A stretch of 58,389 nucleotides of DNA. Origin: Bacteroidales bacterium (lineage in GTDB: Bacteria > Bacteroidota > Bacteroidia > Bacteroidales > UBA4181). How positions within the stretch are numbered: the stretch's first letter is position 1; each line of letters opens with the position of its first letter. The translations under genes were made by a program, and so were the position numbers. The notes under the pieces are model-generated. The model ran no database searches. It saw only the letters and a list, made by a program, of their open reading frames with translations, and was not told where the DNA came from. Where the stretch lies: NCBI GenBank assembly GCA_031551935.1, contig JAVBMZ010000076.1, positions 1-58,389 of the forward strand, read 5' to 3'. Below, piece by piece: positions 1-58,389 of this stretch.

Positions 1-1439
1 ACCTTGTAATACTGTTCCCATCCTTTGCGTGGCGGTGGGCCTTCAAGCAGAGAGTTTGCAAATTTATTATTGGTGATTTTTTTCCTCCTGCGGTTGAATT
101 CAAGCTTCACATTGAGCTTTTGCGCCAACACACCTAATGAAAATACCTGGCTCAACGGGCCGGAGATCTCAAACGGCGAACGGGTCTTTTCCTCCCCCTT
201 ACAGGCCAACAGGAAGTTTTTGTAATGATTCGACGGGCTTGGGGGCACTTCGGGAAGTTTCAACGCCATTTCCTGTGCTTTTTCCTCGGGGATGATAGAC
301 AGCGTGCTACCGTGCGATCCGCCTTTGAAAGTCAGCGTTTTGCTGTAGATGATCTTCCCAGGGTTCAGCTTGGCTTCGATAGCGCCGGTGCTTGGCGGCG
401 GGATATTGGGATCGAGCCCCGCTACACCGAATCCATCGGGGATAGGAGGCAAGTTGTTTACACCATCATACCAGGTAATATCGCAGGCCGGCATTTTACT
501 CCTTTTCGGGAAGCGGAACAGCAGCGTGGATGCCATCGGGAAGAAGAACGGGTTGTGTCCTTCAAGCTTGACGGGGTTTACTTCGTAGGGCAGGCCAAGG
601 TCGAGGAACTGGTGAGCGGTGTCGATCAGGTGCGCACCCCAATCGCCCAGCGCGCCCATACCGAAATCGTACCAGCAACGCCATTGTCCGTTTATGTAAT
701 CGTGGTTATAGTCATGGTATTGCGCCATAGTCAGCCACTTATCCCAATCGAGTGTCGAAGGGATCGGTTCGGCTGCCGGGAAACTCTTGATGTTCGGATC
801 CCAACCATGCCAGCGGCGCGATGAGTTCATGTGCGCCGTAATAGCGGTCACATCTTTAATGATACCGGCATCGACCCATGCCTTGAACTGGAAATAATTG
901 GCTTCAGAATGTCCCTGGTTACCCATCTGTGTAGCCACTTTCCGATATTTCTTAGCAGCCTTGATCAGGAGCTCGTTTTCGTAGAACGTGCGTCCTAATG
1001 GTTTTTCGGAATAAATGTGTTTACCGAGTTTCATGGCGGTGATGGCAATGGGAAAATGCGAGAAGTCGGGCACTCCAGCTGTAACAGCGTCAATCTGGTT
1101 GCCCATCTTGTCGAACATCTCGCGGAAATCATGGAATCGTTTGGCATCGGGAAACATTTCCATGATTTTGGTGGTGTGCGGGGCGCCCATATCCACATCG
1201 CACAGGGCTACGATGTTGCACAAACCAGTATTGTAAAAATCGAGGATAATTTCGCCACCACGGTTACCAATACCACAACAGGCAAGGTTGACACGCTCAT
1301 TGGCGCCGGCAAGCTTAAAAGCTGTCGGTTTTGTCGATCCCTGCACCGAGGTGAGGATCGTGGGCACGGCGCCTGCCGCTGCCGAGAATACTGCGGCCTT
1401 CTTCAGGAATGACCGGCGTGATACTTCGTTTGGGTTCAT
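1..1439 (-). CDS. Gfo/Idh/MocA-family NAD(P)-dependent oxidoreductase with twin-arginine (Tat) signal; 3' end runs off the window
   Basis: Absent from the supplied ORF track because it is open at the window edge. The reverse complement from the ATG at 1439..1437 reads MNPNEVSRRSFLKKAAVFSAAAGAVP (SRRSFLK Tat motif), then VNLACCGIGNRGG (Rossmann-type), then HIYSEKPLG (EKP motif). The frame stays open to position 1 (...GWEQYYKV). The + ORFs 225..824 and 1017..1412 are antisense shadows of it. Confidence 0.8.
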   Translation of the reverse strand, partial: MNPNEVSRRSFLKKAAVFSAAAGAVPTILTSVQGSTKPTAFKLAGANERVNLACCGIGNRGGEIILDFYNTGLCNIVALCDVDMGAPHTTKIMEMFPDAKRFHDFREMFDKMGNQIDAVTAGVPDFSHFPIAITAMKLGKHIYSEKPLGRTFYENELLIKAAKKYRKVATQMGNQGHSEANYFQFKAWVDAGIIKDVTAITAHMNSSRRWHGWDPNIKSFPAAEPIPSTLDWDKWLTMAQYHDYNHDYINGQWRCWYDFGMGALGDWGAHLIDTAHQFLDLGLPYEVNPVKLEGHNPFFFPMASTLLFRFPKRSKMPACDITWYDGVNNLPPIPDGFGVAGLDPNIPPPSTGAIEAKLNPGKIIYSKTLTFKGGSHGSTLSIIPEEKAQEMALKLPEVPPSPSNHYKNFLLACKGEEKTRSPFEISGPLSQVFSLGVLAQKLNVKLEFNRRRKKITNNKFANSLLEGPPPRKGWEQYYK

Positions 1440-1700
1440 TTATTTAATGTTTTTGGTGATGTAAACAATGTGCAAAATTACAGTTTGTAACCCTGCAGTG
1501 TGCATGGGCAATAAACTGAAACTCATCTTTAGCACTTTTAGTTATTTGACTAACCGAGCAGATGTTGTACAAAATTAGGATAAAAATATTTCCTTTTCAG
1601 GGACAGGGAAAATTTTTATGGAATTTTAACAAAAAATAATACCAATGATGAATTGGGATTGTTTTAAGTCAGAAATTGTTCCGCGTATACGGAAAATAAA

Positions 1701-1732
1701 AAAGAGGATGACTTTTGATCACCCTCTTTTTT
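1701..1732 (-). terminator. Intrinsic-terminator-like hairpin with A-run 5' and T-run 3' (bidirectional appearance)
   Basis: aaagaggatga (1701-1711) pairs with tcaccctcttt (1719-1729) with one A/C mismatch and a 7-nt loop. It is flanked by aaaataaaa and ttttttattt. It lies downstream of the minus-strand ORFs ending at 2306/1951 and upstream of the oxidoreductase start. Confidence 0.5.
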
Positions 1733-1950
1733 ATTTATCGGAAATAATATATGGTATTTTATGAAGTTCTCTTTTAAAATAGAATGAGTCGGCTGTGCGC
1801 CAACTCAATCTAACAAACCAAACAATTATCAATTAAACTAACCTTAAAAGCTTGGGAAAACACTCAAAATCTTCATGAGTGTATAATGAGTTAACGGTCT
1901 TCGTTATAAAATTTAGTCGTACAAGCTACCTTGTAGCCACGACTCAATTT

Positions 1951-2055
1951 TTACAACGTGGTCCTGTACTTACGTACAAAGAAAGAATTTCTGATGAGAC
2001 CGAAATTCTTATTACCTTTCGTTGAAAAACTGTTGGTATTCACCTTTGTTTTCAT
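1951..2055 (-). CDS. Candidate 34-aa highly basic small protein (speculative)
   Basis: ATG at 2055, TAA at 1953..1951. The peptide is MKTKVNTNSFSTKGNKNFGLIRNSFFVRKYRTTL. It is followed by an interrupted hairpin (agtcgt..acaag gtag cttgt acgact, about 1917-1947) and then the 1701-1732 terminator. I recognise no homology. Confidence 0.15.
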   Translation of the reverse strand: MKTKVNTNSFSTKGNKNFGLIRNSFFVRKYRTTL

Positions 2056-2305
2056 GGTAATAAAATTTAATAAATAAAAGAACTACCATGCATAGTACAA
2101 ATTTCATGCCAAAACCAACAGGTGGACAAAAATTAAGCAAATACCATTCGTGTCAGCAATCGAAAATGGTAAAACAGTATCAATACGACATGCTTATATT
2201 ATTGAATATTGACAATTGAATATTTTCGCGCAACTCATTATAAGAGCATTAAGACTACTCAATGTGTCAATAATTATTGGAAATGATATCATGCCTTTAT
2301 CATCC

Positions 2306-2731
2306 TTACCGGCGTCCATGCCAATGCGCTCCATTTCCTCCAAAGTGCTGTCCGGTTCGCTGGAAATTTTGAAAACGTGAAGATTGGAGTTGTCCCCGTT
2401 CACGAGATTGTTCCGAACGATTGAGGTTTTGCATCGTATTTGTTTGCGAAAGGTTCGGCTGGTGCGTTGCGCCTACATTACTATTTATCTGGCTCCAATT
2501 GCCATTTTTGCTGTATTCACTCCAACCTCCGTCCGAGTTTTTACGATAAACATTACCATCCTGACCGGCATACACCCCATTGTTGGTATGTACCACCGTA
2601 CCATTGGCTCCATGCCTTACCACACCTTCCTGTCCACCCGAAGTCTGGTACCCAAATGCGGTGCCATAGGCGGTGGTAACATGTCCTGAACGCGCCCATT
2701 GACTACCATTGCTTACGGTAGAATGCCCCAT
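2306..2731 (-). CDS. G/N/S/Q-rich ORF. Either a separate 142-aa protein overlapping the upstream stop by 19 nt, or the frameshifted 3' continuation of 2713..4530
   Basis: The ATG at 2731 gives MGHSTVSNGSQWARSGHVTTAYGTAFGYQTSGG...RFQNFQRTGQHFGGNGAHWHGRR. Its composition continues the G/Y/W/P-rich tail of the upstream ORF. The junction lies at a G4 run (C4 at 2726-2729 on the + strand). Confidence 0.45.
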   Translation of the reverse strand: MGHSTVSNGSQWARSGHVTTAYGTAFGYQTSGGQEGVVRHGANGTVVHTNNGVYAGQDGNVYRKNSDGGWSEYSKNGNWSQINSNVGATHQPNLSQTNTMQNLNRSEQSRERGQLQSSRFQNFQRTGQHFGGNGAHWHGRR

Positions 2732-4530
2732 TGTGCATAAGGGTTGTGTCCTTGTGAGGTGTGTCCGTAAGCGCCTGTCCACGGGTTATATGTATTGGCG
2801 GCGGTACGTCCACCATACCAGCCTTGTACGCTGGCCGAACGTCCATAGCGACCTGTAGCTGGATTATACCATGCGGCGGTACCGGCAGCACCATAAGGAC
2901 CATATGCCCGGCGTCCAGCGGCAAAACCTCCTGTCCAAGGATTATACACAGCTCCAACACCATAAGTGCATGGCCAAGGATGGTAAACAGGATACAAGGC
3001 TCCCGGCCCCCAATAAACATAAGGCGGATAGTACCAACCTGTCCCGTAAACGACTGCCGTGCCAATCATGACTCCTACTGTAGCCCCAATGATAAATGCG
3101 CCTAAATACCCGCTGGTAGAGCTGCATTCGACAGTGGTAGAAGTTGGATCTGTTTGGGTGACGTAGGTGACATTATATACGGGTGAACTCGGCGGAATCG
3201 TATAAATTTCCTTTGGTATGGAATCAGCTGTTTTCCAAGGCCCGTTAGGCGAAGTGGACATAAACCATACAGCCTGAAAGCAGAGGTAATAAAGATCTCC
3301 TATTTTAATCACTTTATCTTGGGTATTGGTGGCGTATTCCATGGTGGTTCCCTGTATGGGGGAAAACTTTGGATCGCCGTCATAAGTGACCTTTGCTTTT
3401 GCTTCGGCTTCAGCACGATTAACTACTACGGTAGTGGGTATTTGCGCCAGCATGACAGCATCTGAGGCCTGTACAGTTCCCGGAACTGAAGCAAGTACAG
3501 ATCCTTTGGGTGAATCTTCAGGGATTTTGGCAAAATCGGCCGGAAGGTCATTCCCCGCGTATGTCCAAGGGCCATTGAACGACTTGGAGCGGAACCAGCG
3601 TCCTGAAAGTAATACATAGATCTGATCTTGCGCTTCATCCACAAATACATCGTCATCCGAATTGCTGATGTACAACAGTTCCGTACCCGATATTTTGGTG
3701 TATACGGGCGTCCCTTCCGTCAAAATCAGCTCGGCAGGGACATTGCTGTAAAAAGCTGCTGGCACATCGGTTGCGGCGTGGGGTGGTATTTGTTGCTTGA
3801 CATCGTCAAAATTTTGCCCTGCCGGCAAAGCTGACATGTCTTTGGGTAGGGTTTGTGTTTGTTTCCACGGTCCTTGCAGGTTAGCAGCAGTAAGCCAAAC
3901 ATCATTCACCAGCAGGAAATAGTTTTTGGTAGATTTTTCAAAGAACAAATCCCAGTTGGTATTCACCATAAACTGAATATCTGTCTTATCGATAGGCGAC
4001 AACACAGGATCACCGTCCACGATCAGTAAGATCGCCGGGGTTGTACTGTAAAAAATTTTGGGCGGGTCATTCTTGGTTTGCACGGTTTGTGCCTGCACCT
4101 TCCCCTTGTTATTCAGATCGGCCATGATACGGTCGACCGAAAATGTTTCGGAGTTTTTAGGTATCAAGTCTAAGAACAACTTCTTCATCGCATCGGCTGA
4201 TTTCGAGTCTAATGAAGGAAAACGGACATCGGTATAATCGATTTTGTGGAGATAAGTCGTCCGCGCACCCTTGTCGGTTTTTGTGTCACTCGTAAATGAA
4301 TCTACACCAAGCACTTCCTGCTTCCCTATTGGTGTAAGACTAAAAGCAACCCTTCCGGTCATTTTCTTGTAATTATCCCATTTATCCACCTGGGGTTGGT
4401 AATATACCAACGTGCCCTTATCGTCTGATACCTTGCGCGGCCAGCCGACATCCTGCGTGATATTCGTTTGTGTCCAAGCATTTGCCGACATACAACATAT
4501 CAACCATATAGAAAAGAATATTTTTTTCAT
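2713..4530 (-). CDS. Secreted hypothetical protein, 605 aa, with a Gly/Tyr/Trp/Pro-rich C-terminal low-complexity tail
   Basis: Signal peptide MKKIFFSIWLICCMSANAWTQ. Long clean ORF. The C-terminal ~130 aa carry repeated YNPWTG/YGxxG motifs (AAWYNPATGRYG, NTYNPWTGAYG). I recognise no named family. Confidence 0.8.
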   Translation of the reverse strand: MKKIFFSIWLICCMSANAWTQTNITQDVGWPRKVSDDKGTLVYYQPQVDKWDNYKKMTGRVAFSLTPIGKQEVLGVDSFTSDTKTDKGARTTYLHKIDYTDVRFPSLDSKSADAMKKLFLDLIPKNSETFSVDRIMADLNNKGKVQAQTVQTKNDPPKIFYSTTPAILLIVDGDPVLSPIDKTDIQFMVNTNWDLFFEKSTKNYFLLVNDVWLTAANLQGPWKQTQTLPKDMSALPAGQNFDDVKQQIPPHAATDVPAAFYSNVPAELILTEGTPVYTKISGTELLYISNSDDDVFVDEAQDQIYVLLSGRWFRSKSFNGPWTYAGNDLPADFAKIPEDSPKGSVLASVPGTVQASDAVMLAQIPTTVVVNRAEAEAKAKVTYDGDPKFSPIQGTTMEYATNTQDKVIKIGDLYYLCFQAVWFMSTSPNGPWKTADSIPKEIYTIPPSSPVYNVTYVTQTDPTSTTVECSSTSGYLGAFIIGATVGVMIGTAVVYGTGWYYPPYVYWGPGALYPVYHPWPCTYGVGAVYNPWTGGFAAGRRAYGPYGAAGTAAWYNPATGRYGRSASVQGWYGGRTAANTYNPWTGAYGHTSQGHNPYAQWGILP

Positions 4531-5090
4531 ATGTATTATTTCTTAAAACAAAGATGTTCATATCATTCAGTTCATCTTCATTAACAATGAAATGTAGATA
4601 TGGTTCGTCGTATATTGAATTTTGATGTACGCAAATGGTGCGTGTATCATGTAGGTTAGCAATATGATAGAATTGAAAATTGATGATTCATCCATATCTG
4701 TCAACATTCAATATAAGTTACCCAGCAAAGAGATTAGTTTATCTTATTTTAGGAATTAAAATGTCTCGACTTCGCGCGACATGACTGACGATCATTCTAA
4801 GAGAAGGGGTGGTTGGGGCACGCACGTGGAGACATTTGGAAATAATTGCTTACCTTATAGGTAAAACATCCAATATTTATAAAACATTATGTATATCTGT
4901 TTGGTTATTTTTAAACATATGCTCAAACAAATAATCGACGTTACCACTATGATTGCTACATATTGATTTTCTGAATTTTGCATCCGCCTGACCAGATAGG
5001 TAGGCAAATCATCCTGCCCGCAGCAGGCGGACAATATCCGATTATCCATAGTTAATGATTGAACATATGTCTCATGTCCATTTTTCTTTG

Positions 5091-5098
5091 TAATTTTG
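5091..5098 (+). promoter_or_regulatory. Candidate Bacteroidota -7 promoter box (TAATTTTG) for tpiA
   Basis: Matches the TAnnTTTG consensus of Bacteroidetes sigma-A promoters, 34-41 nt upstream of the tpiA ATG. No well-spaced TTTG -33 element is seen. Confidence 0.3.
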
Positions 5099-5131
5099 AC
5101 CTTTCATTATCTAAAATATTAAAATCATATC

Positions 5132-5887
5132 ATGAGGAAGAATATAGTAGCAGGCAACTGGAAAATGAATAAATCACTTGCCGAAGGAGTTCAATTAGCA
5201 AAGGATGTCAATATAGCAGTGGAAGCTGCGGGTACCCTGAAATGCGATGTAGTGATTGCACCATCTTTTTTGCACTTAATAGAAGTGAGCAAAGTGGTAG
5301 GAAAAAAAGTCAGCGTATCGGCGCAGAATTGCGCGGCAGAAGCTTCAGGAGCATACACAGGTGAGGTATCAGCCGCCATGTTGCAAAGTGCCGGTATTCC
5401 TTATGCCATTATCGGACACTCTGAACGCCGTAGCTATTATGGTGAAACAGATACTATCCTGGCAAAAAAAGTGCAACAAGCATTGGCCAATGGCCTAAAA
5501 CCTATTTTTTGCATTGGCGAAGAATTATCGCAGCGCGATAGCGGCAAACATTTCGAAGTGGTATTCCAACAACTGCAGAATGGATTGTTCGGTCTATCGG
5601 CCGACGAATTCAAAAACATCGTGATTGCCTATGAGCCTGTTTGGGCTATTGGCACAGGACGCACAGCCACTTCAGAGCAAGCACAGGAAGTACATGCTTA
5701 CATCCGCGAAACCATTACCGCAAAATATGGCGAAGAAATTGCAAATGATACTACGATCCTATATGGAGGTAGTTGCAATGAAAACAACGCAAAGGAATTG
5801 TTTGCTTGTCCTGATATTGATGGCGGATTGATTGGCGGCGCTTCATTGGTAGCCGACAAATTCATCAAAATTGTTACTTCTTTTTAA
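5132..5887 (+). CDS. tpiA: Triosephosphate isomerase
   Basis: 251 aa. Motifs: N-terminal [32 protein letters not shown]. Confidence 0.97.
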
Positions 5888-5899
5888 TGAATAGCGTTC

Positions 5900-5943
5900 A
5901 TAACATCATAACGTTTGCAATGTTTCAAGCGTTATGATGTTAT
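5900..5943 (+). terminator. Perfect 14-bp inverted repeat between tpiA and nadB (terminator/attenuator-like, no clear U-tract)
   Basis: ataacatcataacg (5900-5913) and cgttatgatgttat (5930-5943) with a 16-nt loop, starting 13 nt after the tpiA stop. Confidence 0.4.
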
Positions 5944-5979
5944 CAATGTTCCAATGTTATAAGCGTTTTTAACGGATAT

Positions 5980-7584
5980 ATGAAACGGGAAGTCGATTTT
6001 TTAGTGATCGGTTCGGGATTGGCCGGATTGAGTTTTGCCTTGAAAGTAGCGCCATACGGCAAGGTTTGCCTGGTAAGCAAAACATCGCTGGACGAGACCA
6101 ATACCCGGTATGCACAAGGCGGCATCGCCGCAGTAACCGATCAAAGCGACTCATATGAAAAACATATCAATGATACCTTGATTGCCGGCGACGGCCTTTG
6201 CGACGAAAAAGTGGTGCGCATGGTAGTACGCGAAGCTCCGGAACAAATCAAACAATTGATTAATTGGGGAACGCAATTCGACCGGACAGGTGACGGCGCT
6301 TTCGATCTTGCCAAAGAAGGCGGGCATAGCGAACACCGGATACTACACCATAAGGACAATACTGGATTCGAGATACAACGGGCTTTATCGGATATGGCCC
6401 GTTGTCATCCGAACATCGAGATTCTGGAGAATCATTTTGCAGTGGATGTTATCACGCAACACCATCTCGGAAAATTAGTGAAACGTTACCATCCGGATAT
6501 CGAATGTTACGGAACATATTTGTTGGACATCAAAACCAACCAGACATTTGCCGTACAAGCACGGATAACGATGATGGCAACGGGTGGTACCGGTAATTTG
6601 TATACCACCACTACCAACCCTCCCATAGCGACAGGTGATGGCATTGCCATGGTATATCGCGCCAAAGGTATCATCGACAATATGGAATTCATCCAATTCC
6701 ACCCTACTTCTTTATACTACCCGGGCGAAAAACCTTCATTCCTGATCTCCGAAGCGATGCGTGGTTTTGGGGCGGTGTTGCGTACCATCGATGGTGTAGA
6801 GTTCATGCAAAAATATGATCAACGCGGTTCTCTGGCCCCGCGTGATATTGTGGCGCGTGCCATTGACAATGAGATGAAAGTCCGCGGTGATGATTTCGTC
6901 TATCTGGATGCAACTGCCACATCGCATGAAGCCTTAAAAGACCATTTTCCCAATATTTATGAGAAATGTTTGAGTATTGGCATCGATATTACGAAAGACT
7001 ACATTCCTGTGATTCCAGCTGCTCATTATCAATGTGGCGGAATCAAAGTGGACATGTGTGGCCGCAGCAGTATCAACCGGTTGTATGCGGCCGGCGAAAC
7101 CGCTTGTACCGGGTTACATGGTGCAAACCGATTGGCGTCTAATTCGCTACTCGAAGCAGTGGTATATGCAAATAATGCAGCCCAGGACGCCGTTGCGCAC
7201 TTCAAAAAATACCATATTCCCGATAATATTCCCGATTGGAATACCGAAGGAACAGCACATCCCGAAGAAATGATATTGATCACACAAAATTACAAAGAAG
7301 TGCAGCAAATTATGAGCAACTATGTAGGGATTGTACGTTCTAACCTGCGTTTGAAAAGGGCTATGGACAGGTTGCAAATTATCTATGACGAAACAGAAGA
7401 TCTATATGCCAAATCAACACTTTCACTAAAATTGTGTGAATTGCGCAATACCATCAATGCCGGATATTTAGTCATTAAAAGTGCACAAGCACGCCACGAA
7501 AGCATCGGGTTGCACTATACCATCGACTATCCGCATTCCCGCTACCCATATCAAGATATGGAACTGGCGACAAATGTCCTATAG
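5980..7584 (+). CDS. nadB: L-aspartate oxidase (NAD biosynthesis)
   Basis: 534 aa. FAD dinucleotide fold DFLVIGSGLAGLS, plus TRYAQGGIAA, HPTSL and RLYAAGETACTGLHGANRLASNSLLE, typical of the fumarate-reductase/succinate-dehydrogenase flavoprotein family and NadB length. Confidence 0.95.
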   Translation: MKREVDFLVIGSGLAGLSFALKVAPYGKVCLVSKTSLDETNTRYAQGGIAAVTDQSDSYEKHINDTLIAGDGLCDEKVVRMVVREAPEQIKQLINWGTQFDRTGDGAFDLAKEGGHSEHRILHHKDNTGFEIQRALSDMARCHPNIEILENHFAVDVITQHHLGKLVKRYHPDIECYGTYLLDIKTNQTFAVQARITMMATGGTGNLYTTTTNPPIATGDGIAMVYRAKGIIDNMEFIQFHPTSLYYPGEKPSFLISEAMRGFGAVLRTIDGVEFMQKYDQRGSLAPRDIVARAIDNEMKVRGDDFVYLDATATSHEALKDHFPNIYEKCLSIGIDITKDYIPVIPAAHYQCGGIKVDMCGRSSINRLYAAGETACTGLHGANRLASNSLLEAVVYANNAAQDAVAHFKKYHIPDNIPDWNTEGTAHPEEMILITQNYKEVQQIMSNYVGIVRSNLRLKRAMDRLQIIYDETEDLYAKSTLSLKLCELRNTINAGYLVIKSAQARHESIGLHYTIDYPHSRYPYQDMELATNVL

Positions 7585-7609
7585 ATTATACCGGCCTGTA
7601 GCAATACAA

Positions 7610-8593
7610 TCAATACCTAATCAACCATCCATACCGGCGGGCTGTGTCCCCGATACGGTATATCAAACATAATTCCTGCGATCCTTTACTAAAAGTACGG
7701 ATGGTATCGAAATTATATTCGTAGGTATACCCAATAAACAGTTGTTTCGCCCGGACACCAATAGATAATGCGGCTACTTTAGGACTCCTGTAGGATATAG
7801 CCACCCAAATATCATCTTTGTAAGAAAACCTGGACGCTATTTCGCCCTGATATGTTCTGTTAGATGTGGCTTTCACCAAAACTGAAGGTGCGACATAGGC
7901 ATCCTCGCCAATGTTAAAACTCGTTCCCCCCAACAGAAAATAATGGCGATACATCACATAATCATAGTCGAACTCGCCAAAATTAATGGAACGCTGGAAT
8001 AAATTAGTAACCGTGAGACCCAGGTAATATTCTTCCTTTTTATAAAATACACCCAGCGCGGCGTCGGGCACATAAGACACATTACTAAATCCGTCCCTCA
8101 ACAAGGGTTCGGGCTCATTAAAATCCAGTTTACTTGCATTAATATGCGTTTGTGACAAGGCGGCAGATAATCCGAACGACAATTCAGATCTTCTCAAATC
8201 AATATGATAAGCATAGGTATATTGTAAGCCTATGCGATTCACCAAGCCGTTACGGTCGTTATATACCAATCCGCCCATGCCGACCCTGCCACTTTGCGAT
8301 CGGACCTTTCCTTTGTTAACGGCTACTTTTTTACGCAGCAAACGTCCATTCACACTGGCCGTATAAGTCATAGGCCCTTCTTTGATTCCCATCAGGTAAT
8401 CCCGCGCCGAAAGCTCTATTTTAATGGTCCCGTCTTTACCGGCTAAAGCCGGATTTATCAGGAACCCATTCATAAAATATTGGCTATATACCGGCGTCTG
8501 CTGGGCAAATGTATCTGCCAACAGCATTACAAAACATATTAAGGCACCAATCACTCTCATCATACGTATAGCTTTATCTGATGATGGTGACAT
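7610..8593 (-). CDS. PorP/SprF-family type IX secretion system membrane protein (cognate partner of the upstream adhesin)
   Basis: 327 aa. Signal peptide (MMRVIGALICFVMLLADTFAQ) followed by QTPVYSQYFMNGFLINPALAG, the family N-terminal signature. Beta-barrel-like alternating pattern. Overlaps the adhesin 3' end by 20 nt if the start is 8593; an alternative start at 8563 lies 11 nt after the adhesin stop. Confidence 0.9.
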   Translation of the reverse strand: MSPSSDKAIRMMRVIGALICFVMLLADTFAQQTPVYSQYFMNGFLINPALAGKDGTIKIELSARDYLMGIKEGPMTYTASVNGRLLRKKVAVNKGKVRSQSGRVGMGGLVYNDRNGLVNRIGLQYTYAYHIDLRRSELSFGLSAALSQTHINASKLDFNEPEPLLRDGFSNVSYVPDAALGVFYKKEEYYLGLTVTNLFQRSINFGEFDYDYVMYRHYFLLGGTSFNIGEDAYVAPSVLVKATSNRTYQGEIASRFSYKDDIWVAISYRSPKVAALSIGVRAKQLFIGYTYEYNFDTIRTFSKGSQELCLIYRIGDTARRYGWLIRY

Positions 8594-11500
8594 TCCCCGT
8601 TATTGGCTTGGTATGGCTATCCAATCGGATGATGTAAAAATAAGAGTTAACCGGTAAATATTTTCCCATATATTTTCCATCCCATGGTTCGGGATACCCT
8701 TTTTGAGAACGATATAACAATATCCCCCAATTAGCGGAATATACCTCAACAACAGCTTCCGGATACATATCGCGAAGGTGATACAACGTAACGGAATTTG
8801 GAGGCCCTACCATAATCTCCCACCGATCATTGACACCATCGCCATTAGGAGAAAATGCATTAGGTATCCTCAAGCATTCGTCTTTGACATATCCCACCGT
8901 CACTGTTTTAGAAATCGTACAATTCAGCGCATCGGTGACCACCAAAGTATAGTCGCCACTCTTCACATCAGCAATGTTTTGTGACGTACTACCCAGATTT
9001 GGCCAAAGATAAGTATACGGAGGTGTTCCTCCAGAGATGTAAGATCTGATTTCGCCATCATTGATTTCCGAACAGAACGGTGCGTTCACATCAAACAGTA
9101 TTTGCATCGGCGAAGGTTGTACCAACACAATGACCGTATCTATCGCACAATGGTTTTTGTCGGTAACAGCTACCGCATATGACCCTGCTTTCAGATGTTC
9201 CCTGTTTGCCGTGCCTGTTCCCCCCGGCGACCAATTATATTGATAAGGCATCACGCCTCCTCCAACCAAAAGTTGTATGCTGCCATTGTCGCCATCCGGA
9301 CAGATAATATCGGTTGTTGAAGCTTGCAATCTCATCTTGGCAGGTTGCGTAAGCGTTACCTGAGCATTACCCGTACAGTTGAAATTATCTGTAACCAATA
9401 CCTGATAAGTTCCTGCCCTGAGATTATTGATACCAGCTGTAGTTTCACCCGACGACCACTGGTACGTATATGGCGGTCTACCTTGTTGGACATCCACATT
9501 GATCTTTCCAGTATTATTATCAAAACAATCGATACTGTATCCGTTAAAACTGCTCGCCACAACCGTCTGTACGATTAATGGTTTTGGCGTACCCACAATA
9601 CCTTGAGCCTGAAGGGTACACCCATTGGCATCGGTAATGGTCACAGAATAAGTATCTATTGCCAAACCGTCTATTCTTTCCGTGGTATTCAATGTATTCC
9701 ATAAATAAGTGTATCCGGGCGCACCTCCGGTAGGTGCAACAGCCACGTATCCGTCGTTACCGGGAGTACAACTCACGTCTTCGGATGTCAAATTGGCCTG
9801 TATGGCCGTCGGTTCCTCTAAAACATAAGTTTGCGTTTTAGTACATGAATTCACATCTACAATGGTCACCACATAGGTCCCCACACCCAAATCGGATTGG
9901 TTTTGCGCATGGATATTGGTGATGTAAGCATTAGGCTGCCAAGAATAAGTATAACCACCAGGAGCACCTCCCGTAGGATAAAGCTGTATAGAAGCGTTTT
10001 CATCTCCGTTACATTGGATGGAAGATACATCTGCATTGTCCTGTATTTCATTCGGCTGGCTTAGAATGTATGTTGCCGTATCGGCACAAAGTCCGCCAAA
10101 ATACGAAACAATCAACTTATATTCACCAGCAGTCAGGGTAGTTTGGTTTTTAACAGTGGGATTTACTCCGGAACCATCGTCGGTTTTCCATTGATAAGTA
10201 TAGGGTGCACCTTCTCCGCTTACATTGACATCAATCGTACTTGTAGCTCCATAACACGCAATTTGGTATGCGCCACTATTATATTCCGGAATGGTAGCCT
10301 GAATAGTCAATTTGGATGGTTCTGTCAGGGTAAATATCCTGGTTGTGTCACAATGCCCGTTAGCATCATAGCTATTTCTGATGGTAAGTGAATATTCTCC
10401 TGCTTTAAGGGTCTGTTGGGATGGGGAACCATCGACAAGGCCACTATGGTTCACCGTTGTTGCCCAGCGATATTCGTATATCCCTCCATAAGCACCTGTA
10501 ACATTCGATATATTTATCCGGCCTGTTTGGGTGTCAAGACACTTCACTTCATAATCATTTGCATACTTTGGTATGATATAAGCATATTGTATAGGCGGAG
10601 GTTGATTGAGTATTTGTGTCCTAGTTTGATACAGGCACCCCCTACTATCGGTAATAGCCAATAGATAATTTCCTGCATCTAAATGGCTGATAGCCATATC
10701 AGCAGTAGAGAAAGAATGTCCTAACTCTGCTGTATCCGTTTTATAAATAGCACCATCATAATACCAAGTATAGCTAGAGGCTGCAATGGTCAATATGGGT
10801 GTTATCCAACCATCCTGAGCCCCATTACAAGTGATGTTATACTGATTTTCAGGCCCATATTTGGGTATGTTCAGATTATACTGGAAATTATCCCCGAGGT
10901 AATGATCCACCCTTACTTCTTTTTGTGGTAATACACACTTGTTTGCATCAATCACATCAATGAAATATCTTCCTGATCTTAGTCCTTCTGCTTTATAGAC
11001 ATCATATCCTTCCAGTGCATAATCCGGACCTTCCCATTTAAAGTAATAGTTTGCCGTACCTCCACTGACATTCATTGTAATACTTCCTGTGGGGCCGTTA
11101 CAATTAGGGGGATCGACAGTAGCTGTCGCAGTCAATACCGCAGGCTGCATCAATATCATTGTATCAGACAAACCACATCCATGTATTTTATCTTTCACGA
11201 TCACCCAATACTCATTGGCCGAAAGACCAACGATCGTATCAGTACTACCGGTTACATTCCACGTATAATTATAACCTTTACCTTGCCAACCTCCAATGGG
11301 ATCCTTTACATATATTTTCCCGTCAGCAAATCCATTACAACTAATGTTATACCCTCCCACATAGCTTTTGGCCACTAAATCAAATTTCACTGCCGGCGCT
11401 ATATAAATGGTAGTATCTAATGTTTGTCCTTCACACTGTAAAGAGTTTGTTTGAATCACAGGGACAAATGAGTACTTGACCATTTGTACAACATCGGATG

Positions 11501-14500
11501 TATTCTTTAAAAGAGCTTGGCTAAATTCAGTACCACATAGATTTTCAAAATCATACATTCCGACAACAGCAACATTTTCGACATGATTACTAACGACATT
11601 TTTTAAGTCATATTTCATCTGACCAATATAATATTGGTTATTTGATGTCATGGTAAAGCTGGTTCCTGCATCGTAGCATATAGAATCCTGCCCTATGGAT
11701 ACTTTCATCACCGGTGTGGGATTGACCCTAATGGTGATTAATGTGTCAGCTCCTTTACATAATCCATTTTGCTGGGTGACGATTTGAGGAGTAAATTTAT
11801 AATCAACTTTATGAGCCAAAACCGAATTATTATAAATAGTTTGACCAAATTGGCTGTTTTGTTGATGAGGTATGACAACCGATGGTATACTATCATTCGC
11901 TGGGATATTTCCTCTTTCCAACACAAACTTCCACCGTCCGTTCGGATGGTTCAAACTATCGATGGCGAAAATAATAGGAGTTGCATTACAAATCGTATCT
12001 GCACTCGCCACAACACTGATGAATGGTGTTGGCTCAACAATAACAGTGTATGTCATTGTATGTGGAGATAGACAAACTTCTGTCCTATTGGTAAAATGGA
12101 TAGACGGACGCAAAGCATATTCTACAGACTGGGCAGAAGCAGATAAATTATCCAATCTATTCCTAAGATAAGATGAATTATTGACAATATATTCCCTGCC
12201 AGAAGACGTCTCGTCACTTGTGACATTCGCGTTGCTACTGACTATCTCCCATTCGTAATACACTCTGGCTCGTGGACTACGGGTTGAGGTTGTTCTCACC
12301 GGCAAATTGGTCTGGGTTTCATCGCAAATACTGGTATCGCGGAACATGACAAGCCTTGGCTGAGGATTCACCCAAACAGTAGTCGAAATATCGTCCAGCA
12401 CACAACGATGATATATCTTCGGAGTAATGGTAAAAACAACTATTTTAGCAGAATCACTACTGTTGAACAATTGCTGTACGATGGTATCATTGGCCGACAA
12501 TGAACCGTTCGTCTGTGCTGACGAAATATGTGTGGGTAATGTGATGTTCCATATCCAATCAGTAACATCGGTATAGTTTGGATTGGATAACACAAGTTCT
12601 GTTTCTCCACCGCTACATAGTTCTTGCAACACTGGGCTTACTGCCGGAGCAGGAATTTGCTCTCCATGGTATTTTACTACCACATAAGCGACACAAGAAT
12701 CTTTATTTCCACTCCGGTCTGTCACCGTCAATGTCACAGGATTCAATTTACCTACGTGCGAGCAATTAAATTCCGTACTATCCAAACTGAGTGCATTTAA
12801 CGGTAGCGTACAATTATCCCAGCTACCACCGTCAATCATATCCGGCGTAATGGAAACTGTACCATTTGCTCCCAGTTCTATTTCAATTTGTGTGCTTCGG
12901 CACACAGCTTTTGGGGCGATGGTGTCTTTAACTATGACGTGGGTATGGCAAGAATCAATATTGCCACATGCATCGGCAACAAACAATGTAACCGAGACCA
13001 ATCCTACATCGTCGCAAGCAAATAATAAACTCGAAGTAGGGAGATCAGTATTACCTGTTCTTCGTATTGTATAGGTAAGATGATTGACATCATCACAATT
13101 ATCAATACTATTGTCGTTGATGCTTTGGGCAAACAAAACAGCTCTACCATGTTCATCCAAATAAACAGTATCATTTTTGCACAGTACCGTCGGAGCTACC
13201 GTATCCTTTACAACAATAGTTTGTGTATATAAATCCGACTCATTGCCACATTCATCTTTGAAACGCCATTGACGGATAATTTTATATGAAAAAGGACAAG
13301 CGCCCGCTATAGAATCCCTGGAAACAAGTATCAACTGGAGATCTTCGGCGGCGGAACAATTATCGGTTGCCACCGGCGCCAACAACAAAGCGTCATTTAT
13401 CCTCATTTGATCATCGCATCCCAATAGTTTATCCAATGAACCAGCCGATGTAACAATAACCGGAGCCACAGTATCCACCACGGTGATGGTTTGTTGAAAC
13501 AACGCCGACTCGTTATCGCATTCATCCTTGAAACGCCATTGACGAATAATTTCATATGAAGAAGGACAACCATGATAAATGGTATCCACCGATACCAACA
13601 TGAGTTGAAGATTAGTCGCTGCGGAACAATTATCAGTCGCCGTTGGCTTCAATGCCAAAGCATTGGTCATCTCCACTTGATCATCGCATCCCACAAGCCT
13701 ATCCAGTGATTCGGCCAACGTGACAATAACCGGAGCAACGGTATCTACCACAATAATGGTTTGTTGGAACAATGCCGACTCATTACCACATTCATCCTTG
13801 AAACGCCATTGACGGATAATTTCATATGAAGACGGGCAAGCACCCGGTACTGAGTCTCTTACAACAAGCTCCAACTGGAGAAGATCTGCGGCAGAACAAT
13901 TATCTACAGCCGTCGGTTGCAAAGCCATCGCATGAAACAATCCTGCCTGATCATCACAACTCAGCAGTGTATCTAATATACCTGCTATAGTTGTAATTAT
14001 CGGAGCCACGGTATCCACAACCACAATATTTTGTACAAATTCATTCGACTCATTACCGCATTCATCTGTAAACTTCCATTTGCGAATAATAGTATAAGAA
14101 GATGGACAACCTTGGTTGATAGAATCTTTGCTATAGGTCACCCGCAAGTCAGCCACAGAGGTACAATTATCCGTAACTTCGGGCGACAATGCCAATGCAA
14201 CAGCCATGCCGATTTGATCATCGCAGCTTAACAGTGTATCCAGCGCTCCAATTGGCGTAATAATAACAGGGGGTTGCGTATCCTTCACTGTAATGGTTTG
14301 GACAAACTCATTCGACCTATTACCATACGCGTCCTCAAAGATCCATTTACGTTCCATCACGTACGATTTAGGACAATCAGGATCAAATATTTGTGCCGTT
14401 TGTACAAACATTTTCAATTTATTGACCGGAGTACAGTTATCGCTTGCCTCCGGTCTGGAAGACAACCATGTATTGATCAGATCCTGATCGTAACATTCCG

Positions 14501-17171
14501 CAACCAAGTCCAACGAACCCGGCACCGAAATAATAACCGGTGCTTCATTATCGGTAATCGTAACATCATACGACTTAGTATCTATGACATCATTACCAAA
14601 ATAAAAAGTCCATGTAACATGAGTTGTTCCCACTTTCAAATCCGCATCCGCCAAAGAAGCTAACCCATTGATGTCGTTTTTATAATTGAAAGACGATAAA
14701 TTTCCACACTTACTGATCTGCGGATCAAATTCACTACCAATCACTTTATAAAAACACTGTCCAGGTGTATTATTTTTACTTTGGTCTCCCGGTATCGTAA
14801 TCTCAGGAACCACAGTTACCAAGAAAGTACATGATTCTGTACCAAGAGAAAAGTCATAATAATAGGTAACAAAAGTTACTCCAATATTAAAACGTTTCCC
14901 GCTTGCATCGGCATCGGTGCTATTAAATAAGGTGGCGCCGGCAAACTCATACCCTCCGTAGCTGATGATTCCTGCGTCGGCAGCAAGGGAAATTCCATTG
15001 ACCACAGCATCACATTCACTACCGACAACCGAGGTAATCACACTGGCCGGACAAGGATAATTTTGAACATTGATCACACACGATTTAGTTGCTACCAGAA
15101 CATTACCGACATAGAAAGACCATATAACATGTGTGGTTCCTGTCGGGAATTCAGCGCCAGTTAATGTTGACAAACCATTGAAATTATTTTCATAACGAAA
15201 TCCTGATGGGATGGCACAAGTAAATGTTGGGTCAAGTCCGTTACCAGGCACTCGGAAAACAGACGTTGCCGGAACATTGATTTGCACCGTCCGGTTTTCG
15301 ATATTTTCAATTTCAGGTATTACATGAATCAAAAAACTACATCCGATACTATGAGAAATATCAGTGCCAAACCAAACCACCGCTGAAGTAGTTCCTGCAT
15401 TGAATCTATTACCATCCACAGGGTTCGTTGTAGCCCCTGTAAATTCATACTGTCCATCTGTCCAGGAAAGTGCAGGATGATTCACTGTGGTATAACATTG
15501 ACCGGCATCTACCGATACAATGATATCATCAGGGCATTCCAATGCTTCAATAGTCACCGTAAACGACAGCCTTTTTACTACCTGATGATCAACCAAACAA
15601 GTCCATTCAATAGTCGTTGTTCCCACTGGCAATGCAGCTCCGCCCAAGGTGGATGCTCCGTTAAAACTATTCCGGTATTCAAGCCCCGACACTGACAAAT
15701 CACAATCCGGATCAAATTCATTACCAGCCACCTGATATGAAATTTCCCCTGCGCCAATCAACCTCGTTTGGTCCTCGGGTATTGCAGGAAGTACTGTTAC
15801 CTGAAAAGTACAGTATCTCCTTCCGCCATCCATAAAGATATACTCCACGGTATGTACCCCTACGCTAAATGTTTCGCCACTCGCATCATAGCCATTTTTA
15901 GGAATACCATCCATCAAATAATTTTCAACCGTTACCCCACCACCGGCTAAAAAAGAAATTCCATTGACCACCGCATCACATTGGCCAGATGGTGCTGAAA
16001 CTACCGTATCAGGCGGGCAATTAGAAGAGGAAACCCTAATCGTAACCTCGAAAGATTTGGCGCCTGCAAAAACTCCATCAGTATAGAAAAACCATTCCAC
16101 TTGGTGGGTACCTACAGAAAGTGTAGTGCCCGCTAAAGTTGTCAGAAGCGATCCGTCTAAGGAAATTTTGTAGGACAATCCAGCTAAACCGCAAGCCTGG
16201 TCGATCAGTGGATCAAATTCGCCACCCTGCGCTGTGTAAAAAGTTTCTCCGGGGGCAATATACCTCGTTTGATTGGTCGGTACGGTGATGTGCGGTAATA
16301 CCGTCACATGGAAAGAACAAGTTTGTGTTGGCGTATATAATGTGAAAAATAAATACGTTACTTCATGCCTCCCCAGGTTAAAAAGCTCATTACTCGCGTC
16401 ATCTCCATCTTTAATGTATCCATCAACTTCGTATGTAATAATAGCCGGAGCATCCTCATCAATTAAAAGAGCAAGCCCATCTATCGTAGTTGTGCATTGT
16501 CCTTCAGGAAGATATACTACCGTATCAGGCGGGCAATAAGAAGATGCTTTGATGGTGACTTCAAAAGATTTAATGTCTGCAAGAACTCCGTTAAAATAGA
16601 AAAAATATTCAATATGATGGGCACCTACAAGAAGTGTAGTGCCCGCTAAAGTCGTCAGGGGTGCCCCATTGAAGATAATTTTGTAAGAAAATCCTGACAA
16701 ATTACAAGTCTGATCAATCAATGGGTCAAATTCTCCACCCATCACTGTATAAAAAGTCTCTCCGGCAGCAATTTGCCTTGTCTGATTGGACAGCGTGGGA
16801 AAGTGCGGCAATACCGTTACATGGGATAAACAGTATCTCATCTCCATATTGACATAACCCACTTCGTGTACCCCTATGCTAAATGTTTCACCACTCGCAT
16901 CGTCGCCATTTATTTGATAAAAATCAATAAAGCAAAGCAAAACGCCGTCGTCCCCTAAATAAGAAATTCCATCGACCACAGCGTCGCATTGACCCAACTG
17001 TGCCAAAACTACCGTATCCCGTGGACAGGGATAATTGAAATTATTTTCTTGTGCTTGAGTTTGTGCCCAAAAACAACAAATCCCGCAACATAACATAAGC
17101 ATGATGCGGTATCTGGAAACAGCACGAAAAACACACTGTGTTAGATACATATTAGCTCGTTTATCGCTCAA
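8574..17171 (-). CDS. Giant SprB-like gliding-motility/T9SS cell-surface adhesin (2865 aa)
   Basis: Signal peptide around RYRIMLMLCCGICCFWAQTQAQ (the true start may be 17150 or 17102). About seven HYR-like bipartite modules (CPxDTVV...GQCxAVV). Five ~92-aa DTxAPVI...DNC...CPSSYxIxRxWxFxDECGNES modules. Ten SprB-type repeats (ISCNGFADGKI, ITCNGAQDGWI, IQCNGDENASI, IICPDGDNGSI and others, about 8880-11355). C-terminal IPNAFSPNGDGVNDRWEI sorting domain. Confidence 0.9.
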   Translation of the reverse strand: MSDKRANMYLTQCVFRAVSRYRIMLMLCCGICCFWAQTQAQENNFNYPCPRDTVVLAQLGQCDAVVDGISYLGDDGVLLCFIDFYQINGDDASGETFSIGVHEVGYVNMEMRYCLSHVTVLPHFPTLSNQTRQIAAGETFYTVMGGEFDPLIDQTCNLSGFSYKIIFNGAPLTTLAGTTLLVGAHHIEYFFYFNGVLADIKSFEVTIKASSYCPPDTVVYLPEGQCTTTIDGLALLIDEDAPAIITYEVDGYIKDGDDASNELFNLGRHEVTYLFFTLYTPTQTCSFHVTVLPHITVPTNQTRYIAPGETFYTAQGGEFDPLIDQACGLAGLSYKISLDGSLLTTLAGTTLSVGTHQVEWFFYTDGVFAGAKSFEVTIRVSSSNCPPDTVVSAPSGQCDAVVNGISFLAGGGVTVENYLMDGIPKNGYDASGETFSVGVHTVEYIFMDGGRRYCTFQVTVLPAIPEDQTRLIGAGEISYQVAGNEFDPDCDLSVSGLEYRNSFNGASTLGGAALPVGTTTIEWTCLVDHQVVKRLSFTVTIEALECPDDIIVSVDAGQCYTTVNHPALSWTDGQYEFTGATTNPVDGNRFNAGTTSAVVWFGTDISHSIGCSFLIHVIPEIENIENRTVQINVPATSVFRVPGNGLDPTFTCAIPSGFRYENNFNGLSTLTGAEFPTGTTHVIWSFYVGNVLVATKSCVINVQNYPCPASVITSVVGSECDAVVNGISLAADAGIISYGGYEFAGATLFNSTDADASGKRFNIGVTFVTYYYDFSLGTESCTFLVTVVPEITIPGDQSKNNTPGQCFYKVIGSEFDPQISKCGNLSSFNYKNDINGLASLADADLKVGTTHVTWTFYFGNDVIDTKSYDVTITDNEAPVIISVPGSLDLVAECYDQDLINTWLSSRPEASDNCTPVNKLKMFVQTAQIFDPDCPKSYVMERKWIFEDAYGNRSNEFVQTITVKDTQPPVIITPIGALDTLLSCDDQIGMAVALALSPEVTDNCTSVADLRVTYSKDSINQGCPSSYTIIRKWKFTDECGNESNEFVQNIVVVDTVAPIITTIAGILDTLLSCDDQAGLFHAMALQPTAVDNCSAADLLQLELVVRDSVPGACPSSYEIIRQWRFKDECGNESALFQQTIIVVDTVAPVIVTLAESLDRLVGCDDQVEMTNALALKPTATDNCSAATNLQLMLVSVDTIYHGCPSSYEIIRQWRFKDECDNESALFQQTITVVDTVAPVIVTSAGSLDKLLGCDDQMRINDALLLAPVATDNCSAAEDLQLILVSRDSIAGACPFSYKIIRQWRFKDECGNESDLYTQTIVVKDTVAPTVLCKNDTVYLDEHGRAVLFAQSINDNSIDNCDDVNHLTYTIRRTGNTDLPTSSLLFACDDVGLVSVTLFVADACGNIDSCHTHVIVKDTIAPKAVCRSTQIEIELGANGTVSITPDMIDGGSWDNCTLPLNALSLDSTEFNCSHVGKLNPVTLTVTDRSGNKDSCVAYVVVKYHGEQIPAPAVSPVLQELCSGGETELVLSNPNYTDVTDWIWNITLPTHISSAQTNGSLSANDTIVQQLFNSSDSAKIVVFTITPKIYHRCVLDDISTTVWVNPQPRLVMFRDTSICDETQTNLPVRTTSTRSPRARVYYEWEIVSSNANVTSDETSSGREYIVNNSSYLRNRLDNLSASAQSVEYALRPSIHFTNRTEVCLSPHTMTYTVIVEPTPFISVVASADTICNATPIIFAIDSLNHPNGRWKFVLERGNIPANDSIPSVVIPHQQNSQFGQTIYNNSVLAHKVDYKFTPQIVTQQNGLCKGADTLITIRVNPTPVMKVSIGQDSICYDAGTSFTMTSNNQYYIGQMKYDLKNVVSNHVENVAVVGMYDFENLCGTEFSQALLKNTSDVVQMVKYSFVPVIQTNSLQCEGQTLDTTIYIAPAVKFDLVAKSYVGGYNISCNGFADGKIYVKDPIGGWQGKGYNYTWNVTGSTDTIVGLSANEYWVIVKDKIHGCGLSDTMILMQPAVLTATATVDPPNCNGPTGSITMNVSGGTANYYFKWEGPDYALEGYDVYKAEGLRSGRYFIDVIDANKCVLPQKEVRVDHYLGDNFQYNLNIPKYGPENQYNITCNGAQDGWITPILTIAASSYTWYYDGAIYKTDTAELGHSFSTADMAISHLDAGNYLLAITDSRGCLYQTRTQILNQPPPIQYAYIIPKYANDYEVKCLDTQTGRINISNVTGAYGGIYEYRWATTVNHSGLVDGSPSQQTLKAGEYSLTIRNSYDANGHCDTTRIFTLTEPSKLTIQATIPEYNSGAYQIACYGATSTIDVNVSGEGAPYTYQWKTDDGSGVNPTVKNQTTLTAGEYKLIVSYFGGLCADTATYILSQPNEIQDNADVSSIQCNGDENASIQLYPTGGAPGGYTYSWQPNAYITNIHAQNQSDLGVGTYVVTIVDVNSCTKTQTYVLEEPTAIQANLTSEDVSCTPGNDGYVAVAPTGGAPGYTYLWNTLNTTERIDGLAIDTYSVTITDANGCTLQAQGIVGTPKPLIVQTVVASSFNGYSIDCFDNNTGKINVDVQQGRPPYTYQWSSGETTAGINNLRAGTYQVLVTDNFNCTGNAQVTLTQPAKMRLQASTTDIICPDGDNGSIQLLVGGGVMPYQYNWSPGGTGTANREHLKAGSYAVAVTDKNHCAIDTVIVLVQPSPMQILFDVNAPFCSEINDGEIRSYISGGTPPYTYLWPNLGSTSQNIADVKSGDYTLVVTDALNCTISKTVTVGYVKDECLRIPNAFSPNGDGVNDRWEIMVGPPNSVTLYHLRDMYPEAVVEVYSANWGILLYRSQKGYPEPWDGKYMGKYLPVNSYFYIIRLDSHTKPITGNVTIIR
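8577..8879 (-). other. T9SS type-B (gliding motility-associated, CHU_C-like) C-terminal sorting domain of the adhesin
   Basis: Last 101 aa: ECLRIPNAFSPNGDGVNDRWEI...YFYIIRLDSHTKPITGNVTIIR. The AFSPNGDGxND motif is the hallmark of this domain. Confidence 0.85.
13190..14568 (-). repeat. Five tandem ~270-285-nt intragenic repeats; the three proximal copies share long identical DNA blocks
   Basis: Blocks such as cattcatcYttgaaacgccattgacgRataatttYatatgaa recur at about 13250, 13520 and 13790 (period 270 nt). More diverged copies lie near 14060 and 14320. Other recurring blocks are gcggaacaattatc and acaataaccggagc. Confidence 0.85.
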
Positions 17172-17346
17172 ATTTTGAACTTTACGATTTATGTATTATA
17201 CGGTTTTGAACATATAAAGTTCCAAATATACTCATTTTTCGTGGGGGAATATTTCGACTATCACGCAAAAAATAACGCTTTTACATGAATGTCAGGATTT
17301 TTTTGACTAAAAAATGGTACCTTTATATCATTTAAAAATAATTGTC

Positions 17347-18027
17347 ATGAGTGAGGTAGCACAAAATATCAAGGAACTGCAAACCCATATCCCGCCGCAC
17401 GTGAAGATAGTGGCAGTGAGCAAAACCAAGACTGTTGAGGCAATTCGAGAAGCCATGCAGGCAGGACAACACCTTTTCGGCGAGAATAAAGTACAAGAGT
17501 TAACCGAAAAATATGAACAAATACCTGAAGCACAATGGCATTTCATCGGGCATCTACAGACCAACAAGGTCAAATACATGGCATCTTTTGTACAAATGAT
17601 ACATTCGGTAGATTCTTTTCGTGTCCTCGAAGAAATTAACAAACAAGCAGCAAAATATCGTCGTGTAATTGACTGTTTACTGCAAATACATATTGCCCGC
17701 GAGGAAACTAAATTTGGATTGAGTGAGCAGGAAGCACTTCAATTATTGGATATACCAGCATTACAAAATTTAGAGCATATCAGGATTTGTGGATTAATGG
17801 GCATTGCAAGCTATACAGAAGACACAAATTCTATTCGCAATGAATTTCAAAGATTGGCCAATTTTCACAAGCGCATCAAACGTGATTATTTTTCCACAAC
17901 CGATTTCTTTCACGAGCTTTCGATGGGCATGTCGAACGATTACCGAATCGCTATTGAAGAAGGTAGTACCATGGTCAGGATAGGATCATTGATTTTCGGA
18001 GAAAGGGTATATAATGAGGAGGAATGA
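17347..18027 (+). CDS. yggS: YggS-family pyridoxal-phosphate homeostasis protein
   Basis: MSEVAQNIKEL...VKIVAVSKTKTVEAIREA...GENKVQEL...WHFIGHLQTNKVKY...LSMGMSNDY. The PLP-Lys motif AVSKT is present. I prefer the ATG at 17347 to the track start at 17314. Confidence 0.9.
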   Translation: MSEVAQNIKELQTHIPPHVKIVAVSKTKTVEAIREAMQAGQHLFGENKVQELTEKYEQIPEAQWHFIGHLQTNKVKYMASFVQMIHSVDSFRVLEEINKQAAKYRRVIDCLLQIHIAREETKFGLSEQEALQLLDIPALQNLEHIRICGLMGIASYTEDTNSIRNEFQRLANFHKRIKRDYFSTTDFFHELSMGMSNDYRIAIEEGSTMVRIGSLIFGERVYNEEE

Positions 18028-18066
18028 ACCATCAAAGCAAATCATAAAATTTTTTCGATATATTGT

Positions 18067-18852
18067 TCAGAATGCATACCTCAGTTTGAAGCTGAATTCG
18101 TAACGATAAGGAGCTTCTTTCAAGAGAGGAAAGATAACTTCCGCCGAGACGACAAATTTATCCGTTACAGAATACCCAAATTCTACATCTAACGGCAAGT
18201 CAAAATATTCGGTATCAAAGTCATATGTCCACGTAGCATAATATCCTAAATACCAACGAGGCCGCCAAATGTCGATATTAGGCATAAAAGCCAATATATT
18301 GACCTGATCACGATCCGAATCGCCCGCAAATGAAAATCGATATTCTACAGCCAACAAAATACTTCCTTTATCATCATTTTCACCAAAATAGTAGTTTCCA
18401 CCAATAGCAGGACGCAATTGCCATTTTCCCCCGCCTAATGCATCGGAGGTAGCTGTTGGCAACACAACCTGCATGGCATAACCCAGGAACCAATGTTTTA
18501 TTTCAAATACATAGCGTGTATAACGCAAACTAATATCCGACAGTCCAACATTAGTTTTTCCGTCCGGAGTCATATTACTACGCCCCAAAGGTAGATCGAA
18601 ACGAAAATGATTTCGCATTTTCAACGTATACACCGACCGGATATAGTAACTTTCATAAAAACCATTGTTATCATAATTGGTACGATCATACCGCGGGCTA
18701 ATGTATGTGAAGTCCTTGAATGGATAAGCAAATTCTTCGATATTCCGCCCACCATGCGTGACAACTGGTTCTTTTTTGTCCTGTCCATGAATAAACTCTA
18801 TCAAACAAAAAGACAAACATGTGGAAAAAGCAGCCATCATTAGGATACGCAT
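18067..18852 (-). CDS. Outer-membrane beta-barrel protein, resembling the 'transporter/MetA-pathway' OMP family
   Basis: 261 aa. Signal peptide MRILMMAAFSTCLSFCLIEFIHGQ. Alternating beta-strand pattern. VLPTATSDALGGGKWQLRPAIG resembles the LPTG...G.G motif of that family. C-terminal aromatic residue (…LRYAF). Confidence 0.6.
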   Translation of the reverse strand: MRILMMAAFSTCLSFCLIEFIHGQDKKEPVVTHGGRNIEEFAYPFKDFTYISPRYDRTNYDNNGFYESYYIRSVYTLKMRNHFRFDLPLGRSNMTPDGKTNVGLSDISLRYTRYVFEIKHWFLGYAMQVVLPTATSDALGGGKWQLRPAIGGNYYFGENDDKGSILLAVEYRFSFAGDSDRDQVNILAFMPNIDIWRPRWYLGYYATWTYDFDTEYFDLPLDVEFGYSVTDKFVVSAEVIFPLLKEAPYRYEFSFKLRYAF

Positions 18853-18863
18853 CGTGTGAGCAT

Positions 18864-18989
18864 GAAAATGTTAATATTTATTCTAATATATTTAAGATAT
18901 ACATTAAAAATGTTAATATTTATCTTAAATCACTTAAGATACGCATTAAAAATATTAATGCTTACCTTAATTTATTTAATGTAAACATT
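18864..18989. repeat. Three degenerate tandem 42-bp units, each containing a 7-N5-7 inverted repeat (operator-like array)
   Basis: Units at 18864-18905, 18906-18947 and 18948-18989, with 33/42 and 31/42 identities by hand alignment. Consensus: AAAAATGTTAATATTTAT-CTTAA-N5-TTAAGATA-NN-CATT. Unit 2 has the perfect inverted repeat ATCTTAA-N5-TTAAGAT (18922-18940). The array fills the gap between the hdrD-like stop (18994) and the OMP start (18852). Confidence 0.8.
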
Positions 18990-18993
18990 AAAA

Positions 18994-20826
18994 CTATGAA
19001 TGAATATTTTCATTCATAGAACATGTATGCTCAAAAATTGTTTCTTTTTTCACCATAGCTCTCACTACCACCTGGGCAATGTCTTCTACTTGTTGCGTGC
19101 CAGCTCCGGCAAACGTTTTTTTACACAATGGACATGCGGTAACCAATACATCGGGGTGCGTTTCTGTTAGTTTTTTCAATGCTTCCTGAGCTATTTTCCG
19201 GCGTTGTTCGTTTGTCAAGATAGCATTTCCCACGCTTGCACCACAGCAAAGCCCATTTTCCCTTTCGTAATGAGTTTCCATGATATCGGCTACCTGATGT
19301 AATACCTGGCGCGGAGGATCATATATTCCGGAATTACGCCCTAAGTCACATGGATCGTGGTAAACAGCCGATAATCCAGTACGGTTAACCACAATATCGC
19401 CGTTTTCTATCAATTTTTTAATGTATTGTGTGTGATGCATCACAGTAATAGGAAGGTGGTACTCTTCGTTGAATATTTTATAACATATCGGACACGAAGT
19501 CACTAATAGTTCGGCACTCGACTGCAAAATGATATCCGTATTCTTCTGGATCATTTCAGCGGCCGAAGCCTCCTGACCCAACAACATAAGCGGTCGGCCA
19601 CAACAGATACCTCCGTCTTTATCCATCATTCGGTAATTAACCCCCGCTTGCTCAAATACAGTGTGCATCGCTTTGGCAATACCGAGTGTTAAATGTGTCA
19701 TACATCCGGCAAAATACAAAACATCGGTTCGAATAGTTTCTGTCGGAGGGAGGTATCCGTATTGTTGGGTCGAATGAAATGAATCCGAACGACGCACGTT
19801 TTGTTTTAATCGACACGAATCAATGCCAACAGGGCAGGCCTGTACACAACGTCCACACATCAAACATTGCTGGGCAGCACCTTCAATATCTCCTTTCTCC
19901 TGCCGTAGCATTCGCATAAAATATACGGTAGTTTTACGATCCAAATGCGCAGCCGACGACATTTGGCAAGCATCAATACATACGCCACACCGTGAACAGG
20001 AATATAGTTCTATGTTCCCGTACCCAGCATTGGTTTTTTTGCTTTTGATACCGGCATTACGCAATACAATGAGTAACATTTCCGTGGGAATATGCATAAA
20101 TCGTGAAACAGGTAATGCAAAAAAGAACATCCCCAAAGCAACGGAATAAGCCCACCATGTAGGACGAATCAATGCTTCATTAGAAACAAATGATTCGAAT
20201 ACCATCCCAAAGCCACGCGTAAGGAAACTGCCGCCACTAATTCCTGATGTAAAACTCTCAGCTAATAAACGCAAAGGGAAAATAGCCCAAAGAGTGTATA
20301 CAGCAATCTGGTCGCCGATTTTTAGCTTAGTGGTACGCCGCATTCCCATCAAATGGGAATTGATACGTTTGTAAATAGCTAACCCTACTCCACAAAGGAT
20401 CATCAATAAAGTGAAATCCATGAGAAAAAAGAATAACGAACCCCGTAGCGTAGAATCAGTTTCCATCATGAAATAACGAAAGAAGATAGGGAAATAAGGC
20501 AGGTTAACCCTTTCAGGACAATACAACTGCACCTCGATATGTCCCAGCACAATGATCAAAAACCACCCAAAGGCAATGCTCATGTGCATAAAACCCAATA
20601 CGCGGTTGCGTTTGAATATTTTACGATGGATCAGGCATTCCATAAATATTTCCTTGACGGAAACAAATATTTTACGACTGAAGACACTTTTTCCTAATCG
20701 CTTACGATCTTCGTACGGCAATTCCCTGACCGTGCTGATTATCCCTGCAACAAGGTAAATGAGAATAAAGATAAAGCCGATCATGAACGGCAATACAAAT
20801 GGGTCGTATGAAAAACGTTCGCGCAT
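18994..20826 (-). CDS. Membrane-anchored (Fe-S)-binding oxidoreductase: fusion of a DsrM/NarI-like polytopic domain with an HdrD/DsrK-like domain (2x[4Fe-4S] plus 2 CCG domains)
   Basis: 610 aa. The N-terminal ~270 aa are hydrophobic, with His residues in helices (MHMSIAFGW..LGH, RFMHIPTE). Ferredoxin motifs CSRCGVCIDAC and CLMCGRCVQACP. Cysteine-rich CCG motifs GGICCGRP and NGLCCGAS. Confidence 0.8.
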   Translation of the reverse strand: MRERFSYDPFVLPFMIGFIFILIYLVAGIISTVRELPYEDRKRLGKSVFSRKIFVSVKEIFMECLIHRKIFKRNRVLGFMHMSIAFGWFLIIVLGHIEVQLYCPERVNLPYFPIFFRYFMMETDSTLRGSLFFFLMDFTLLMILCGVGLAIYKRINSHLMGMRRTTKLKIGDQIAVYTLWAIFPLRLLAESFTSGISGGSFLTRGFGMVFESFVSNEALIRPTWWAYSVALGMFFFALPVSRFMHIPTEMLLIVLRNAGIKSKKTNAGYGNIELYSCSRCGVCIDACQMSSAAHLDRKTTVYFMRMLRQEKGDIEGAAQQCLMCGRCVQACPVGIDSCRLKQNVRRSDSFHSTQQYGYLPPTETIRTDVLYFAGCMTHLTLGIAKAMHTVFEQAGVNYRMMDKDGGICCGRPLMLLGQEASAAEMIQKNTDIILQSSAELLVTSCPICYKIFNEEYHLPITVMHHTQYIKKLIENGDIVVNRTGLSAVYHDPCDLGRNSGIYDPPRQVLHQVADIMETHYERENGLCCGASVGNAILTNEQRRKIAQEALKKLTETHPDVLVTACPLCKKTFAGAGTQQVEDIAQVVVRAMVKKETIFEHTCSMNENIHS

Positions 20827-20836
20827 GTTTTAGAGA

Positions 20837-21169
20837 TCAGGGCTTAGGTGTGGTGGTACAATGGTGTATCGAGAGCAATACATTCCGTGTATTGACCCCT
20901 CTCGGACAAATTAACTGACACTTACCACAAAGCATACACTTTTCGGCCTCCGCGTGTATTTTGTCCGTTTGCCCGCGCATCACCATTAGTTGTAACTGAC
21001 GCAGATTAAACGTAGTGAAACGACCAGCTGAACAAGTGGCCATACAGGTACCACAACCAATGCAAATAGCAAACGAAGGTTCACGTTGCAACACCATTGT
21101 TGCAATATCCCTCGATGCCTTATCCAAATCTATTTTTTGACTTTGATTGATGCTATACCCGAAATTCAT
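20837..21169 (-). CDS. HdrC-like 4Fe-4S dicluster protein
   Basis: 110 aa with two CxxCxxCxxxC(P) motifs, CIGCGTCMATCS and CMLCGKCQLICP, separated by ~40 aa as in HdrC or the C-terminal domain of SdhB. Confidence 0.75.
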   Translation of the reverse strand: MNFGYSINQSQKIDLDKASRDIATMVLQREPSFAICIGCGTCMATCSAGRFTTFNLRQLQLMVMRGQTDKIHAEAEKCMLCGKCQLICPRGVNTRNVLLSIHHCTTTPKP

Positions 21170-21254
21170 TTTATTTAATAATTGTCTTGGTGCATGTCGG
21201 TATGCATTATCTAAACCATACCATACTATTCAATAGTGGCTTCACTTGGAAGCG

Positions 21255-22325
21255 TTATCTATTTTTAAACAATTTCCTTCTTTTAGAACCTTCTGCCTGT
21301 CCCCTTAGATGTTCATCAATAGCCACCACAGCAGCTCTTGCATCTGCCAAGGTTTCAGGAATGGTTTTAGGGCTAGTGCAAGTACCCGCCACAAAAACAC
21401 CTTTTTGTCGCGTATGATTGCTTTGCAGATACTCATCCGCAGGATTCAAAAAACCATCTTTCCCGACAGCAACTTTCATCATGTCGGCTAATTCTTCTGT
21501 TTTTTCTGCCGCTTCCATGCCTGTCATTAGCACAACTATATCTACAGTTAATTTCAACAATTTACCCATTAACGTATCCTCTGCTTTGATGGTAACACGG
21601 CCATCGATACTTTCGGCAGCTTCTGATAAACGACCACGAATAAACATGATTCCATATTGTGTTTGCGCTTCTAAGTACATGTTTTCAAAATGACGGTCGA
21701 ACATCCGCAAATCCATATATAGACAATATACTTCAGCTTCAGGATACAATTGTTTGATTTCACACGCCTGCTTGACAGCCGTAGCGCAGCATACTTTAGA
21801 ACAATGGCGATTATTGACCTTTTCATCGCGCGACCCCACGCAATGAATAAATGCAACGCGCTGTAGTTTATCACCTTTTTTTGTGGTCACGGGATTACCT
21901 GAAGCAAACATTTTTTCGAGATCGGCCGAAGTAATCACATTATCGTAAATGCCATAACCATATTCCTCTTTACGATGAGCGTCAAAAAGTTTGAACCCGG
22001 TAGACAATAACACCGCAGAAGTAGTGATACCCTGCCCATCGGATAACCAAATTCTAAATTGCTGCCCATCCTGTTGTACATCAGCAACAGTTGTATGGTG
22101 AAGTATTTTTACAGTTTTCTGTTGACGCATCCCTTTCGCCATATCAGCCGACATAATAGCTGCATTCCTTTGGAAAGGGAATAATCTGTCCCATCCAGCA
22201 ACATGTCCACCCACCTGCTCGTCTTTTTCGACCACCAATACATCGTAGCCCATCTGTGCAAGTTGCGTGGCCGCTTCCATGCCTGCAATACCCGCGCCTA
22301 TAACAGCAACATCATACATATACAA
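21255..22325 (-). CDS. HdrA-like FAD-dependent oxidoreductase (short form without ferredoxin domains)
   Basis: 356 aa. DVAVIGAGIAGMEAA...VVEKDEQVGG dinucleotide fold. IHCVGSRDEKVNNRHCSKVCC matches the HdrA CxGxRDx(6-8)CSxVCC cluster motif. Confidence 0.8.
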   Translation of the reverse strand: MYMYDVAVIGAGIAGMEAATQLAQMGYDVLVVEKDEQVGGHVAGWDRLFPFQRNAAIMSADMAKGMRQQKTVKILHHTTVADVQQDGQQFRIWLSDGQGITTSAVLLSTGFKLFDAHRKEEYGYGIYDNVITSADLEKMFASGNPVTTKKGDKLQRVAFIHCVGSRDEKVNNRHCSKVCCATAVKQACEIKQLYPEAEVYCLYMDLRMFDRHFENMYLEAQTQYGIMFIRGRLSEAAESIDGRVTIKAEDTLMGKLLKLTVDIVVLMTGMEAAEKTEELADMMKVAVGKDGFLNPADEYLQSNHTRQKGVFVAGTCTSPKTIPETLADARAAVVAIDEHLRGQAEGSKRRKLFKNR

Positions 22326-22428
22326 TCACTCTGATTAAATACTCCCTCAAGTATCGCAGATAGATAAAACACTAATAGCCTCATCTGCAATATTTATGGC
22401 AAGCAATATTTATCTACAAAAAGAAAGC

Positions 22429-22436
22429 CAAAAATA
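22429..22436 (-). promoter_or_regulatory. Candidate -7 box (TATTTTTG on the minus strand) for the hdr-like operon
   Basis: The + strand caaaaata is the reverse complement of TAnnTTTG, ~105 nt upstream of the ATG at 22325. Confidence 0.3.
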
Positions 22437-22466
22437 GTCAATAATGCAATCCTTTCAAACTTTACT

Positions 22467-22480
22467 CGACAATATTGTCG
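22467..22480. promoter_or_regulatory. Perfect 14-bp palindrome CGACAATATTGTCG upstream of the hdr-like operon
   Basis: Read directly from the sequence. It lies about 30-45 nt upstream of the candidate -7 box. Confidence 0.4.
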
Positions 22481-22540
22481 GCAAATACCTATGTTTCCTA
22501 CCAATCTATTTTTTCTATATCGCACCTAGGCAATCATTAT

Positions 22541-22582
22541 AAAAAACAAGGCTTGTTGAATAATGCACATCCAACAAGCCTT
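22541..22582 (-). terminator. Rho-independent terminator of gdhA
   Basis: aaggcttgttg (22548-22558) pairs with caacaagcctt (22572-22582), an 11-bp perfect stem with a 13-nt loop. It is followed on the minus strand by a U-tract (A-run at 22541-22546) and begins 31 nt after the gdhA stop. Confidence 0.7.
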
Positions 22583-22612
22583 ACAATATTTCACTATCAA
22601 CTGCAATAAATG

Positions 22613-23953
<1,341 letters not shown>

Positions 23954-24161
23954 TTAAGTTGTTTAATAGAATTTATGTTTTTATGATTGAAAAAACAAAG
24001 AAAAAAAAATATTGTCAAAAAGCGATGATTTTTGTCATCATATTGACAAATTTTATCATTTTTTCACAAACTTAAAGCAAACTTATATGTTTTTAAGTAG
24101 TCGACTTTATTTAGTTTAGTTTTTGCATCATTACCTATACTTAATAATGGTCATCATTCAC

Positions 24162-24194
24162 GACCATACCATGCCGTATGGTATGGTCTTTTTA
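24162..24194. terminator. 10-bp perfect hairpin followed by a T-run on the + strand, between ndpA-like and gdhA
   Basis: gaccatacca (24162-24171), tgccgta loop, tggtatggtc (24179-24188), then ttttta. This polarity is canonical for a + strand transcript. On the minus strand it follows the ndpA-like stop by ~80 nt but lacks a U-tract. Confidence 0.35.
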
Positions 24195-24266
24195 TAAGCA
24201 ATTTAATATAAACCAATTATCGACCCAGACTTATACAAAAAACTTGTTGTTTGGGAAAGTAGTATT

Positions 24267-25310
24267 TTAGTGTTCCTCTTTAAAAAAAATCCGGTAAAAG
24301 CTCATGTCGCGTTCTTCATCATACCCCTTTTCGATCAACTGGCGATTTCCATGCACATAGATATGAAAGTTTTTATCCAATTTGATAACACTTTTAAAAA
24401 TTTTCGCTTGTTTTTTGACTGCAGGAGTTGAAATTTCGAATTGGTCGTCAATGTGAATATCCCGCTCATCCTGATATTCTTCCGTATAATCTTTGAACAA
24501 TTGAATCACTTCCGGTTGCTGCATCACCTGGTGAGCAAAATTATCCAACGAAAATTCTTCATTTTCTTTAAAAAATTGAACGGATTTATTCAATATGTCA
24601 GCTTGATCGACCTTGTTAACATTAAAATTTTCAGGTAAGCGTTCAATAACAAATTGTTTACACATGTCCAAACATTGTTCTGTCTGATGAAAATTATCAC
24701 GACGTTGAGCGATATTCAAAAAATTATCACGCCAATACATAGCTTCACCCGTTTGTCTCAAATTGTCAACCACCGACACCAAATAACCGTTTTCTTGTTC
24801 AGTATTGAATATCAAGCATCCTTTGTCCAGTTTATTGATATTAATGCCATCTTCATACTCAATTTCAAAACTGTCTGACGTAGGGTAAACTTTCAGAAAA
24901 GTTTCTTTCGATTCGGATTTAAACAAACCAATAGCCTCCACCTGTTCCCCATCAATAATACAATCACGAAAATGAGCTACATACAACTCGCCACTTTTTA
25001 TTTTCGGATGTGTTGACTCTTCATACAAGTGCCGTGCAATATTCACCGACTGCTCGTAAAATGTTTCCGGATCAGCAAAAATTTTTGACACATAGCTGTA
25101 CACTTCATTCAGCATCACGTCCGATTCATGCGTCAGATTATAATACTCTTCCGATTTGAAAGGCGATAGAAAGTATTGTAACAACAAACTCTGTACAGCC
25201 TCGTCAACCTGTATCGGTGCAGCTGCAAAATGAACACCTTCTTCTTGTGACTTATTTCCTACTTTATGAAGGACTAAGGATTGGATATTTATTTCATCTG
25301 AATATAACAT
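24267..25310 (-). CDS. Nucleoid-associated protein (NdpA/YejK-like)
   Basis: 347 aa. The N-terminal LVLHKVGNKSQEEG matches the HKxGN signature I recall for this family, and the size fits. The assignment is from memory only. Confidence 0.6.
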   Translation of the reverse strand: MLYSDEINIQSLVLHKVGNKSQEEGVHFAAAPIQVDEAVQSLLLQYFLSPFKSEEYYNLTHESDVMLNEVYSYVSKIFADPETFYEQSVNIARHLYEESTHPKIKSGELYVAHFRDCIIDGEQVEAIGLFKSESKETFLKVYPTSDSFEIEYEDGININKLDKGCLIFNTEQENGYLVSVVDNLRQTGEAMYWRDNFLNIAQRRDNFHQTEQCLDMCKQFVIERLPENFNVNKVDQADILNKSVQFFKENEEFSLDNFAHQVMQQPEVIQLFKDYTEEYQDERDIHIDDQFEISTPAVKKQAKIFKSVIKLDKNFHIYVHGNRQLIEKGYDEERDMSFYRIFFKEEH

Positions 25311-25403
25311 ACGGCATAAAAAGGCACAAATATACCCAGAATTGATGATATGAAACTTACTTTAGGTGCGAAAATAAAAGATATGCGCAACCATAAGCTA
25401 TAT

Positions 25404-26180
25404 TTATTTCATATTCTTTTGTTGGTATTGATCATATTCTTCAAGAGTCATTAAAGGAGCGTGTTTTTTCGCCATAGATGTTTTCATAACATACCAAATA
25501 GCCTTAATACAATTTTTCAAATCTTGCGCCAATGAATGTGGTGGAAATATTTTTTCTATCATTTCCTGTGTCCATTTTTTGGTGAAAAATGAACTATAAT
25601 ACTCATCTTCAGGATTAACAATAAATTCCATATCATCCTTCCATTCATATCTAACGTTACGAATATTGCCATATGTATAACATAATATTCTATAAGCTAT
25701 CGATTGATACGGTAAATAGTTAAGAAATAAACTTCCAAAATCAGGCCGGAATCCGCCTCCTATTTTCGCTTTTTCATAAATGATCAACTTATTATCAATT
25801 TCTAAAATAACCCATCTATGAGATTCTTTAGGAAACAACGACTCGCCAATTAAACTTGGAACTTCCATGTAACCTCTATGGGCTACCCTACATTGTTCTC
25901 TGATAAACTGTGCTGGATCATCTGCATGTTCCAAAGCCTGACAACAAATAATATAGTCGAATTCTTTATCTTTAAATGGAAGAGATTCTCCAGGCACATT
26001 CACTAATCTTTGGTGTGGATATATCATAACATCACCAGAACGATGATAATTACTATCAATAAACTTCTCAGCCAGTACATTGGACTTATAGTTAGGATTA
26101 TGACCAGAACCAACTTCAAGTATCCTATCTCTTTTTGTAATGGATAAATCACGTCTGTCTAATGGATTTCTTACCTTCAT
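25404..26180 (-). CDS. Class I SAM-dependent methyltransferase
   Basis: 258 aa. Motif I ILEVGSGHNP. The post-motif region DYIICCQALEHADDP is typical of the Methyltransf_11-type fold. Confidence 0.8.
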   Translation of the reverse strand: MKVRNPLDRRDLSITKRDRILEVGSGHNPNYKSNVLAEKFIDSNYHRSGDVMIYPHQRLVNVPGESLPFKDKEFDYIICCQALEHADDPAQFIREQCRVAHRGYMEVPSLIGESLFPKESHRWVILEIDNKLIIYEKAKIGGGFRPDFGSLFLNYLPYQSIAYRILCYTYGNIRNVRYEWKDDMEFIVNPEDEYYSSFFTKKWTQEMIEKIFPPHSLAQDLKNCIKAIWYVMKTSMAKKHAPLMTLEEYDQYQQKNMK

Positions 26181-26237
26181 TTTAGTATTTATTTAGAAAT
26201 TTCCTATATGATTAATCATTGTTTATAGCATCAGTTA

Positions 26238-27383
26238 TTATTTCTCACTTAAAACAAATTCGTCTGATTTCCACCATTTTTTGGGATTTTCAATCGGCAA
26301 AATATCCTTTATTCCACCATAACAATCTTGAATTGCCTCTACGCTGGGACCTTCGTTTATCTCTATTACTTTAGGGGCATCAGTGGCATATGCTATATCC
26401 CATCCTAAAATTCTTATCTCCCTATATTTCACGGCACAATTCAGTACGAATGATACAATTTCAGGCCAGCACTTTAGTTGATACCCCCTGAACTCAAAAC
26501 CACTATCAGGATGTATATATATACGATCCCGTTGGGAACCATAAGCAAAATCATGTAACAGACCTGTTGCAATATCCACTTTGATAGTCATACCTCCGGA
26601 GCTGTAATTGTCTACATGTTTTCCTCCTTGCCCTATACGCAACATGGATAACAAAATTTTAGCGTTGCCTTGCTTATATTCTGTAAATATCCTAAACGTA
26701 TTCACACTATCAGAGTATATGTTATTTATTTCTTCACCTTGCAATACCCCTTTTTGTATAATATATTTTTGACTATCAATATGTTGTGAAAAATAATTAG
26801 AAGTAAGTACCTTACCTGAATCGTCACAGTAATCTCCAGAAACTTGTCTATTAAAAACCAATATCCCTTTTCCACCAACCCCAAAACATGGTTTTATAAA
26901 TATTTTGGGGCAATTAATATTTCCAATAATCTCATCAATAGAATCGTTGAAAACAATACCATTATTTTTATCAAAAAAAGAAGATTGATCATACATAAAA
27001 AGGAGTTCTGGCTGCCCTATTTGATAATTGTCTAAAAGAGCCGCTGTCAACGCTTTGTCATTACACAAAATTCCATATTTTTTATACATACGTGGATAAA
27101 AAAGATAAAAAGCAAAATACAGCGGCACATATTTTTGCATATCCTCTACAGATAAAGGACAATCTTTCCGATACATATCATAACGATAGTATTGATATGG
27201 ATAGCATCCCCAATATTTTTGCAACCGGCGCATTTCTTTTTTCATTCGACTAATTGGTTTTCTGTTCCCACACTGTTTATATCGATCTATTGATTCCTTA
27301 AAATAATCACAATAAAAAGGCCTCAATTTTCTTTCAGAAGCCTTTTTCCAAATACAATAAAACTGTTTTTGAATGGATCCCAT
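26238..27383 (-). CDS. ATP-grasp enzyme of the sugar-transfer-associated type
   Basis: 381 aa. IFIKPCFGVGGKGILVF (phosphate-binding strand) and ILGWDIAYATDAPKVIEINEGP (Mg/ATP-binding E-x-N) are ATP-grasp signatures. Confidence 0.65.
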   Translation of the reverse strand: MGSIQKQFYCIWKKASERKLRPFYCDYFKESIDRYKQCGNRKPISRMKKEMRRLQKYWGCYPYQYYRYDMYRKDCPLSVEDMQKYVPLYFAFYLFYPRMYKKYGILCNDKALTAALLDNYQIGQPELLFMYDQSSFFDKNNGIVFNDSIDEIIGNINCPKIFIKPCFGVGGKGILVFNRQVSGDYCDDSGKVLTSNYFSQHIDSQKYIIQKGVLQGEEINNIYSDSVNTFRIFTEYKQGNAKILLSMLRIGQGGKHVDNYSSGGMTIKVDIATGLLHDFAYGSQRDRIYIHPDSGFEFRGYQLKCWPEIVSFVLNCAVKYREIRILGWDIAYATDAPKVIEINEGPSVEAIQDCYGGIKDILPIENPKKWWKSDEFVLSEK

Positions 27384-27420
27384 ATTACTCTACTTTATGT
27401 TCACTTAAAAATGATATGGC

Positions 27421-28539
27421 TTATTTTTTAGTCAATTGACTATTTACAAAATCTACAATTATCTTCATTTGTTCTGTCCATGACAATTTATAAAGTATCG
27501 AATTTCTTATTTCCTCTGGTCTAACATTATTGGATATGCGAAAGTCGACGATTTTTTTTATGTCTATAGGAGATTCATCAGCTGGGGCTTTCATGATATA
27601 AGACATATTCTCAAAATCATCATCAATTTCAGAATATATGAATGGAATTCCCCGAGCTGCATATTCCCTGTTTTTCAACGTTTTTATTTTGGTAATATGG
27701 CTACGATGTCGTGCTAGGCTCGCGATTCCCATATCAGCATTTTCAAATTGTTCATCTAAGGCATCGCCTGATTTTTTACCGTGAAAAATAACATATTGTT
27801 CTAAAGAGCATTCTGTCACTAGTTGTTTCAATTTTTCTGTAGCACCTTCACCAACAATATGAAAAAAAACTTTAATGGATTGCGAGTGTTCATAATATTT
27901 TGCCAATCCTGTAATAACACGATCAAAACCATGCCAAAAATGAATTTCTGCAACTCCTAAAAGGTTTATTTGTTTTGAAATATCATTAACATGTGTTTTC
28001 ATTTTGATTTGTCCGAAATCAATACCATTAGAAATTTTCAGTGTTGGAATTCCAAAAATTACATCATCATCGGAAAAAGTAACAATCCGTGATGTATATT
28101 TTGCCAATCGGTTACGAAAATGCCTATCAAAAAATATTCTACGTTTCTTTTTTCTATATTCATGATCATAAGGATATGTGGGTATCTCTAGTAAAACAAT
28201 AACTCCCTGTCTTTTAAGTTTCCTAAAAAAATGAATTAAAAATGGATTAGCGTTATGATCGTGACGAACATATACAAATTTTATATCTTTATTGACAACG
28301 TGTTGAAATAACCGGGCATATCGAATCCGTTTTCGTAATTTCCCCAAAAAACCACTTCCGTAATCCTCTAACACTTTATTGTCAATCATCCGTTTGCGAT
28401 GCTCGTCCGCATCAACATTCATATAGCATAGTTCCACATCTACACCACAAGTTTTTAACGCGTCAATTTGGTAAAATATTTTCTTGCTAATACCATTATG
28501 TTGACCAAATCCATGAAAAACTAAAAACAACGCTTTCAT
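27421..28539 (-). CDS. Glycosyltransferase (GT-B fold, GT4-like)
   Basis: 372 aa. Two Rossmann-like halves. C-terminal HIVGEG...IFHGKK...NREYAARGIPFIYSE resembles the GT4 donor-binding region. The 4-nt ATGA overlap with wzx indicates operon membership. Confidence 0.7.
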   Translation of the reverse strand: MKALFLVFHGFGQHNGISKKIFYQIDALKTCGVDVELCYMNVDADEHRKRMIDNKVLEDYGSGFLGKLRKRIRYARLFQHVVNKDIKFVYVRHDHNANPFLIHFFRKLKRQGVIVLLEIPTYPYDHEYRKKKRRIFFDRHFRNRLAKYTSRIVTFSDDDVIFGIPTLKISNGIDFGQIKMKTHVNDISKQINLLGVAEIHFWHGFDRVITGLAKYYEHSQSIKVFFHIVGEGATEKLKQLVTECSLEQYVIFHGKKSGDALDEQFENADMGIASLARHRSHITKIKTLKNREYAARGIPFIYSEIDDDFENMSYIMKAPADESPIDIKKIVDFRISNNVRPEEIRNSILYKLSWTEQMKIIVDFVNSQLTKK

Positions 28540-29990
28540 TTTATTTTTCTTATCAATGAATGGATTATTTTAAAAATGTTATATTCTTTATAAAAGAACT
28601 GCATATAAACAATGGAGGGGATAATAAAGAATATACCTTTGAAAATCAGACTAGACCACATAGTCCAATTAATAGTATATTTATTTATCAAAAACAAAAT
28701 CATAAATAATATACTGCTAAGAATCAAGGGAGATACAAGTTGTCTCCAAAATGGCAACATGTTCAATTTGAACGTAAATCGATACATCAAGACATAACAT
28801 TGTATAAAATTAATTGTAAAAGAAATACAGAGTCCCCAAGCTACGGCTATGGTTGTTTTAAATACAAATATTCCAATTAATATACTTGCTACATTTAAGA
28901 TAGAAGATAACAATCCACTCACAAATAACATCCGTGTATCATTTGCTGCCTGAAATATGGGACCTGATGTTGACAATATTATTTGAATACCAACCGATAA
29001 AGATAATATTTGAAATACAGGAACAGATGCTGTCCATTGCATTCCCAAAATTAATAACATAATTTCTCTAGCTGAAAAAAACAAAAAAATGGACAATGGA
29101 AACCCAATAAATGATAGTAAAGAAATTATTTTTAGATATGAACCAGACAACTTTTTCAAATCATCTTGTAAATCAGAAAAAACCGGATGTAGTACAGGTG
29201 AAATTACATGTGTAATGTTTTGTAATGGCAGCATCATAAATCTATATGATTTTTCGTAATATCCTAAAGATTTCATACTTAAATATTTACCCATTAACAA
29301 TTTATCCAAATTACGACTAAAATAATTAATTATATTAAATAAAAATTGATATGCTGAATACACAAATATGATCTTCACAGAAGATATACCCAAAGTCCAT
29401 CTAATTTTCTGTGGATATTTCCTAAAACCAATGATAAAAATACTCACACTCGATATTATTGGGTTGATAAGCAAGGCATACAGACCTAGGCCTTTTAAAG
29501 CTGCAATAACAGCAATTATTCCACTAACCAATTGTATTGTTAAATTACGTATTGCTAAAAATTTAAATTGTTTATTTTTATAAAACAGGGCATTGGGAAC
29601 AATATTGACAGTTACAAAAAAAAGATTAATAGACAAAATCTTACAAATAGTTCGTAATTGTACATTATCATAATAGGACGCAATAGGCCAAGAAGCAAAG
29701 AAAAAACATATTGTAAGTATTAACCCTATGAAAATCGTAAAACAAAATATATCCGACAAATTGTCTGTTGTCAATTTTTTATTTTGAATAATCGCCGGAG
29801 CAATACCCACGTCGCTGAAAATACTAAAAAAAGAAATAATAACCGTTGCAACAGCCACAACACCAAAATCTTCAGGAACGATCAACCGGCTTAAAATACC
29901 AGTAACAACCAATGAAACAACGATACCTGTATATTTTGAAATGGCTATGTAGGTTATTCCTGATATGAGTTGCTTCTTTGTAGAGTTCAT
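28536..29990 (-). CDS. wzx: Wzx-type polysaccharide flippase (MOP superfamily)
   Basis: 484 aa, polytopic (about 12-14 hydrophobic helices). The N-terminal ISKYTGIVVSLVVTGILSRLIVPEDFGVVAV is typical of polysaccharide biosynthesis/flippase proteins. Confidence 0.85.
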   Translation of the reverse strand: MNSTKKQLISGITYIAISKYTGIVVSLVVTGILSRLIVPEDFGVVAVATVIISFFSIFSDVGIAPAIIQNKKLTTDNLSDIFCFTIFIGLILTICFFFASWPIASYYDNVQLRTICKILSINLFFVTVNIVPNALFYKNKQFKFLAIRNLTIQLVSGIIAVIAALKGLGLYALLINPIISSVSIFIIGFRKYPQKIRWTLGISSVKIIFVYSAYQFLFNIINYFSRNLDKLLMGKYLSMKSLGYYEKSYRFMMLPLQNITHVISPVLHPVFSDLQDDLKKLSGSYLKIISLLSFIGFPLSIFLFFSAREIMLLILGMQWTASVPVFQILSLSVGIQIILSTSGPIFQAANDTRMLFVSGLLSSILNVASILIGIFVFKTTIAVAWGLCISFTINFIQCYVLMYRFTFKLNMLPFWRQLVSPLILSSILFMILFLINKYTINWTMWSSLIFKGIFFIIPSIVYMQFFYKEYNIFKIIHSLIRKIK

Positions 29991-30940
29991 TATTTCTTTT
30001 TAAAAAGAGATTTAATATCGATAAAAGTGGGAAAAAGCAGCACCAATAAGTTTTTACGAGAAATATATTTTCGTAGACGAACTATTTGTTTAAAAATATA
30101 TAATCGTTCATGAAAGTTCAAAACGTGTGAATTATATATTGCAGGGTTTAGAATATATCTAACTAATCTATCAACAATAGTCTTCACCTGTTGATCAGCA
30201 TCCTGAACATATGCTAATAATTCATTTACTACAGTAAGATAACCTTTAATATTTTTATAACTATAACTCTGGGTCATGATAGAATCTTCCCTGAATCTTC
30301 TTTTAAAAAAAGCTCTAGGAACAAAACCAATTCTTTGAGCCTTAATGTATAATATGGCTGTAAATAATTCATCCTCATGGATAATACCAGGATAAAAATA
30401 CAACTGTAACTGTTGTAAAAAATCTCGTTTAATTAAATTCAACCACACAGAAGCAAGATAAAATTTTTTTTTCAACATGATGTCCAGAAGATCTATACCT
30501 GTATAGATCTTGTTATCGATATATTCCGTCCGTTGATAATTAAAATTCAGCAATAAATTTGCCTTTTCACTAAAAGCAGTTGCATCAAAAAAAACAAAAT
30601 CCAAATTATTGGTGTGACATACTTCATAACAACACATTAATGCATCATGATCCAGCAAATCATCACTATCCATAAAATATATATATTCTCCATTAGACTT
30701 AGTTAAACCTACATTTCTGGCTTCAGATTGGCCTTTATTTTGCTGAGTATGAACAAATATCCGATCATCCAACTCAGCTACACTCTCAACCACACGTAAA
30801 GAATCATCAGTCGAACCATCATCAATAACAATAATTTCAATATCCCTAATTGTCTGATTACAGATACTGAGAAGAGCATCTTTTACATATTTTTCTGTAT
30901 TATAAACGGGTATAATAATACTTATTTTCGGACTATTCAT
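29990..30940 (-). CDS. Glycosyltransferase family 2
   Basis: 316 aa. [14 protein letters not shown]...[10 protein letters not shown]...FMDSDD (DxD). Confidence 0.9.
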
Positions 30941-31574
30941 CTATTTTTTTCACTTTAATCCATTCTTTTTTGTCAAAATCATAACGTTTGATTACTTTAG
31001 CAGGATTACCAACAGCGACACTATATGAGGGAATATTCTTGGTCACAACACTTCCAGCTCCAACCTGAACTCTTTTACCAATATGAACACCAGCCACAAC
31101 TACAGTATTAGCACCAATGTGAGATTCGTCTTCAATAACTACTTCTTTCTTATCTAACGCTTGTTCATTCGAATCTCTCTCACCATCACTATATCCATGA
31201 TTGAATCCTGAAATAAAGACATGTTGTCCCAGTCCAACCCTTTTTCCTAATGTAACAGGTCCGATGAGCACCGATCCGATACCAACTCGCGCCTCATCTC
31301 CGATAATCACATCTCCCGCTCCATTATTGATGATCGTGAAATCTTCAATGGTGGCATATTTTCCTACCACAAATCTATTCCAAGGAAATATATCAATACG
31401 CGATCTTCGAGAACGAATGACAGCACCTTTCCCTTTTTGATATACAAAAGGATTGACAAACCATTTTATCCACCAACGTGGTTTTGGGTTTCTCGCCGGA
31501 GTTATCAAATAAATTATCCATTTTTTTAATCGATCACTTTGTTTTATTTTTGTTTTTACACTGCCTAAATTCAT
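30933..31574 (-). CDS. Hexapeptide-repeat (LbH) acyl/acetyltransferase
   Basis: 213 aa. Left-handed beta-helix repeats [31 protein letters not shown] and [43 protein letters not shown]. Confidence 0.85.
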
Positions 31575-31752
31575 TTTAGTTCTTTGATTTTCTATAATTT
31601 ACATTAGTATTTAAACAATAGATTTTAACATTTACTCCATTATTTAACACATAAATTTGAATTATACATAACTATCATTTGTTTTTGCTAATTACGTCTA
31701 CCACAATGTAATTTGATTTGATTTGATTTAATTTATCTTATGAATAAAAACA

Positions 31753-32946
31753 TTAATTTTTTGTACGTCTTGCTCTTTCCCATTTTACATCCTGATTGTT
31801 GCAGATATACCGAAAAAATCCACTATATACGGCCAAATTCATAATGAAAAAATAATAGGGCACAAACAATATCTTCAGTTTAATTTGTTGGTTTTCCAAA
31901 AACCAACCTACCAATGCCATGATATAAAAACAAAGTTGCCCCCAAAATACAAGAGAGAAAAAAGTACAAGTAAACATTCCTACATGTAAAGCCAACACAA
32001 AATTACTAATGAGTAATAACAACAAGCATAACGGAGCCAATGTCCATCTCAACACTCGATGAGATATATATTGAAAAGAAAGTACTCCATATTTGAAAAT
32101 GTTTAATAGAGGAAGCAATCTAACAATGGATTGAATACCACCGGCAGTAATACGGATCTTTCGTTTTAGTTCTTCTTTTACATTCTCTGATGACATTTCA
32201 CATGCATACACATTTGGATCATATTGAGTCACACGTCCATGCATTGCTATCCTGAGTGAAATAATAAAATCATCTAAAATAGTATCTTTCTCCACTTCCG
32301 AAAAGTATTCACGACGAATAGCGAATAATTCTCCGGCAGCACCTACCACCGAATAAAGCCTGGCGTCATACTTTTTCAGAAAAGACTCATATTTCCAATA
32401 CAAACCTTCCCCTGCACTTGCTGCCATATCTTTATCCTTCTGGAAAATTCTTTTTTCTCCTGATACACATCCAACACCAGGATTAGCAAAAAGATCAACA
32501 ATACGTTGAATCGATTCTTTGCCCAACATCGTATTAGCATCGGAAAAAACAACAATTGGGGTATCGATCAACTTCATTCCCCTGTTCATTGCCGCAATTT
32601 TCCCTGCGCGTTCCGGTTGGTGATAAACTGTCACTTGTGGATATTGTTTCAATAATTCCGGTGTTCCATCATTAGAACCATCAGTTACCCATACCATTTT
32701 TAATTTGTTCATGGGATATTCTAATTCTTGGGAATTTTGTATCTTAGCAAATACATAGTCCTTCTCGTTGTAAGCGGTAACAAATAATGTAACTTCAGGC
32801 AATTCGGATGCAACAAATATGATTGGTTTCCCTTTAACCAATTCTTTAACCTTCACCAAAAGCCAAAGAATCACGACATATCCCACATATGTATATCCGA
32901 CGATAAAAACAGAAAGCCAAAAAATAACAGTAAACAAACAATCCAT
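31753..32946 (-). CDS. Membrane-embedded family-2 glycosyltransferase, synthase-like (QxxRW-type)
   Basis: N-terminal TM helix, VTLFVTAYNEKDYV, FSDANT, GAAGELFAIRR, ISHRVLRW, then C-terminal TM helices. I prefer the ATG at 32946 (2 nt after the upstream stop) to the track start at 32973. Confidence 0.8.
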   Translation of the reverse strand: MDCLFTVIFWLSVFIVGYTYVGYVVILWLLVKVKELVKGKPIIFVASELPEVTLFVTAYNEKDYVFAKIQNSQELEYPMNKLKMVWVTDGSNDGTPELLKQYPQVTVYHQPERAGKIAAMNRGMKLIDTPIVVFSDANTMLGKESIQRIVDLFANPGVGCVSGEKRIFQKDKDMAASAGEGLYWKYESFLKKYDARLYSVVGAAGELFAIRREYFSEVEKDTILDDFIISLRIAMHGRVTQYDPNVYACEMSSENVKEELKRKIRITAGGIQSIVRLLPLLNIFKYGVLSFQYISHRVLRWTLAPLCLLLLLISNFVLALHVGMFTCTFFSLVFWGQLCFYIMALVGWFLENQQIKLKILFVPYYFFIMNLAVYSGFFRYICNNQDVKWERARRTKN

Positions 32947-32948
32947 AA

Positions 32949-33602
32949 TCAAGGATGAAAAAATAAAACACAATATAAGTAAGCAAACATCTCATACACC
33001 ACTTCTCTCGCTCCCTCACTGGTATGCCACCAAGCGTTATGATCATATAAATTATCAGTGAAAGAAATAACACCAACATTCCATTCTGGTTTTAGGGCTT
33101 TTCGATATAATAAACCCGATCGTCTTCCATGTGTACCACTACAAATAATATTCAAATTTCCACCCATATAACCTTTTCCCTTCAGTTTGTTCTTAACGGC
33201 CAGCGCTGTTGTATAAGTACGCTCTTTATCTGTAGCTTTACTCGGTGCACTTAGTATATGTAATGAGTCTATCCCTTTAGATTTAAGAACTGCCGCATTA
33301 TAATCTGCATAATTATCATAGTTGGAACACATATTGCCTTTTATTAAAGGCAAACCTGCACACACAATCAATGGCGTATCCTTAAACTGACGAACAATAG
33401 TATCCAACACTGAATCCGGGACATAACCTTCAATCACTAATATCTGGGTATTAATAGGTTTGTTTTGTGCTAAAAAATCATGTATTGTATTTGCCCATAT
33501 CCATATCAATATGGTAATACCGAAACATACCATAAGCCACCCCACAACAGTCAGCCGCCTATGCTCACTAATCTTTGTTAACTGAAGTTCCATTAAAGGC
33601 AT
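32949..33602 (-). CDS. DUF218/YdcF/SanA-like membrane-anchored protein
   Basis: 217 aa. N-terminal TM helix (VVGWLMVCFGITILIWIW). ILVIEGYVPDS and NIICSGTHGRRSGLLYRKAL resemble the conserved blocks of DUF218 proteins. Confidence 0.5.
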   Translation of the reverse strand: MPLMELQLTKISEHRRLTVVGWLMVCFGITILIWIWANTIHDFLAQNKPINTQILVIEGYVPDSVLDTIVRQFKDTPLIVCAGLPLIKGNMCSNYDNYADYNAAVLKSKGIDSLHILSAPSKATDKERTYTTALAVKNKLKGKGYMGGNLNIICSGTHGRRSGLLYRKALKPEWNVGVISFTDNLYDHNAWWHTSEGAREVVYEMFAYLYCVLFFHP

Positions 33603-33639
33603 TTTTTTGATAAGTATACGTAGTTTGATCAGACATGTT

Positions 33640-35970
33640 TCACTGAATCTTTAATTGCGAATAAACTTTTTTGTAAATATTTAATACATTATGAGCTGTT
33701 ATATCCCATGAGAAATTTCTACATCGTATCAAGCCCAGAGCGACCAACCGGTCACCCTCCTGCGGGTATTTTTCGAGGAATAACATTTGACGTGCAATAT
33801 CTTTATAATCATAAGGAGAAGCATATAATACAGCATCCCCACCTATTTCGGGCATAGATGAAATATTTGAGGTGATTACGGGAGTTCCGCAAGCCATAGA
33901 CTCTAAAACAGGGATACCAAATCCTTCTCGTATGGATGGATATAGAAACATATCGGCTAAGGAATAAAATGCTGGCATATCCGCACTATTTATATATCCT
34001 AACAAAATAATTTTGTCTCTTAGATGAGATAAGCCTGCATCGACAATCTGCATTTCACAAGTATGTTTGTCATTATGAAGCATCACCAACATTTTTTTTA
34101 CGTCTGATTTTTTCCAATATTCAGCATAGGCCCTGAGGGTATTAGTAACATTTTTTCGTGGATCAGAATTACCAATAAAAGCAATATAATGTTCTGGCAA
34201 TTGATATTTTTGACGTATATTCATTTTAACCTGTAGATCTGTTATCGGTACAAAACGTTCACTAACTCCATTATACACCGTAGTAATCATTTCTGGGCGA
34301 ATATGCAATAAATTGACAATATTTTCTTTTTCTGTGTTGGAAACAGTAAATATATGCATACTTTTTGAGACAATCTTAGGTATCAAAAAATGACGATAAT
34401 AATGACCTATTTTTTGATACCATGTTTTATTTCTGGAGGTATTGGATAAGTCCTCAAGACTAATTGTATCATGTAAAGTCAGTATAAAAGGAATACGAGA
34501 TCGAAAAGGTGCAGTATTAGATGTACAATGTAAAAAATCTACTTTCATCGCCTTAGCCACCTTGGGAAGGCTAATTTGCTCCCAAACGGGATATAATTTA
34601 TTATTGATTTCACATATGGTAAAATTAGCAGTTTCCTTCAAACATTTATTTTCTCCAGGAGCCACGAAAATAACATATTCATTAGTTTGATCTATCTTTT
34701 GTAAACCTTGAATTAACTCCAACGTAACAACATCCATCCCGAATTTTTGTTTTCTAAACAACCTCTGTGCATCAATCCCAATATGCATAACATTTTTGGG
34801 TATAATATTATTAGTAACCACGAAATGCTCCGTAGCGTGAAACTTCTTAGTTGCTCCCCTTATCTTGAATAAAGACAAAATCATCAGCACGAATCCTTTG
34901 GGTAAATACCACAAAGATTTAAACAATTGTTTGTTATACATTTTCTTGGGAATGCTAACCAATAAACTAAAACAAACAAATACAACTATCATTAACCATA
35001 TGGTGGAATACCTACTAGGAAGAAAAATTACAGACAACAAGGAAAACAACAGAACTGTAGATAATAGAAATATTCTCGGCAAAAGAAAGTGTTGTAACAC
35101 TTTATCAAAAAAATCAAAATTTCCTCGAAAAAGTTGTATGAAACCTTCTTTAACATTGCTTCTTGCCTGCATTATTTGATTGGCAATCCAACGAGCACGC
35201 TGGGTAACAAATGAGTCCGCCTGTTGCGTTTTTTCATCTAATACTATTAAGTCATCAATATAAATTACAGGACATCCCTTTTTTAATAATTTCATTTCCA
35301 ACTCCTTGTCTTCTCCTGAAGACGAGATATCCAACATTTGTTCTTTATACAATTGATAATCAAAAGCCATCGCAGAACCAATCAGTGCTGAAGACAACCC
35401 TAATGCTGCATGTCCGCGCCTAAACAACTGATTATTGATCTCTTCACTTGCTGCGTCTAATACAGCTAAAGATGTGTTGGTATTCTTAGCTGTACGATGC
35501 GTCTGAATAACTTGTATCCCCGTTTCAAAAGCATCATTAAGCCGTTGCAAATAATCTGTGTTTTGTATTAGGTTATCTGAGTCAAGAATCAATGCGACAT
35601 CATAACAACTGGGCAATTGAGACATGATGGTATTTAATGCCAAAGCTTTTGTACGATTTGCGTCAGAAAATTCTATCACCTTAATTGGCTTGGCTTTCAA
35701 TCGACGAAGAACGTCTTCGGCTAAACTATCTGCAATAATAATAATATCGAATTTAGGATAGTTTTGTAACAATACATTGTTAGCTAAATCTTCTATCACC
35801 ATGTCTGCTTTATATGCAGGCACAAGTATGGCAAAATTCCTATAATTATTTGATTTCGGATAGGTAGGATTTTTGTAAAATAATCCTGCAACCGCATATA
35901 CAACGATATATATAGCACAAAAGATGTAATATCCGGTAACTAAGAAAAAGAGTACTTTTAAAACTAACAT
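33640..35970 (-). CDS. Bifunctional glycosyltransferase: N-terminal membrane GT2 (QxxRW) fused to C-terminal GT4
   Basis: 776 aa. GT2 part: AILVPAYKAD, LDSDN, GSAMAF, EDKEL, QRARW, followed by TM helices. GT4 part: TLHD..., EGFGIPVLESMACGTPVITSNISSMPEIGGDA (EX7E region). Confidence 0.85.
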   Translation of the reverse strand: MLVLKVLFFLVTGYYIFCAIYIVVYAVAGLFYKNPTYPKSNNYRNFAILVPAYKADMVIEDLANNVLLQNYPKFDIIIIADSLAEDVLRRLKAKPIKVIEFSDANRTKALALNTIMSQLPSCYDVALILDSDNLIQNTDYLQRLNDAFETGIQVIQTHRTAKNTNTSLAVLDAASEEINNQLFRRGHAALGLSSALIGSAMAFDYQLYKEQMLDISSSGEDKELEMKLLKKGCPVIYIDDLIVLDEKTQQADSFVTQRARWIANQIMQARSNVKEGFIQLFRGNFDFFDKVLQHFLLPRIFLLSTVLLFSLLSVIFLPSRYSTIWLMIVVFVCFSLLVSIPKKMYNKQLFKSLWYLPKGFVLMILSLFKIRGATKKFHATEHFVVTNNIIPKNVMHIGIDAQRLFRKQKFGMDVVTLELIQGLQKIDQTNEYVIFVAPGENKCLKETANFTICEINNKLYPVWEQISLPKVAKAMKVDFLHCTSNTAPFRSRIPFILTLHDTISLEDLSNTSRNKTWYQKIGHYYRHFLIPKIVSKSMHIFTVSNTEKENIVNLLHIRPEMITTVYNGVSERFVPITDLQVKMNIRQKYQLPEHYIAFIGNSDPRKNVTNTLRAYAEYWKKSDVKKMLVMLHNDKHTCEMQIVDAGLSHLRDKIILLGYINSADMPAFYSLADMFLYPSIREGFGIPVLESMACGTPVITSNISSMPEIGGDAVLYASPYDYKDIARQMLFLEKYPQEGDRLVALGLIRCRNFSWDITAHNVLNIYKKVYSQLKIQ

Positions 35971-35974
35971 ATGT

Positions 35975-36898
35975 TTATGCTAAATGTCCATAATCACAAA
36001 CTTCTGAACGGCACATATTTTTTATATTCCAAAACCATGCACGTAACACTGTTTTGGCATGATTAAATTGACCATGTATTCCAAATATCAATATGTTCTT
36101 AGGCATAGCTAAAAACATTTGGTACATCACAGCAAATATTTTTTGCATCCCAGAGGTATTACAACGGATATATAATACCCTGTTTCGATTAAGGTAATAA
36201 GTTTGTAACGGACTACTTTTCCCTGTAGATAATGATTCCTTATGAAGAATAAATGCATCGGGAACATACATAATCTTGTATCCGACATTTTTGATACGTG
36301 TACTCCAATCCAATTCCTCATAATATAAAAAATAGTGTTCATTCATAAGTCCAGCCTTCTTAATTGCTTCACGACTAACCATCATGGCTGCCCCATGAGC
36401 AAACGCACTGTCTTTTTGCACGTTATACTGTCCTCTATCCTGTTCACCATAACCAATACAACGATTGCGAAACGTATACTTGGATAAATCAGTATATCCC
36501 GCAAATTGGATGACATTAGGATCTGTATAAAATTTAATTTTAGGACAAACAACCCCAATGGACATATCCTCCTGTAATACAGACAATAAACGCTCTATAT
36601 TACCTAAAGGAATAATAGTATCATTGTTCAATAAATAAATATATTCGCCTCTTGCCTTTTTAATAGCCACATTATTTCCTCCCGCAAAACCCGTATTGTA
36701 TCTATTTTTAATAAATATAATTTCAGGAAAGCGTTCTTTTATGATTTCCGGATGATCATTTGGCGAGGCATTATCCACCACAATCACTTCTAAATTAGAA
36801 TACCCACAAGCATAAAGCGACTCTAACATATCGCAAGTTGCCTGAGATTGATTGAAGTTGACAGTAACAATAGAAACTAATGGTCGATTATGGTTCAT
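35975..36898 (-). CDS. Glycosyltransferase family 2
   Basis: 307 aa. VSIVTVNFNQSQ...VVDNASPND...LLNNDT. Confidence 0.9.
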   Translation of the reverse strand: MNHNRPLVSIVTVNFNQSQATCDMLESLYACGYSNLEVIVVDNASPNDHPEIIKERFPEIIFIKNRYNTGFAGGNNVAIKKARGEYIYLLNNDTIIPLGNIERLLSVLQEDMSIGVVCPKIKFYTDPNVIQFAGYTDLSKYTFRNRCIGYGEQDRGQYNVQKDSAFAHGAAMMVSREAIKKAGLMNEHYFLYYEELDWSTRIKNVGYKIMYVPDAFILHKESLSTGKSSPLQTYYLNRNRVLYIRCNTSGMQKIFAVMYQMFLAMPKNILIFGIHGQFNHAKTVLRAWFWNIKNMCRSEVCDYGHLA

Positions 36899-38324
36899 TT
36901 GAGGATGTTAACTCTTTATCAATACGTTGTGCACTAAATATTACTGCAGTAAAGAAAAAAAATAGCATGGCTGATGGATGTTGAAAAAGAATAGAGCCTC
37001 CATAATGCGCAATACTCATACCAGCTATTCCAGCAATCATAGCAATTAAAACTGTTCGTAGCCAATCATTTTTTATTTCAAACCAAACTAAATAAGTTCC
37101 TTTTAATAATATATATATTAGTATGGAGATAAACAAGCACACGCCAACAATTCCCTGTTCACCCCATATGAGCACAAATCCACTATCCGGCGGAGTTTCG
37201 CCTAAAAAAGTACCTGGAACTCCCGGATACATAGAACCGATACCTTCTCCAAAAGGACGATCAGCTAAATAAGCTTTAAACAATTGTTGATTAGACTTTC
37301 GAACTACATAAGATGCATCTTCTTCAGGTTGAAAAGCACTCCGCATACGTCTTATGTTGTAGTTATCATGCCCAATGTATGTAAACATCATAAAATATAT
37401 AAATGCTCCGCCACATAACAATCCAATGAGCAACAATTTAATATTCTTAACTAAAAACAGGTAAATCACACCTCCTACTATTAATACAAACATAGCTCCT
37501 CTTGTGCCACTAATAAACATCCCATATACCCCGGTTAAACACATCAATAAATAAAATAGACGTTTCATGGGTTGTTTTTCTCCCAGAAAAAGTATTGCAC
37601 CACAGAGACCTGCACAAGCCTGACTTGCACCAAATTGTCCTGCATCACTTAAAAAAGAAAATACCCTTAACTGACCGAATAATAAATGAGTGTTTCTCAT
37701 AGAGCCAGCAAGAAGAATTCTCTCAGTTGTATCAAGTCTAATATTCAATTGAATAAATCCTTTCAATGTCATTAGTATAGATAAGATTCCCCAGCAAATA
37801 AGAAATATATTGATTTGCTTTTTATGAAGCAACAAACAAAATAAAGGAACAGAAAATATCATATATAAAAAAGGCCTGACACCAATCAACCAACTTGTAA
37901 AACCTGGACTCTGAGGATTAAATAGTGTACTAACAAGATATAATGCCCATATTATAAAAACGATAATCGGTGCATCGCTCATGTTTTTCCATTCTACTTT
38001 TTCCGAAAAGCTTTTCAAAAAAATGATTGTATAGGTGTATATGAGAAGTATATCTACAATAAACCCCACGGGGAATGCTCCTTTAACAAAATAGCGGTCT
38101 AATGCAAACAGGAAAAAGCAATAAACAAATAGTATGTATAATGATATAATAGGTTGACGATAAGTAATAACCAAAAAAAGTATTCCCCCTGATAATAATA
38201 AAAATATCAATCCTGCATATATCCCTATAGTGCTTATTACAAATGCAAGTAATACAAGTGCAAACAGCCCACCACCCATCCACAGCCACTTTGGAAATTG
38301 TGAAATAGAGGAATGTGTTTTCAT
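36888..38324 (-). CDS. wzy: O-antigen polymerase/ligase-like polytopic membrane protein (Wzy-type)
   Basis: 478 aa, at least 10 hydrophobic helices. The central FISGTRGAMFVLIVGG block resembles the Wzy_C/O-antigen ligase domain. It sits between the PCP and GT genes. Confidence 0.7.
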   Translation of the reverse strand: MKTHSSISQFPKWLWMGGGLFALVLLAFVISTIGIYAGLIFLLLSGGILFLVITYRQPIISLYILFVYCFFLFALDRYFVKGAFPVGFIVDILLIYTYTIIFLKSFSEKVEWKNMSDAPIIVFIIWALYLVSTLFNPQSPGFTSWLIGVRPFLYMIFSVPLFCLLLHKKQINIFLICWGILSILMTLKGFIQLNIRLDTTERILLAGSMRNTHLLFGQLRVFSFLSDAGQFGASQACAGLCGAILFLGEKQPMKRLFYLLMCLTGVYGMFISGTRGAMFVLIVGGVIYLFLVKNIKLLLIGLLCGGAFIYFMMFTYIGHDNYNIRRMRSAFQPEEDASYVVRKSNQQLFKAYLADRPFGEGIGSMYPGVPGTFLGETPPDSGFVLIWGEQGIVGVCLFISILIYILLKGTYLVWFEIKNDWLRTVLIAMIAGIAGMSIAHYGGSILFQHPSAMLFFFFTAVIFSAQRIDKELTSSNEP

Positions 38325-38338
38325 ATCATAATTTTGTT

Positions 38339-40399
38339 TTAGGAAATTTTTCCGAGCACGTCTTCTACTACGTCTTTGGTCACATCATTCAAAATTATGT
38401 AAGGTGTTATTCCAGAAATCTTAATAAATCCATCTATTGCACTTTGATCGGCTTTAGTCCATTCCCTATTAGCCTCACAAATTAAAAATGCAACATTAAA
38501 TTGTCTAATCAATGTAATGGGATAATCATTCAGGATCAAGGATGGCAATTCTAAAATAAGCACATCTGTTTCATTCAATCGTTCAACTGGCACTAAATCT
38601 TCAGCTTTAGATTGATAAAAAGCACTATCTATCTTATAGTTGACTACTGACCAACTACCAGAATCAAGATAAGGGACAACAACCAAACACTTTTTCCCTT
38701 TCTGAAGTAATCGTTCGCATAATAGATTACTAATAGTTGTTTTTCCTTCGGAAGGCCGAGTACTAATAATCAATACTCGTTGTTGACTTTGTTGATTAGA
38801 AATATATATATTCCTGAGAATCGTATCACTTAAACCATCGCTGATTTGTTCCGAGTTTTTATATCCAGTTAATTCTTTGATGTTGGGAAATATACCACCT
38901 ATTTTTAAACCTGTAGCTTCTTCTGCTCTCTGAGGAGTTTTGATGTCAGCGTTGAAATATGCCAACAAAAGGCAAATCGCAGCCGGTATCAGGAACCCCA
39001 TCATCCCCCCCATAACAATATACAATTTTCGATAACTTGTTTTAGACATTAAAGGGTAATTGGGTTTATCTATTATTTGAATCGTAGAAAGAGACTGTTG
39101 ATCTTGTTGACGCATTTTACTTTGGTTCAAGTTTTGTAAAGCTGCTAAATAAGCCTTTTCATTAATGTCTATCTCTCTTTGAATACGCTTTAGCGTATCG
39201 CCTAATGGTAAAAACTGGCTATATTGTCCTATGGTTTCATTCCTTCGACTTTCTAATGCTTTTAATCGAGCTTTACTTTCTTCGTATGAAATCATTTTCG
39301 TAAAATATTCGGATACAACCTTATCACTAGCAACACCCCCAGAAGCTGCACCGGACATTTCTGCCATATCTCGATTCAATTCTTCCTTAATCTGGTCCAC
39401 CTGCAAACGCAAATTAGCAATTCTCTCTGGAGAGTTATTATTTAATTCGGCCATGCTCAGTTGATTGGATAATCGGCTTAATTGTTCCCGCTTGTCCAAA
39501 ATTTCCCTGTTTTTTAAGGTTTGTGCCTGAGAACCTAACTGGCTTTCTATATTTTTGAGAGCCGCTTCAGTAGCATAAATCACCTCTTGTTCCGCATGGA
39601 TTTGATTTAAAATATTTTCCCGTTGAGCTATCACAATATCGGTTTGGGCATCGTAATTAACCAAATTATTTGCTTTTTTAAACCATAGATCTTTTTCTTC
39701 TGATTTTTTTAATTGTTGACGCGCCAATTCTAGTTGTTTCTCAAAGTATGCAACCACTGAATCTGTTTGACTCTCATTGATTTTCCTAAAATTACGAATA
39801 CTCGCATCAATGAGAATCTCCAGTGTTTTTTGACAGATCCCCTGATCTTCAGAAGGGTAAATTAATTTAACAATATCACTATTCATGACTCTTGTAACTG
39901 TCACTTTGGATAATGCCGGAATGCTGTAGTATGCAGCTGGATAATTAATTTGCGCAATAAGATAAGGATGTGAATCTGAAATAGAGTCAAGCCGTCTATA
40001 AGTTTCTTCTGGGTTTTTTGTTATTAATTGTTGAATGTCTGTTGGAATCTGCTGTTTTATATATTCAAGGTGTTCTATAGTTATTAACTTCGGATCAGCT
40101 TTTTCAAGAGTTAAATGCAACGATAACAACCTCAATCCAACCTCCTTAAGAGTTTGTCTACTTTTAACAATGTTCAATAAATTATCAAAAGCGTAACGCG
40201 ATGTATTGTCTGGTCTGTTTTGAATGACACTTTCCATAGAATAGCCGGAAGCAATCCCCGTATAAACAGTAGCTTCAGATTCATATTCTTTGGGCATATT
40301 TCTTGTAAAAAAAATCACCAATATTACAGTGATTATGGGACACACAATAAGAATAAACGCATGTTTCAACAATGTATTGAATATATTCCGAATATCCAT
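38339..40399 (-). CDS. Polysaccharide co-polymerase (Wzz/GumC-like) with a C-terminal degenerate BY-kinase-like P-loop domain
   Basis: 686 aa. TM1 (FILIVCPIITVILVIFF) plus PKEYESEATVY (Wzz motif), a long coiled-coil periplasmic region, TM2 (LYIVMGGMMGFLIPAAICLLLAYF), then VLIISTRPSEGKTTISNLL (Walker A-like) and DVLILELPS. There is no C-terminal Tyr cluster. Confidence 0.8.
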   Translation of the reverse strand: MDIRNIFNTLLKHAFILIVCPIITVILVIFFTRNMPKEYESEATVYTGIASGYSMESVIQNRPDNTSRYAFDNLLNIVKSRQTLKEVGLRLLSLHLTLEKADPKLITIEHLEYIKQQIPTDIQQLITKNPEETYRRLDSISDSHPYLIAQINYPAAYYSIPALSKVTVTRVMNSDIVKLIYPSEDQGICQKTLEILIDASIRNFRKINESQTDSVVAYFEKQLELARQQLKKSEEKDLWFKKANNLVNYDAQTDIVIAQRENILNQIHAEQEVIYATEAALKNIESQLGSQAQTLKNREILDKREQLSRLSNQLSMAELNNNSPERIANLRLQVDQIKEELNRDMAEMSGAASGGVASDKVVSEYFTKMISYEESKARLKALESRRNETIGQYSQFLPLGDTLKRIQREIDINEKAYLAALQNLNQSKMRQQDQQSLSTIQIIDKPNYPLMSKTSYRKLYIVMGGMMGFLIPAAICLLLAYFNADIKTPQRAEEATGLKIGGIFPNIKELTGYKNSEQISDGLSDTILRNIYISNQQSQQRVLIISTRPSEGKTTISNLLCERLLQKGKKCLVVVPYLDSGSWSVVNYKIDSAFYQSKAEDLVPVERLNETDVLILELPSLILNDYPITLIRQFNVAFLICEANREWTKADQSAIDGFIKISGITPYIILNDVTKDVVEDVLGKIS

Positions 40400-40405
40400 T
40401 ATAAC

Positions 40406-41170
40406 CTATTTAATAATTTTAATACCAACCAAAGCTTCCATCAAACGTAAAGCTTTACTATAATTATTTTTTTCGATTTCATATGCATTCTGAGTTTTTA
40501 TAAAAGTTTCAGCAGATTGGGTATAATCTTTCAGGGATATTTTATTCCCAGCATAATCCATCTTGGCTTGATCAAACGTCATACTGGCTGACGATAATAG
40601 TTCTATTTGTAGATCTAATGTTTTCTGTTGTGTAAGCAAGTCATAATAAGCAGTAATTACCAATTGTCTTATATTATTTTCTATTATTTCCTTTTGAGCT
40701 CTGGCTTGCTCAATATTAATTTTTGCCTCCTGCCGAGGTAACTTACGATTCAAAACTTCGGAAATAGGCATTCTCATATTAAGACCTACCCCATACCTAA
40801 CCGAGGGTCTCTCCTGATCAGAATAATCAATCAAGACCTGTTCAGTAGAAAAATAAAAATCGCTACCATAACGCGCATCTCCCTGTAAATAAATCCATTT
40901 CATCCAATCTTTATTCAATTGCTTCAATTCGTATTGACTCAATAATATGGTATTATCAGCTATTCTCATTGCTGGAGAATGAATCAATGCCGAATCAATC
41001 AATGCCCCTAATGAAGGCAACATTTTAGAAAAATCGCTGTCTTCATTTGTTGCATCTCCTGATATTGATTGAGCATATATATCCCCTATTAACATTATGG
41101 AAACAAAGAATATGGAAAGTACAATTCGCATGGTGGTATGACAATGATCTTTACTCATTATATTATACAT
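40406..41170 (-). CDS. Half-size TolC-like outer-membrane protein (a single OEP repeat)
   Basis: 254 aa (likely start 41131, MRIVLSIFFVSIMLIGDIYAQS signal). ALIDSALIHSPAMRIADNTILLSQYELKQ ... YGVGLNMRMPI ... IRQLVITAYYDLLTQQKTLDL ... YSKALRLMEALVG follows the helix-strand-strand-helix pattern of one TolC/OEP repeat. Confidence 0.55.
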   Translation of the reverse strand: MYNIMSKDHCHTTMRIVLSIFFVSIMLIGDIYAQSISGDATNEDSDFSKMLPSLGALIDSALIHSPAMRIADNTILLSQYELKQLNKDWMKWIYLQGDARYGSDFYFSTEQVLIDYSDQERPSVRYGVGLNMRMPISEVLNRKLPRQEAKINIEQARAQKEIIENNIRQLVITAYYDLLTQQKTLDLQIELLSSASMTFDQAKMDYAGNKISLKDYTQSAETFIKTQNAYEIEKNNYSKALRLMEALVGIKIIK

Positions 41171-42374
41171 CTGATTTTTGAAACATTACTGGAATCGTTC
41201 TCAATAGAATAAATATGTCTCCAAAAAAAGAATTTTTATGAGCGTACATATTATCTAAAATAAATCTTTCTTCTTCTGACATAAAACCACCACGTCCACG
41301 AAGTTCCACTTGCCAAAGGCCAGTAAGCCCTGCAGCTGCACGAAATCTTCGCGACCACCGTGATTTTGTAATAGCATGCGCCTCATACACAGGTAATGGT
41401 CGATTGCCAACAATAGACATGTCGCCTTTCAATACATTAAACAATTGGGGTAACTCATCAATACTGGTATTACGAATAAACCGTCCCACCTTAGTGATAC
41501 GAGGATCATTTTGTATTTTCAGAAATGCCTTCTGTGCATTTTGCCGTTTCAGGGCCAAGCGTTCACAAATACGTTCACCATCATAGTAATATGCAGGTGA
41601 ACATAACTCGCCTTCAGACAACTTAGCACAGACAGAACAAACTAGTTCTACAGCATCATCCTGAGTCGCATATTGGTTGAGGTGTGCTACTTCTTTTAAC
41701 CGTCTATCAGCATCAGGGTACATGGACCTGAATTTGTAAAAATCAAAGGTTTTGTAATTAGCACCTACGCGTTTCGATTTATAAATCACTGCACCTCTTG
41801 ATTCAAGCCGAATAGCTATAGCCGTAAAAATCAGAATCGGCGACAACACCAAAAGTGCTATAAATGCTACAGAGATATCAAAAGCCCGTTTTATGAATGA
41901 TGTCTTATAGGGACGCATAAATTCTTCATCATTATCCTTTGCCTGATATTGATGTATAGATCTAGCATCTTGAAGATAAGCAATACGGTCATATATCAAT
42001 CGGTCGTCGATCGGTTTATTCAAGCATCCTTTAATACCTATCGATAAAGCCCTTTGTTTCAAATAATTATTTCGTTGCGTAGCAATTAGAATAAAAACAA
42101 GCCCCGTATTTAGGCCTGTTTTTTTCATTTCCTGAAACAATGCCATGCCATTCAACCCAGGTAGATTGGTTTCGCATACAATAGCATTAATATCACAACT
42201 GCGCTGAAGTCTATCCTGCTGAATAAATGCCTTAAAAGAACCATTGGTCAACCATTTGAACGCCATTAAACCATTAGTCTCATGATAAACCTCAAATAAA
42301 GAATTTGCTTTAAGACAGTCGAGCACTGTAGGATCATCGCCTATATATAATATTTTGAATGGAGTTTGGTCCAT
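41163..42374 (-). CDS. Receiver-domain-fused initiating phosphoglycosyl transferase (bacterial sugar transferase, WbaP/EpsL-type C-terminal domain)
   Basis: 403 aa. Residues ~5-135 are CheY-like (ILYIGDDP...AIVCETNLPGLNG...LNKP). Then a TM helix (ISVAFIALLVLSPILIFTAIAI), YKSKRVG, FYKFRSM, DPRITKVGRFIRNTSIDELPQLFNVLKGDMSIVGNRP. Confidence 0.85.
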   Translation of the reverse strand: MDQTPFKILYIGDDPTVLDCLKANSLFEVYHETNGLMAFKWLTNGSFKAFIQQDRLQRSCDINAIVCETNLPGLNGMALFQEMKKTGLNTGLVFILIATQRNNYLKQRALSIGIKGCLNKPIDDRLIYDRIAYLQDARSIHQYQAKDNDEEFMRPYKTSFIKRAFDISVAFIALLVLSPILIFTAIAIRLESRGAVIYKSKRVGANYKTFDFYKFRSMYPDADRRLKEVAHLNQYATQDDAVELVCSVCAKLSEGELCSPAYYYDGERICERLALKRQNAQKAFLKIQNDPRITKVGRFIRNTSIDELPQLFNVLKGDMSIVGNRPLPVYEAHAITKSRWSRRFRAAAGLTGLWQVELRGRGGFMSEEERFILDNMYAHKNSFFGDIFILLRTIPVMFQKSDV

Positions 42375-42378
42375 AATT

Positions 42379-42786
42379 TTATATCCCTATACGACTCAAA
42401 AAACGTTCGCGAACTTCCAAACGACGTTTGATACGAGCTATTACTTCGCTGGGATTAAATGGCTTAACAACATAATCCTCTGCTCCCAATTCAAAGCATC
42501 TGATTTTATCTTTACTCCATTCCCGCCCCGAAAGAATCATAATTGGAATGTCATCAAAAAAACCGCTACTTTTGATTCTTTCCAAAAATTCGAATCCGTT
42601 TAATTCAGGCATTACTAAATCGCATATAATCAGATCTGGAAAATTACCTGCCTCCAAATAATCGAGCCCCTCCTGTCCATTAGACAAAGAAATTACATCA
42701 AACTCTTGTTTAAGAGTATTTTCAATAATAAATCGAATACTTTTCTCGTCGTCTATAACTAAAATTTTCTTTTTGGCCATAACCAA
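42379..42786 (-). CDS. Stand-alone CheY-like response regulator (receiver only)
   Basis: 135 aa. ILVIDDE, PDLIICDLVMPELNG (acceptor Asp), IMILSG, VVKPF. All canonical receiver residues are present and there is no output domain. Confidence 0.9.
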   Translation of the reverse strand: MVMAKKKILVIDDEKSIRFIIENTLKQEFDVISLSNGQEGLDYLEAGNFPDLIICDLVMPELNGFEFLERIKSSGFFDDIPIMILSGREWSKDKIRCFELGAEDYVVKPFNPSEVIARIKRRLEVRERFLSRIGI

Positions 42787-42817
42787 ACTAGCCTTTGATC
42801 GTAATATTTTTTATAAA

Positions 42818-42825
42818 CAAATATA
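42818..42825 (-). promoter_or_regulatory. Candidate -7 box (TATATTTG on the minus strand) for the EPS operon
   Basis: The + strand caaatata is the reverse complement of TAnnTTTG, ~32 nt upstream of the regulator ATG (42786). Confidence 0.3.
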
Positions 42826-43192
42826 ATGCCTCAATACTTAATATCATATTATAATATACGAAAGAAATGCTAAAAAGTTTTCTTTTTCTCTAACACTAAT
42901 TTTTGTAATTAGGGTGTTTTCAAACGACACTATGTTATTAGATAGAAAAGTATGTTTGTTCTGATATTATTTTTGGAACAACAAAGGTACATACTTCTCT
43001 TAAATATGTGTCAATACTTCTTTAAAAACACTTGATTTTATATTTGTATTCTTGACCATTTTTTATATGTTTGCTACGAAAGTGAAGGAAGGTTTATTGG
43101 TAAATAATCAAGTAGGGATTATGCAACTTATCCTTGTTCTGAGATACACAGTACTTTCCAAACACTATCATAAATATTCAACATCAACATAT

Positions 43193-44179
43193 ATGAAAAT
43201 CCTTATAACCGGAGCAAGTGGATTTATTGGTAGTTTTATCGTGAACGAAGGCCTAAATAGAGGTTATGATGTATATGCCGGCATTCGTTGCACTAGTAGT
43301 CTTCAATATTTACCGAAAGATATCAAAACAGTAGAACTTAGCTTTGATAACAAAGATTTGTTGAAATCAGAATTAAGTACTCTTGGTCGGTTTGACTATA
43401 TCATCCATAATGCAGGAGTCACCAAATGCAATCATAAAACGGATTTTGATAAGGTAAATTACGGATATACCCGCAATTTTGTAGAAGCATTAACCGAAAG
43501 CAATGCTGTACCAAAAAAGTTTCTATTTGTCAGCAGTATGGCTGCCTTTGGGCCTGGAGATCCCAAAACATTAGAACCTGTCAAACTTACAGATGTGCCT
43601 AAACCAGACACTCTCTACGGGAAAAGCAAACTCAAAGCTGAAGAATTCATTATGTCACAACTTGGATTTCCTTACATATTTATCAGACCAACAGGAGTTT
43701 ATGGACCAAGGGAAAAGGACTATTTTGTATTTTTGAAGACCATTAATAATCACCTGGAACCAGCTATGGGTACCAAGAAACAGCATCTTACTTTCATTTA
43801 TGTTACCGATTTAGTGAATGTTATGTTTTCAGCATTAGAATCTGAATACTATCAAAAGGCATGGTTCGTTTCCGATGGTAAGGTTTATGATAACCGTGAA
43901 TACGCAAACATCGTAAAAAAACATTTAAACCGAAAAACCCTATATTTACCTGTACCGCTATTTTTGGTTAAAGCTATTTCTTACACTTTAGATTTCATTG
44001 GCGGGTTGTTCGGCATATCTCCTACGCTCAATAAAGATAAATACAAAATTATGCGTGCTACTAATTGGAAATGTGACGTAGAACCTTTACAACAAGAATT
44101 GGGTTTTAAAGCCCTATACGATCTGGATAAAGGGATTGAAGCATGTGTACAATGGTACAAAACAGAACATTGGCTCTAA
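43193..44179 (+). CDS. NAD-dependent epimerase/dehydratase (extended SDR)
   Basis: MKILITGASGFIGSFI (GxxGxxG) at 43193, and YGKSK (YxxxK catalytic motif). The 47 codons upstream in the track ORF look like non-coding leader. Confidence 0.85.
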   Translation: MKILITGASGFIGSFIVNEGLNRGYDVYAGIRCTSSLQYLPKDIKTVELSFDNKDLLKSELSTLGRFDYIIHNAGVTKCNHKTDFDKVNYGYTRNFVEALTESNAVPKKFLFVSSMAAFGPGDPKTLEPVKLTDVPKPDTLYGKSKLKAEEFIMSQLGFPYIFIRPTGVYGPREKDYFVFLKTINNHLEPAMGTKKQHLTFIYVTDLVNVMFSALESEYYQKAWFVSDGKVYDNREYANIVKKHLNRKTLYLPVPLFLVKAISYTLDFIGGLFGISPTLNKDKYKIMRATNWKCDVEPLQQELGFKALYDLDKGIEACVQWYKTEHWL

Positions 44180-44219
44180 AGCTGAAAAATATGATATAGT
44201 TTACTTTCTAAAACTTTTT

Positions 44220-47200
44220 CTATTCCCAGTTGGGTAGTCGATATATTGGACCTGTATCTATTGACGGTACAACCATAATATCCAAAGTTCCTATTTCGCT
44301 GCTGCATCCATTGGCTACCACTGTCACACTGATAGTTCCACTGATAGATCCCGGCATGACACTGATGATACGGCTATCAGGATCTGAGGAGATGATTGTC
44401 CAACCGGCAGGAAGTGCCCAAATATAGGTCGCACCGGGAACATCTGTAGCCATATAAGTTACTTGCTGTCCAACACATACAGATGATGAACCTGTTATAT
44501 TCGGAGTTGCTGGTCTCTGACGTACTTCAATAGGTAATACACTTTCTTTGCCTACCCCACACAACAAGCTGGTTCCTTTGACAGTAATAGCGCCGGATTG
44601 TGCCGTAACTGGCCAATATACTGATATTTTATTCGTATTACTACCGCTTTCGATGCTGGCACCTATAGGAAGCGTCCATTCGTAACCATCAACAGTCATG
44701 GCAGGAATACTGTATTCAATATGTTCCGATGGCACACAGATAATATCAGGGCCACTGATAGCACCTGCATCTTCTATCTTGCTCAATACGGTTACCACTG
44801 ATGGTTCGGAATATGTTTCGTCACAATTACCTGCTTTTATTACTGCACGATACCATACTTCTCCCATATCATTTAAAGTGTTGAGTAAAATATCTTCTGT
44901 GACGAATATGTCTTTCCATGTAAAACCTTTGTCAGTACTACTTTGCCAACGAACAATCTTTCCAAGGTATTCTTTTGCTATCAATTCGAACGTTTTACCC
45001 GGACAGGATGTAAGTGTAGCAGGTGTCACTTTACCTCCGGTAGTCGACGAAATAACATCTACGGAAAGTATTTGAGAATAAGCGTTTGAACACTCACTCA
45101 TGGCTACCTCGGCACGGTATTCCCATTTACCACCTTCGGGAGGCGTCATGGCAATGACATCATTAGTTTCGAGAACATCTGTCCATGTAGTGGTTATGGT
45201 AGTATTACGTTGTTGCCATCTCACCACCTCGCCCTTGTATTCTTCAAGATATAACATGAAACTTTTGCCGGAGCATACATATTCGCTCGCATTGGTGGTA
45301 ACCATGCCGCCTACTGCAACAGGCAGTACGACAATTTCAGCCAATTTGGAATATTCAGGACCGCGATCTCCATTAAAAACTCTGACACGGTATTGCCATC
45401 TCCCCGAGAAACGCGGACTAACTGTGATGATATTTTGGTTTTTCACCGTATTGAAAGTGGTCCAATCGCTAACTACTGTTCCGTCTTCTTCCAGATAACG
45501 GATATCCCAAGCTGCAATACTTGTTTTATAATCCTGAGCCCTCAGTACTACTGTGGCGTCTTGACAGATTGTACTCAACGCAGGAGTAATGGAACCACCT
45601 ACAGGCCTATCACTGGTATCATCTTCCGGTATATTTTTGGATTCAAACGGAATGTCATGGGTAATCGCCCATTTGCCATCGCGATTAAGGGCACGCACAT
45701 ACAGGACATGTTGTCCGAGATCGATACCTGTTAGATCGACATCGAAAGATTTGTCAACATTCCGGTCTGGTGATGGTTCAATCGGCTTGCCTTTACCAAA
45801 GCCAGGATCGGTATCGACAAAATACTCGATGCGGACGATATCTGGGACTCCTTTGATAGCAGGTATTTTGATAAAAGCATTATAGTGTGTGACACTCCAG
45901 CTATTGTCTTCATTAATAGCTCTTATAAATAAGATATGTAATCCGTCGGATAGAGTACTTGTCGGAACAAGAAACTTACGGCTGGCCTTTTCTACTGTCG
46001 GACTGATGGCGATCATATGCCCCATACCAAATCCAGGATCCCTGTCAAAGAAATATTCCAAGGCTTTCACTTTGGATATTTTTGTTTCTTCCATATCCAC
46101 CACCTGTACACTGATGTCCTGAGTGATGCTCCACTTATTGAACTCGTCAAGTGCGCGGACATACAGGGTGTGTGATCCGGAAGTAAGCATATCGGCAGTA
46201 ATTGTGAGACTGGCGGTATAGTCTTTCGCAGATGGGCTAATAGCTACGCTCTTACCTTTCCCAAACCCCGGATCAGTATCAATGAAATATTCTACTGCAA
46301 CAACGTTTGGACGCACCCTGACGGTTGATTTGATGAATGACCGGAATTGCGTAATACTCCAATTTCCCTTGCTATCCTTAGCCCTAATATAAAGTTGATG
46401 TATTCCATCATCGATGGCTGTAAGCGAAATGGCAAAAGTACGAGTGACTTTGTTAGCTACCGTAAATGGAGGTATAGCATGAGCATTACCAAAGCCCGGA
46501 TCATGGTCCATAAACCATTCGATGGCAATGACATCCGATATAGTTGCTATATCAACCTTCATGAAACCAATATTATGAGTAATACTCCATTTTCCGGCAT
46601 CGTCAAGCGCCCTTACGTAGAGTGTATGAAATCCCTCAGATACATTGTCTACATTTACATGAGCACCTGTCAAACTGCCACGAGTCGCTTTTCCAAACCC
46701 AGGATCCTGATCAATAAAGTATTCAATAGCAACTGGGTTAGGTATGATACGTTGTTCTACCTTGATAAATTGATTATATTGCGTCTGACTCCAATGTCCT
46801 AATGTATCCTGAGCACGAACATAGAAAGTATGCAATCCCGGCAAAGTGTTTGCTGGAAGCTGTGCTGTGAATGATTTGATGACCTGTGTTCCCGATATGG
46901 GGATCATGGTTCCTTTCCCAAAACCACGATCTTCATCAAAGAAATATTCAATATAAGCTAAATCGGATGTTAATAATTCACCTACAGAACGTTTGATAAA
47001 AGAGATATCCTGAGTAATACTCCACATACCGGATTTATCCAGTGAACGAATATACAAAGTATGTCCCCCGTCAAGTAGATTCTCGGTTTCCACAACAAAT
47101 GCCGGATTCATGTTATTTCCTGTAAGCGGGATGCTTCGTCCGGATCCGAATCCCGGATCGGTATCCACAAACCATTCCAGACGTGCTAATTCGGTATAAT

Positions 47201-50200
47201 CTCTTGTAGAATGCACTTTTACAAAATTTTGATATTGGGTGATACTCCAAGAGCCCTTATTATCCTTCGCACGGATAAACAAGGTATGCATACCTTCATT
47301 TAATCCAGAAACAGGTATATTGATTTTAGCGGTAACCTGTTTGCCAGGCGTAACCGGAACAACGGTATTCTGGCCAAAACCCTTATCTGTATCGATAAAA
47401 TATTCCAGAGCTTCTACTTCGTTCAATTTAACAACATAGAAAGGCTGATATTGTGTGATACTCCAGGCATCAGTATCATTTTTTGCCCTAACATAGAAGT
47501 TATGCCATCCCTCGTTTAATGCCGATATATCAACAGTGAATGTTTCTATAACAACGCGTTGAGGCGTAGCATAAGTGAATCGCTGTGATGCAGGCACCTT
47601 ACCAAAACCTGGATCATCATTTTCATCATCGCCAATAAACCATTCAATGGCAGCGACATCTGCGATTTGGCGTGTGTCTTCATAACGCACAAAAGTAATG
47701 TCCTGCGTGATACCCCAATGATTCTTATCATCCAAAGCACGGATATACAATGTATGCAAACCATCTGTTAAATTGGCAGCATCAATGAACACAAAAGCAT
47801 GTGTTATTTCTGTTCCTGAAATACCGATTTGCTGACCTGCACCAAAACCGGGATCAGTATCAATGAAATATTCTAATGCGACAAGATTGGCGGGTGTTTG
47901 TTGTGTTGTTTTCAGGAAAGTGAACCGTTGGGAAATACTCCATTTTCCCAGATTATCCCTCACACGCACATACATGGTATGTATACCGTCAGATGTGCCG
48001 GACAAGTCAACAGGCACCGTTTGAGAAATTTGTGATGACGGAGTAACAGCGGTCAGATTTGGTGATTTGCCAAAGCCGGGATCAGTGTCGACAAACCATT
48101 CATAAGCGACAATGTTACGTAATATATTTTCTTCCAGCCTAATAAACGAGAAGTCTTGGGTAATTCCCCAACGTCCGTTTTCGTTCTTTGCACGGATGTA
48201 CAAGGTATGCATTCCTGGCAAAAGTGCAGTGGTATTGATGGGAATATTGACTGTACTTGACGTAACCGTCACAGGATTAGCCAGTCCAAATCCAGGATCG
48301 GAATCAATAAACCATTCCATGGCAACAGTATGGGAGGCATGGTGTTTCGATGCCTTAATGAACTGTTGTATTTGCGTAATACTCCATGAGCCCAAATTAT
48401 CTTTTACTCTCACGTATATGGTATGAATTCCGTCTGCCAATAACGAACTATTGACTTGAACAGTTTTCATTATGCTGGTTCCTACCGTTATAGGGATGTC
48501 GATTCCTGCGCCAAATTCTTTCCATTCATCAATGTAATATTCTGCCTTCACAATATTTTTGACCTTGATTTCCTCAAGTCTTATGAAAGTAACATCTTGT
48601 GTAATACTCCATTCATTGTTTTCATCACGAACGCGCACATATAAGGTATGTAAACCGGGTAATTTATTGGTAAGATCAACATTAAAAGTTTTGTCAATCG
48701 TGGTTGATGGAGTAATGCTTACCTGATTTGCCTTGCCAAAACCCGGATCGGTATCGATAAAATATTCCATACCCAACATTTTGCGATCGCGCATTACTTT
48801 CACTACATTGAAAGTAGCATATTGTGTAATGCTCCATTCATTTTCCATTCCTTTGGCACGAACATAAAGCGTATGTATACCAGGGGCAAATCCGGTTAAA
48901 GGAACATAAGCAGTCACCACAGCATGATCGTCTCCGTATGGAATAGGCATGGCTGTTGCACTTCCAAAGCCTGGATCAGTATCGATGAAGTATTCCAAAG
49001 CGGCTAATCCCGGCTGTTTAGTAATATCTATTACCTCAAAATCAAGCGAATGAGTGATACTCCATTGTCCGTTTCCATTTAATGCGCGAACATACAAGGT
49101 ATGTGTCCCAGAATTCATATGATCGGGTAATGTAACATTGAATAGCCTATTAATTTCTGTTGCTGCGCTAATGGTTACCTTTTTTGCCTTACCAAATCCA
49201 GGATCTATGTCAATGAACCATTCCATACTGACAACCGACGGAATCGGTTTGATTTCTATCCGCATGAATGTAGAACTTTGCGTATGACTCCATTTGCCTG
49301 TATTATCTAACGCCCGTACATACACAGCATGAAGTCCGGACTTCAGGGTATCTACATTGACTGTAATACGTTGCCGTACACTCTGATCGGGTGTTTGAGT
49401 CGCTACATAGTTCGCATTGCCAAATCCGGGATCTTTATCAACAAAATATTCAAAAGCGACGATACTCTTGATTCCTTCAAACCTTGGAATACCTGTATTA
49501 AATATCGAAATATCCTGGGTATGGCTCCATTGTCCAAGACTATTCATCCCTCGCACATACAATGTATGAGCGCCTTCGGGGACTGTATCGAGTTCGATGA
49601 AGAATCTATGATTGACGTCCACACTCCTGTTCGGAATATTGACCATAGTGGCATTGCCAAACCCGGGATCGTCATCCAAGAAATATTCCAAAGCCACAAT
49701 ATCTGGAAATCCGTACAGGCGTGGGTTTTCGACTATTACTAAATTAATATCCTGTGTAATTGTCCAGAATCCCTGATCATCACGAGCACGAATGTACAAT
49801 GTATGAATGCCTGACCAAATGTCATCAGTAGGTATAAACACCTGTTGATAAACATCTTCACCTATGTTGTTGATCGGTATATTTTTACCTTTACCAAATC
49901 CGGGATCGGTATCAATAAAATATTCCAGGTATGAGACTTTTTTACTGACATTCAATGGAATATCAGTGCTAAAAAAACTGATATCTTGTGTAATAGTCCA
50001 TTTACCGTTGGCATCGGCAGCACGCACATACAACGTATGCGGTCCATTATCAATTCCGCTTAAACTAATATCAAAAGATGTACCTGTATTGATTCCCGTT
50101 GGAACAGACAATTGATTTGCTTTTCCAAAACCGGGATCAACATCGATAAACCATTCCATGCGACTGATTTCAGCCAGTTGGTAGTCAGCAGGTATCGCAG

Positions 50201-52850
50201 ATTTGACAAAAGTTCTCCAATGGGTGATACTCCATTTGCCCTTTTCGTCAATAGCACGTACATAAAAGGCATGCAGGCCAGTATTAAGTGATGCAGTACT
50301 GACTGCAAATTTTTTCTGTACATTCTGTCCTTTGGTATCAATGGATATCCGATTAGCTTTGCCTATGCCAGGATCTGAGTCGACAAAATATTCTATTGCC
50401 GTCACATCAGCTATTGAGTAATTTTCTGGTAACTCCGAAACATACAAATCAATCGATTGGGTGATACTCCATTTGCCCAACACGTTTTGCGAACGAATGT
50501 ATAAGGTATGTGATCCGGAAGACACGTCGTCGAGTTGTACCGGAATAAGCTGTTCGCCGGAAGATTGCTGTGACAGGGTTACTATATTTCCAGTCCCAAA
50601 ACCTTTGTCTTTGTCAATAAACCACTCTAAAAGTCGCACATCAGCTTTATCGGGTATCGAGATTTTCAGAAAAGTCTTCATACTGGTCATACTCCATACC
50701 CCATTATTCATACGGGCACGCACATAGAATGTGTGTATTCCCTCTTTGATAGATGCTGATAAAGGCACATTAAATGTCCGACTGACCTTAACGCCAGAAG
50801 TGACATCCACCGCAACAGCCTGTCCAAAACCCGGATCGGTATCGATAAAATATTCTAATGCTACAATTGTTCCTGCTGTTTCTGCGACCATGCTGTAAAA
50901 GGAAACATCTTGTGTAATGCTCCAATCGCCTTTCCGGTTAAGCGACCGTATATACATAGTATGCATCCCCTCGCTATATCCATTATTGATATTGATAACC
51001 AATGTACCATTTGCAGGAATAGGAACTTGCGTGCCTTTTCCAAAACCGGGGTCGCGATCAACGAAATATTCCATTGTAACCGCTTCGCTCAATCCCTCGC
51101 ACACTAAAAAGTGTTGTTGTTGGGTAATGCTCCAATGACCAGAAGCATCCATAGCACGGACATAAAGCGTATACCAACCCTTTTCGGCTCCACCAAGATT
51201 GACGCGGAAAGATTGCGAAATATATTGTCCTTGCACAAATGGGATATTGATAGCTTTTCCAAAGCCAGGATCGGTTTTCCCTGCATCATCCTGTTTTGTG
51301 ATAAAATACTCCAATCTGACAACATCAGGTGTTTCAGGCGCTATCAGACGAAATACCGTCTCATTTTGTGTAACACTCCATTGTCCTTTTGCATTTCGGG
51401 CACGCACATAGAGTGTATGCAAACCTTGTTCTAAATTTTCAAAATCAGCAGTAAATGTCTTGTCTACCTCACTACCCGATATCGCTACTTGATGGGCTTT
51501 ACCAAAACCAGGATCGGTATCTATAAACCATTCAAGCGCAGTCATTGGGTCGCCACCAATGGACATTGCCTTTACAAACATATTGTTCTGTGTGATACTC
51601 CATTTACCGGCTTTATTACGGGCACGCACATAAAGTCTATGCAAACCAGCGCTCAATTGCGAAGTATTGACAGTAAAAGATTGTGTTGACCGTTGTCCCG
51701 GTGCATTCAAAGGTACAGGAATAGCGTTTCCAAAACCCGGATCAGTATCGACAAAATATTCTACATAATTAACATCAAATGCCGTCTGGGCATCGATTTT
51801 AATGAACTCGAGCGTCTGTACAATTCCCCATCGACCCATACTGTTTTTCGAACGTATATACAGCGTATGTACCCCACTCCCTAATGTATCAACATTAATT
51901 TGAAAAGAGGAAGTAATATTCTGGGCTGGAACGTTAATATTGACTGGTGCAGCCTTACCAAATCCGGGATCGGTGTCAATAAAATATTCTAATTGTTCGA
52001 TGTTTGAACCCGTTGAGATATCTGCCTTAACAAAAGTATTACTTTGTGTAATACTCCACTTGCCATCGGAATTGCGCGCACGCACATAGAGTCGATGTAC
52101 GCCTGAACCTATTTGTGAGATATCAACTGTGAATGGTTGTACCACATGGTCGCCCGGCGAAGTAACGACTATATTATTTGCTTTTCCAAAGCCCGGATCC
52201 ACATCAATAAAATATTCCAGGCCTGTGATGTCTGGCAACACTTCAACAAAAAACTGTTGGTAAGATCTTGTTTGGGTAATGCTCCATCGTCCATCCCTAT
52301 CCATTGAACGGATATAAAGCGTATGAGTGCCTGCAGCAGATGGGTCTACACTAATATTGACCAATTGATCAATATTTGCCCCTTGTGTTATCTCAATTTT
52401 ACTCGCCTGACCTATGCCAGGATCGGTATCGATAAAATATTCGAGTCGGACAACACTGGGTACTACATGTATTTTGGTACGGATAAAGGAACGCGCCTGA
52501 GTGATACTCCATACAGGAGTCAGATCGGCTCCATAAGACATGGCCCGTACATACACATGATGAATCCCTTCGGATAAATGAGCTGTAGAAACATTATTAA
52601 CGGTAATAGATATGTCACCTCCCGGGGTAAAGCCTGTTATAATAGGTGTTGCTTTACCTACACCCGGGTCGTTATCAATAAAGTATTCTAAACGCCGAAT
52701 TTGATTTTGGGCAGAAAGTGGTAAAGAAATGAATAAAGAACAATAAATAATAAAGCATGAGAGGCGATATATCATTCTGCCAAGGTTTTTTTGCCTTGAT
52801 ATGGGCTTTTCGATGTGCCATTTGTGATATATATGCCGAATTAAATTCAT
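44220..52850 (-). CDS. Giant secreted repeat protein (2876 aa): 31 tandem ~76-aa units of unassigned family, then 3 Cys/Trp-containing ~90-aa domains, then 2 PKD-like domains
   Basis: Uninterrupted 8.6-kb ORF. The probable start is 52775 (MIYRLSCFIIYCSLFISLPLSAQNQ signal peptide). For repeat details see the repeat feature at 45603..52700. The C-terminus (...DIMVVPSIDTGPIYRLPNWE) lacks type-A and type-B T9SS sorting motifs. Confidence 0.9.
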   Translation of the reverse strand: MNLIRHIYHKWHIEKPISRQKNLGRMIYRLSCFIIYCSLFISLPLSAQNQIRRLEYFIDNDPGVGKATPIITGFTPGGDISITVNNVSTAHLSEGIHHVYVRAMSYGADLTPVWSITQARSFIRTKIHVVPSVVRLEYFIDTDPGIGQASKIEITQGANIDQLVNISVDPSAAGTHTLYIRSMDRDGRWSITQTRSYQQFFVEVLPDITGLEYFIDVDPGFGKANNIVVTSPGDHVVQPFTVDISQIGSGVHRLYVRARNSDGKWSITQSNTFVKADISTGSNIEQLEYFIDTDPGFGKAAPVNINVPAQNITSSFQINVDTLGSGVHTLYIRSKNSMGRWGIVQTLEFIKIDAQTAFDVNYVEYFVDTDPGFGNAIPVPLNAPGQRSTQSFTVNTSQLSAGLHRLYVRARNKAGKWSITQNNMFVKAMSIGGDPMTALEWFIDTDPGFGKAHQVAISGSEVDKTFTADFENLEQGLHTLYVRARNAKGQWSVTQNETVFRLIAPETPDVVRLEYFITKQDDAGKTDPGFGKAINIPFVQGQYISQSFRVNLGGAEKGWYTLYVRAMDASGHWSITQQQHFLVCEGLSEAVTMEYFVDRDPGFGKGTQVPIPANGTLVININNGYSEGMHTMYIRSLNRKGDWSITQDVSFYSMVAETAGTIVALEYFIDTDPGFGQAVAVDVTSGVKVSRTFNVPLSASIKEGIHTFYVRARMNNGVWSMTSMKTFLKISIPDKADVRLLEWFIDKDKGFGTGNIVTLSQQSSGEQLIPVQLDDVSSGSHTLYIRSQNVLGKWSITQSIDLYVSELPENYSIADVTAIEYFVDSDPGIGKANRISIDTKGQNVQKKFAVSTASLNTGLHAFYVRAIDEKGKWSITHWRTFVKSAIPADYQLAEISRMEWFIDVDPGFGKANQLSVPTGINTGTSFDISLSGIDNGPHTLYVRAADANGKWTITQDISFFSTDIPLNVSKKVSYLEYFIDTDPGFGKGKNIPINNIGEDVYQQVFIPTDDIWSGIHTLYIRARDDQGFWTITQDINLVIVENPRLYGFPDIVALEYFLDDDPGFGNATMVNIPNRSVDVNHRFFIELDTVPEGAHTLYVRGMNSLGQWSHTQDISIFNTGIPRFEGIKSIVAFEYFVDKDPGFGNANYVATQTPDQSVRQRITVNVDTLKSGLHAVYVRALDNTGKWSHTQSSTFMRIEIKPIPSVVSMEWFIDIDPGFGKAKKVTISAATEINRLFNVTLPDHMNSGTHTLYVRALNGNGQWSITHSLDFEVIDITKQPGLAALEYFIDTDPGFGSATAMPIPYGDDHAVVTAYVPLTGFAPGIHTLYVRAKGMENEWSITQYATFNVVKVMRDRKMLGMEYFIDTDPGFGKANQVSITPSTTIDKTFNVDLTNKLPGLHTLYVRVRDENNEWSITQDVTFIRLEEIKVKNIVKAEYYIDEWKEFGAGIDIPITVGTSIMKTVQVNSSLLADGIHTIYVRVKDNLGSWSITQIQQFIKASKHHASHTVAMEWFIDSDPGFGLANPVTVTSSTVNIPINTTALLPGMHTLYIRAKNENGRWGITQDFSFIRLEENILRNIVAYEWFVDTDPGFGKSPNLTAVTPSSQISQTVPVDLSGTSDGIHTMYVRVRDNLGKWSISQRFTFLKTTQQTPANLVALEYFIDTDPGFGAGQQIGISGTEITHAFVFIDAANLTDGLHTLYIRALDDKNHWGITQDITFVRYEDTRQIADVAAIEWFIGDDENDDPGFGKVPASQRFTYATPQRVVIETFTVDISALNEGWHNFYVRAKNDTDAWSITQYQPFYVVKLNEVEALEYFIDTDKGFGQNTVVPVTPGKQVTAKINIPVSGLNEGMHTLFIRAKDNKGSWSITQYQNFVKVHSTRDYTELARLEWFVDTDPGFGSGRSIPLTGNNMNPAFVVETENLLDGGHTLYIRSLDKSGMWSITQDISFIKRSVGELLTSDLAYIEYFFDEDRGFGKGTMIPISGTQVIKSFTAQLPANTLPGLHTFYVRAQDTLGHWSQTQYNQFIKVEQRIIPNPVAIEYFIDQDPGFGKATRGSLTGAHVNVDNVSEGFHTLYVRALDDAGKWSITHNIGFMKVDIATISDVIAIEWFMDHDPGFGNAHAIPPFTVANKVTRTFAISLTAIDDGIHQLYIRAKDSKGNWSITQFRSFIKSTVRVRPNVVAVEYFIDTDPGFGKGKSVAISPSAKDYTASLTITADMLTSGSHTLYVRALDEFNKWSITQDISVQVVDMEETKISKVKALEYFFDRDPGFGMGHMIAISPTVEKASRKFLVPTSTLSDGLHILFIRAINEDNSWSVTHYNAFIKIPAIKGVPDIVRIEYFVDTDPGFGKGKPIEPSPDRNVDKSFDVDLTGIDLGQHVLYVRALNRDGKWAITHDIPFESKNIPEDDTSDRPVGGSITPALSTICQDATVVLRAQDYKTSIAAWDIRYLEEDGTVVSDWTTFNTVKNQNIITVSPRFSGRWQYRVRVFNGDRGPEYSKLAEIVVLPVAVGGMVTTNASEYVCSGKSFMLYLEEYKGEVVRWQQRNTTITTTWTDVLETNDVIAMTPPEGGKWEYRAEVAMSECSNAYSQILSVDVISSTTGGKVTPATLTSCPGKTFELIAKEYLGKIVRWQSSTDKGFTWKDIFVTEDILLNTLNDMGEVWYRAVIKAGNCDETYSEPSVVTVLSKIEDAGAISGPDIICVPSEHIEYSIPAMTVDGYEWTLPIGASIESGSNTNKISVYWPVTAQSGAITVKGTSLLCGVGKESVLPIEVRQRPATPNITGSSSVCVGQQVTYMATDVPGATYIWALPAGWTIISSDPDSRIISVMPGSISGTISVTVVANGCSSEIGTLDIMVVPSIDTGPIYRLPNWE
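45603..52700 (-). repeat. 31 head-to-tail coding repeats (68-82 aa, ~230 nt)
   Basis: Every unit starts [LMIVFYA]E[YW][FY][IVLFM]DxDPGFGxA and ends GxHTLY[VI]RAxDxxGxWS[IV]TQxxxF. The DNA block ccaaaNccNggatcNgtatcNatNaaNtaYtc recurs at ~230-nt spacing with differences at synonymous sites. Confidence 0.9.
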
Positions 52851-52870
52851 CCTGTTCGTTATCCTATCCT

Positions 52871-52907
52871 CCTAACAGGTTTGTCAAACCTGTTAGGTTT
52901 ATTTTTT
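52871..52907. repeat. CCTRACAGG-family hairpin (12-bp perfect stem) plus T-run on the + strand, in the leader of the giant gene
   Basis: cctaacaggttt (52871-52882), gtc, aaacctgttagg (52886-52897), then tttatttttt. It lies 21 nt upstream of ATG 52850 and 96 nt upstream of the probable start at 52775. Confidence 0.7.
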
Positions 52908-53353
52908 ATTCTTTCATTGATGAAAATCTATTTCATCAAATTTTATCATCTGAAAATCCTATTGGAGTTGTTTTAAAACTTAACAAGTATTGAGACTCAT
53001 TCAAAAACCTTTGAGTCATATATTCCATTTTGTTAATGCATCATTTCTTCGTGTACTAACCATTTTTTGTCATACTATTCGAACAAATTTCCAACATCAT
53101 CAAAATAATGAATAACAACGTCCCTTTTCAGGTTTCTGGGAAATAATGGAAGAATATGATGAAAAGATAAGTCGAAGATGATAAAATCCATGTCTAATGG
53201 AATTCAAATGAATATATACCACTAATTTGCATCAGATAACTAACATCTACTATCTGATTGATTCATTTATATTCCCAACATCCTATCAGAACTTATCATT
53301 AATCATAACTTTGTTTTCTAAGCTATGACTCTGTTTTCGATTTGGTATTTTAA

Positions 53354-53381
53354 CCTGACAGGTCTTTGAAGACCTGTCAGG
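53354..53381 (-). terminator. CCTRACAGG-family hairpin, 11-bp perfect stem, 8 nt after the stop of 53389..54993
   Basis: cctgacaggtc (53354-53364), tttgaa, gacctgtcagg (53371-53381). There is only a weak U-tract on the minus strand (ttaaaata). Confidence 0.5.
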
Positions 53382-53388
53382 AAATGTA

Positions 53389-54993
53389 TCAATGTGATTT
53401 TACCTTTACGCGTACTTCAAATCCAGTTGATGGAACTTCATTACCACCCGGAATAGTGATTTCCCATACGGCCGGAATGGTGTACAAACCTGAGAAGATA
53501 TAAGGAGCCAAACCACCATACATACCACGTTGCTTGGCCGTTTCAGCGGCAGCAGGGGGTGAACCGGGGTTCAAAGCAAACGAATTATCTACATACCAAG
53601 TTCCTGGAGAAACAAACCAGTTGGTGTTGGTGCTTTCATACACATCGCCGGTGCCATTGGCAGAAGCCATTCCACCATAAAGCCTTGCCTGATTTTGCCA
53701 AAGAGTACTGTTCAAAATAATATTGTCTTTGGTATCGTTTGCTACAGTTGCCCGTGTAGCTGTAGGGCCAAATTGTGTCGGCAAACCATAACAAGCTTCT
53801 GCATGTGTCACTGTGCCATGAGTCCATCCCGGATAAAACAGATTGTTGGATAAACGGGCTGCTTTAGCCGCTATATTAAAAGCATAATAAAAAGTATTGT
53901 TTTGAAGGGTTGGATTCACTACCGGCCATGTAAAACGATTATAGTATGTTTCTCTATCTTCACTCCATGTATGCGCAGAAAGATACTCTGTAGCCGGCCA
54001 TGGTGCCGCCGATTTACCCTTTCCCCTCAAATCAATTACCAAGTATGAAGTGGCTTGAACAGGACCATTGAGAGATACAGCGCTGGTGGTTGTATTGTTG
54101 TTCCCATGAGTTCCATTATAAGCATATCCTATACAAACACCATCATTCCGGAAAAAACTATTGGAAATAATCAGATTAATGACAGGCTTATCGCTTACAC
54201 GACAGGCAATCATACCTGGGTTGAAAAAACACTTAGTAACCGTAATATTTTTCAACGTATCGGTATTATATAATTCTAAGAAATATAATTTGTTGTGGCT
54301 TATGATCACATTGTTGGCATTCACCATTACTTTATATTTAGTACCTTGATTCCAACATCTTGCCTGAGCAGTTGCCAGATTACTGACGCAACCGTTAATG
54401 TTTCCGAAATTTCCGGCACTGTATCCCGATGTTGTAGCTTCATCATAAAAAGGCCATACACCGGAATATACATATTTATTAAAAATATCTGTCGCCACAA
54501 AACGCCCCACAGGTCCATAAGCTGAATTACCTGCAAAAATGTTCACAGATGTCGCATTGCTATTAGCACCATCATCGATCATGTTGGATGGCATTTGCTC
54601 TAATCCGGCAATAACTGTTCCGGCTGCTTCCTTGGCAATATAAAGACTATAAAATCTGGCAGGGTATTTATTGTGCTGTGTTTCGCTATTTTTATCTAGT
54701 AAATAACCAGGGCCAATAATCACTAGCCGTTTCTTTACTGTATCCATCGATACTCCAGATACGGAATTATCCTTACCATAAGGTCCTTTTGAAGATCCCT
54801 CGATGTGAAGCGTGTCACCTGCATTTACTTTGCTTGACCTCAAGGCCAAAGTCAGTGCAGATGTCGAACCGACATCCCAAAAATCACAACTTTTATTGGG
54901 GTTATTGTTTACGCGCCAAATCTTTGCTGAGGCGTCCTGAGTAACCGCTAACCCGGCCACCACTATGATGAGAAATAAACAAATCTTTTTCAT
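53389..54993 (-). CDS. Secreted right-handed parallel beta-helix protein, paralogue 1 (534 aa)
   Basis: Signal peptide ...TQDASA|KIWRVNNN. Asn-ladder-type repeats ISNSFFRND, LQNNTFYYAF, LSNNLFY. C-terminal block QRGMYGGLAPYIFSGLYTIPAVWEI...GFEVRVKVKSH shared with the next two genes. Confidence 0.75.
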   Translation of the reverse strand: MKKICLFLIIVVAGLAVTQDASAKIWRVNNNPNKSCDFWDVGSTSALTLALRSSKVNAGDTLHIEGSSKGPYGKDNSVSGVSMDTVKKRLVIIGPGYLLDKNSETQHNKYPARFYSLYIAKEAAGTVIAGLEQMPSNMIDDGANSNATSVNIFAGNSAYGPVGRFVATDIFNKYVYSGVWPFYDEATTSGYSAGNFGNINGCVSNLATAQARCWNQGTKYKVMVNANNVIISHNKLYFLELYNTDTLKNITVTKCFFNPGMIACRVSDKPVINLIISNSFFRNDGVCIGYAYNGTHGNNNTTTSAVSLNGPVQATSYLVIDLRGKGKSAAPWPATEYLSAHTWSEDRETYYNRFTWPVVNPTLQNNTFYYAFNIAAKAARLSNNLFYPGWTHGTVTHAEACYGLPTQFGPTATRATVANDTKDNIILNSTLWQNQARLYGGMASANGTGDVYESTNTNWFVSPGTWYVDNSFALNPGSPPAAAETAKQRGMYGGLAPYIFSGLYTIPAVWEITIPGGNEVPSTGFEVRVKVKSH

Positions 54994-55049
54994 TGTATAT
55001 TGATTATGGTATATTATTCTATGTGTACTATATTATTGTTCTTGATATT

Positions 55050-56186
55050 TTAATGCGCCATTACTTTTACAGTCACTTCAAAGCCATCGGCAGAGACTTC
55101 TGTCGGCATTACAATTTCATATACGGCTGGTATAGAAGTAAGCCCCGATTTACCATAAGGCGCTAATCCACCATACATACCGTATTCTTTAATGGCAGCA
55201 GCTTCGGTTGGTATATTGCGTAAAGGCGAAGGACTTCCTGTTTTAGAAGTAAAATAAGCATCATACAACTCATTGTTGCCCGAACCTGTGAACCAAGCTA
55301 ATGGATCGGTTGCTGCCGATACCGTATTGGCTTCACCGTTTTCAACAACTCCCGTCCATGCATAATTGGTAATGTTTTGTGTACATGGTTTAGAGGGAGC
55401 ATCCACTGTAATAGCAGATGCAACGTTACTGGCTGCACGGTAAAATGCATTGCGGGTAATATCTGCCCCTGTGTTCATAGTCGTAATGGCAAAATTTTTG
55501 TAAAAAGTATTGTTGCTGATACGCGATTTTACATTTACGTTCAAATCAATAACTGTATTGCCAGTTCCGTCATTTCTGAAAAAATTGTTCATAATGTTCA
55601 GGTTGGAAACAATAGAAGCGCCGGTAGTACGTATGACGCCTGGTCCAAACCATGATTTTTTAATATCAATATCACTCAAGGATTTGTCATTGTTGATCTC
55701 TACAACAAAAAGCCGGCTATTGATCACTTTGACATAGCTGGCATTGATGATCACGCGAGGACCTGTCCACAATGCTGCAGAAGCTGATGTCATGGCAACA
55801 GTGAAACTCGAAGTACTGGTGTTTGCCTGAGCATGCACATCATGTTCCACACCTGCTATTACCACACTATCAGCCGTAATCGTAATGGTACCCAGTTTTG
55901 CCGGTTGCTTGATGTATTGTGTTTCCAAGTTATTCGACAAATAATATCCCGGACCGAAAATATGCAGGGCTTTTTTATTGATAGTTACACTATTAAGATA
56001 TGGTATGGAAGACCCCTCTATATGTATGGTATCGCCTGCCCCCACCCGATTGTCATCGATAACGGCTTGCGTGAAATCTGTAAAATCGCAAGCTACTCCT
56101 GCGTTATTGTTTACCCGCCATATTTTAGCGGAGGCATTATATCCTCCCACAAGCAGGCTTACAAAAATGATCAGATACTTCTTCAT
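55050..56186 (-). CDS. Secreted right-handed parallel beta-helix protein, paralogue 2 (378 aa)
   Basis: Signal ...GYNASA|KIWRVNNN, GDTIHIEGS, IFGPGYYL, IMNNFFRNDGTGN, ISNNTFYKNF, ITRNAFY. C-terminal EYGMYGGLAPYGKSGLTSIPAVYEI...GFEVTVKVMAH. Confidence 0.75.
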   Translation of the reverse strand: MKKYLIIFVSLLVGGYNASAKIWRVNNNAGVACDFTDFTQAVIDDNRVGAGDTIHIEGSSIPYLNSVTINKKALHIFGPGYYLSNNLETQYIKQPAKLGTITITADSVVIAGVEHDVHAQANTSTSSFTVAMTSASAALWTGPRVIINASYVKVINSRLFVVEINNDKSLSDIDIKKSWFGPGVIRTTGASIVSNLNIMNNFFRNDGTGNTVIDLNVNVKSRISNNTFYKNFAITTMNTGADITRNAFYRAASNVASAITVDAPSKPCTQNITNYAWTGVVENGEANTVSAATDPLAWFTGSGNNELYDAYFTSKTGSPSPLRNIPTEAAAIKEYGMYGGLAPYGKSGLTSIPAVYEIVMPTEVSADGFEVTVKVMAH

Positions 56187-56230
56187 ATGATTGTTGATTT
56201 TTAAATTTTACATTTTTATGAATTTGTGCC

Positions 56231-56263
56231 AGACCTAACAGGAAAACAATACCTGTCAGGTCT
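56231..56263. repeat. CCTRACAGG-family hairpin plus T-run on the + strand, between paralogues 3 and 2
   Basis: agacctaacagg (56231-56242), 9-nt loop, cctgtcaggtct (56252-56263), then ttttatttattt. The single A/C mismatch on the + strand becomes a G-U pair on the minus-strand RNA. Confidence 0.65.
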
Positions 56264-56281
56264 TTTTATTTATTTATCGTT

Positions 56282-57394
56282 TTAATGAACACTCGCTTGA
56301 ATGACCATATCAAATTGATTACCTACTTCACCATCCATCAGGATGCTATATACTGAAGGTATTGCATACATTCCTGAACGAATATACGGTGTGCGTCCTC
56401 CATACATGCCGCGTTGTTTTTCGTCGCTGGTGAGATCACTGTTATCTCTCAATGGACAAGTGGCGCCCATGTGCGCCGAACGATAATATACATCTATTTT
56501 TTCGTCGTTACCGCTACAGGAAAACCAGTTCTCAAGCGTCGCAAACTGCACATCATTTACACCTCCATAGGTCGTAATTTGTGCATCAAATGCGATATTG
56601 GAAACATTACTATTATATGTATTGGTAGAATAATAATTCAATGCCGGTGTTACTGTGGAGTAAAAAGCATTGCTTTCAATATTTGTATTGTACACAGTTA
56701 CTTTAAAATTTTTATAAAAGGTATTGTTCCCAAGTCGCCAGTCAGCGCAAGCCGTCACTGATGTATTAGCAATGACATCATAAGGAGTCTGATCATTGCG
56801 GAAAAAACAATTGCTGATGCTTAAACTTGTAATAGGATTTGCTGTGTTTTTGGCCACATACACCACACCTGGGTTAAAAAAACATTTCTGAATGGAAATA
56901 TTGATCAACGACTTGTTGTTATTGTTCAGTTCAACAAAAAATAACCGGCAATTAATAATTTTAATCGTATCGGTCTGAATAACAATCTTGTTTCCCGCAT
57001 AAGCAGAGGTGGAAACAATAGAAAAACCGCTGGTCGAACCCATATTGTATTGCTCAATCCCTGCAATCACAGAACCTTGACTACCAGTATCAAAAATAAT
57101 GTTACCGTTCATCTTAGCCGGTTCCTTGTTGTATTGCGTTTTTTCCGTAGATGTCAAAAAATATCCCGGACCAATAATCACCACCTTACGATCTATGGTC
57201 ACATTACCAGTGTATGGACTCACCGAACCTTCAATATGAATGGTATCAACCGCCGTTTTGGAAGCCGCGCCTACCGCATCGTTCAGTGAGGTATAAACAT
57301 TTAATAAACCTGTATTATTGTTCACCCTGAGAATTTTAGCCTGTAAAGAAGGCGTCAAAATCATCAGAAATATCCATAAATATCCTTGTTTCAT
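56282..57394 (-). CDS. Secreted right-handed parallel beta-helix protein, paralogue 3 (370 aa)
   Basis: Signal ...TPSLQA|KILRVNNN, DTIHIEGS, IIGPGYFL, ISNCFFRNDQ, LGNNTFYKNF, IESNAFY. C-terminal QRGMYGGRTPYIRSGMYAIPSVYSI...FDMVIQASVH. Confidence 0.75.
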   Translation of the reverse strand: MKQGYLWIFLMILTPSLQAKILRVNNNTGLLNVYTSLNDAVGAASKTAVDTIHIEGSVSPYTGNVTIDRKVVIIGPGYFLTSTEKTQYNKEPAKMNGNIIFDTGSQGSVIAGIEQYNMGSTSGFSIVSTSAYAGNKIVIQTDTIKIINCRLFFVELNNNNKSLINISIQKCFFNPGVVYVAKNTANPITSLSISNCFFRNDQTPYDVIANTSVTACADWRLGNNTFYKNFKVTVYNTNIESNAFYSTVTPALNYYSTNTYNSNVSNIAFDAQITTYGGVNDVQFATLENWFSCSGNDEKIDVYYRSAHMGATCPLRDNSDLTSDEKQRGMYGGRTPYIRSGMYAIPSVYSILMDGEVGNQFDMVIQASVH

Positions 57395-57420
57395 TTCCGT
57401 ATTTATTTACCTAATTGATG

Positions 57421-57461
57421 CCTTCTTGTACGTATAAACGACAAGAAGGTTTCGCTTTTTA
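57421..57461. other. 9-bp hairpin plus T-run on the + strand, 27 nt upstream of the paralogue-3 start codon
   Basis: ccttcttgt (57421-57429), 11-nt loop, acaagaagg (57441-57449), then tttcgcttttta. Confidence 0.5.
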
Positions 57462-57646
57462 TGGAAAAATATTATTTCTTTGTCAAATGCAGTACTTATT
57501 CCAGGAAAATCGTTGGATCATTTATCAACAAAAACTACCAACAAGACTTATAGTCTAAAATACACCATTTCATAAAAAACAGTAACTTAAATATCCGCAT
57601 TTACACATGACAATGTAATGTTTATATTAATTGTATAGTCAGAAAC

Positions 57647-57696
57647 ATTAAATACTATGAAATATATATTAAATACTATAATATTTATATTAAAAC
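57647..57696. repeat. Three AT-rich sites phased at 21 bp (ATTAAATACTAT x2, ATTAAAAC)
   Basis: ATTAAATACTAT at 57647 and 57668, and ATTAAAAC at 57689. The sites lie ~250-300 nt upstream of the paralogue-3 ATG. Confidence 0.6.
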
Positions 57697-57969
57697 ACCT
57701 GAAATGACTTCACATCAATCTCAATCATCCATTGCAGATTGAATCAGAAGTAAAAATTATATCGAGGACAAAAGTGATTTAGAGGCAAATGTACCGCCCC
57801 CCTAATAGAATTACCCTGAAATTTAGAATATTATTGATATACAAAACTTAATACTATAGATGGTGTAGGTATTGCCGCAAAAAGTCATCTATCAATTCTC
57901 ATTATGCTGGGTATATGCTAAAAATAGTTGTGAAATCCGTTTTTTAAGAAAACAAAAATCACAATGGTA

Positions 57970-58389
57970 TTAATTATTACTTCTAAAATCAGTTAATAAT
58001 CTGCATTCGTGCAATTTGCCATTCTTATAGACATCAGTTCGTACAATTCCAAAACCATCAGCAAACCATTCCTCTATGTATACATCCACGGGAATGGTAA
58101 TGCCCAACGACTTACTTTTAATACTCATATTGTATCCCGTCTTGACACAATTCCAAGAACCCAGACTTGTCGTTATTCTTTCTCCGACAGATAATACTCT
58201 TCGAGCACTAATCTTACAGCACATCTTCATCATTTGTCCAATAAATTTGGCTTCTGTTTCAAATTCAAGATACGAAATGATATCTTGTCCCAGAACCATG
58301 TCCGGTGCGTAATCCAACCATGCTTCTTGTCCTTTTGCCGTTTTCCCCATTGAAATCAATAGTTGTGTTCCATCATATGTGAACCGGCC
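57970..58389 (-). CDS. Hypothetical protein, 5' end beyond the window
   Basis: The frame is open from the window end (GRFTYDGTQLLISMGKTAKGQEAWLDY...) to the stop at 57970. I recognise no motif. Confidence 0.5.
   Translation of the reverse strand, partial: GRFTYDGTQLLISMGKTAKGQEAWLDYAPDMVLGQDIISYLEFETEAKFIGQMMKMCCKISARRVLSVGERITTSLGSWNCVKTGYNMSIKSKSLGITIPVDVYIEEWFADGFGIVRTDVYKNGKLHECRLLTDFRSNN

Follow-up and report, generated by a model that had tools for sequence, protein, structure and literature searches.

The window we analysed, which is the whole 58,389-nt stretch of DNA from the Bacteroidales assembly GCA_031551935.1, carries an exopolysaccharide (EPS) operon whose first gene encodes a stand-alone response regulator (RR). 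The gene after it encodes a phosphoglycosyl transferase (PGT) with a receiver-like N-terminal domain. The features at this end of the operon are:

42787..43051, minus strand: divergent intergenic region upstream of the RR gene, read from the sequence
42379..42786, minus strand: stand-alone single-domain RR, 133-135 aa (Pfam Response_reg at residues 8-120, full profile, E = 4.2e-27)
41163..42374, minus strand: ORF for a predicted pseudo-receiver fused to a small monotopic PGT, 403 aa, ATG to TAA
40406..41170, minus strand: downstream OEP/TolC-like gene, 254 aa (Pfam OEP, E = 3.9e-21)

The intergenic region contains two matches to TAnnTTTG (42825-42818 and 42989-42982), which is the Bacteroidetes -7 promoter consensus known from Bacteroides promoters. 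The likely start of the RR is the ATG at 42780 (MAKKK...), and only 4 nt separate its TAA stop from the start codon of the PGT. The start of the OEP/TolC-like gene overlaps the stop of the PGT by 8 nt, which suggests translational coupling; the same neighbour is present in L082/L083. The co-oriented genes of the PGT operon encode OEP, Wzz/GNVR, Wzy_C, several GT2 and GT4 proteins, and an acetyltransferase. The PGT is the only Bac_transf gene in this genome (89% complete). The genome has just two free Hpt ORFs, both elsewhere, and we know of no kinase gene in the window.

Within the PGT, we located these features:

41958..42374, minus strand: predicted pseudo-receiver domain, residues 1-139 (AF2 pLDDT ~88-92; Foldseek matches to the ArcA, CheY and PorX receivers)
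42171..42173, minus strand: codon of Glu68, at the phospho-acceptor column (HMMER and BLASTP alignments)
41799..41897, minus strand: predicted re-entrant membrane helix, residues 160-192, with a break at Ser178-Pro179 (AF2; S178 and P179 conserved; aligns to the equivalent helix of WbaP)
41526..41678, minus strand: clade-specific insert, residues 233-283, with a CxxC knuckle, a beta-hairpin (261-264 / 267-270) and a helix (271-283) (AF2)
41637-41639, 41628-41630, 41601-41603 and 41565-41567, minus strand: codons of C246, C249, C258 and C270 (checked)
41454..41459, minus strand: catalytic Asp306-Glu307 dyad in IDELPQ (invariant in 117/117 homologues; aligns to the DE dyad of WbaP; codons checked)
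41397..41411, minus strand: VGNRP motif, with Asn324 in place of the Pro of VGPRP, which marks the clade (homologue alignments)

An intact PGT with a clade-specific cysteine insert

Residues 162-398 match Pfam's Bac_transf (PF02397) over profile positions 1-178 of 179 (E = 3.6e-58, 196.5 bits versus a cut-off of 27), and the model superposes on structures of PglC with TM scores of 0.79-0.84 (Foldseek). K214, R216, R292, D306, E307, and R325 are invariant in all 117 PGT homologues (those with at least 53% identity to the query) and align to the motifs of WbaP. A long alpha5/linker helix (residues 124-152 in the AF2 model) precedes the helix at 160-192, which is predicted to have the re-entrant topology. 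Pfam found no match in the ORF to PF13727, the type with a transmembrane bundle and DUF. None of the NCBIfam equivalog cut-offs was reached either (the best was TIGR03025, with 238.8 versus 295.55 bits). Together, the profile match, the fold, and the motifs identify the catalytic domain as a PglC-like small monotopic PGT with all of its catalytic residues intact, and the gene, as read from its sequence and neighbours, as that of the initiating polyprenyl-phosphate sugar-1-phosphate transferase of a Wzx/Wzy-type EPS operon.

The enzyme shares with Campylobacter PglC (8G1N/8E37; PMC10942596) the catalytic fold, the Ser-Pro re-entrant helix, the KFRSM and DPRIT motifs, and the Asp-Glu dyad. It differs from PglC-type and "bifunctional" monoPGTs, as classified by the Imperiali and Allen groups, by the Asn in VGPRP, by an insert of about 40 aa with four cysteines (Cys4), and by having a dead receiver together with a free RR. 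The Asn324 column is N in 117/117 close homologues and in 149 of 151 sequences when 150 representatives and the query are taken together. Similarly, N was found in 20 of 21 ORFs from family loci, as compared to P in 57 of 60 PGTs from other phyla. VGNRP is a signature of the subfamily and is compatible with its membership in the small monotopic PGTs.

The insert is part of the cytoplasmic loop that links the KFRSM strand to the NDPRIT helix. The sequence-only reading had flagged the segment from FRSM to DPRIT as unusually long, and so it is: it has 71 aa here versus 28-37 aa in the members of the clade that lack the insert, and it is about 40 aa shorter in WbaP from S. enterica. Of the cysteine motif that had been reported for it, the four cysteines and the first spacings are correct, and the last gap is 11 residues instead of 12, so that the spacing is C-x2-C-x8-C-x11-C. 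That reading had also made its proposal depend on the conservation of these cysteines in orthologues, and each one is present in 116 of the 117 homologues. Glu271, which is also in the insert, is invariant. Cysteine accounts for 0.59% of residues outside the insert and for 4 of the ~70 residues inside.

Among 136 representatives that could be scored without an alignment, the segment from FRSM to DPR contains no cysteines in 72, four in 53, and one to three in 6; some of the cysteine-free members retain a long insert with the conserved Glu. This all-or-none pattern, along with the long inserts that lack cysteine, is what would be expected of a dispensable site with a structural rather than a catalytic role. 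Facultative structural Cys4 zinc sites are known from the lid of adenylate kinase and from the C+/C- zinc ribbons of ribosomal proteins. As in those proteins, the four cysteines occur together or not at all, they sit in a hairpin module, and there are cysteine-free equivalents; unlike them, the insert has no sequence match or significant structural match to zinc-binding families. Specifically, neither Pfam (at E up to 10) nor a sequence search of the PDB assigned it to a known family, and Foldseek with a model of the insert alone gave nothing significant (best E = 2.9, with LIM and ADD fingers among the noise). Most likely, the Cys4 module is a structural metal (Zn) site that stiffens the hairpin-helix insert of this clade. 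The original suggestion of "a metal or redox site" is compatible with the data, but the pattern that the data show, with all four cysteines or none, is that of a metal site.

The receiver-like domain and its free partner

In the AF2 model, the N-terminal domain has the full (beta-alpha)5 fold of a receiver: beta1 (6-11), alpha1 (15-23), beta2 (27-32), alpha2 (35-42), an extra loop (43-63, ~15 residues), beta3 (64-68), alpha3 (76-86), beta4 (93-98), alpha4 (103-111), beta5 (116-119), and alpha5 (from 124), with E68 at the C-terminal end of beta3. It superposes on the ArcA receiver with a TM score of 0.85 (rmsd 2.0 Å) and on CheY with 0.8 (Foldseek). Pfam's Response_reg (PF00072) matches residues 61-131 of the ORF, at profile positions 42-110 only (E = 1.8e-8, 34.9 bits versus 30.2). 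The placement of the two domains relative to each other is uncertain in the model (pTM of 0.49, and pLDDT below 50 at residues 140-150). The fusion of a receiver domain to an initiating PGT, as first read from the sequence, is borne out by the Pfam matches and the modelled fold within one 403-aa ORF.

The same reading had put a Glu at the phospho-acceptor site, and HMMER alignments agree: Glu68 (in VCETNLPG), and no Asp, falls on the column of the phospho-acceptor Asp of ArcA (D54), RcsC, and PleD. BLASTP also agrees, as the neighbouring RR aligns to the N-terminal domain (22% identity over 136 columns, E = 7e-9) with the pairs D56/E68, D12/G12, S86/A98, and K108/K120. The domain has Gly12 in place of the first acidic residue (in 115 of the 117 homologues) and Ala98 in place of Thr/Ser; Lys120 is kept. 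Because the acceptor Asp is absent, and because only K120 remains of the acidic pair, Thr/Ser, and Lys, we class the domain as a pseudo-receiver: by these residues, it is a Glu-type aspartate-less receiver (ALR) and would be incapable of His-Asp phosphotransfer. The commonest substitutions in pseudo-receivers are Asp to Glu, Thr to Ala, and the second acidic residue to Asn (PMC12632262, PMC4395418), and those in this family fit that set, with Asn as the family consensus at the second acidic position. With changes at three of five catalytic positions (G12, E68, and A98), the domain is very likely phosphorylation-independent, as had been proposed; the acceptor and Lys columns also drift in the wider clade. 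In the 117 homologues, column 68 has Glu in 107, Asp in 5, Asn in 3, and Ser in 2, and K120 is kept in 99. Across the best 150 representatives and the query, the acceptor column is E in 50, D in 47, N in 13, A in 7, S in 7, Q in 6, and other residues in the rest, while Lys is found in only 26 of 151. We reject the idea that the pseudo-receiver arose when the neighbouring RR was recently duplicated, as the two share only 22% identity.

Within the pseudo-receiver, beta3, the loop from it to alpha3, and alpha2 are the best conserved elements, and alpha4 and beta5 are the least conserved (conservation of 0.44-0.53 across alpha4-beta5-alpha5, versus 0.84 for beta3). Plant PRR/TOC1, fungal Rim15p, ChxR of Chlamydia, and FrzS of M. 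xanthus are similar in that they have a Glu acceptor and other catalytic losses with the Lys kept (PMC4395418, PMC12632262), and in that their function is presumed to be independent of phosphorylation. They differ in that their output is a DNA-binding or kinase domain and not a membrane enzyme that primes glycan synthesis, in lacking a dedicated canonical receiver as a partner, and in the conserved surface, which in our family is formed by alpha2 and the beta3-alpha3 loop and has a clade-specific insert between alpha2 and beta3.

The stand-alone RR keeps the canonical D12, D13, D56, S86, and K108. It is conserved directly upstream of the PGT across Bacteroidota: an orthologue is immediately upstream in 22 of 23 family loci, and a stand-alone REC gene lies immediately upstream on the same strand in L082, L084, L086, and 19 of 20 named Bacteroidota family loci. 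These loci include Sediminibacterium, Flavobacterium, Lacinutrix, Prevotella, Bacteroides, Pedobacter, Mucilaginibacter, Pinibacter, and Puia. At 60 PGT loci from other phyla, we found no stand-alone REC directly upstream. All canonical residues of the partner are present in 17 of the 23 loci, the one in the window among them, and there it can presumably be phosphorylated. In some loci of Pedobacter and Chitinophagaceae, the free RR has itself lost catalytic residues, so phosphorylation is not a universal input.

In four relatives (P0271-P0274, 409-419 aa), the N-terminus is 75-83% identical to the window's RR over 131-132 aa and the C-terminus is 67-71% identical to the catalytic domain, including the Cys4 insert and VGNRP. 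These proteins have no pseudo-receiver and their genes have no free RR upstream. P0271 was found in three independent assemblies. On the tree of catalytic domains, the nearest neighbours of these four proteins are close relatives of the window protein that bear the pseudo-receiver. They represent a small derived lineage that has lost the pseudo-receiver and has the RR joined straight to the catalytic domain, which is gene-fusion (Rosetta-stone) evidence for the partnership. No triple fusion of RR, pseudo-receiver, and PGT was seen among the best 120 matches to a concatenated query, which were all of 340-435 aa; it was this query that brought up the RR::PGT fusions. The neighbouring RR, which the sequence-only reading had used just for its alignment, is a conserved partner of the PGT and the key to the likely mechanism.

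The architecture of a receiver fused to a small PGT is present in at least 117 clusters at 90% identity and in the best 150 clusters at 50% identity, and full-length-like matches occur in about a tenth of 200 genomes sampled across the phylum. It fills a large clade of Bacteroidota PGTs that is marked by VGNRP and is neither rare nor undescribed: fusions of receiver domains to small monoPGTs are already mentioned by Schwabe et al. 2025, who cite O'Toole et al. 2021 (PMC12802240). The sequence-only reading had supposed the fusion to be undescribed and had itself named a common architecture as the finding that would count against this, so that claim fails. In the full-text literature that we searched, in which O'Toole et al. 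2021 is represented by its citation in PMC12802240, we found no characterised member of the family, and a paper on the EPS of Zunongwangia does not mention the module.

Proposed control of the first step of EPS synthesis

EPS synthesis is probably switched at its first step by control of the PGT by the RR. A kinase or phosphorelay encoded beyond the window would phosphorylate the free RR, and RR~P would then bind the membrane-associated pseudo-receiver-PGT; the simplest form of such a complex would be a REC:REC heterodimer that also touches the catalytic domain. Binding would alter the activity of the PGT. If RR~P does change this activity, then the first committed step would be a post-translational switch for the use of undecaprenyl phosphate in EPS synthesis. 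The pseudo-receiver would be a fixed docking or relay half of a split switch, with Glu68 probably stabilising one conformation instead of acting as a sensor. We infer the REC:REC contact, and the usual dimer face of receivers (alpha4-beta5-alpha5) is the least conserved part of the pseudo-receiver, so any heterodimer may use another surface. Also, the direct RR::PGT fusions could mean that the RR replaces the pseudo-receiver instead of binding to it. Overall, we give about an even chance to the joint reading, in which a PGT with a pseudo-receiver is coupled to an RR whose phosphorylated form controls it post-translationally and the Cys4 is a structural metal site.

If the pseudo-receiver were self-sufficient, Glu68 would act as a phosphomimic that keeps the PGT constitutively "on" with no partner, and the neighbouring RR would have a separate role. 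Glu replaces the acceptor Asp more often in nature than any other residue does, an Asp-to-Glu change activates several regulators (PMC4395418, PMC12632262), and nearly all close homologues have E68 (107/117) and most keep K120 (99/117). However, the mixed acceptor column of the wider clade (Glu in 50 sequences and Asp in 47, with Asn, Ala, Ser, and Gln less often), where the Lys is mostly lost, implies that Glu is not required for function; in ALRs such as ChxR, the equivalent Glu is dispensable (PMC4395418). A phosphomimic also leaves unexplained why the free RR is adjacent in 22 of 23 loci and why it is fused to the enzyme in P0271-P0274, and we consider this account unlikely. We are somewhat more doubtful that the pseudo-receiver is merely a structural or oligomerisation module that might bind a small ligand such as a nucleotide, with the adjacency of the RR reflecting shared transcription. 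The domain does occupy the position of the DUF of WbaP, which mediates dimerisation and inhibition by UMP (PMC10942596); the Foldseek alignment of the full model with WbaP spans 410 columns; and many structures of pseudo-receivers are dimeric without phosphorylation. But a single-domain RR has no output of its own, so it must act via a protein partner, and in four relatives its orthologue and this catalytic domain form a single polypeptide. Small monoPGTs are also reported to work as monomers (PMC12802240). That the domain still functions as a receiver, with residue 68 or an Asp close by (such as D13 or D14) as the site of phosphorylation, is very improbable. Asp does occupy the column in 5 of 117 close homologues and in about a third of the representatives, and K120 and one or two acidic residues remain, but Glu is not a substrate for His-Asp phosphotransfer, the near-invariant G12 is at the position of a Mg2+ ligand, A98 replaces Thr/Ser, and the members that do have the Asp mostly lack the Lys.

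The Cys4 insert could instead be a regulatory redox or Fe-S sensor (a thiol switch or a cluster) that gates the nearby active site as a second input besides the RR. Consistent with this idea, the four cysteines are present in 116/117 homologues and lie in a cytoplasmic loop that flanks catalytic motifs, the protein has few other cysteines (0.59%), and no known zinc-finger family claims the insert. On the other hand, about half of the clade has a cysteine-free insert of similar length or no insert, with the catalytic core otherwise conserved; the type of insert changes repeatedly on the tree (at least 5 changes are forced), and repeated loss is typical of structural Zn sites; and C-x2-C with a hairpin resembles zinc knuckles, with the sub-threshold Foldseek matches to LIM and ADD zinc fingers as a hint only. 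We think a redox sensor is quite improbable. As for a link between a Glu acceptor and the presence of Cys4, we saw no clear association (Glu/Asp counts of 19/13 with Cys4, 24/20 with a cysteine-free insert, and 7/14 with no insert). The tree on which these two traits were traced (179 columns) is poorly resolved, with 70 of 146 branches open and many changes in insert type and acceptor residue (33 and 52), and we draw no order of gains and losses of the insert or the acceptor residue from it.

The proposed control of the PGT by the RR has a precedent in Myxococcus xanthus, where the single-domain RR EpsW, when phosphorylated, interacts directly with the PGT EpsZ and thereby activates it (Schwabe et al., mBio 2025, PMC12802240). 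In the literature searched, we found no other RR that acts directly on a priming PGT. In both systems, a single-domain RR is genetically linked to an initiating monotopic PGT in an EPS locus of the Wzx/Wzy pathway, and the controlled step, if the RR acts here as we propose, would be the first one, which consumes undecaprenyl phosphate. In contrast, EpsZ belongs to the large monoPGTs and has a TM bundle of four helices as well as a DUF, while the window's enzyme is a small monoPGT with an N-terminal pseudo-receiver, and EpsW and EpsZ are from Myxococcota, not Bacteroidota. Neither protein is scored as an equivalog (73.8 bits for the RR versus a cut-off of 200 for EpsW, NF041866; 165.3 versus 800 for EpsZ, NF041877), and on these scores the resemblance is analogous, not orthologous. 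The mechanism proposed for EpsZ, RR-assisted homodimerisation, need not apply to the PGT in the window.

Undecaprenyl phosphate is scarce and is shared with peptidoglycan synthesis, so how it is rationed among glycan pathways is an open question, and this module bears on it. The module suggests a second and structurally different way for an RR to act on a PGT, one that is widespread in Bacteroidota. A more speculative possibility, which we think is a long shot, is that the pair forms a split receiver switch of a kind new for glycan biosynthesis: the dead receiver would be the permanent half of a REC:REC heterodimer, the free phosphorylatable RR would complete it, and the Cys4 site would be a second input (metal or redox), so that the initiation of EPS in many Bacteroidota would integrate a phosphorelay with redox right at the membrane enzyme, without a transcriptional step. 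Carriers include gut Prevotella and Bacteroides as well as Flavobacterium, Pedobacter, and Sediminibacterium, which are culturable, so genetic tests are possible. The module is also a clean system in which to ask what bacterial pseudo-receivers do, which is largely unknown according to recent reviews. Its natural variants (the split pair, the direct fusion of RR and enzyme, and inserts with and without cysteines) are ready-made domain deletions.

The PGT and its pseudo-receiver domain

The gene at 41163-42374 (-) is a single ORF of 403 amino acids, running from ATG to TAA, and it encodes an intact priming enzyme, a small monotopic phosphoglycosyl transferase (PGT). Bac_transf from Pfam matches residues 162-398 (E = 3.6e-58), and in NCBIfam the C-terminal part groups with the EPS, WbaP and WcaJ-type polyprenyl glycosylphosphotransferases, with no equivalog cut-off attained. 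A search of 5.8 billion proteins yielded 117 full-length homologues (53-81% identity), all of which combine REC and Bac_transf domains and have the PGT catalytic residues invariant; those that carry a name are from Bacteroidales, Bacteroidia or Bacteroidota. It is the only Bac_transf gene that we found in this genome (89% complete, 3.07 Mb), which additionally has two polytopic Glycos_transf_4 genes. The PGT gene is the second in a long co-oriented operon:

Operon genes in order
42379-42786 (-): single-domain response regulator; its stop is 4 nt ahead of the PGT start
41163-42374 (-): PGT
downstream of the PGT, third: OEP/TolC-like gene; 8-nt overlap between its start and the PGT stop
38339-40399 (-), fourth: Wzz/GNVR/P-loop protein
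fifth: Wzy_C protein
then, in order: GT2, GT2-GT4, DUF218, GT2, hexapeptide acetyltransferase, GT2

The C-terminal P-loop region of the Wzz/GNVR chain-length protein (38339-40399, -) has nSTAND3 as its sole Pfam match (E = 3e-6), and no BY-kinase family in Pfam matches it. G+C content is 30-36% across the EPS locus (24000-44000) and 40-46% in the flanks; lower G+C than the flanks is typical of exchangeable polysaccharide loci.

The N-terminal domain of the PGT is a pseudo-receiver rather than a functional receiver. Response_reg from Pfam matches it only in part (residues 61-131, profile positions 42-110; E = 1.8e-8, just over the gathering cut-off). To set the acceptor column, we used HMMER alignments of residues 1-151 with solved receivers: Glu68 aligns with the acceptor Asp of ArcA (D54), RcsC and PleD, which bears out the proposal, made from the sequence alone, of a Glu at the phospho-acceptor site. 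BLASTP aligns this domain with the neighboring regulator at 22% identity over 136 columns (E = 7e-9), with these pairings:

Catalytic positions paired by BLASTP (regulator, then PGT)
D12, G12
D13, D13
D56, E68
S86, A98
K108, K120

The PGT is thus altered at three of these five positions. Of the 117 homologues, 107 have E at column 68, 5 have D, 3 have N and 2 have S; 115 retain G12 and 99 retain K120.

AlphaFold2, run on a 62-sequence alignment, gave this domain a complete (beta-alpha)5 fold (pLDDT about 88-92) in which beta3 ends with E68. What the PGT retains is a receiver fold without the chemistry for phosphotransfer. In the model, a long alpha5 extends toward the re-entrant membrane helix (residues 160-192). 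Foldseek matched the model to PglC (TM 0.79-0.84), to the ArcA receiver (TM 0.85, rmsd 2.0 A) and, over 410 columns, to WbaP. Between alpha2 and beta3 lie about 15 extra residues (residues 43-63; 42186-42248, -), modelled confidently (pLDDT 83-88); F50 is invariant, W41 and F47 nearly so, and the motif NGLxAxxWLT is kept. This segment may be a clade-specific contact surface.

We also ran the catalytic domain by itself against 1.84 billion cluster representatives and took the best 150. Nearly all of these have 360-440 amino acids and a C-terminal PGT domain, so the clade as a rule carries an N-terminal extension. In the wider clade, for which the alignment of the N-terminal domain is approximate, the acceptor column is E in 50 sequences, D in 47, N in 13, A in 7, S in 7, Q in 6 and H in 3; the Lys column, in the same approximate alignment, is K in only 26 of 151 sequences. 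Across the wider clade the receiver domain is visibly decaying. The pattern of substitutions agrees with published surveys of pseudo-receivers, where the changes seen most often are replacement of D by Glu, replacement of T by Ala, and a missing second acidic residue (PMC12632262, PMC4395418).

The protein belongs to the small monotopic PGT superfamily and is of the "bifunctional" fusion kind (PMC10942596), but it has a subfamily-specific motif of its own: VGNRP (41397-41411, -), with Asn in place of the first Pro of the VGPRP of other PGTs. Of the 150 representatives and the query taken together (151 sequences), 149 have VGNRP. In named genomes, 20 of 21 family ORFs have the Asn; among 60 PGTs from other phyla, 57 have Pro. 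The sequence-only reading was aware of no REC-PGT fusion of this kind; that impression does not stand, as PMC12802240 cites a survey that mentions receiver-PGT fusions. In the literature searched, we found no experimental work on any member of this family.

The adjoining response regulator

The PGT has a conserved and canonical partner regulator beside it. A stand-alone REC (121-155 amino acids) sits on the same strand and abuts or overlaps the PGT gene both in three metagenomic relatives with long contigs and in 19 of the 20 loci from named Bacteroidota (Sediminibacterium, Flavobacterium, Lacinutrix, Bacteroides, Prevotella, Mucilaginibacter, Pedobacter, Pinibacter and Puia). At PGT loci from other phyla, a REC was found in that position in 0 of 60. 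The one family locus without an adjoining REC (L009) has a short PGT ORF. The pairing is present with or without the cysteine insert in the PGT (see below). In 17 of 23 loci, this one among them, the partner has the full set of DD, D, S/T and K. It is itself degenerate in some Pedobacter and Chitinophagaceae loci (L014, L015, L016, L017, L020 and L021), with DG for DD and with E, S or V at the acceptor. Because these degenerate regulators still adjoin the PGT gene, the pairing outlives phosphorylation.

The listed start of the regulator's ORF is a TTG at 42786 (42778-42786, -). The ATG at 42780 (MAKKKIL...) is an alternative, and it is more likely to be the start, as it fits the N-termini of the orthologues and of three of the fusion proteins described below (P0271-P0273). 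TAnnTTTG, the Bacteroidetes -7 promoter consensus, is matched twice upstream (42818-42825 and 42982-42989, -), both times within the 265-nt divergent intergenic region between the regulator gene and an epimerase gene.

The strongest evidence available that the free regulator acts on the PGT comes from proteins in which the partner is naturally joined to the catalytic domain. We joined the regulator and PGT sequences into a single query and found four distinct proteins (P0271-P0274, 409-419 amino acids). Over their first 131-132 residues they match the full length of the stand-alone regulator at 75-83% identity, with all catalytic residues present, and over their last 250 they match the catalytic domain at 67-71% identity, including the four cysteines and VGNRP; a linker of about 34 residues takes the place of the pseudo-receiver. 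One of them, P0271, was found in three independent assemblies (ENA, JGI and Logan). The best 120 matches to the joined query included no triple fusion of regulator, pseudo-receiver and PGT. The fusion gene heads its operon, its contigs have no free regulator upstream, and a Glyco_transf_21-type membrane GT2 follows with an 8-nt overlap.

A catalytic-domain tree groups three of these fusions with good support, and a common origin of the whole set of four is not rejected (p-AU 0.95). The sequences nearest to them are pseudo-receiver-bearing close relatives of the window's protein, so on this unrooted tree the fused form looks derived. Two very short operons (L090:7001-9428 and L091:3180-5607) contain only the fusion gene and that GT2, and these two genes may be the minimal conserved unit.

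The four-cysteine insert

The segment between FRSM and DPRIT had been described as about 70 residues and unusually long; it measures 71, versus 28-37 in relatives that lack an insert. Its four cysteines (C246, C249, C258 and C270) are as first described except for the last spacing, which is x11 rather than x12 (C-x2-C-x8-C-x11-C), and they are kept in orthologues, each in 116 of 117 homologues. We tallied cysteines between FRSM and DPR without alignment:

Sequences by number of cysteines in the FRSM-to-DPR segment
Close homologues: 0 Cys, 1; 1-3 Cys, 0; 4 Cys, 108; 5-6 Cys, 7
Representatives: 0 Cys, 72; 1-3 Cys, 6; 4 Cys, 53; 5-6 Cys, 5

Beyond this segment, cysteine makes up 0.59% of residues. 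The main spacing is C-x2-C-x8-C-x11-C in close homologues and C-x2-C-x6-C-x11-C in the representatives. A regular expression applied to the aligned segment sorts the 151 sequences into about 60 with the four-cysteine insert, 56 with a cysteine-free insert of similar length, and 35 with no insert. The cysteine-free inserts retain a Glu equivalent to the invariant E271, and on the weakly resolved tree the type of insert switches many times.

That the cysteines are retained all or none, and that some relatives have a cysteine-free equivalent, speaks for a facultative structural metal site. The same four cysteines might instead form a regulatory redox or Fe-S sensor, which we consider improbable. 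The insert has no match to a Pfam family or a PDB sequence and no significant structural match (best Foldseek E-value 2.9); LIM and ADD zinc fingers are among the non-significant Foldseek matches, which is a hint at most.

A possible switch on glycan initiation

We propose that the phosphorylated regulator would bind the pseudo-receiver-PGT and that binding would switch its activity post-translationally. The precedent is in M. xanthus, where EpsZ is activated by EpsW~P through direct interaction (PMC12802240); the likeness is functional, not orthologous. We give the model as a whole roughly an even chance, and we rate our statements about the identity of the proteins much higher. If the two proteins do bind, the sequences argue against the textbook alpha4-beta5-alpha5 dimer, because alpha4 and beta5 are poorly conserved: in the close family, conservation peaks at beta3 (0.84), the beta3-alpha3 loop and alpha2, and is at its minimum at alpha4 and beta5 (0.44-0.45). 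Both elements belong to the usual output face of receivers. The module is a widespread, testable and uncharacterized candidate for a post-translational switch on glycan initiation, and natural domain-deletion variants of it already exist.

In one relative, a 118-amino-acid Hpt-like ORF (L086:7227-7583) lies directly upstream of the regulator. In this genome, two free Hpt ORFs lie on contigs other than this one (G000:C155:6658-6897 and G000:C41:13235-13453). These ORFs may be components of a phosphorelay that signals to the regulator.

Follow-up and report, generated by a model that had tools for sequence, protein, structure and literature searches.

T9SS type-A cargo proteins carry a Sec signal, functional domains and a C-terminal sorting domain (CTD; TIGR04183/PF18962), and they are attached to the surface by the PorU sortase. 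SprB-type gliding adhesins are accompanied by the accessory genes sprC, sprD and sprF and have a type-B CTD with an adjacent PorP/SprF-like gene. In Vibrio cholerae, the rbm cluster, situated within the vps EPS genes, encodes RbmA, a tandem FnIII scaffold, and RbmB, a beta-helix polysaccharide lyase. To our knowledge, no described class of T9SS cargo comes with an obligatory upstream beta-helix partner devoid of a CTD, and our literature search found no description of a T9SS carrying a partner without a CTD.

We analysed a stretch of 58,389 nucleotides from a Bacteroidales bacterium (GCA_031551935.1, contig JAVBMZ010000076.1), hereafter the window, and found in it a beta-helix/repeat gene pair that is previously undescribed and is conserved across Bacteroidota and related FCB phyla. 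The four genes concerned (Table 1) stand apart from the EPS locus and represent an expansion, specific to this lineage, of a two-gene cassette that is widespread; the module is very probably a conserved unit of beta-helix and repeat protein unrelated to that locus. The original prediction described four co-oriented, consecutive genes with gaps of 95 nt (P3-P2), 56 nt (P2-P1) and 538 nt (P1-giant), and the ORF coordinates bear this out. Its further observations also held: related hairpins between the module genes (by motif count, folding energies and three stems), an EPS operon with a divergent SDR gene beside them (by domain content), Sec signal peptides on all four proteins (by inspection) and the absence of known anchors, as domain and CTD searches of the module proteins found no T9SS CTD, lipobox or LPXTG.

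Table 1. Features of the module and of the neighbouring EPS locus, in positions of the window.
Feature	Position	Strand	Evidence or content
EPS operon	25404-42786	-	Bac_transf, Wzz, Wzy, GT2/GT4, Wzx-type flippase, acetyltransferase, others
Giant secreted repeat gene, 2876 aa as called	44220..52850	-	ORF; homologous giants in relatives
C-terminal non-repeat region of the giant	44223..45599	-	Pfam PKD_6 6.7e-27, two stretches
EYFxDxDPGxG...HTLYVRA..G.WSITQ tandem repeats, 31 copies	45600..52691	-	Repeat parsing, residues 54-2417
Perfect 13-bp palindromic hairpin, just upstream of the giant	52871..52897	-	-16.5 kcal/mol, z -5.6
Perfect 13-bp palindromic hairpin	53354..53381	-	-21.6 kcal/mol, z -6.2
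P1, third beta-helix paralogue, long form with insertions, 534 aa	53389..54993	-	Family HMM E=1e-92
P2, second beta-helix paralogue, 378 aa	55050..56186	-	ORF; AF2 model; homologue search
Palindromic hairpin (GACCUGACAGG...CCUGUUAGGUC), CCTGACAGG element family	56231..56263	-	-19.9 kcal/mol, z -4.65
P3, first beta-helix paralogue, 370 aa	56282..57394	-	ORF; family HMM E=2e-98
Unrelated 9-bp stem-loop, ~26 nt upstream of the P3 start codon	57421..57449	-	-16.5 kcal/mol, z -4.6
TAnnTTTG Bacteroidota -7 motif, TACATTTG	57786..57793	-	Sole exact match in module intergenic DNA

Co-occurrence of beta-helix and EYFIDTDPGFG-repeat genes across genomes, to be expected if the original prediction had joined them rightly, was strongly positive in both directions. 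In all 80 modules with enough downstream DNA, the next gene on the same strand after the beta-helix gene or genes was a repeat gene, within 1.3 kb in 79 of them and at 1.4 kb, after insertions, in L005; the median gap between the ORF boundaries was 28 nt, and the two genes often overlap or sit a few nucleotides apart. The reverse test, starting from repeat proteins, revealed a beta-helix gene of the family immediately upstream in 3/3 cases (L091, L094 and L099), with an ATGA start/stop overlap in L099. A triplet followed by a giant recurs in the same order in L002, L004 and L005, and L011 and L012 have the triplet in this order up to the end of the contig. Triplets are paired with 23-36 repeats and single beta-helix genes with 1-7. 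The only element common to all partners is the repeat module. Their C-termini are mostly a type-A T9SS CTD (46 of the 63 complete partners), sometimes a dockerin-like end and sometimes neither; the additional domains read from their sequences include a papain protease with a lectin, Big_2, LamG, and cadherin-like or CARDB-like arrays. The minimal partners, proteins of 332 aa, consist of three repeats and a CTD and nothing else. PorP/SprF and CHU_C cargo of the host T9SS are present in the window.

The three beta-helix proteins are true paralogues, 40-44% identical in alignment, and their signal peptides, by inspection, are cleaved between AxA and K. The AlphaFold2 model of P2 is a right-handed beta-helix (mean pLDDT 88.5, pTM 0.89) and all of its Foldseek matches are right-handed beta-helix enzymes and tailspikes, which supports a label that had been guessed from sequence. 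The best matches were pectin methylesterase, PL6 and RbmB lyases and inulin lyases, at scores generic for such matches (E about 5e-3, TM 0.3-0.39), and given these enzymes the proteins may have a catalytic role. Of the family, 152 diverse members were aligned, taking in 138 of the best 150 top-scoring representatives; their lengths range from 313 to 536 aa (median 338), and all of the best 150 matches listed cover the profile essentially end to end. Residues conserved across the 152 members are found in the cap at the N-terminus and the tail at the C-terminus, and an Asn ladder is conserved as well. The central coils of these members contain no conserved acid/base cluster, and therefore a binding or structural role fits better than the groove of a classic lyase or hydrolase. 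In addition, the C-terminal 50 aa of family members gave no CTD match even at E<=10, P3 had no match in Pfam or NCBIfam, and neither the beta-helix nor the EYF-repeat family has a relative in Pfam, NCBIfam or PDB.

The homologue search identified P2 as the paralogue closest to the single-copy family members of other phyla. The best matches of P3 in other genomes were always the first-position triplet gene, and P1, at 534 aa, exceeds its third-position orthologues in relatives (461-484 aa). Triplet positions 1, 2 and 3 are reciprocal best matches across six genomes, which implies distinct roles, and the triplet is ancient and fixed in order.

The giant protein consists largely of 31 diverged copies of a ~76-aa unit (68-82 aa), with a mean pairwise identity of 38% and a maximum of 54%. 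Repeats 3-5 were modelled with AF2 (pLDDT 91.7) as a string of Ig/FnIII-like beta-sandwich domains, with which the predicted fibre character of this protein agrees. Foldseek matches of the model were generic tandem Fn3, RbmA and adhesin-extender structures, 6xi3 and SiiE among them, and searches of the repeats against Pfam and NCBIfam gave only sub-threshold matches to Y_Y_Y, Big_13 and OmpL47, GbpA_D3 also being weak. After the repeats come three ~90-aa Cys-containing Ig-like domains and two PKD_6 domains, and the protein ends in ...GPIYRLPNWE; no match to Por_Secre_tail or CHU_C was found in Pfam or NCBIfam, and a local CTD HMM was negative. The N-termini of homologues begin directly with the signal peptide, which favours a start at Met26; this internal Met at 52775 is the likely true start. 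The signal peptide would then be MIYRLSCFIIYCSLFISLPLSA followed by Q, with cleavage between LSA and Q by inspection, and the gap between P1 and the giant would widen from 538 to 613 nt. The giant has fewer O-glycosylation sequons than expected (4 vs 12.3 +/- 3.3).

The CCTRWCAGGT motif occurs seven times in the window, always within the module, against 0.17 copies expected, and three stable stems arise from these palindromes, with folding energies of -16.5 to -21.6 kcal/mol (z -4.6 to -6.2). One lies 19 nt past the P3 stop codon; another lies 8 nt past that of P1, and its coding strand has no U-tract; the third, upstream of the giant, has a T-run on the opposite strand only, and its stem is kept by compensatory changes (CCTAACAGG / CCTGTTAGG). 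The 56-nt P2-P1 gap has no hairpin. These palindromes are lineage-specific REP-like elements, probably punctuating or stabilising a polycistronic transcript. The stem-loop upstream of P3 is possibly a 5'-UTR structure. The -7 motif 399 nt upstream of P3 is, at a background of 0.65 matches per kb, a weak candidate for the operon promoter; no exact TAnnTTTG match occurs in the 95-, 56- or 538-nt gaps.

For the function of the pair, we propose that a ~340-aa Sec-exported beta-helix protein, encoded immediately upstream of the repeat protein and having no sorting domain of its own, would dock on the repeat stalk, the pair together making up an appendage at the surface or outside the cell. The repeat protein would supply the export or anchoring signal and may bear any of many effector domains. 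Its Ig-like repeats would serve as spacer and docking platform and would probably, as an analogy suggests, gain stiffness from Ca2+ at their DxDPG loops; the beta-helix subunits would form heads that bind or cleave glycans, like tailspikes on a fibre. In the clade of the window, the cassette has expanded to ~30 repeats and three beta-helix subunits, none of them redundant, from which a long multivalent fibre would result. We infer a docking complex of beta-helix proteins and repeat stalk as possible, if somewhat on the doubtful side. This is the best explanation overall, and our confidence in it, which reflects the docking mechanism, falls only just short of even. Three points count against it: a T9SS is not known to carry a partner that lacks a CTD, the giant has no recognisable sorting domain to account for its exit from the periplasm, and the hairpin-bearing 538-nt gap between P1 and the giant is unlike the tight coupling elsewhere.

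Tight linkage would also be produced by a shared substrate or by a chaperone-client relation. The former would make the two proteins functional partners without a stable complex, which we consider unlikely: the beta-helix protein would be secreted to act on polysaccharide as a lyase, hydrolase or esterase, proteins at work on that same extracellular glycan would use the EYF repeats as spacers or to bind carbohydrate, and the linkage would stem from co-expression. The beta-helix fold is commonest in carbohydrate-active enzymes, among which are the best Foldseek matches, some repeat partners bear lectin-like or LamG domains, and the repeats weakly match GbpA_D3 and OmpL47. However, the central coils show no conserved cluster of the catalytic type across the 152 members, and no sequence match to any CAZy-type family was found in Pfam, NCBIfam or PDB. 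Strict adjacency and order in 80/80 modules, together with start/stop overlaps, exceed usual co-regulation; the minimal partners offer repeats and an anchor only, and Sec is the sole export signal of the beta-helix protein.

It is less likely still that the beta-helix protein is a dedicated periplasmic maturation factor acting on the EYF repeats ahead of their export, whether to fold, protect or modify them, by analogy with NosD or phage tail-fibre chaperones, each of which serves one client. Ig-like domains normally fold unaided, three distinct and anciently diverged paralogues for one client are hard to explain, the depleted sequons of the giant argue against glycan-directed modification, and no precedent was found in the literature searched. 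These points stand against a family that has a Sec signal and never a T9SS or other sorting domain, a gene that lies upstream of and tightly coupled to that of its client, and clients whose sole constant feature is the repeat module.

The EPS locus is a different matter. The SDR epimerase gene (Pfam Epimerase 1.9e-28), whose true start is placed at 43193 because its orthologues are 328 aa, is divergent from the EPS operon, which contains the sole OEP gene, and convergent with the giant gene, so that a shared transcript is impossible. In a tblastn search (1e-6) of 86 related module loci with 10-kb flanks, the 15 EPS proteins and the SDR had no homologue and only generic receiver-domain matches. 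The EPS-SDR arrangement is conserved without the module in three relatives (L096-L098), followed by housekeeping genes, and the triplet and the EPS-SDR block are on different contigs in the MAG GCA_031551645.1. The GC content is 40-42% in the module vs 30-35% in the EPS block, with a break at about 44 kb, and in relatives the upstream neighbours of the module are no EPS genes but SprB/cadherin giants, a PQQ propeller gene and an FGE-sulfatase-like gene. The module-EPS comparison leaves out the downstream flank of the closest module-carrying relatives, and an association of very recent, local origin may exist; the EPS locus otherwise looks like a chance neighbour, its linkage to the module being unsupported. 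Thus, the link that the original prediction drew between beta-helix and repeat genes is very strong and the one to EPS is not supported. The surface island of 32 kb that it proposed, with an EPS matrix for the beta-helix proteins to bind, trim or modify and the repeat protein as a matrix fibre, would parallel the vps-rbm region of V. cholerae; it is very improbable and, as a conserved system, largely refuted by these findings. In its favour, the module borders on a complete Wzx/Wzy EPS locus, export is predicted for all products, and the beta-helix has RbmB and the repeats have RbmA among their Foldseek matches, although these are generic for the fold (TM 0.2-0.37).

Like the V. cholerae rbm cluster, the module combines the same two fold classes in proteins that are exported, and in the window it also has an EPS locus beside it. 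However, the similarity is at the fold level only (E 1e-3 to 1e-2, TM 0.2-0.37, 10-14% identity), the EPS linkage of the module is not conserved, and the conserved unit is a protein pair, mostly T9SS-using. The proposed glycan-recognising heads on an extended fibre, and generic tailspike matches, resemble phage tail fibres with beta-helix tailspikes or depolymerases, but there is no phage context or sequence homology, and the chains of the module are Sec-signalled and cellular. Like SiiE and the RTX adhesins of the LapA/MpIBP type, which are stiffened by Ca2+, the giant is built as a long row of ~30 diverged Ig-like extender domains, and each of its repeats starts with an acidic DxD-type loop, but it has neither RTX repeats nor a T1SS signal, and no dedicated ABC/MFP export genes are adjacent. 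SprB-type adhesins, too, are very large, repeat-rich proteins on the surface of Bacteroidota whose dedicated accessory genes keep a set order. The window has a genuine one at 7610-17171, and in L002 and L004 genes of a similar kind stand beside the module. In contrast, the accessory protein of the module is a soluble beta-helix encoded upstream, not an outer-membrane PorP/SprF protein encoded downstream, and the giant has neither SprB repeats nor a CHU_C domain. With respect to T9SS type-A cargo, neither Pfam nor NCBIfam has a model for the EYF repeat and the giant of the window has no CTD, whereas most beta-helix partners (46/63 complete ones) are such proteins, and signal peptide cleavage before Gln is typical of Bacteroidota.

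The original prediction had read the beta-helix paralogues P3, P2 and P1 of the window (named in gene order) and the giant EYFxDxDPGxG-repeat gene beside them as one surface module, and had named co-occurrence of the two kinds of gene across genomes as its check. A genome scan with one genome per species returned 317 relatives; from these, we took the best 80 loci with 10-kb flanks. Synteny was scored on these best 80 of the 317 matches and on further loci fetched separately, using stop-to-stop ORFs and two locally built HMMs, one for the beta-helix family and one for the 31 repeats of the window. The co-occurrence was borne out: in 80/80 modules with enough DNA, a repeat gene lay downstream of the beta-helix gene on the same strand, within 1.3 kb in 79 modules and with a median ORF-boundary distance of 28 nt; in the Bacteroidales locus L005 it followed at 1.4 kb, after a palindromic-repeat insertion. 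Two apparent exceptions in a regular-expression count (L051 and L090) were dismissed when an HMM recount found repeat genes in both. The four-gene order of the window (short, short, long, giant repeat gene) recurred in L005 and in two other loci from Bacteroidales MAGs, L002 and L004. In the reverse test, a beta-helix gene of this family was found directly upstream of 3/3 unrelated repeat proteins (hmmsearch 1e-52 to 1e-100), two of which possessed three repeats and a T9SS C-terminal sorting domain (CTD) and one four repeats and a dockerin; in one of these loci the two genes share an ATGA start/stop overlap. Module loci were distributed over Chitinophagaceae, Cytophagales (Spirosoma, Siphonobacter, Pontibacter, Lunatibacter), Sphingobacteriaceae, Flavobacteriales, Saprospiraceae, Draconibacterium, several Bacteroidales and Fidelibacterota; by name, the homologues also included Marinimicrobia and KSB1. 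These results show that the linkage of beta-helix and repeat genes is obligatory and tightly coupled.

We also observed two complete cassettes side by side in L016 (9929-20946, convergent) and L086 (7657-11949, tandem), and therefore the pair duplicates as a unit. In addition, a LuxR-type two-component system (HisKA_3 kinase and Response_reg/GerE regulator) stood beside the cassette in ~23/86 loci, mainly of Chitinophagaceae (L007, L008, L009 and ~20 more, including L049, L057, L070, L072, L082 and L086). In those lineages it may act as a dedicated regulator, and it was not seen beside the cassette in the window's clade. Because it is present in only ~23/86 loci, it was rejected as an obligatory neighbour and is not a core part of the module.

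Outside the window's clade, the partner repeat proteins carried 1-7 repeats (mode 4), usually at the N terminus. The repeats were followed by a papain-type protease and lectin, Big_2 arrays, LamG, cadherin-like domains, PKD or nothing and, by reading of the sequence, by an M43-like metalloprotease or CARDB-like arrays. A type-A T9SS sorting domain closed 46/63 complete partners according to a local CTD HMM. This HMM was made from the C-termini of 14 partners, of which 10 were Por_Secre_tail as confirmed by annotation or scan in Pfam; a subset of the 46 was confirmed by Pfam and TIGR04183. The remaining complete partners had dockerin-like ends or no recognisable signal, as in the giant protein. 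These comparisons show that the repeat module is the sole constant feature of the partners, and that the anchor or export signal is carried by the partner and never by the beta-helix protein. Dockerin-like ends replaced the CTD in L099 (6001-7122, Pfam Dockerin_1), L016 and L078 with the beta-helix neighbour retained, and thus the anchor module is interchangeable. Partners of ~1900-2300 aa in Spirosoma, Siphonobacter and Chitinophagaceae (L023, L031, L034, L038, L050, L062, L063 and L067) showed ~five repeats and then, as read from the sequence, long CARDB-like arrays; they ended in ...GILRPGAxG... and had no recognisable sorting domain.

In the window, ORF mapping returned P3, P2, P1 and the giant gene as co-oriented and consecutive, with the same gaps of 95, 56 and 538 nt that had been predicted. 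P1, P2 and P3 aligned end to end at 40-44% identity, and the extra length of P1 consisted of insertions relative to P2 and P3. By inspection, all four proteins had signal-peptide-like N-termini, in agreement with the predicted Sec signal peptides; that of the giant protein was MIYRLSCFIIYCSLFISLPLSA, followed by Q. Because homologues of the giant open directly with the signal peptide, its start is plausibly the internal Met at 52775. A partial DUF3108-like ORF (57970-58359, minus strand) was observed at the contig edge, and the contig ends ~1 kb upstream of P3.

Features of the beta-helix/repeat module and the neighbouring epimerase gene
Feature	Position (nt)	Strand	Description
P3	56282-57394	minus	ORF, 370 aa
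Hairpin 1			19 nt past P3 stop codon
P2	55050-56186	minus	ORF, 378 aa
P1	53389-54993	minus	ORF, 534 aa
Hairpin 2			8 nt past P1 stop codon
Hairpin 3 and T-run	52871-52907		20 nt ahead of annotated giant start
Giant gene	44220-52850	minus	ORF, 2876 aa
SDR gene	43193-44179		divergent from EPS locus, convergent with giant gene

No family in Pfam-A or NCBIfam matched P1, P2 or P3. The AlphaFold2 model of P2, with 80 homologues as input, was a right-handed parallel beta-helix (pLDDT 88.5, pTM 0.89), and the top Foldseek matches in PDB and BFVD were all beta-helices, as expected of a right-handed three-sheet beta-helix fold. In PDB these were pectin methylesterase, PL6 lyases, RbmB and inulin lyases (E ~5e-3, TM 0.3-0.39), and in BFVD phage tailspike-like proteins; one distant family member gave a weak PF13229 match. 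A search of the family profile against all PDB sequences returned nothing. In the word-indexed database, ~146 homologues of P2 could be detected, and the profile search, which covered 1.84 billion representatives, detected 2,202 clusters (50% identity) at E<=1e-30 and 4,495 at E<=1e-10, and all 150 top hits listed matched over essentially the full length of the profile. We aligned 152 diverse members, including 138 of the 150 top-scoring representatives; their lengths were 313-536 aa, with a median of 338. Members occur in soil, aquatic, gut and insect-associated Bacteroidota and in Fidelibacterota, Marinimicrobia and KSB1. Conserved residues fell in the N-terminal cap (W23, D52, T53, S59, Y63, K72, N86, Q90) and in a C-terminal tail from D309 to P353; the conserved polar residues D52, Y63, K72, N86, Q90, D309 and D334 were all terminal among the 152 members, and on the central coils Asn ladders alone were conserved. 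Polysaccharide lyases and the GH28 and CE8 families are marked on their central coils by a Ca2+-binding acidic cluster with a Lys/Arg base, or by an Asp triad. As judged from the aligned sequences, no such catalytic residues appear to be conserved on the central coils of this family, and no match to these CAZy-type families was found among Pfam, NCBIfam or PDB sequences.

The giant protein contained 31 repeats of 68-82 aa spanning residues 54-2417, with the consensus xEYFiDxDPGFGka...GxHtlYvRaxdxxgxWSITQ. Their pairwise identity had a mean of 38% and a maximum of 54%, so the repeats are old. Three Cys-containing Ig-like domains and two PKD_6 domains (Pfam) lay C-terminal to them, and the gene terminated 40 nt short of the convergent SDR gene. 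AlphaFold2 modelled repeats 3-5 as a string of small Ig/FnIII-like sandwiches (pLDDT 91.7), for which Foldseek found only generic matches (CbhA Fn3 modules, RbmA, adhesin extender 6xi3 and SiiE), and a profile search of the repeat family against all PDB sequences returned nothing. Based on the models and the Foldseek matches, both 'beta-helix triplet' and 'repeat fibre' are justified as fold statements. A known enzyme family was rejected for the two proteins, as the PDB profile searches and the Foldseek searches of PDB and BFVD gave generic fold matches only; neither family has a characterised relative in Pfam, NCBIfam or PDB. The prediction that the giant protein has no T9SS, lipoprotein or LPXTG anchor agreed with our searches: its end showed no such feature in Pfam, NCBIfam or the local CTD HMM, including no Por_Secre_tail or CHU_C match in Pfam or NCBIfam. 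The Bacteroidota O-glycosylation sequon D[ST][AILVMT] was depleted rather than enriched in the giant protein (4 observed vs 12.3 +/- 3.3 in shuffles), and its role as a target of glycan modification, like an O-glycan link, was rejected on this result.

The conserved tail of the beta-helix proteins, PYxLSGxPxIPxIY...KVKSNN, was contiguous with the helix in the AlphaFold2 model. A cryptic T9SS CTD in this tail was rejected, because the C-terminal 47-51-aa fragments of six diverse members gave no CTD match in Pfam even at E<=10. Short CTDs, which prompted this idea, have been described in Prevotella (PMC11969387); the beta-helix tails were compared with these by eye only, and a cryptic signal is thus probably, rather than certainly, absent. 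The possibility that the tail is a degenerate EYF repeat acting by strand donation was also rejected, as the repeat HMM, run with filters off against the 152 members, found nothing below E=0.48.

Because the linkage is obligatory, the repeats are constant, the export signal is found only on the partner and the conserved residues are terminal, our tentative reading is that the repeat stalk serves the beta-helix protein as a docking site. Together the two proteins would form an appendage at the cell surface, in which an Ig-like spacer bears heads that bind or cleave glycans, and in the window's clade three kinds of head would sit on a stalk of ~30 domains. We consider such a docking complex a real possibility, though one to be held with some doubt. 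A more specific form of it is speculative and, in our judgement, rather unlikely: the EYFxDxDPGxG repeat would be a cohesin-like docking module, the beta-helix protein, whose only secretion signal is Sec, would ride its CTD-bearing partner through the T9SS and so cross the outer membrane, and the termite-type Bacteroidales clade would have expanded the system to a 30-site fibre with three kinds of beta-helix head. Among the rival readings, it is doubtful that a beta-helix enzyme and a repeat binding protein simply work together without forming a complex, and improbable that the beta-helix protein is a dedicated periplasmic maturation factor.

The module is enlarged in the window's clade: two or three beta-helix genes, and 23-36 repeats, were found in close Bacteroidales relatives only. 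In a comparison of six genomes, each beta-helix gene of the triplet was the mutual best match of the genes at its own position (first, second or third), and therefore the triplication is old, ordered and maintained. This implies that the three genes have distinct roles and are not redundant. Single-copy members were closest to the second-position gene. The triplet of L012 was interrupted after its second gene by a ~1.5-kb ORF (4515-6050), with the third gene beyond it. On visual inspection this ORF resembles the AAA-ATPase-like/PD-(D/E)XK family common in Bacteroidales.

The window also contains T9SS parts, with a PorP/SprF match of 1.7e-58 and a CHU_C cargo. A 2865-aa SprB-repeat/HYR giant with a CHU_C (type-B) T9SS signal (8574-17171, minus strand) is followed by the PorP/SprF gene (7610-8593, minus strand), a classic cargo and PorP/SprF pair, which shows that a T9SS is present in this organism. 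In L002 and L004, comparable SprB/cadherin giants were found on the flank of the beta-helix module.

A genuine Wzx/Wzy-type polysaccharide (EPS) locus is located at 25404-42786. It encodes Wzz, Wzy, a flippase and an OEP-like protein; a receiver protein and an initiating sugar transferase fused to a receiver; and several GT2/GT4 enzymes, an acetyltransferase, a methyltransferase and an ATP-grasp protein. The original prediction had joined this locus and the module in a 32-kb surface island, and this claim was not supported. First, tblastn of 15 EPS proteins and the SDR epimerase against 86 related loci found EPS/SDR homologues in 0/86, generic receiver domains aside. Second, the EPS-SDR arrangement was kept in three relatives (L096-L098; SDR orthologues 75-84% identical) in which the module was absent, and the far side of the SDR orthologues was occupied by housekeeping genes, in one case VIT1, antiporter/NADH-dehydrogenase subunits and DnaG, and in the other a radical-SAM gene and miaA. 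Third, one contig of GCA_031551645.1 carried the triplet (L011) and another the EPS-SDR block (L096). Fourth, the GC content was 30-35% over the EPS-SDR block and 40-42% over the module. On the tblastn results and the SDR orthologue neighbourhoods a conserved association was rejected, and, on all four grounds, the island appears to be two unrelated units abutting by chance. A metagenome scan with the C-terminal 460 aa of the giant, aimed at the downstream flanks of close relatives, returned one irrelevant 2.3-kb contig and reached none of the flanks past the giant gene in L002, L004 and L005. The EPS-island model is therefore very improbable, and adjacency to the EPS locus here is no evidence of shared function, which is a lesson for annotation. 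The head of the EPS operon (41163-42786), a stand-alone receiver and a Response_reg/Bac_transf fusion (the initiating sugar transferase), was conserved together with the divergent SDR gene in several Bacteroidales MAGs, the same three loci, and may be a phospho-relay-controlled step of EPS initiation.

The related hairpins described between the genes were recovered as three stems with a common core, CCTGACAGG / CCTGTCAGG. The motif had 7 matches in the window against 0.17 expected, all in module intergenic DNA; the stems were very stable on folding, and pairing was preserved through compensatory A/T changes. The core was also present at module intergenic sites in L004, L005 (26 matches, in composite arrays) and L011, while it was absent from L002, and distant loci had chance singles at most. 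As short, intergenic, multi-copy, lineage-specific palindromes with stem-preserving substitutions, the hairpins resemble REP elements. No U-tract followed any of the three on the coding strand. Ahead of the giant gene, a T-run was observed on the plus strand only (CCTAACAGGTTTGTCAAACCTGTTAGG TTTATTTTTT), so that as an intrinsic terminator this hairpin would stop antisense rather than module transcription. Rfam gave only sub-threshold noise on module intergenic DNA, and sigma-70 and terminator scans of intergenic DNA were at background level. We regard the hairpins as lineage-specific REP-like elements with a possible part in transcript punctuation or stabilisation. The conserved parts of the module do not include them. 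In L005, the stretch that separates the third beta-helix gene from the giant gene (4700-6470) contained arrays of CCTGACAGG palindromes, a separate tandem array of ~21-nt AAACCTCATGAAGACTTGGGT-like units and, amid the repeats, a 240-aa ORF (5452-6174) without a Pfam match, whose YHIYNRG...HFHIL pattern recalls REP-associated Y1 transposases (RAYT). The sole exact Bacteroidota -7 promoter motif in module intergenic DNA lay 399 nt upstream of P3, which is weakly consistent with a single operon.

Searches of the literature on the repeat motif, T9SS piggy-backing or beta-helix T9SS partners found nothing relevant. Neither Pfam, NCBIfam and PDB nor the searchable literature describe a CTD-less beta-helix protein that is paired, obligatorily and phylum-wide, with one particular repeat module, and a hetero-oligomeric 'piggy-back' class of T9SS cargo would be new to the literature. 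If the complex is real, it would represent a new modular way to build surface appendages and possibly the first case of hitch-hiking through the T9SS, and would provide a function for gene pairs now called 'hypothetical', which number in the thousands and often belong to cultivable genera (Spirosoma, Pontibacter, Siphonobacter, Paraflavitalea, Segetibacter).

T9SS cargo is an established kind of protein, and so are giant Ig-repeat adhesins. Compared with the matrix island of the Vibrio rbm/vps type, linkage of matrix and EPS genes is not conserved here (0/86 loci; L096-L098 without the module), and the resemblance to RbmA and RbmB (Foldseek E 1.8e-3 to 4e-2, TM 0.18-0.37, 10-14% identity) falls short of homology. 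Unlike RTX/T1SS giant adhesins, the giant protein has no RTX nonapeptides or T1SS signal (no RTX or haemolysin-type Pfam match), and its gene is flanked by the beta-helix paralogues and the SDR gene instead of ABC transporter and MFP genes. It shares with type-A T9SS cargo a Sec signal peptide, by inspection, and a T9SS-encoding host, but it lacks the C-terminal sorting domain (PF18962/TIGR04183), and the beta-helix paralogues lack a type-A, type-B or 'short' sorting domain. In most genomes the partners are ordinary examples of type-A cargo, and the giant protein resembles Ig-repeat adhesins. The module belongs among the secreted surface-protein modules of Bacteroidota.

Follow-up and report, generated by a model that had tools for sequence, protein, structure and literature searches.

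A giant Bacteroidales protein of 31 predicted Ig/FN3-like units belongs to a large domain family paired with upstream beta-helix-like genes

What is a protein made of 31 copies of one small domain, and what may it do? On the surfaces of Bacteroidota, giant repeat proteins usually carry no label beyond 'hypothetical' or 'PKD/Ig-like'. The gene that raises the question here lies in a stretch of Bacteroidales DNA of 58,389 nucleotides (the window, meaning the whole stretch that was analysed), in which no tRNAs were found. Its leading features, with coordinates in the window, are these.

44220..52850, minus strand: giant ORF, 2876 aa counted from the first ATG
52707..52775, minus strand: predicted Sec (SPase I) signal peptide, MIYRLSCFIIYCSLFISLPLSAQ, from the sequence read by eye
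45615..52691, minus strand: array of 31 EYF units, head-to-tail, 68–82 aa each, from motif scan, alignment, AF2 models and orthologue collinearity

The public gene call on the contig (P0016, 2851 aa) starts at M26 (window 52775). This is probably the true start: it places the signal peptide MIYRLSCFIIYCSLFISLPLSAQ at the extreme N-terminus, and orthologues of the giant protein begin with the same kind of N-terminus as P0016. The first EYF unit begins 5 residues after the signal peptide.

The EYF array makes up more than 80% of the protein. A first-pass annotation of this DNA had described 31 consecutive units of 68–82 aa between 45603 and 52700, framed by conserved motifs at the start and end of each unit. 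That description was essentially right. Our motif scan found exactly 31 unit starts with the same range of lengths, covering residues 54–2412, and the consensus reads xxIVxxEYFIDTDPGFGKA...F.V.....GxHTLYVRAxDxxGxWSITQxxxF. Five columns of the 31-unit alignment are invariant (E, G, G, R, W) and eight more are at least 90% conserved (F, D, D, G, F, H, Y, T), in agreement with the proposed framework.

Outside these columns the units have drifted far apart. Pairs of units share 22–54% identity in protein (mean 38.5%) and 40–60% in DNA (mean 50%), no two units have in common a nucleotide word longer than 32 nt, and Tandem Repeats Finder reported no repeat in the DNA because the units are too diverged. 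Identical residues use the same codon at a fraction of 0.467, against 0.423 expected from codon usage, so that synonymous sites are near saturation. Moreover, the units are collinear with those of orthologues that are 40–47% identical, and they are positional orthologues of units in proteins whose overall identity is only 43–47%; reciprocal best matches fall in runs (for example, units 13–20 with units 16–23 of P0017). Independent assemblies carry collinear arrays of 34–41 units, and in a further one, whose ORF is cut short by the contig end, at least 30 units are present. The near-saturated synonymous sites and the collinearity with distant orthologues indicate that the array is old. As judged from these comparisons it is also real, conserved and under purifying selection, much as the first-pass annotation had proposed. 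Could it nevertheless be an assembly artefact or a decaying pseudogene? We find this scarcely conceivable. Beyond the record being a metagenome-type contig, nothing was found to support it, whereas the frame is unbroken over 8.6 kb, no two units exceed 60% DNA identity and collinear orthologues occur on independent contigs. Misassembly of a collapsed repeat is implausible given the low unit identity, the 32-nt longest word and the blank Tandem Repeats Finder result.

Is the unit a known domain? Neither Pfam nor NCBIfam has a model covering it. The only matches in these libraries were weak and confined to the last hairpin of Y_Y_Y (PF07495), GbpA_D3 (PF21868) and OmpL47-type (NF047446) domains, which have in common with EYF the pattern G-x-[HY]-x-[LF]-x-[VI]-[RK]-A-x-D-x-x-G-[NK]-[WS]. 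Profile searches against PDB sequences with 31-unit and 113-unit alignments returned nothing significant (best matches BT4663, E 0.72, and GbpA, E 0.84), and a literature search on the EYF motif found nothing relevant.

One could argue that the array is simply Y_Y_Y, with nothing left unassigned. The whole-protein score for this family reaches 158.9 bits against a cut-off of 26.6, and the Y_Y_Y domains of BT4663 and BT3049 are among the structural matches described below. However, that total is a sum over numerous sub-threshold matches. Taken singly, just 2 of 31 units score E<0.01 (the best at 0.0014), and the alignment is confined to profile positions 26–62 of 65. The N-terminal half of the unit (strand A, EYFID, and the DPGFG turn) has no counterpart in Y_Y_Y, GbpA_D3 or OmpL47, and single units fall below the family thresholds. 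The settings differ too: the related domains are found singly, either in an LPMO colonisation factor or behind a beta-propeller sensor, whereas EYF units form N-terminal tandem arrays in type IX secretion system (T9SS) cargo; the usual place of Y_Y_Y, behind the Reg_prop propeller of a sensor kinase, has no equivalent here. With TM at 0.41–0.44 against Y_Y_Y and the PDB profile search at E 0.72, we consider this identification very unlikely.

Structure prediction places the unit at the level of fold. AlphaFold (AF2) and Foldseek, the route that the first-pass annotation had recommended, gave a confident all-beta model with FN3-, PKD- and Y_Y_Y-like matches at TM ≤0.53. One unit alone was modelled with pLDDT 95.2 and pTM 0.79, and three consecutive units with pLDDT 87.2 and pTM 0.72. 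The best single-unit matches were CbhA FN3-like domains (3pdd/3pe9, TM 0.53, probability 1.0), followed at TM 0.38–0.45 by ColH/ColG PKD, GbpA and the BT4663/BT3049 Y_Y_Y domains. The solved Y_Y_Y structures (BT4663, 4a2l/4a2m; BT3049, 3v9f) gave E 0.15–0.2 and TM 0.41–0.44, the mark of the same broad fold class rather than of a close match; across Y_Y_Y, GbpA_D3 and OmpL47-type domains, the shared Ig-like sandwich corresponds to TM ~0.38–0.44 with weak sequence matches. On these models the EYF unit is a small Ig/FN3-like beta-sandwich, an assignment at fold level only because no single-unit match reached E≤1e-3. The earlier description of the domain as unassigned thus stands in that no dedicated Pfam or NCBIfam model exists; it does not stand for the predicted fold, which is a known one, nor for the last hairpin, which is weakly related to Y_Y_Y, GbpA_D3 and OmpL47.

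The three-unit model also bears on the shape of the array. At one junction the last strand of a unit, the linker and the EYFID strand of the next unit run unbroken (model residues 61–87, DSSP strings), which fits a stiff rod rather than loose beads. A strand at unit residues 32–40 is present in the three-unit model only. The best three-unit Foldseek matches were the MpIBP tetra-repeat extender (6xi3), RbmA and SiiE, and they were weak (E 3e-4, TM 0.2). A long secreted fibre, as the first-pass annotation had envisaged, is plausible.

Does calcium stiffen this rod? A DxDxDG-type Ca2+ loop has Asp (or Asn) at positions 1, 3 and 5, then Gly at 6. The first-pass annotation had likened DxDPG to such loops, and here we disagree: the EYF consensus D-x-D-P-G-F-G has Pro at position 4 and Gly at position 5, and distant members often replace the first Asp by N, G, S or T and keep only D-[PN]-G-x-G. 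With Asp missing at position 5 and this reduced motif alone retained, Ca2+ binding by EYF units is unsupported by the sequence. A broader version of the idea likens the array to cadherins, SiiE and MpIBP: Ca2+ would be bound at the unit junctions by the acidic E and DxDPG residues, and this would be the main function of the conserved framework. It would account for the invariant E and the at least 90% conserved D-x-D within the giant protein, for a DxDPG turn that the model topology would put close to the next unit, where strand A ends, and for the Ca2+-dependent tandem Ig adhesins among the structural matches. Yet the persistence of D-[PN]-G-x-G in distant members fits a tight structural turn, and the partner of the invariant E may instead be the R, likewise invariant, of YVRA in the adjacent strand. 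Together with the misfit to DxDxDG, this makes the Ca2+ rod quite unlikely in our judgement.

The EYF domain is not peculiar to the giant protein, in which it was first noticed. A whole-protein search combined with an exhaustive search of representatives retrieved a large family across Bacteroidota (9,408 clusters at 50% identity at E≤1e-3, 5,671 at 1e-10 and 2,700 at 1e-30). The usual EYF protein carries 3–10 copies at the N-terminus of T9SS cargo, with a median of 7 among the best-scoring family members retrieved. T9SS cargo ends in a C-terminal domain (CTD) of type A (PF18962/TIGR04183) or type B (PF13585/TIGR04131), and its N-terminus is the cell-distal end. Nearly all partners, even those of 2,000–3,300 aa, have their first EYF unit no further than ~100 aa from the start. 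The modules that co-occur with EYF units include PKD, CARDB, LRR, FN3 and peptidases. The minimal partners carry, between a signal peptide and a type-A CTD, nothing but 2–3 EYF units, in most cases 3; Pfam confirmed Por_Secre_tail in four of these proteins.

A second family accompanies the first. Directly upstream of the giant gene, on the same strand, lie three paralogous beta-helix-like (BH) genes.

56282..57394, minus strand: BH paralogue 1, 370 aa, with a signal peptide, mature N-terminus KILRVNNN..DTIHIEGS and C-terminus GMYGG.TPY..SG..IP.VY...H
55050..56186, minus strand: BH paralogue 2, 378 aa
53389..54993, minus strand: BH paralogue 3, 534 aa, with insertions

The same order, three BH genes and then the giant gene, is seen in the window and at three further loci (L001, L003 and L006). 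In all 18 genome loci with downstream sequence, an EYF ORF is next after the BH gene on the same strand, and none lies elsewhere within ±10 kb. Conversely, a BH ORF is directly upstream of 89 of the 94 N-complete EYF ORFs on metagenome contigs that extend 1.1 kb or more upstream, leaving about 5% of the sample without one. This sample was drawn with a degenerate DNA pattern for the consensus peptide EYFIDTDPGFG, so that divergent EYF members are under-sampled. No BH gene was found in the 2.2 kb available upstream of the orthologue P0021 (L002). An EYF protein typically has a single BH gene. The first-pass annotation did not mention the pairing.

Hundreds of BH proteins were retrieved. Searches of Pfam, NCBIfam and PDB sequences left the family unassigned; the exception is a distant member (P0371) that passes the gathering score of the Pfam right-handed beta-helix model, Beta_helix (PF13229; 26.8 versus 25.9 bits). 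The window's paralogues do not match this model. BH proteins are secreted, have no detectable T9SS sorting domain, and end in a conserved module of ~40 aa (CG.FGG..PY.LSG.P.IP.IY...V.VK). We rejected the idea that this C-terminus is a CTD of type A: aligned by hhalign with the CTDs of the partners, it scored a probability of 0.3%, and the rejection holds at that sensitivity. An atypical short T9SS signal has been reported in Prevotella intermedia (PMC11969387), and by analogy the ~40-aa module could be a signal of that kind, in which case BH proteins would be secreted on their own.

Might the array nevertheless be a passive extender? It would then resemble the BIg regions in RTX adhesins such as MpIBP and SiiE, a rigid spacer that projects an adhesive part, and the BH genes would be co-regulated and not physically associated. 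RTX/T1SS giant adhesins have C-terminal RTX nonapeptide repeats, a T1SS signal and BIg extender domains. Their extenders (MpIBP RII, 6xi3; SiiE BIg, 2yn5) likewise string dozens of tandem Ig-like modules into a long rod on a Gram-negative surface, they are the closest multi-domain Foldseek matches to EYF, and the company that EYF units keep with many extracellular modules would suit a spacer. However, those matches are weak, and EYF sits at the distal N-terminus rather than between an anchor and a head domain, a placement that argues against a mere spacer role. Minimal members have nothing beyond EYF units and a CTD, the giant protein lacks a distinct N-terminal head, and the 95% BH pairing would be left needing explanation. 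The giant protein also has no RTX repeats and no T1SS signal (Pfam and NCBIfam found no RTX, Hemolysin-type or BIg family in it). EYF is another domain family in another phylum, exported by Sec plus, in relatives, T9SS, and with an obligate beta-helix partner gene. A purely passive extender therefore strikes us as doubtful.

Beyond the array, the giant protein ends in a composite C-terminal region.

44760..45599, minus strand: three copies of a second, ~92-aa Cys-containing domain, GGxITP...C...W.YR..V....C
44532..44768, minus strand: PKD_6 (PF19408), 94 bits over two stretches, best at residues 2695–2773
44265..44513, minus strand: second domain of PKD_6-like type, weakly matching Ig_7 ('CHU_C-associated' Ig), from the Pfam search
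44223..44255, minus strand: conserved C-terminal tail TGPIYRLPNWE, from orthologue comparison

The ~92-aa repeat region has no match in Pfam or NCBIfam; the domain also follows the EYF units in a 1230-aa T9SS cargo protein (L008). Where RTX adhesins carry their RTX repeats and T1SS signal, the giant protein has PKD_6/Ig_7 and a short tail. Pfam and NCBIfam detected no T9SS CTD of type A or B in it or in its five closest orthologues, whereas P0022, P0023 and the minimal EYF partners have one. TGPIYR[LV]PNxx is the C-terminal end in six of six full-length orthologues, and the likeness of YRLPN to a type-B CTD is limited to the first strand of the latter (LRIPNAFSPNGDG). The giant protein has apparently swapped its CTD for the short tail TGPIYRLPN. 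Because its own sequence has no recognisable T9SS CTD, its surface exposure is assumed from its relatives.

We can now return to what the protein may do. Gene order suggests that BH and EYF form a two-part cell-surface system, so far undescribed; our literature search on T9SS, LytTR and beta-helix proteins found no description of the pair. In such a system EYF units and the BH protein would cooperate on the cell surface: the stalk, and in most relatives also the T9SS anchor, would come from the EYF protein, which would hold or present its BH partner either along the array (a scaffold) or at one end (a cap). The giant gene would be a lineage-specific expansion, with three BH paralogues, 31–41 EYF units and TGPIYRLPN in place of the CTD. 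That it encodes a rigid, Sec-exported fibre or scaffold of the cell envelope acting with the BH proteins is a proposal to which we give an even chance. Adjacency speaks for functional coupling, not for binding, and physical docking is what we infer from it.

A more specific form of docking can be imagined. The EYF units would be docking modules and the ~40-aa BH C-terminal module their ligand, in a cohesin–dockerin-like, T9SS-anchored display that is widespread in Bacteroidota and often adjoins a TPR-histidine kinase/LytTR pair; the giant protein would then offer the three BH paralogues up to 31 sites on one scaffold and, in its TGPIYRLPN tail, carry a new signal for anchoring or export in place of the CTD. 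We think this unlikely. The resemblance to cellulosomal scaffoldins is one of logic only: repeated small beta-sandwich modules on an anchored protein, and separately encoded enzyme-like proteins with a short conserved C-terminal module, to which BH proteins might be compared. There is no sequence or structural relationship, and one BH gene per EYF protein is typical.

The proposed two-part system is likewise distinct from T9SS cargo with a dedicated gene beside it, such as SprB with SprF or type-B CTD proteins with PorP/SprF-like genes. Both place a Bacteroidota surface protein beside a specific partner gene. In those pairs the partner is a PorP/SprF outer-membrane barrel, whereas the EYF partner is a soluble beta-helix-like protein encoded upstream, and the pairing tracks the N-terminal EYF domain rather than the CTD type. 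A true SprB-like/PorP-SprF pair is present in the same window.

8574..17171: SprB-like gene
7610..8593: PorP-SprF gene

EYF and BH are thus two large families without a Pfam or NCBIfam model, linked by very tight synteny (about 95% in both directions), and the 31-unit protein is an extreme expansion of their system. For annotation, the outcome is two new domain definitions. The two-component hypothesis suggests how proteins without a T9SS signal might reach surface display, and it is testable in cultured Mariniflexile soesokkakense KCTC 32427, Taibaiella lutea KVB11 and Foetidibacter luteolus YG09.

The intergenic DNA around the BH genes contains one further element.

53354..53381: perfect palindrome CCTGACAGGTC-TTTGAA-GACCTGTCAGG, just past the stop of BH paralogue 3

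Related sequences occur elsewhere: a palindrome at 52871..52897, immediately ahead of the giant ORF, and 9-mers at ~56234–56260, between BH paralogues 1 and 2. These palindromes are candidates for a terminator or an intergenic repeat element.

The giant gene (minus-strand ORF 44220..52850) translates as one unbroken reading frame of 2876 aa. Its public protein call, P0016, is 2851 aa long, 100% identical and begins at M26; this start gives the giant protein a classical Sec signal peptide (MIYRLSCFIIYCSLFISLPLSAQ), and the N-terminal beginnings of the orthologues are alike. Export across the inner membrane is established. A start-motif scan finds exactly 31 units of 68–82 aa between residues 54 and 2412 (window 45615..52691). 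Their alignment has five invariant columns (E, G, G, R, W) and eight more with at least 90% conservation (F, D, D, G, F, H, Y, T). The first-pass annotation thus had the unit count, lengths and framework right. The array is followed by a repeated Cys-containing domain, which also stands after the EYF units (our name for the ~76-aa repeat) of a 1230-aa T9SS cargo at the related locus L008. This domain and the other genes discussed here are as follows.

44760..45599, minus strand: ~92-aa Cys-containing domain in three copies (GGxITP..C...W.YR..V....C), no Pfam or NCBIfam match
53389..54993, minus strand: BH paralogue, upstream of and co-oriented with the giant gene
55050..56186, minus strand: BH paralogue, upstream of and co-oriented with the giant gene
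56282..57394, minus strand: BH paralogue, upstream of and co-oriented with the giant gene
8574..17171, minus strand: second giant ORF, 2865 aa, with SprB repeats, HYR/HYR_4C, PKD_5 and a CHU_C type-B T9SS domain
7610..8593, minus strand: PorP/SprF gene adjoining the second giant ORF

The array is old. Identity among the 31 units is 22–54% for protein (mean 38.5%) and 40–60% for DNA (mean 50%), the longest nucleotide word common to units is 32 nt, and Tandem Repeats Finder reported no repeat in the DNA. Identical residues use the same codon in 46.7% of cases, close to the 42.3% expected from the gene's own codon usage. Moreover, the units are collinear with those of orthologues only 43–47% identical overall: units 8–11, 13–20, 26–28 and 30–31 correspond to units 11–14, 16–23, 33–35 and 37–38 of the EYF protein P0017. 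Divergence, codon usage and collinearity together show that the array, already proposed to be ancient, predates the split of these lineages and has since been maintained at the level of single units. With units this diverged and orthologues collinear, an assembly artefact can for practical purposes be dismissed.

EYF is a new sequence family inside the Ig/FN3-like fold class, distantly related to Y_Y_Y/GbpA_D3-type domains through its last hairpin. Pfam Y_Y_Y (PF07495) scores 158.9 bits on the whole giant protein, summed from many sub-threshold matches; scanned singly, only 2 of the 31 units reach E<0.01. The alignment is confined to profile positions 26–62, the GxHTLYVRAxDxxGxWS hairpin. Similarly summed NCBIfam matches are to an OmpL47-type domain and GbpA, and PF21868 in the precomputed annotations is GbpA_D3. 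Sequence-profile searches of the PDB with unit alignments returned nothing significant. The precomputed annotations from a newer Pfam hold no accession common to the EYF family, suggesting that this release, too, lacks a dedicated model.

AlphaFold2 models the single unit (from a 113-sequence alignment; pLDDT 95.2, pTM 0.79) and three consecutive units (pLDDT 87.2, pTM 0.72) as all-beta. By DSSP, unit 17's last strand crosses the linker uninterrupted and becomes the EYFI strand of unit 18 (model residues 61–87), and the three-unit model has a strand at unit residues ~32–40, in the variable middle, that is absent from the isolated unit. These two features, read from DSSP strings only, suggest extensive inter-unit contacts and a stiff rod. 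A Foldseek search of the PDB with the single unit gave nothing at E≤1e-3; the nearest matches are CbhA FN3-like modules (TM 0.53), GbpA and ColH/ColG PKD, with the BT4663/BT3049 Y_Y_Y domains also near (TM 0.41–0.44). For three units they are the MpIBP adhesin extender, RbmA and SiiE. That the giant protein is a rigid-looking tandem Ig-like array is established.

The core of the earlier reading, that an ancient repeat without family assignment builds a long fibre, holds. None of the libraries searched describes the domain family. Its fold is an ordinary Ig-like sandwich in a protein with giant-surface-protein architecture, so the finding is not categorically new. The likeness to a DxDxDG-type Ca2+ loop does not survive. 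The motif is D-x-D-P-G-x-G, and across the family only D-[PN]-G-x-G persists, which, judged by sequence, looks like a structural turn; Ca2+ binding there would be a minor possibility, compatible with the other readings.

Searched exhaustively with an HMM, 1.84 billion representatives yield 9,408 EYF clusters at E≤1e-3, of which 2,700 pass E≤1e-30. Named sources are Bacteroidales, Chitinophagales, Cytophagales, Flavobacteriales, Rhodothermales or 'FCB group'. Among the best-scoring members retrieved the median is 7 units per protein; arrays of at least 30 are present in the giant protein's own subfamily and in the 4,500-aa T9SS cargo P0022/P0023 (52 units). Co-occurring domains (Por_Secre_tail, PKD, CARDB, LRR, FN3, peptidases, LamG) are typical of T9SS cargo.

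EYF genes have a near-constant partner. The three window BH proteins, of a beta-helix-like family, are predicted to be secreted and conserve a mature N-terminus ([AK]I[WL]RVNNN...DTIHIEGS) and a C-terminus (GMYGG..PY..SG..IP.VY...V.VKV..H); they match nothing in Pfam, NCBIfam or PDB sequences. The family has 651 matches among scored candidates, every one annotated 'hypothetical', and one member passes the Pfam Beta_helix cut-off. At loci L001, L003 and L006 three BH orthologues precede the giant gene in unchanged order; the L004 contig ends with them. Distant single-copy BH genes (~27% identity) again have an EYF gene next, a few bases on. Wherever a genome locus has a BH gene with sequence beyond it, an EYF ORF comes next on the same strand (18 of 18), and these loci have no other EYF ORF within ±10 kb. 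In metagenome contigs picked by EYFIDTDPGFG-coding DNA, a BH ORF lies directly upstream of 89 of the 94 (95%) testable EYF ORFs (N-complete, with at least 1.1 kb upstream). Besides the window, the BH–EYF survey covers loci L001, L003, L004, L006, L008–L035 and L036–L155. Some contigs among L085, L092, L068, L117 and L131 carry two tandem BH–EYF pairs and others 2–3 BH genes, which precede a short EYF gene (3–5 units), so BH multiplication is not restricted to giant arrays. Functional coupling of the families is established, and near-obligate pairing of two undescribed families constitutes a new, testable system.

What might the array do? Minimal EYF partners comprise only a signal peptide, 2–3 EYF units (3 in most cases) and a type-A T9SS C-terminal sorting domain (CTD; Pfam-confirmed in four). 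Even in cargo of 2,000–3,300 aa the first unit nearly always begins <100 residues from the start, which puts the EYF units farthest from the C-terminal anchor. We infer a surface stalk or scaffold that would hold or present BH proteins, with BH either docking along the array or capping one end of it through its C-terminal strands. A passive spacer fits less well, because the features are complementary (one protein has an anchor or signal, its partner an enzyme-like beta-helix), the EYF units are distal and EYF-only cargo exists. Display of BH proteins by T9SS-linked EYF proteins would make the scaffold a candidate cohesin–dockerin-like system on the T9SS, a likeness we consider improbable though not far-fetched.

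The SprB-like ORF and its PorP/SprF neighbour form a classical gliding-adhesin-type pair, so the organism has a T9SS. The giant protein's subfamily is without a CTD; each of the six full-length orthologues has TGPIYR[LV]PN plus 1–2 residues as its terminal sequence (window 44223..44255, minus strand). The resemblance of this tail to the type-B CTD of the SprB-like ORF is limited to that domain's first strand (LRIPNAFSPNGDG), at which point the protein stops. The tail may be a remnant or a minimal form of a sorting signal. Nothing in the BH C-terminus detectably resembles the type-A CTDs of the minimal partners. Short, non-canonical T9SS signals exist in Prevotella intermedia (PMC11969387), so a missing HMM match is no proof against T9SS targeting of either protein.

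A kinase-family gene adjoins the BH–EYF pair at 13 of 22 genome loci and a response-regulator-family gene at 10 of 22. In the loci scanned with Pfam, the kinases prove to be LytS-type (PF06580), those of L019 and L022 also carrying TPR repeats, and the regulators combine Response_reg with LytTR. Such loci include L008, L011, L019, L022, L023 and L024; in L019 the kinase, regulator, BH and EYF genes share one strand. Downstream of the giant gene (38339..44179) lie first a convergent NAD-dependent epimerase and then a polysaccharide cluster. This cluster comprises a stand-alone receiver domain, a receiver-bearing Bac_transf sugar transferase, an OEP-family protein and a chain-length protein of the Wzz/GNVR type. 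The BH/giant intergenic gaps hold related perfect palindromes (53354..53381, 52871..52897 and about 56234..56260; arms CCTGACAGGTC...GACCTGTCAGG and CCTAACAGGTT...AACCTGTTAGG), which may be terminators or a REP-like element; in L003 palindrome-like sequence appears to be read as coding, giving spurious N-terminal extensions or small ORFs.

Follow-up and report, generated by a model that had tools for sequence, protein, structure and literature searches.

The three tandem genes A, B and C in the window (the whole stretch of DNA analysed, 58,389 nt) encode uncharacterised secreted beta-helix proteins without a T9SS sorting domain (CTD) of their own, and it is somewhat more likely than not that they serve as the N-terminal head, distal to the cell, of a surface fibre that is split into head and stalk. 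They are probably detachable heads of the adjacent fibre rather than free enzymes. Helix gene(s) of this family lie directly upstream of, and on the same strand as, a gene for an EYFIDTDPGFG-repeat protein in 44 of the 45 loci fetched across Bacteroidota, and in three lineages helix, repeats and sorting domain are fused in a single chain.

Three old paralogues with a beta-helix fold

A, B and C are co-oriented and in tandem on the minus strand according to the ORF list of the window (Table 1), which confirmed the three tandem secreted paralogues of 370, 378 and 534 aa described in a sequence-only reading of this DNA. Their pairwise identity is 40-44% (relative to A, 44% for B and 40% for C), with 93 invariant columns in the alignment of the three. 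A search of their own genome with B as the query recovered A at E = 5e-62 and C as three pieces; thus, the likeness is not due to chance. The three genes are old paralogues from one triplication whose order was kept. Mature A has a mass of 38.6 kDa and a pI of 6.0, and mature C, the paralogue closest to the fibre gene, has a mass of 55.7 kDa and a pI of 8.7. The AT-rich region 5' of A is presumed to be the promoter or regulatory region of the A-B-C unit.

Table 1. Positions of the helix genes, the partner fibre gene and associated features in the window
Feature	Coordinates	Strand	Description
AT-rich non-coding region, 575 nt	57395..57969	-	Upstream of A
Paralogue A, 370 aa	56282..57394	-	Signal peptide, beta-helix and C-terminal junction block (putative), end SVH
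C-terminal block of A	56285..56419	-	Counterpart of the block of C
Paralogue B, 378 aa	55050..56186	-	Signal peptide, beta-helix and C-terminal junction block (putative), end MAH
C-terminal block of B	55053..55187	-	Counterpart of the block of C
Paralogue C, 534 aa	53389..54993	-	Architecture of A and B plus two large low-confidence insertions, end KSH
Insertion 1 of C, residues 139-215	54349..54579	-	pLDDT <50
Insertion 2 of C, residues about 288-346	53956..54132	-	Mostly pLDDT <50
C-terminal block of C (QRGMYGG..PY..SG..IPAVWEI...FEVRVKVKSH)	53392..53535	-	Helix C-cap motif and two-strand hairpin
Perfect hairpin (CCTGACAGGTC..GACCTGTCAGG)	53354..53381	-	8 nt past the stop codon of C; no T-run
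Partner fibre, 2,876 aa, secreted	44220..52850	-	About 31 EYFIDTDPGFG Ig-like repeats from the signal peptide on, then PKD_6 domains

As proposed earlier, each protein has a signal peptide (19-23 aa), which ends in Ala (..LQA, ..ASA and ..ASA) directly before the K of KI[WL]RVNNN; a lipobox Cys at +1 is absent from all three, and no beta-barrel was found in any of them. The proteins share the motifs [GV]DT[IL]HIEGS, I[IF]GPGY, I[SM]N.FFRND, NNTFY and N[AL]FY and the C-terminal motif [QE][RY]GMYGG[LR][AT]PY..SG[LM]..IP[AS]V[WY][ES]I...F[ED][VM].[VI]...H. The first of these had been given as GDTIHIEGS; the block is indeed present in all three, but its exact letters are VDTIHIEGS in A and GDTLHIEGS in C. 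C carries 156-164 extra residues compared to its paralogues, in agreement with the roughly 150 noted before, and most of them lie within the two insertions. The site of insertion 1 is a common site of length variation among family members.

AlphaFold predicted a confident right-handed beta-helix for B (pLDDT 88.7, pTM 0.89); the core of C had a pLDDT of >85 and its two insertions a pLDDT of <50. The Foldseek neighbours of the model in PDB and BFVD were beta-helix folds exclusively, and with the AlphaFold model they bear out the right-handed beta-helix with Asn-ladder turns that had been read from the sequence. Every E value was at least 2.5e-3, with TM-scores of 0.2-0.4. The weak neighbours comprised PL6, CE8, RbmB (9ozl), GH136, DFA-IIIase and tailspikes, the best viral matches being tail proteins. 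Since these neighbours are generic beta-helices, their function is not transferable.

Among 149 family members, the Asn ladder alone is conserved in the helix body (N200, N225/226, N245/246, N271 and N287 in B numbering, in 82-99% of the sequences), and no D, E, K, R or H reaches 80% conservation between residues 113 and 308. The catalytic acid, base or metal-binding residues of CAZymes (PL1/3/6/9, CE8, GH28, GH136) were not found family-wide. The earlier statement that there is no recognisable catalytic signature holds: no CAZy-type family matched, and acidic or basic residues are not conserved in the helix body. Clade-specific charged motifs, e.g., FFRND, are present.

Searches of Pfam and NCBIfam with A, B and C gave nothing at E <=0.05, the weaker matches being unrelated families far under their cut-offs, and neither PF13229 (Beta_helix) nor any other curated beta-helix family matched the three proteins at E <=1. 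PF13229 matched 5 of 97 relatives, weakly (best E = 4.6e-6 in a Pfam scan), and one fusion protein gave a weak NosD-family match of 27 bits (cut-off, 300). Profile searches against PDB sequences returned nothing significant, with no match for profile A1 and a best E of 0.1 for profile A2.

A large family with conserved terminal blocks

The terminal blocks, thought from the sequence to be private to the three genes, proved to be conserved across a whole family, which numbers at least 2,396 clusters at 50% identity and E <=1e-30 and occurs in about 10-18% of the Bacteroidota genomes sampled. The N-terminal block (KIWRVNNN..GDTI.IEGS..Y after the Ala of the cleavage site) and the C-terminal block (D.GMYGG..PY.LSG.P.IP.IY plus a hairpin, closing the protein) were both found in A, B and C. 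The best 150 of the 2,396 clusters are all 313-404 aa long, and the end of the profile is the C terminus of the protein; judged from the sequences, the family architecture is uniform and single-domain. A C-terminal block that always ends in His had been claimed, and this is true for the three proteins, but the final His is confined to this Bacteroidales clade. In other clades the last residues are ..SNN, ..KGN or ..SKN, and the terminal His was therefore rejected as a conserved family signal.

A usable domain model or a solved structure for the family was not found in Pfam, NCBIfam or PDB, and neither the family nor the helix-repeat pairing was described in the literature searched. A family of this size, thousands of 50%-identity clusters, matters for annotation: the N-terminal block, the C-terminal block and the EYF repeat each merit a new family model.

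Helix genes precede genes for repeat proteins

Pairing with the downstream repeat protein is the decisive context and was absent from the sequence-only reading. The repeats open the partner protein, and a T9SS sorting domain usually closes it. The gap between helix and repeat genes has a median of about 20 nt, and many pairs are only 3-4 nt apart or overlap. In a sample of 401 genomes, both families were present in 39, the helix only in 3 and the repeats only in 8; in the 2 "repeats only" genomes that were checked, a helix gene does adjoin the repeat gene directly upstream. A T9SS sorting domain was found in 7 of 9 partners from other lineages. Partners carry Por_Secre_tail or CHU_C, and the type-B ones are followed by PorP/SprF; by these features, the partners are T9SS cargo. 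One helix without a repeat partner (L054) is followed in the same chain by Laminin_G_3 and Por_Secre_tail and thus has its own tag. As a recurrent type, the fusion of helix, LamG and CTD was rejected because it is a singleton.

The window fits the pairing, since the next gene after A-B-C encodes the 2,876-aa protein with its 31 repeats. Pfam models match the EYFIDTDPGFG repeat solely below the domain threshold. No T9SS sorting domain was detected in the fibre of the window by Pfam on the whole protein or by NCBIfam at E <=0.1 on the last 169 aa. The host genome has a T9SS (SprA, 2575 bits; PorV, 515 bits) and at least 6 Por_Secre_tail ORFs above cut-off. C and the fibre gene are separated by 538 nt, the widest gap among 46 helix-repeat pairs, and the hairpin lies within it. 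The hairpin may mark a transcript end or a processing site ahead of this gap; a scan for sigma-70 promoters and terminators gave counts equal to the shuffled-sequence level. The window also contains a canonical SprB-like protein and its PorP/SprF gene. On the far side of the fibre gene is an EPS locus, and the link to it that had been considered is not conserved in relatives.

Fusions join the C-terminal block to the first repeat

The single-chain fusions are L083, L084 and L087 (lineage f103), L085 (f13) and L086 (f97), and TIGR04183 was above cut-off on L083 and L086. In the f103 lineage, 4-6 residues link the C-terminal block of the helix to the first repeat (junction ...NLNIAFTAQGK-MAHG-VVSGEYFFDSDPG); the linker is longer and more diverged in the f13 and f97 fusions. 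This direct joining to the first repeat of the partner lends real support to the earlier idea that the C-terminal block is an interaction module, and from the fusions we infer that head and stalk would associate in the split form as well. The fusions are infrequent, with about 6 among 73 genomes that carry a helix, and may be derived oddities. They make a testable claim out of a "hypothetical beta-helix".

The short CTDs of Prevotella intermedia (PMC11969387) prompted us to test the tail as a short or cryptic T9SS CTD. This candidate was rejected, since hhalign against the type-A CTDs of the partners gave a probability of 0.5%; the C-terminal block is not a described sorting domain, a point in favour of the sequence-only reading. 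Por_Secre_tail and CHU_C did not match A, B or C at E <=1, and the tail past the IPxV motif measures about 28 aa, compared to about 43-100 aa for a T9SS sorting domain. The tail was also rejected as a worn copy of the fibre repeat (hhalign probability, 2.2%). Overall, the observation of the sequence-only reading is confirmed and its interpretation partly supported.

Proposed detachable heads on a split fibre and the alternatives

We propose that the adjacent EYFIDTDPGFG-repeat protein of 2,876 aa would be the stalk and that the conserved C-terminal block, which consists of the C-cap motif and the hairpin and here ends in His, would form the head-stalk junction, docking non-covalently in the split form on the mature N-terminal repeat of the fibre. 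The helix body is probably a binding module and not an enzyme, with a glycan or a surface as its likeliest target, because only the structural Asn ladder is conserved and the loops and insertions are variable, most of all in C. The heads have no export tag of their own and would be carried to the surface by the stalk, and the three paralogues may be alternative heads or make up one hetero-oligomeric head. Points that count against the head-stalk reading include the three heads for one fibre N terminus and the 538-nt gap with its hairpin, by which the coupling is looser here than elsewhere. Only tentatively do we suggest that the untagged helices fold in the periplasm, clamp their C-terminal block onto the first repeat and cross the outer membrane together with the fibre, a "piggy-back" export undescribed for T9SS, and that in the termite-gut-like Bacteroidales clade three diverged heads sit on a 31-repeat stalk that lost its recognisable sorting domain. 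A second export or anchoring signal would then be implied for this stalk; since its sorting domain is not detectable, piggy-back export would lack a recognisable vehicle in this window.

The helices could also be catalytic fibre heads, that is, glycan depolymerases or esterases on the stalk that, in the manner of phage tailspikes or the matrix lyase RbmB, cut or remodel the neighbouring EPS, dietary glycan or host glycan. That the weak structural neighbours are all beta-helix CAZymes or tailspikes, that the window has an EPS locus past the fibre gene and that clade-specific charged motifs exist would fit such a role. The missing family-wide catalytic residues leave room for clade-specific enzymes, and the weak neighbours are all glycan-active. 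Nevertheless, we consider catalysis unlikely in view of the poor Foldseek scores, the fruitless Pfam, NCBIfam and PDB profile searches, the helix body without a conserved Asp, Glu, Lys, Arg or His and an EPS neighbourhood that is not kept in relatives.

If the helices were instead periplasmic helpers, i.e., chaperones, assembly factors or export factors for the repeat cargo that stay outside the finished structure, the type-I signal peptide in the absence of a sorting domain, lipobox or beta-barrel would be accounted for, periplasm being the default prediction, as would the tight, often translational, coupling to the cargo gene. However, the helix-repeat-CTD fusions are themselves T9SS cargo, so that in those lineages the helix exits the cell at the far end of the fibre. 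The lone helix of L054 bears its own sorting domain, and we know of no T9SS cargo that requires a dedicated periplasmic chaperone. A helper function is thus quite improbable. Still less credence is due to A, B and C as independent secreted proteins that share only regulation or inheritance with the fibre gene and are uncoupled from it physically and functionally: the wide, hairpin-bearing gap before the fibre gene would agree with this, but adjacency outlasts phylum-level divergence, the two families co-occur genome by genome, and helix and repeats were fused in three lineages. Independence is already strongly disfavoured.

If the proposal of detachable heads is true, many Bacteroidota build surface fibres from two polypeptides, with a separate and untagged functional head. 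How an untagged folded protein exits the cell would then become a question for T9SS biology, and the heads would offer a handle on the binding targets of the fibres.

Comparison with known systems

The family and the helix-repeat pairing are without a match in the libraries or literature searched; the beta-helix fold and T9SS fibres are already known. Like the T9SS fibrillar adhesins (SprB and RemA of Flavobacterium johnsoniae; cargo with type A or B CTDs), the present system has long Ig-like-repeat stalks, a C-terminal T9SS anchor, a functional module far N-terminal and PorP/SprF after type-B CTD partners. In contrast to these adhesins, the putative head is mostly a polypeptide of its own, untagged and with its gene upstream, a split arrangement not found in the literature searched; the repeat stays below the Pfam domain threshold, and the stalk of the window is without a detectable sorting domain. 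Beta-helix glycan enzymes (PL6 alginate/chondroitin lyases, CE8 pectin methylesterases, GH136 and Vibrio cholerae RbmB, which is encoded among biofilm-matrix genes) resemble the family in their fold, in the Asn ladder at the turns and in a first coil of the "GDTI..G..Y" type at the N terminus but differ from it in that there is no sequence-family match, Foldseek reaches TM-scores of only 0.2-0.4 with E values of at least 7e-3, and catalytic or metal-binding residues are not conserved in the family. PF13229 Beta_helix, CASH and NosD-type domains are without the family-specific terminal blocks and the repeat partner. Phage tailspikes and tail fibres likewise carry a beta-helix module at the end of a fibre via a short terminal adaptor region. 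Tailspikes are homotrimers attached by their N terminus, whereas here the C terminus would face the stalk, and the system is cellular, not viral.

Three tandem paralogues of a widespread protein family

A, B and C, the three tandem secreted beta-helix paralogues, lie on the same strand with spacers of 95 nt (A/B) and 56 nt (B/C). B is 44% and C 40% identical to A, and an alignment of the three has 93 invariant columns. With B as the query, a search of its own genome retrieved A at E = 5e-62 and C in three pieces, but no further copy of the helix family in the 3.07-Mb assembly. Judged by their sequences, A, B and C are true paralogues. All three begin with a type-I signal peptide ending in ..A↓KI[WL]RVNNN and lacking a lipobox Cys; the mature proteins have masses of 38.6 kDa (A; pI 6.0), 38.4 kDa (B; pI 6.0) and 55.7 kDa (C; pI 8.7). 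Every motif named in the sequence-only reading was found in the alignment, including a final His in A, B and C; GDTIHIEGS is present, albeit with one-residue changes in A (VDTIHIEGS) and C (GDTLHIEGS).

The same reading held the N- and C-terminal blocks to be private to the three genes, but they turned out to be the consensus of a whole family: A↓KIWRVNNN.G..ADF...Q.A......GDTIH.EGS..Y....K.L.IIGPGY at the N terminus and GSPA..AG....D.GMYGG..PY.LSG.P.IP.IY....P......V.V.V... at the C terminus. Only the terminal His is specific to the clade; proteins of other clades end in ..KSNN, ..TRNNN, ..KAKGN or ..ESKN. No curated family covers A, B or C: the best Pfam/NCBIfam match had an E value of 0.057, and the few weaker ones were to unrelated families, far under the cut-off. 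PF13229 (Beta_helix) was touched by no more than 5 of 97 relatives in a Pfam scan, and profile searches against all PDB sequences gave nothing significant. The family is nevertheless large: searching 1.84 billion representatives with its profile gave 2,396 clusters at E<=1e-30, a number that rose to 5,117 at E<=1e-10. Each of the best 150 matches was 313 to 404 aa long, and the profile stopped at the last residue of the protein. Matches also came from Marinimicrobia, KSB1 and Chloroherpetonaceae MAGs. Two helix genes (in genomes G311 and G568) carry a single in-frame stop; both genomes hold other helix copies, and the stop-bearing genes may be decaying duplicates.

When 160 sequences were placed in a maximum-likelihood tree, those of the A, B and C types fell into three orthologue groups, all within a single 43-member clade of proteins from Bacteroidales MAGs and from metagenomes. 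Two related loci (L001 and L003), whose proteins are about 50% identical to those of the window, preserve A-B-C with the fibre gene after it. A-B-C is also present on L002, but this contig is short and runs out before a fibre gene is reached. The orthologue groups and the kept order thus indicate, at the sequence level, one old triplication of which all three copies were retained. Independent tandem duplications of helix genes occurred in other lineages. The fibre ORF of L003 breaks off among its repeats, with 68 nt of the contig left; either an assembly artefact or a truncated allele could account for this. Just upstream of A-B-C, both L001 and L003 have SprB/cadherin-like giants, near which an FGE-sulfatase-domain protein (L001) and a PQQ beta-propeller (L003) are encoded; this lineage appears to keep its surface-adhesin genes together.

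Features of the window and of related loci
Feature	Sequence	Position	Strand	Remark
Paralogue A	window	57394..56282	-	ORF, 370 aa
Paralogue B	window	56186..55050	-	ORF, 378 aa
Paralogue C	window	54993..53389	-	ORF, 534 aa
First hairpin	window	53354-53381
Second hairpin	window	52871-52897
Fibre gene	window	44220..52850	-	2,876 aa
Fibre, last 169 aa	window	44220-44729	-
SprB-like giant	window	8574-17171	-	canonical T9SS adhesin
PorP/SprF gene	window	7610-8593	-	directly downstream of SprB-like giant
Region with SprB/cadherin-like giants	L001	1-8428
Region with SprB/cadherin-like giants	L003	414-6253
Interrupted fibre ORF	L003	10565-17611		2,348 aa
ORF with dockerin-like end	L060	13899-14993
ORF with dockerin-like end	L074	4200-18953
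ORF with dockerin-like end	L085	2736-4910
Regulators	L005, L048, L057, L059, L060, L062-L066, L076-L079			upstream of modules
Helix gene with stop	G311:C12	257569-258642		TAA
Helix gene with stop	G568:C94	16302-17384		TGA

Helix genes are paired with a repeat fibre

The gene downstream of C encodes the fibre, a protein of EYFIDTDPGFG Ig-like repeats. We examined 40 regions from a scan of the phylum and 4 loci with named relatives, and scanned every ORF with a helix HMM and with a second HMM built on the repeats of the fibre. A co-oriented gene for a repeat protein (2 to 36 repeats, 364 to 4,917 aa) comes immediately after one to three helix genes at 44 of 45 loci. The median gap between helix and repeat gene is about 20 nt, and many gaps are 3 to 4 nt or the genes overlap. 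Of 401 sampled Bacteroidota genomes, 42 have the helix, and these represent 29 of 180 genera; of 401 sampled Bacteroidia genomes, 73 have it. The same 401 genomes of the phylum comprised 39 with both families, 3 with the helix only and 8 with the repeat only, counts that are descriptive rather than statistical since the samples include related genomes. The three helix-only cases are a weak partial match, a fragment at a contig end and a fusion; both of the two repeat-only genomes that were checked have a helix gene directly upstream, overlooked by a loose first pass.

Two kinds of regulator recur upstream of the modules, LuxR-type proteins at 13 loci and 7TMR-DISM histidine kinases at 8; LuxR/GerE proteins with or without a receiver domain, or the kinases, adjoin them in distant lineages. 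This recurrence suggests that helix-repeat modules are under signal-controlled expression. Neither kind of regulator was seen beside A-B-C in the window.

Fusions reveal the position of the junction

In the scan of the class, some long ORFs contained a helix match, and fetched DNA confirmed fusions of helix and repeats in three lineages. In the first (f103/g226), the fusion was verified in three genomes (L083, L084 and L087); complete copies have 1,558 to 1,559 aa, the L087 copy is interrupted by the contig end, and an ORF of 1,562 aa was seen in a fourth genome (class scan only). The order is signal peptide, helix (7-340), six repeats and further domains; the L083 protein has the T9SS type-A domain TIGR04183 (45.6 bits versus a cut-off of 23). 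In f13/g314 (L085), a 724-aa protein consists of helix, four repeats and a dockerin-like end, and a second one of 572 aa of helix and one repeat. In f97/g220 (L086), a 1,233-aa protein combines helix, repeat and TIGR04183 (30.2 bits versus 23). The sole locus without a repeat partner, L054 from a Chloroherpetonaceae MAG, has helix, Laminin_G_3 and Por_Secre_tail in one 655-aa protein, a singleton.

The junction in L083 reads ...IPEITSINVQANAVEGGNLNIAFTAQGK-MAHG-VVSGEYFFDSDPG. Thus, only 4 to 6 residues lie between the C-terminal block of the helix and the first strand of repeat 1 in the f103 fusions; the linkers in L085 and L086 are longer and less clear. In the split partners, the repeats start no more than a few residues after the point where the signal peptide is cleaved. 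From the fusion junction it follows, as far as sequences can tell, that the last residue of a free helix and the mature N terminus of its partner (Q-NITRVEYF..) are the two sides of one junction. Since the C terminus of the partner is anchored at the cell by a sorting domain, the helix would be at the distal tip. Upstream of the f103 fusions, and of one of the two in L085, a free helix gene is still present; extra heads would therefore coexist with the covalently attached one, which hints at an association of helix with helix.

A, B and C as candidate heads of the fibre

AlphaFold2 (97-sequence alignment) confidently modelled B as a right-handed parallel beta-helix (mean pLDDT, 88.7; pTM, 0.89), in keeping with the fold read earlier from the Asn ladder, followed by a two-strand C-terminal hairpin (residues 353-359 and 372-377). 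The core of C is the same; its approximately 160 extra residues are mostly in insertions 139-215 and 288-346, both modelled with a pLDDT below 50. The motifs GDTI..G.Y and GSPA.DAG...D.GAY are presumably this family's counterparts of the first coil and C-cap that beta-helices usually have.

Taken together, we lean towards A, B and C being heads of the fibre that bind rather than catalyze. The helix would dock non-covalently via its C-terminal block, and the three heads would be alternatives or form hetero-oligomers. A catalytic head is the main competitor, and Foldseek indeed returned beta-helix enzymes, but only generic ones along with tail proteins (E>=2.5e-3; TM-scores of 0.2 to 0.4). Among 149 non-identical family members (numbering of B), the only positions between 113 and 308 conserved in at least 80% are the ladder residues N200, N225/226, N245/246, N271 and N287; the others are D52, S59, Y63, K72, G78, G80 and G112 in the N-terminal cap and first coils, and positions in the C-terminal block. 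No acidic or basic residue fit for a common active site is conserved in the helix body, in line with the lack of a recognizable catalytic signature noted earlier, and the length-variable sites, including those of the insertions in C, are loops. Both features argue for the helix body being a binding scaffold. Catalysis specific to a clade would be compatible with these data, and we regard a catalytic head as unlikely.

The 538 nt between C and the fibre gene are the largest of 46 such gaps, as might be expected of unrelated neighbours; given the pairing at 44 of 45 loci, this explanation is very improbable. Near-identical perfect hairpins, both built on CCTRACAGGT..ACCTGTYAGG, flank this gap; only the second has a T-run, on the opposite (+) strand. 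A periplasmic helper would need no sorting domain, and none was detected with Pfam/NCBIfam in A, B or C; with helices fused to repeats and TIGR04183 in two lineages, we consider this role rather improbable.

The sequence-only reading had asked whether the C-terminal block is a described sorting domain. In profile-profile comparisons of the last 50 residues, it did not match the type-A T9SS domains of the partners (probability, 0.5%). Prevotella intermedia has minimal CTDs of 43 to 55 aa (PMC11969387), and a tail of that kind is covered by the same comparison. The tail is not a copy of the fibre repeat either (2.2%). Under the favoured reading of A, B and C as binding heads, the helix might be exported piggy-back.

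Anchoring of the fibre

A T9SS sorting domain (Por_Secre_tail or CHU_C) ends seven of nine scanned partners, and a PorP/SprF gene comes after those with a type B domain. Some partners and fusions have a Cys-flanked, dockerin-like end (D.N.D..VN..DL) in place of the T9SS domain, with a weak match to the GC-type dockerin family NF041540; anchors of several kinds seem compatible with the stalk. The window's fibre lacks a detectable sorting domain in Pfam/NCBIfam: no Pfam CTD was found in the whole 2,876-aa protein and no NCBIfam match at E<=0.1 in its last 169 aa. Only 40 nt lie between the end of its gene and a convergent gene for an epimerase, which leaves no space for a missing exon-like piece. 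The genome does encode a T9SS: SprA and PorV are present, as are six or more tagged cargo proteins. One of the window's own proteins is a 2,865-aa SprB-like giant with SprB repeats, HYR, PKD_5 and a CHU_C type-B sorting domain. Thus, a tagged adhesin of the canonical T9SS kind and an untagged fibre coexist in one window.
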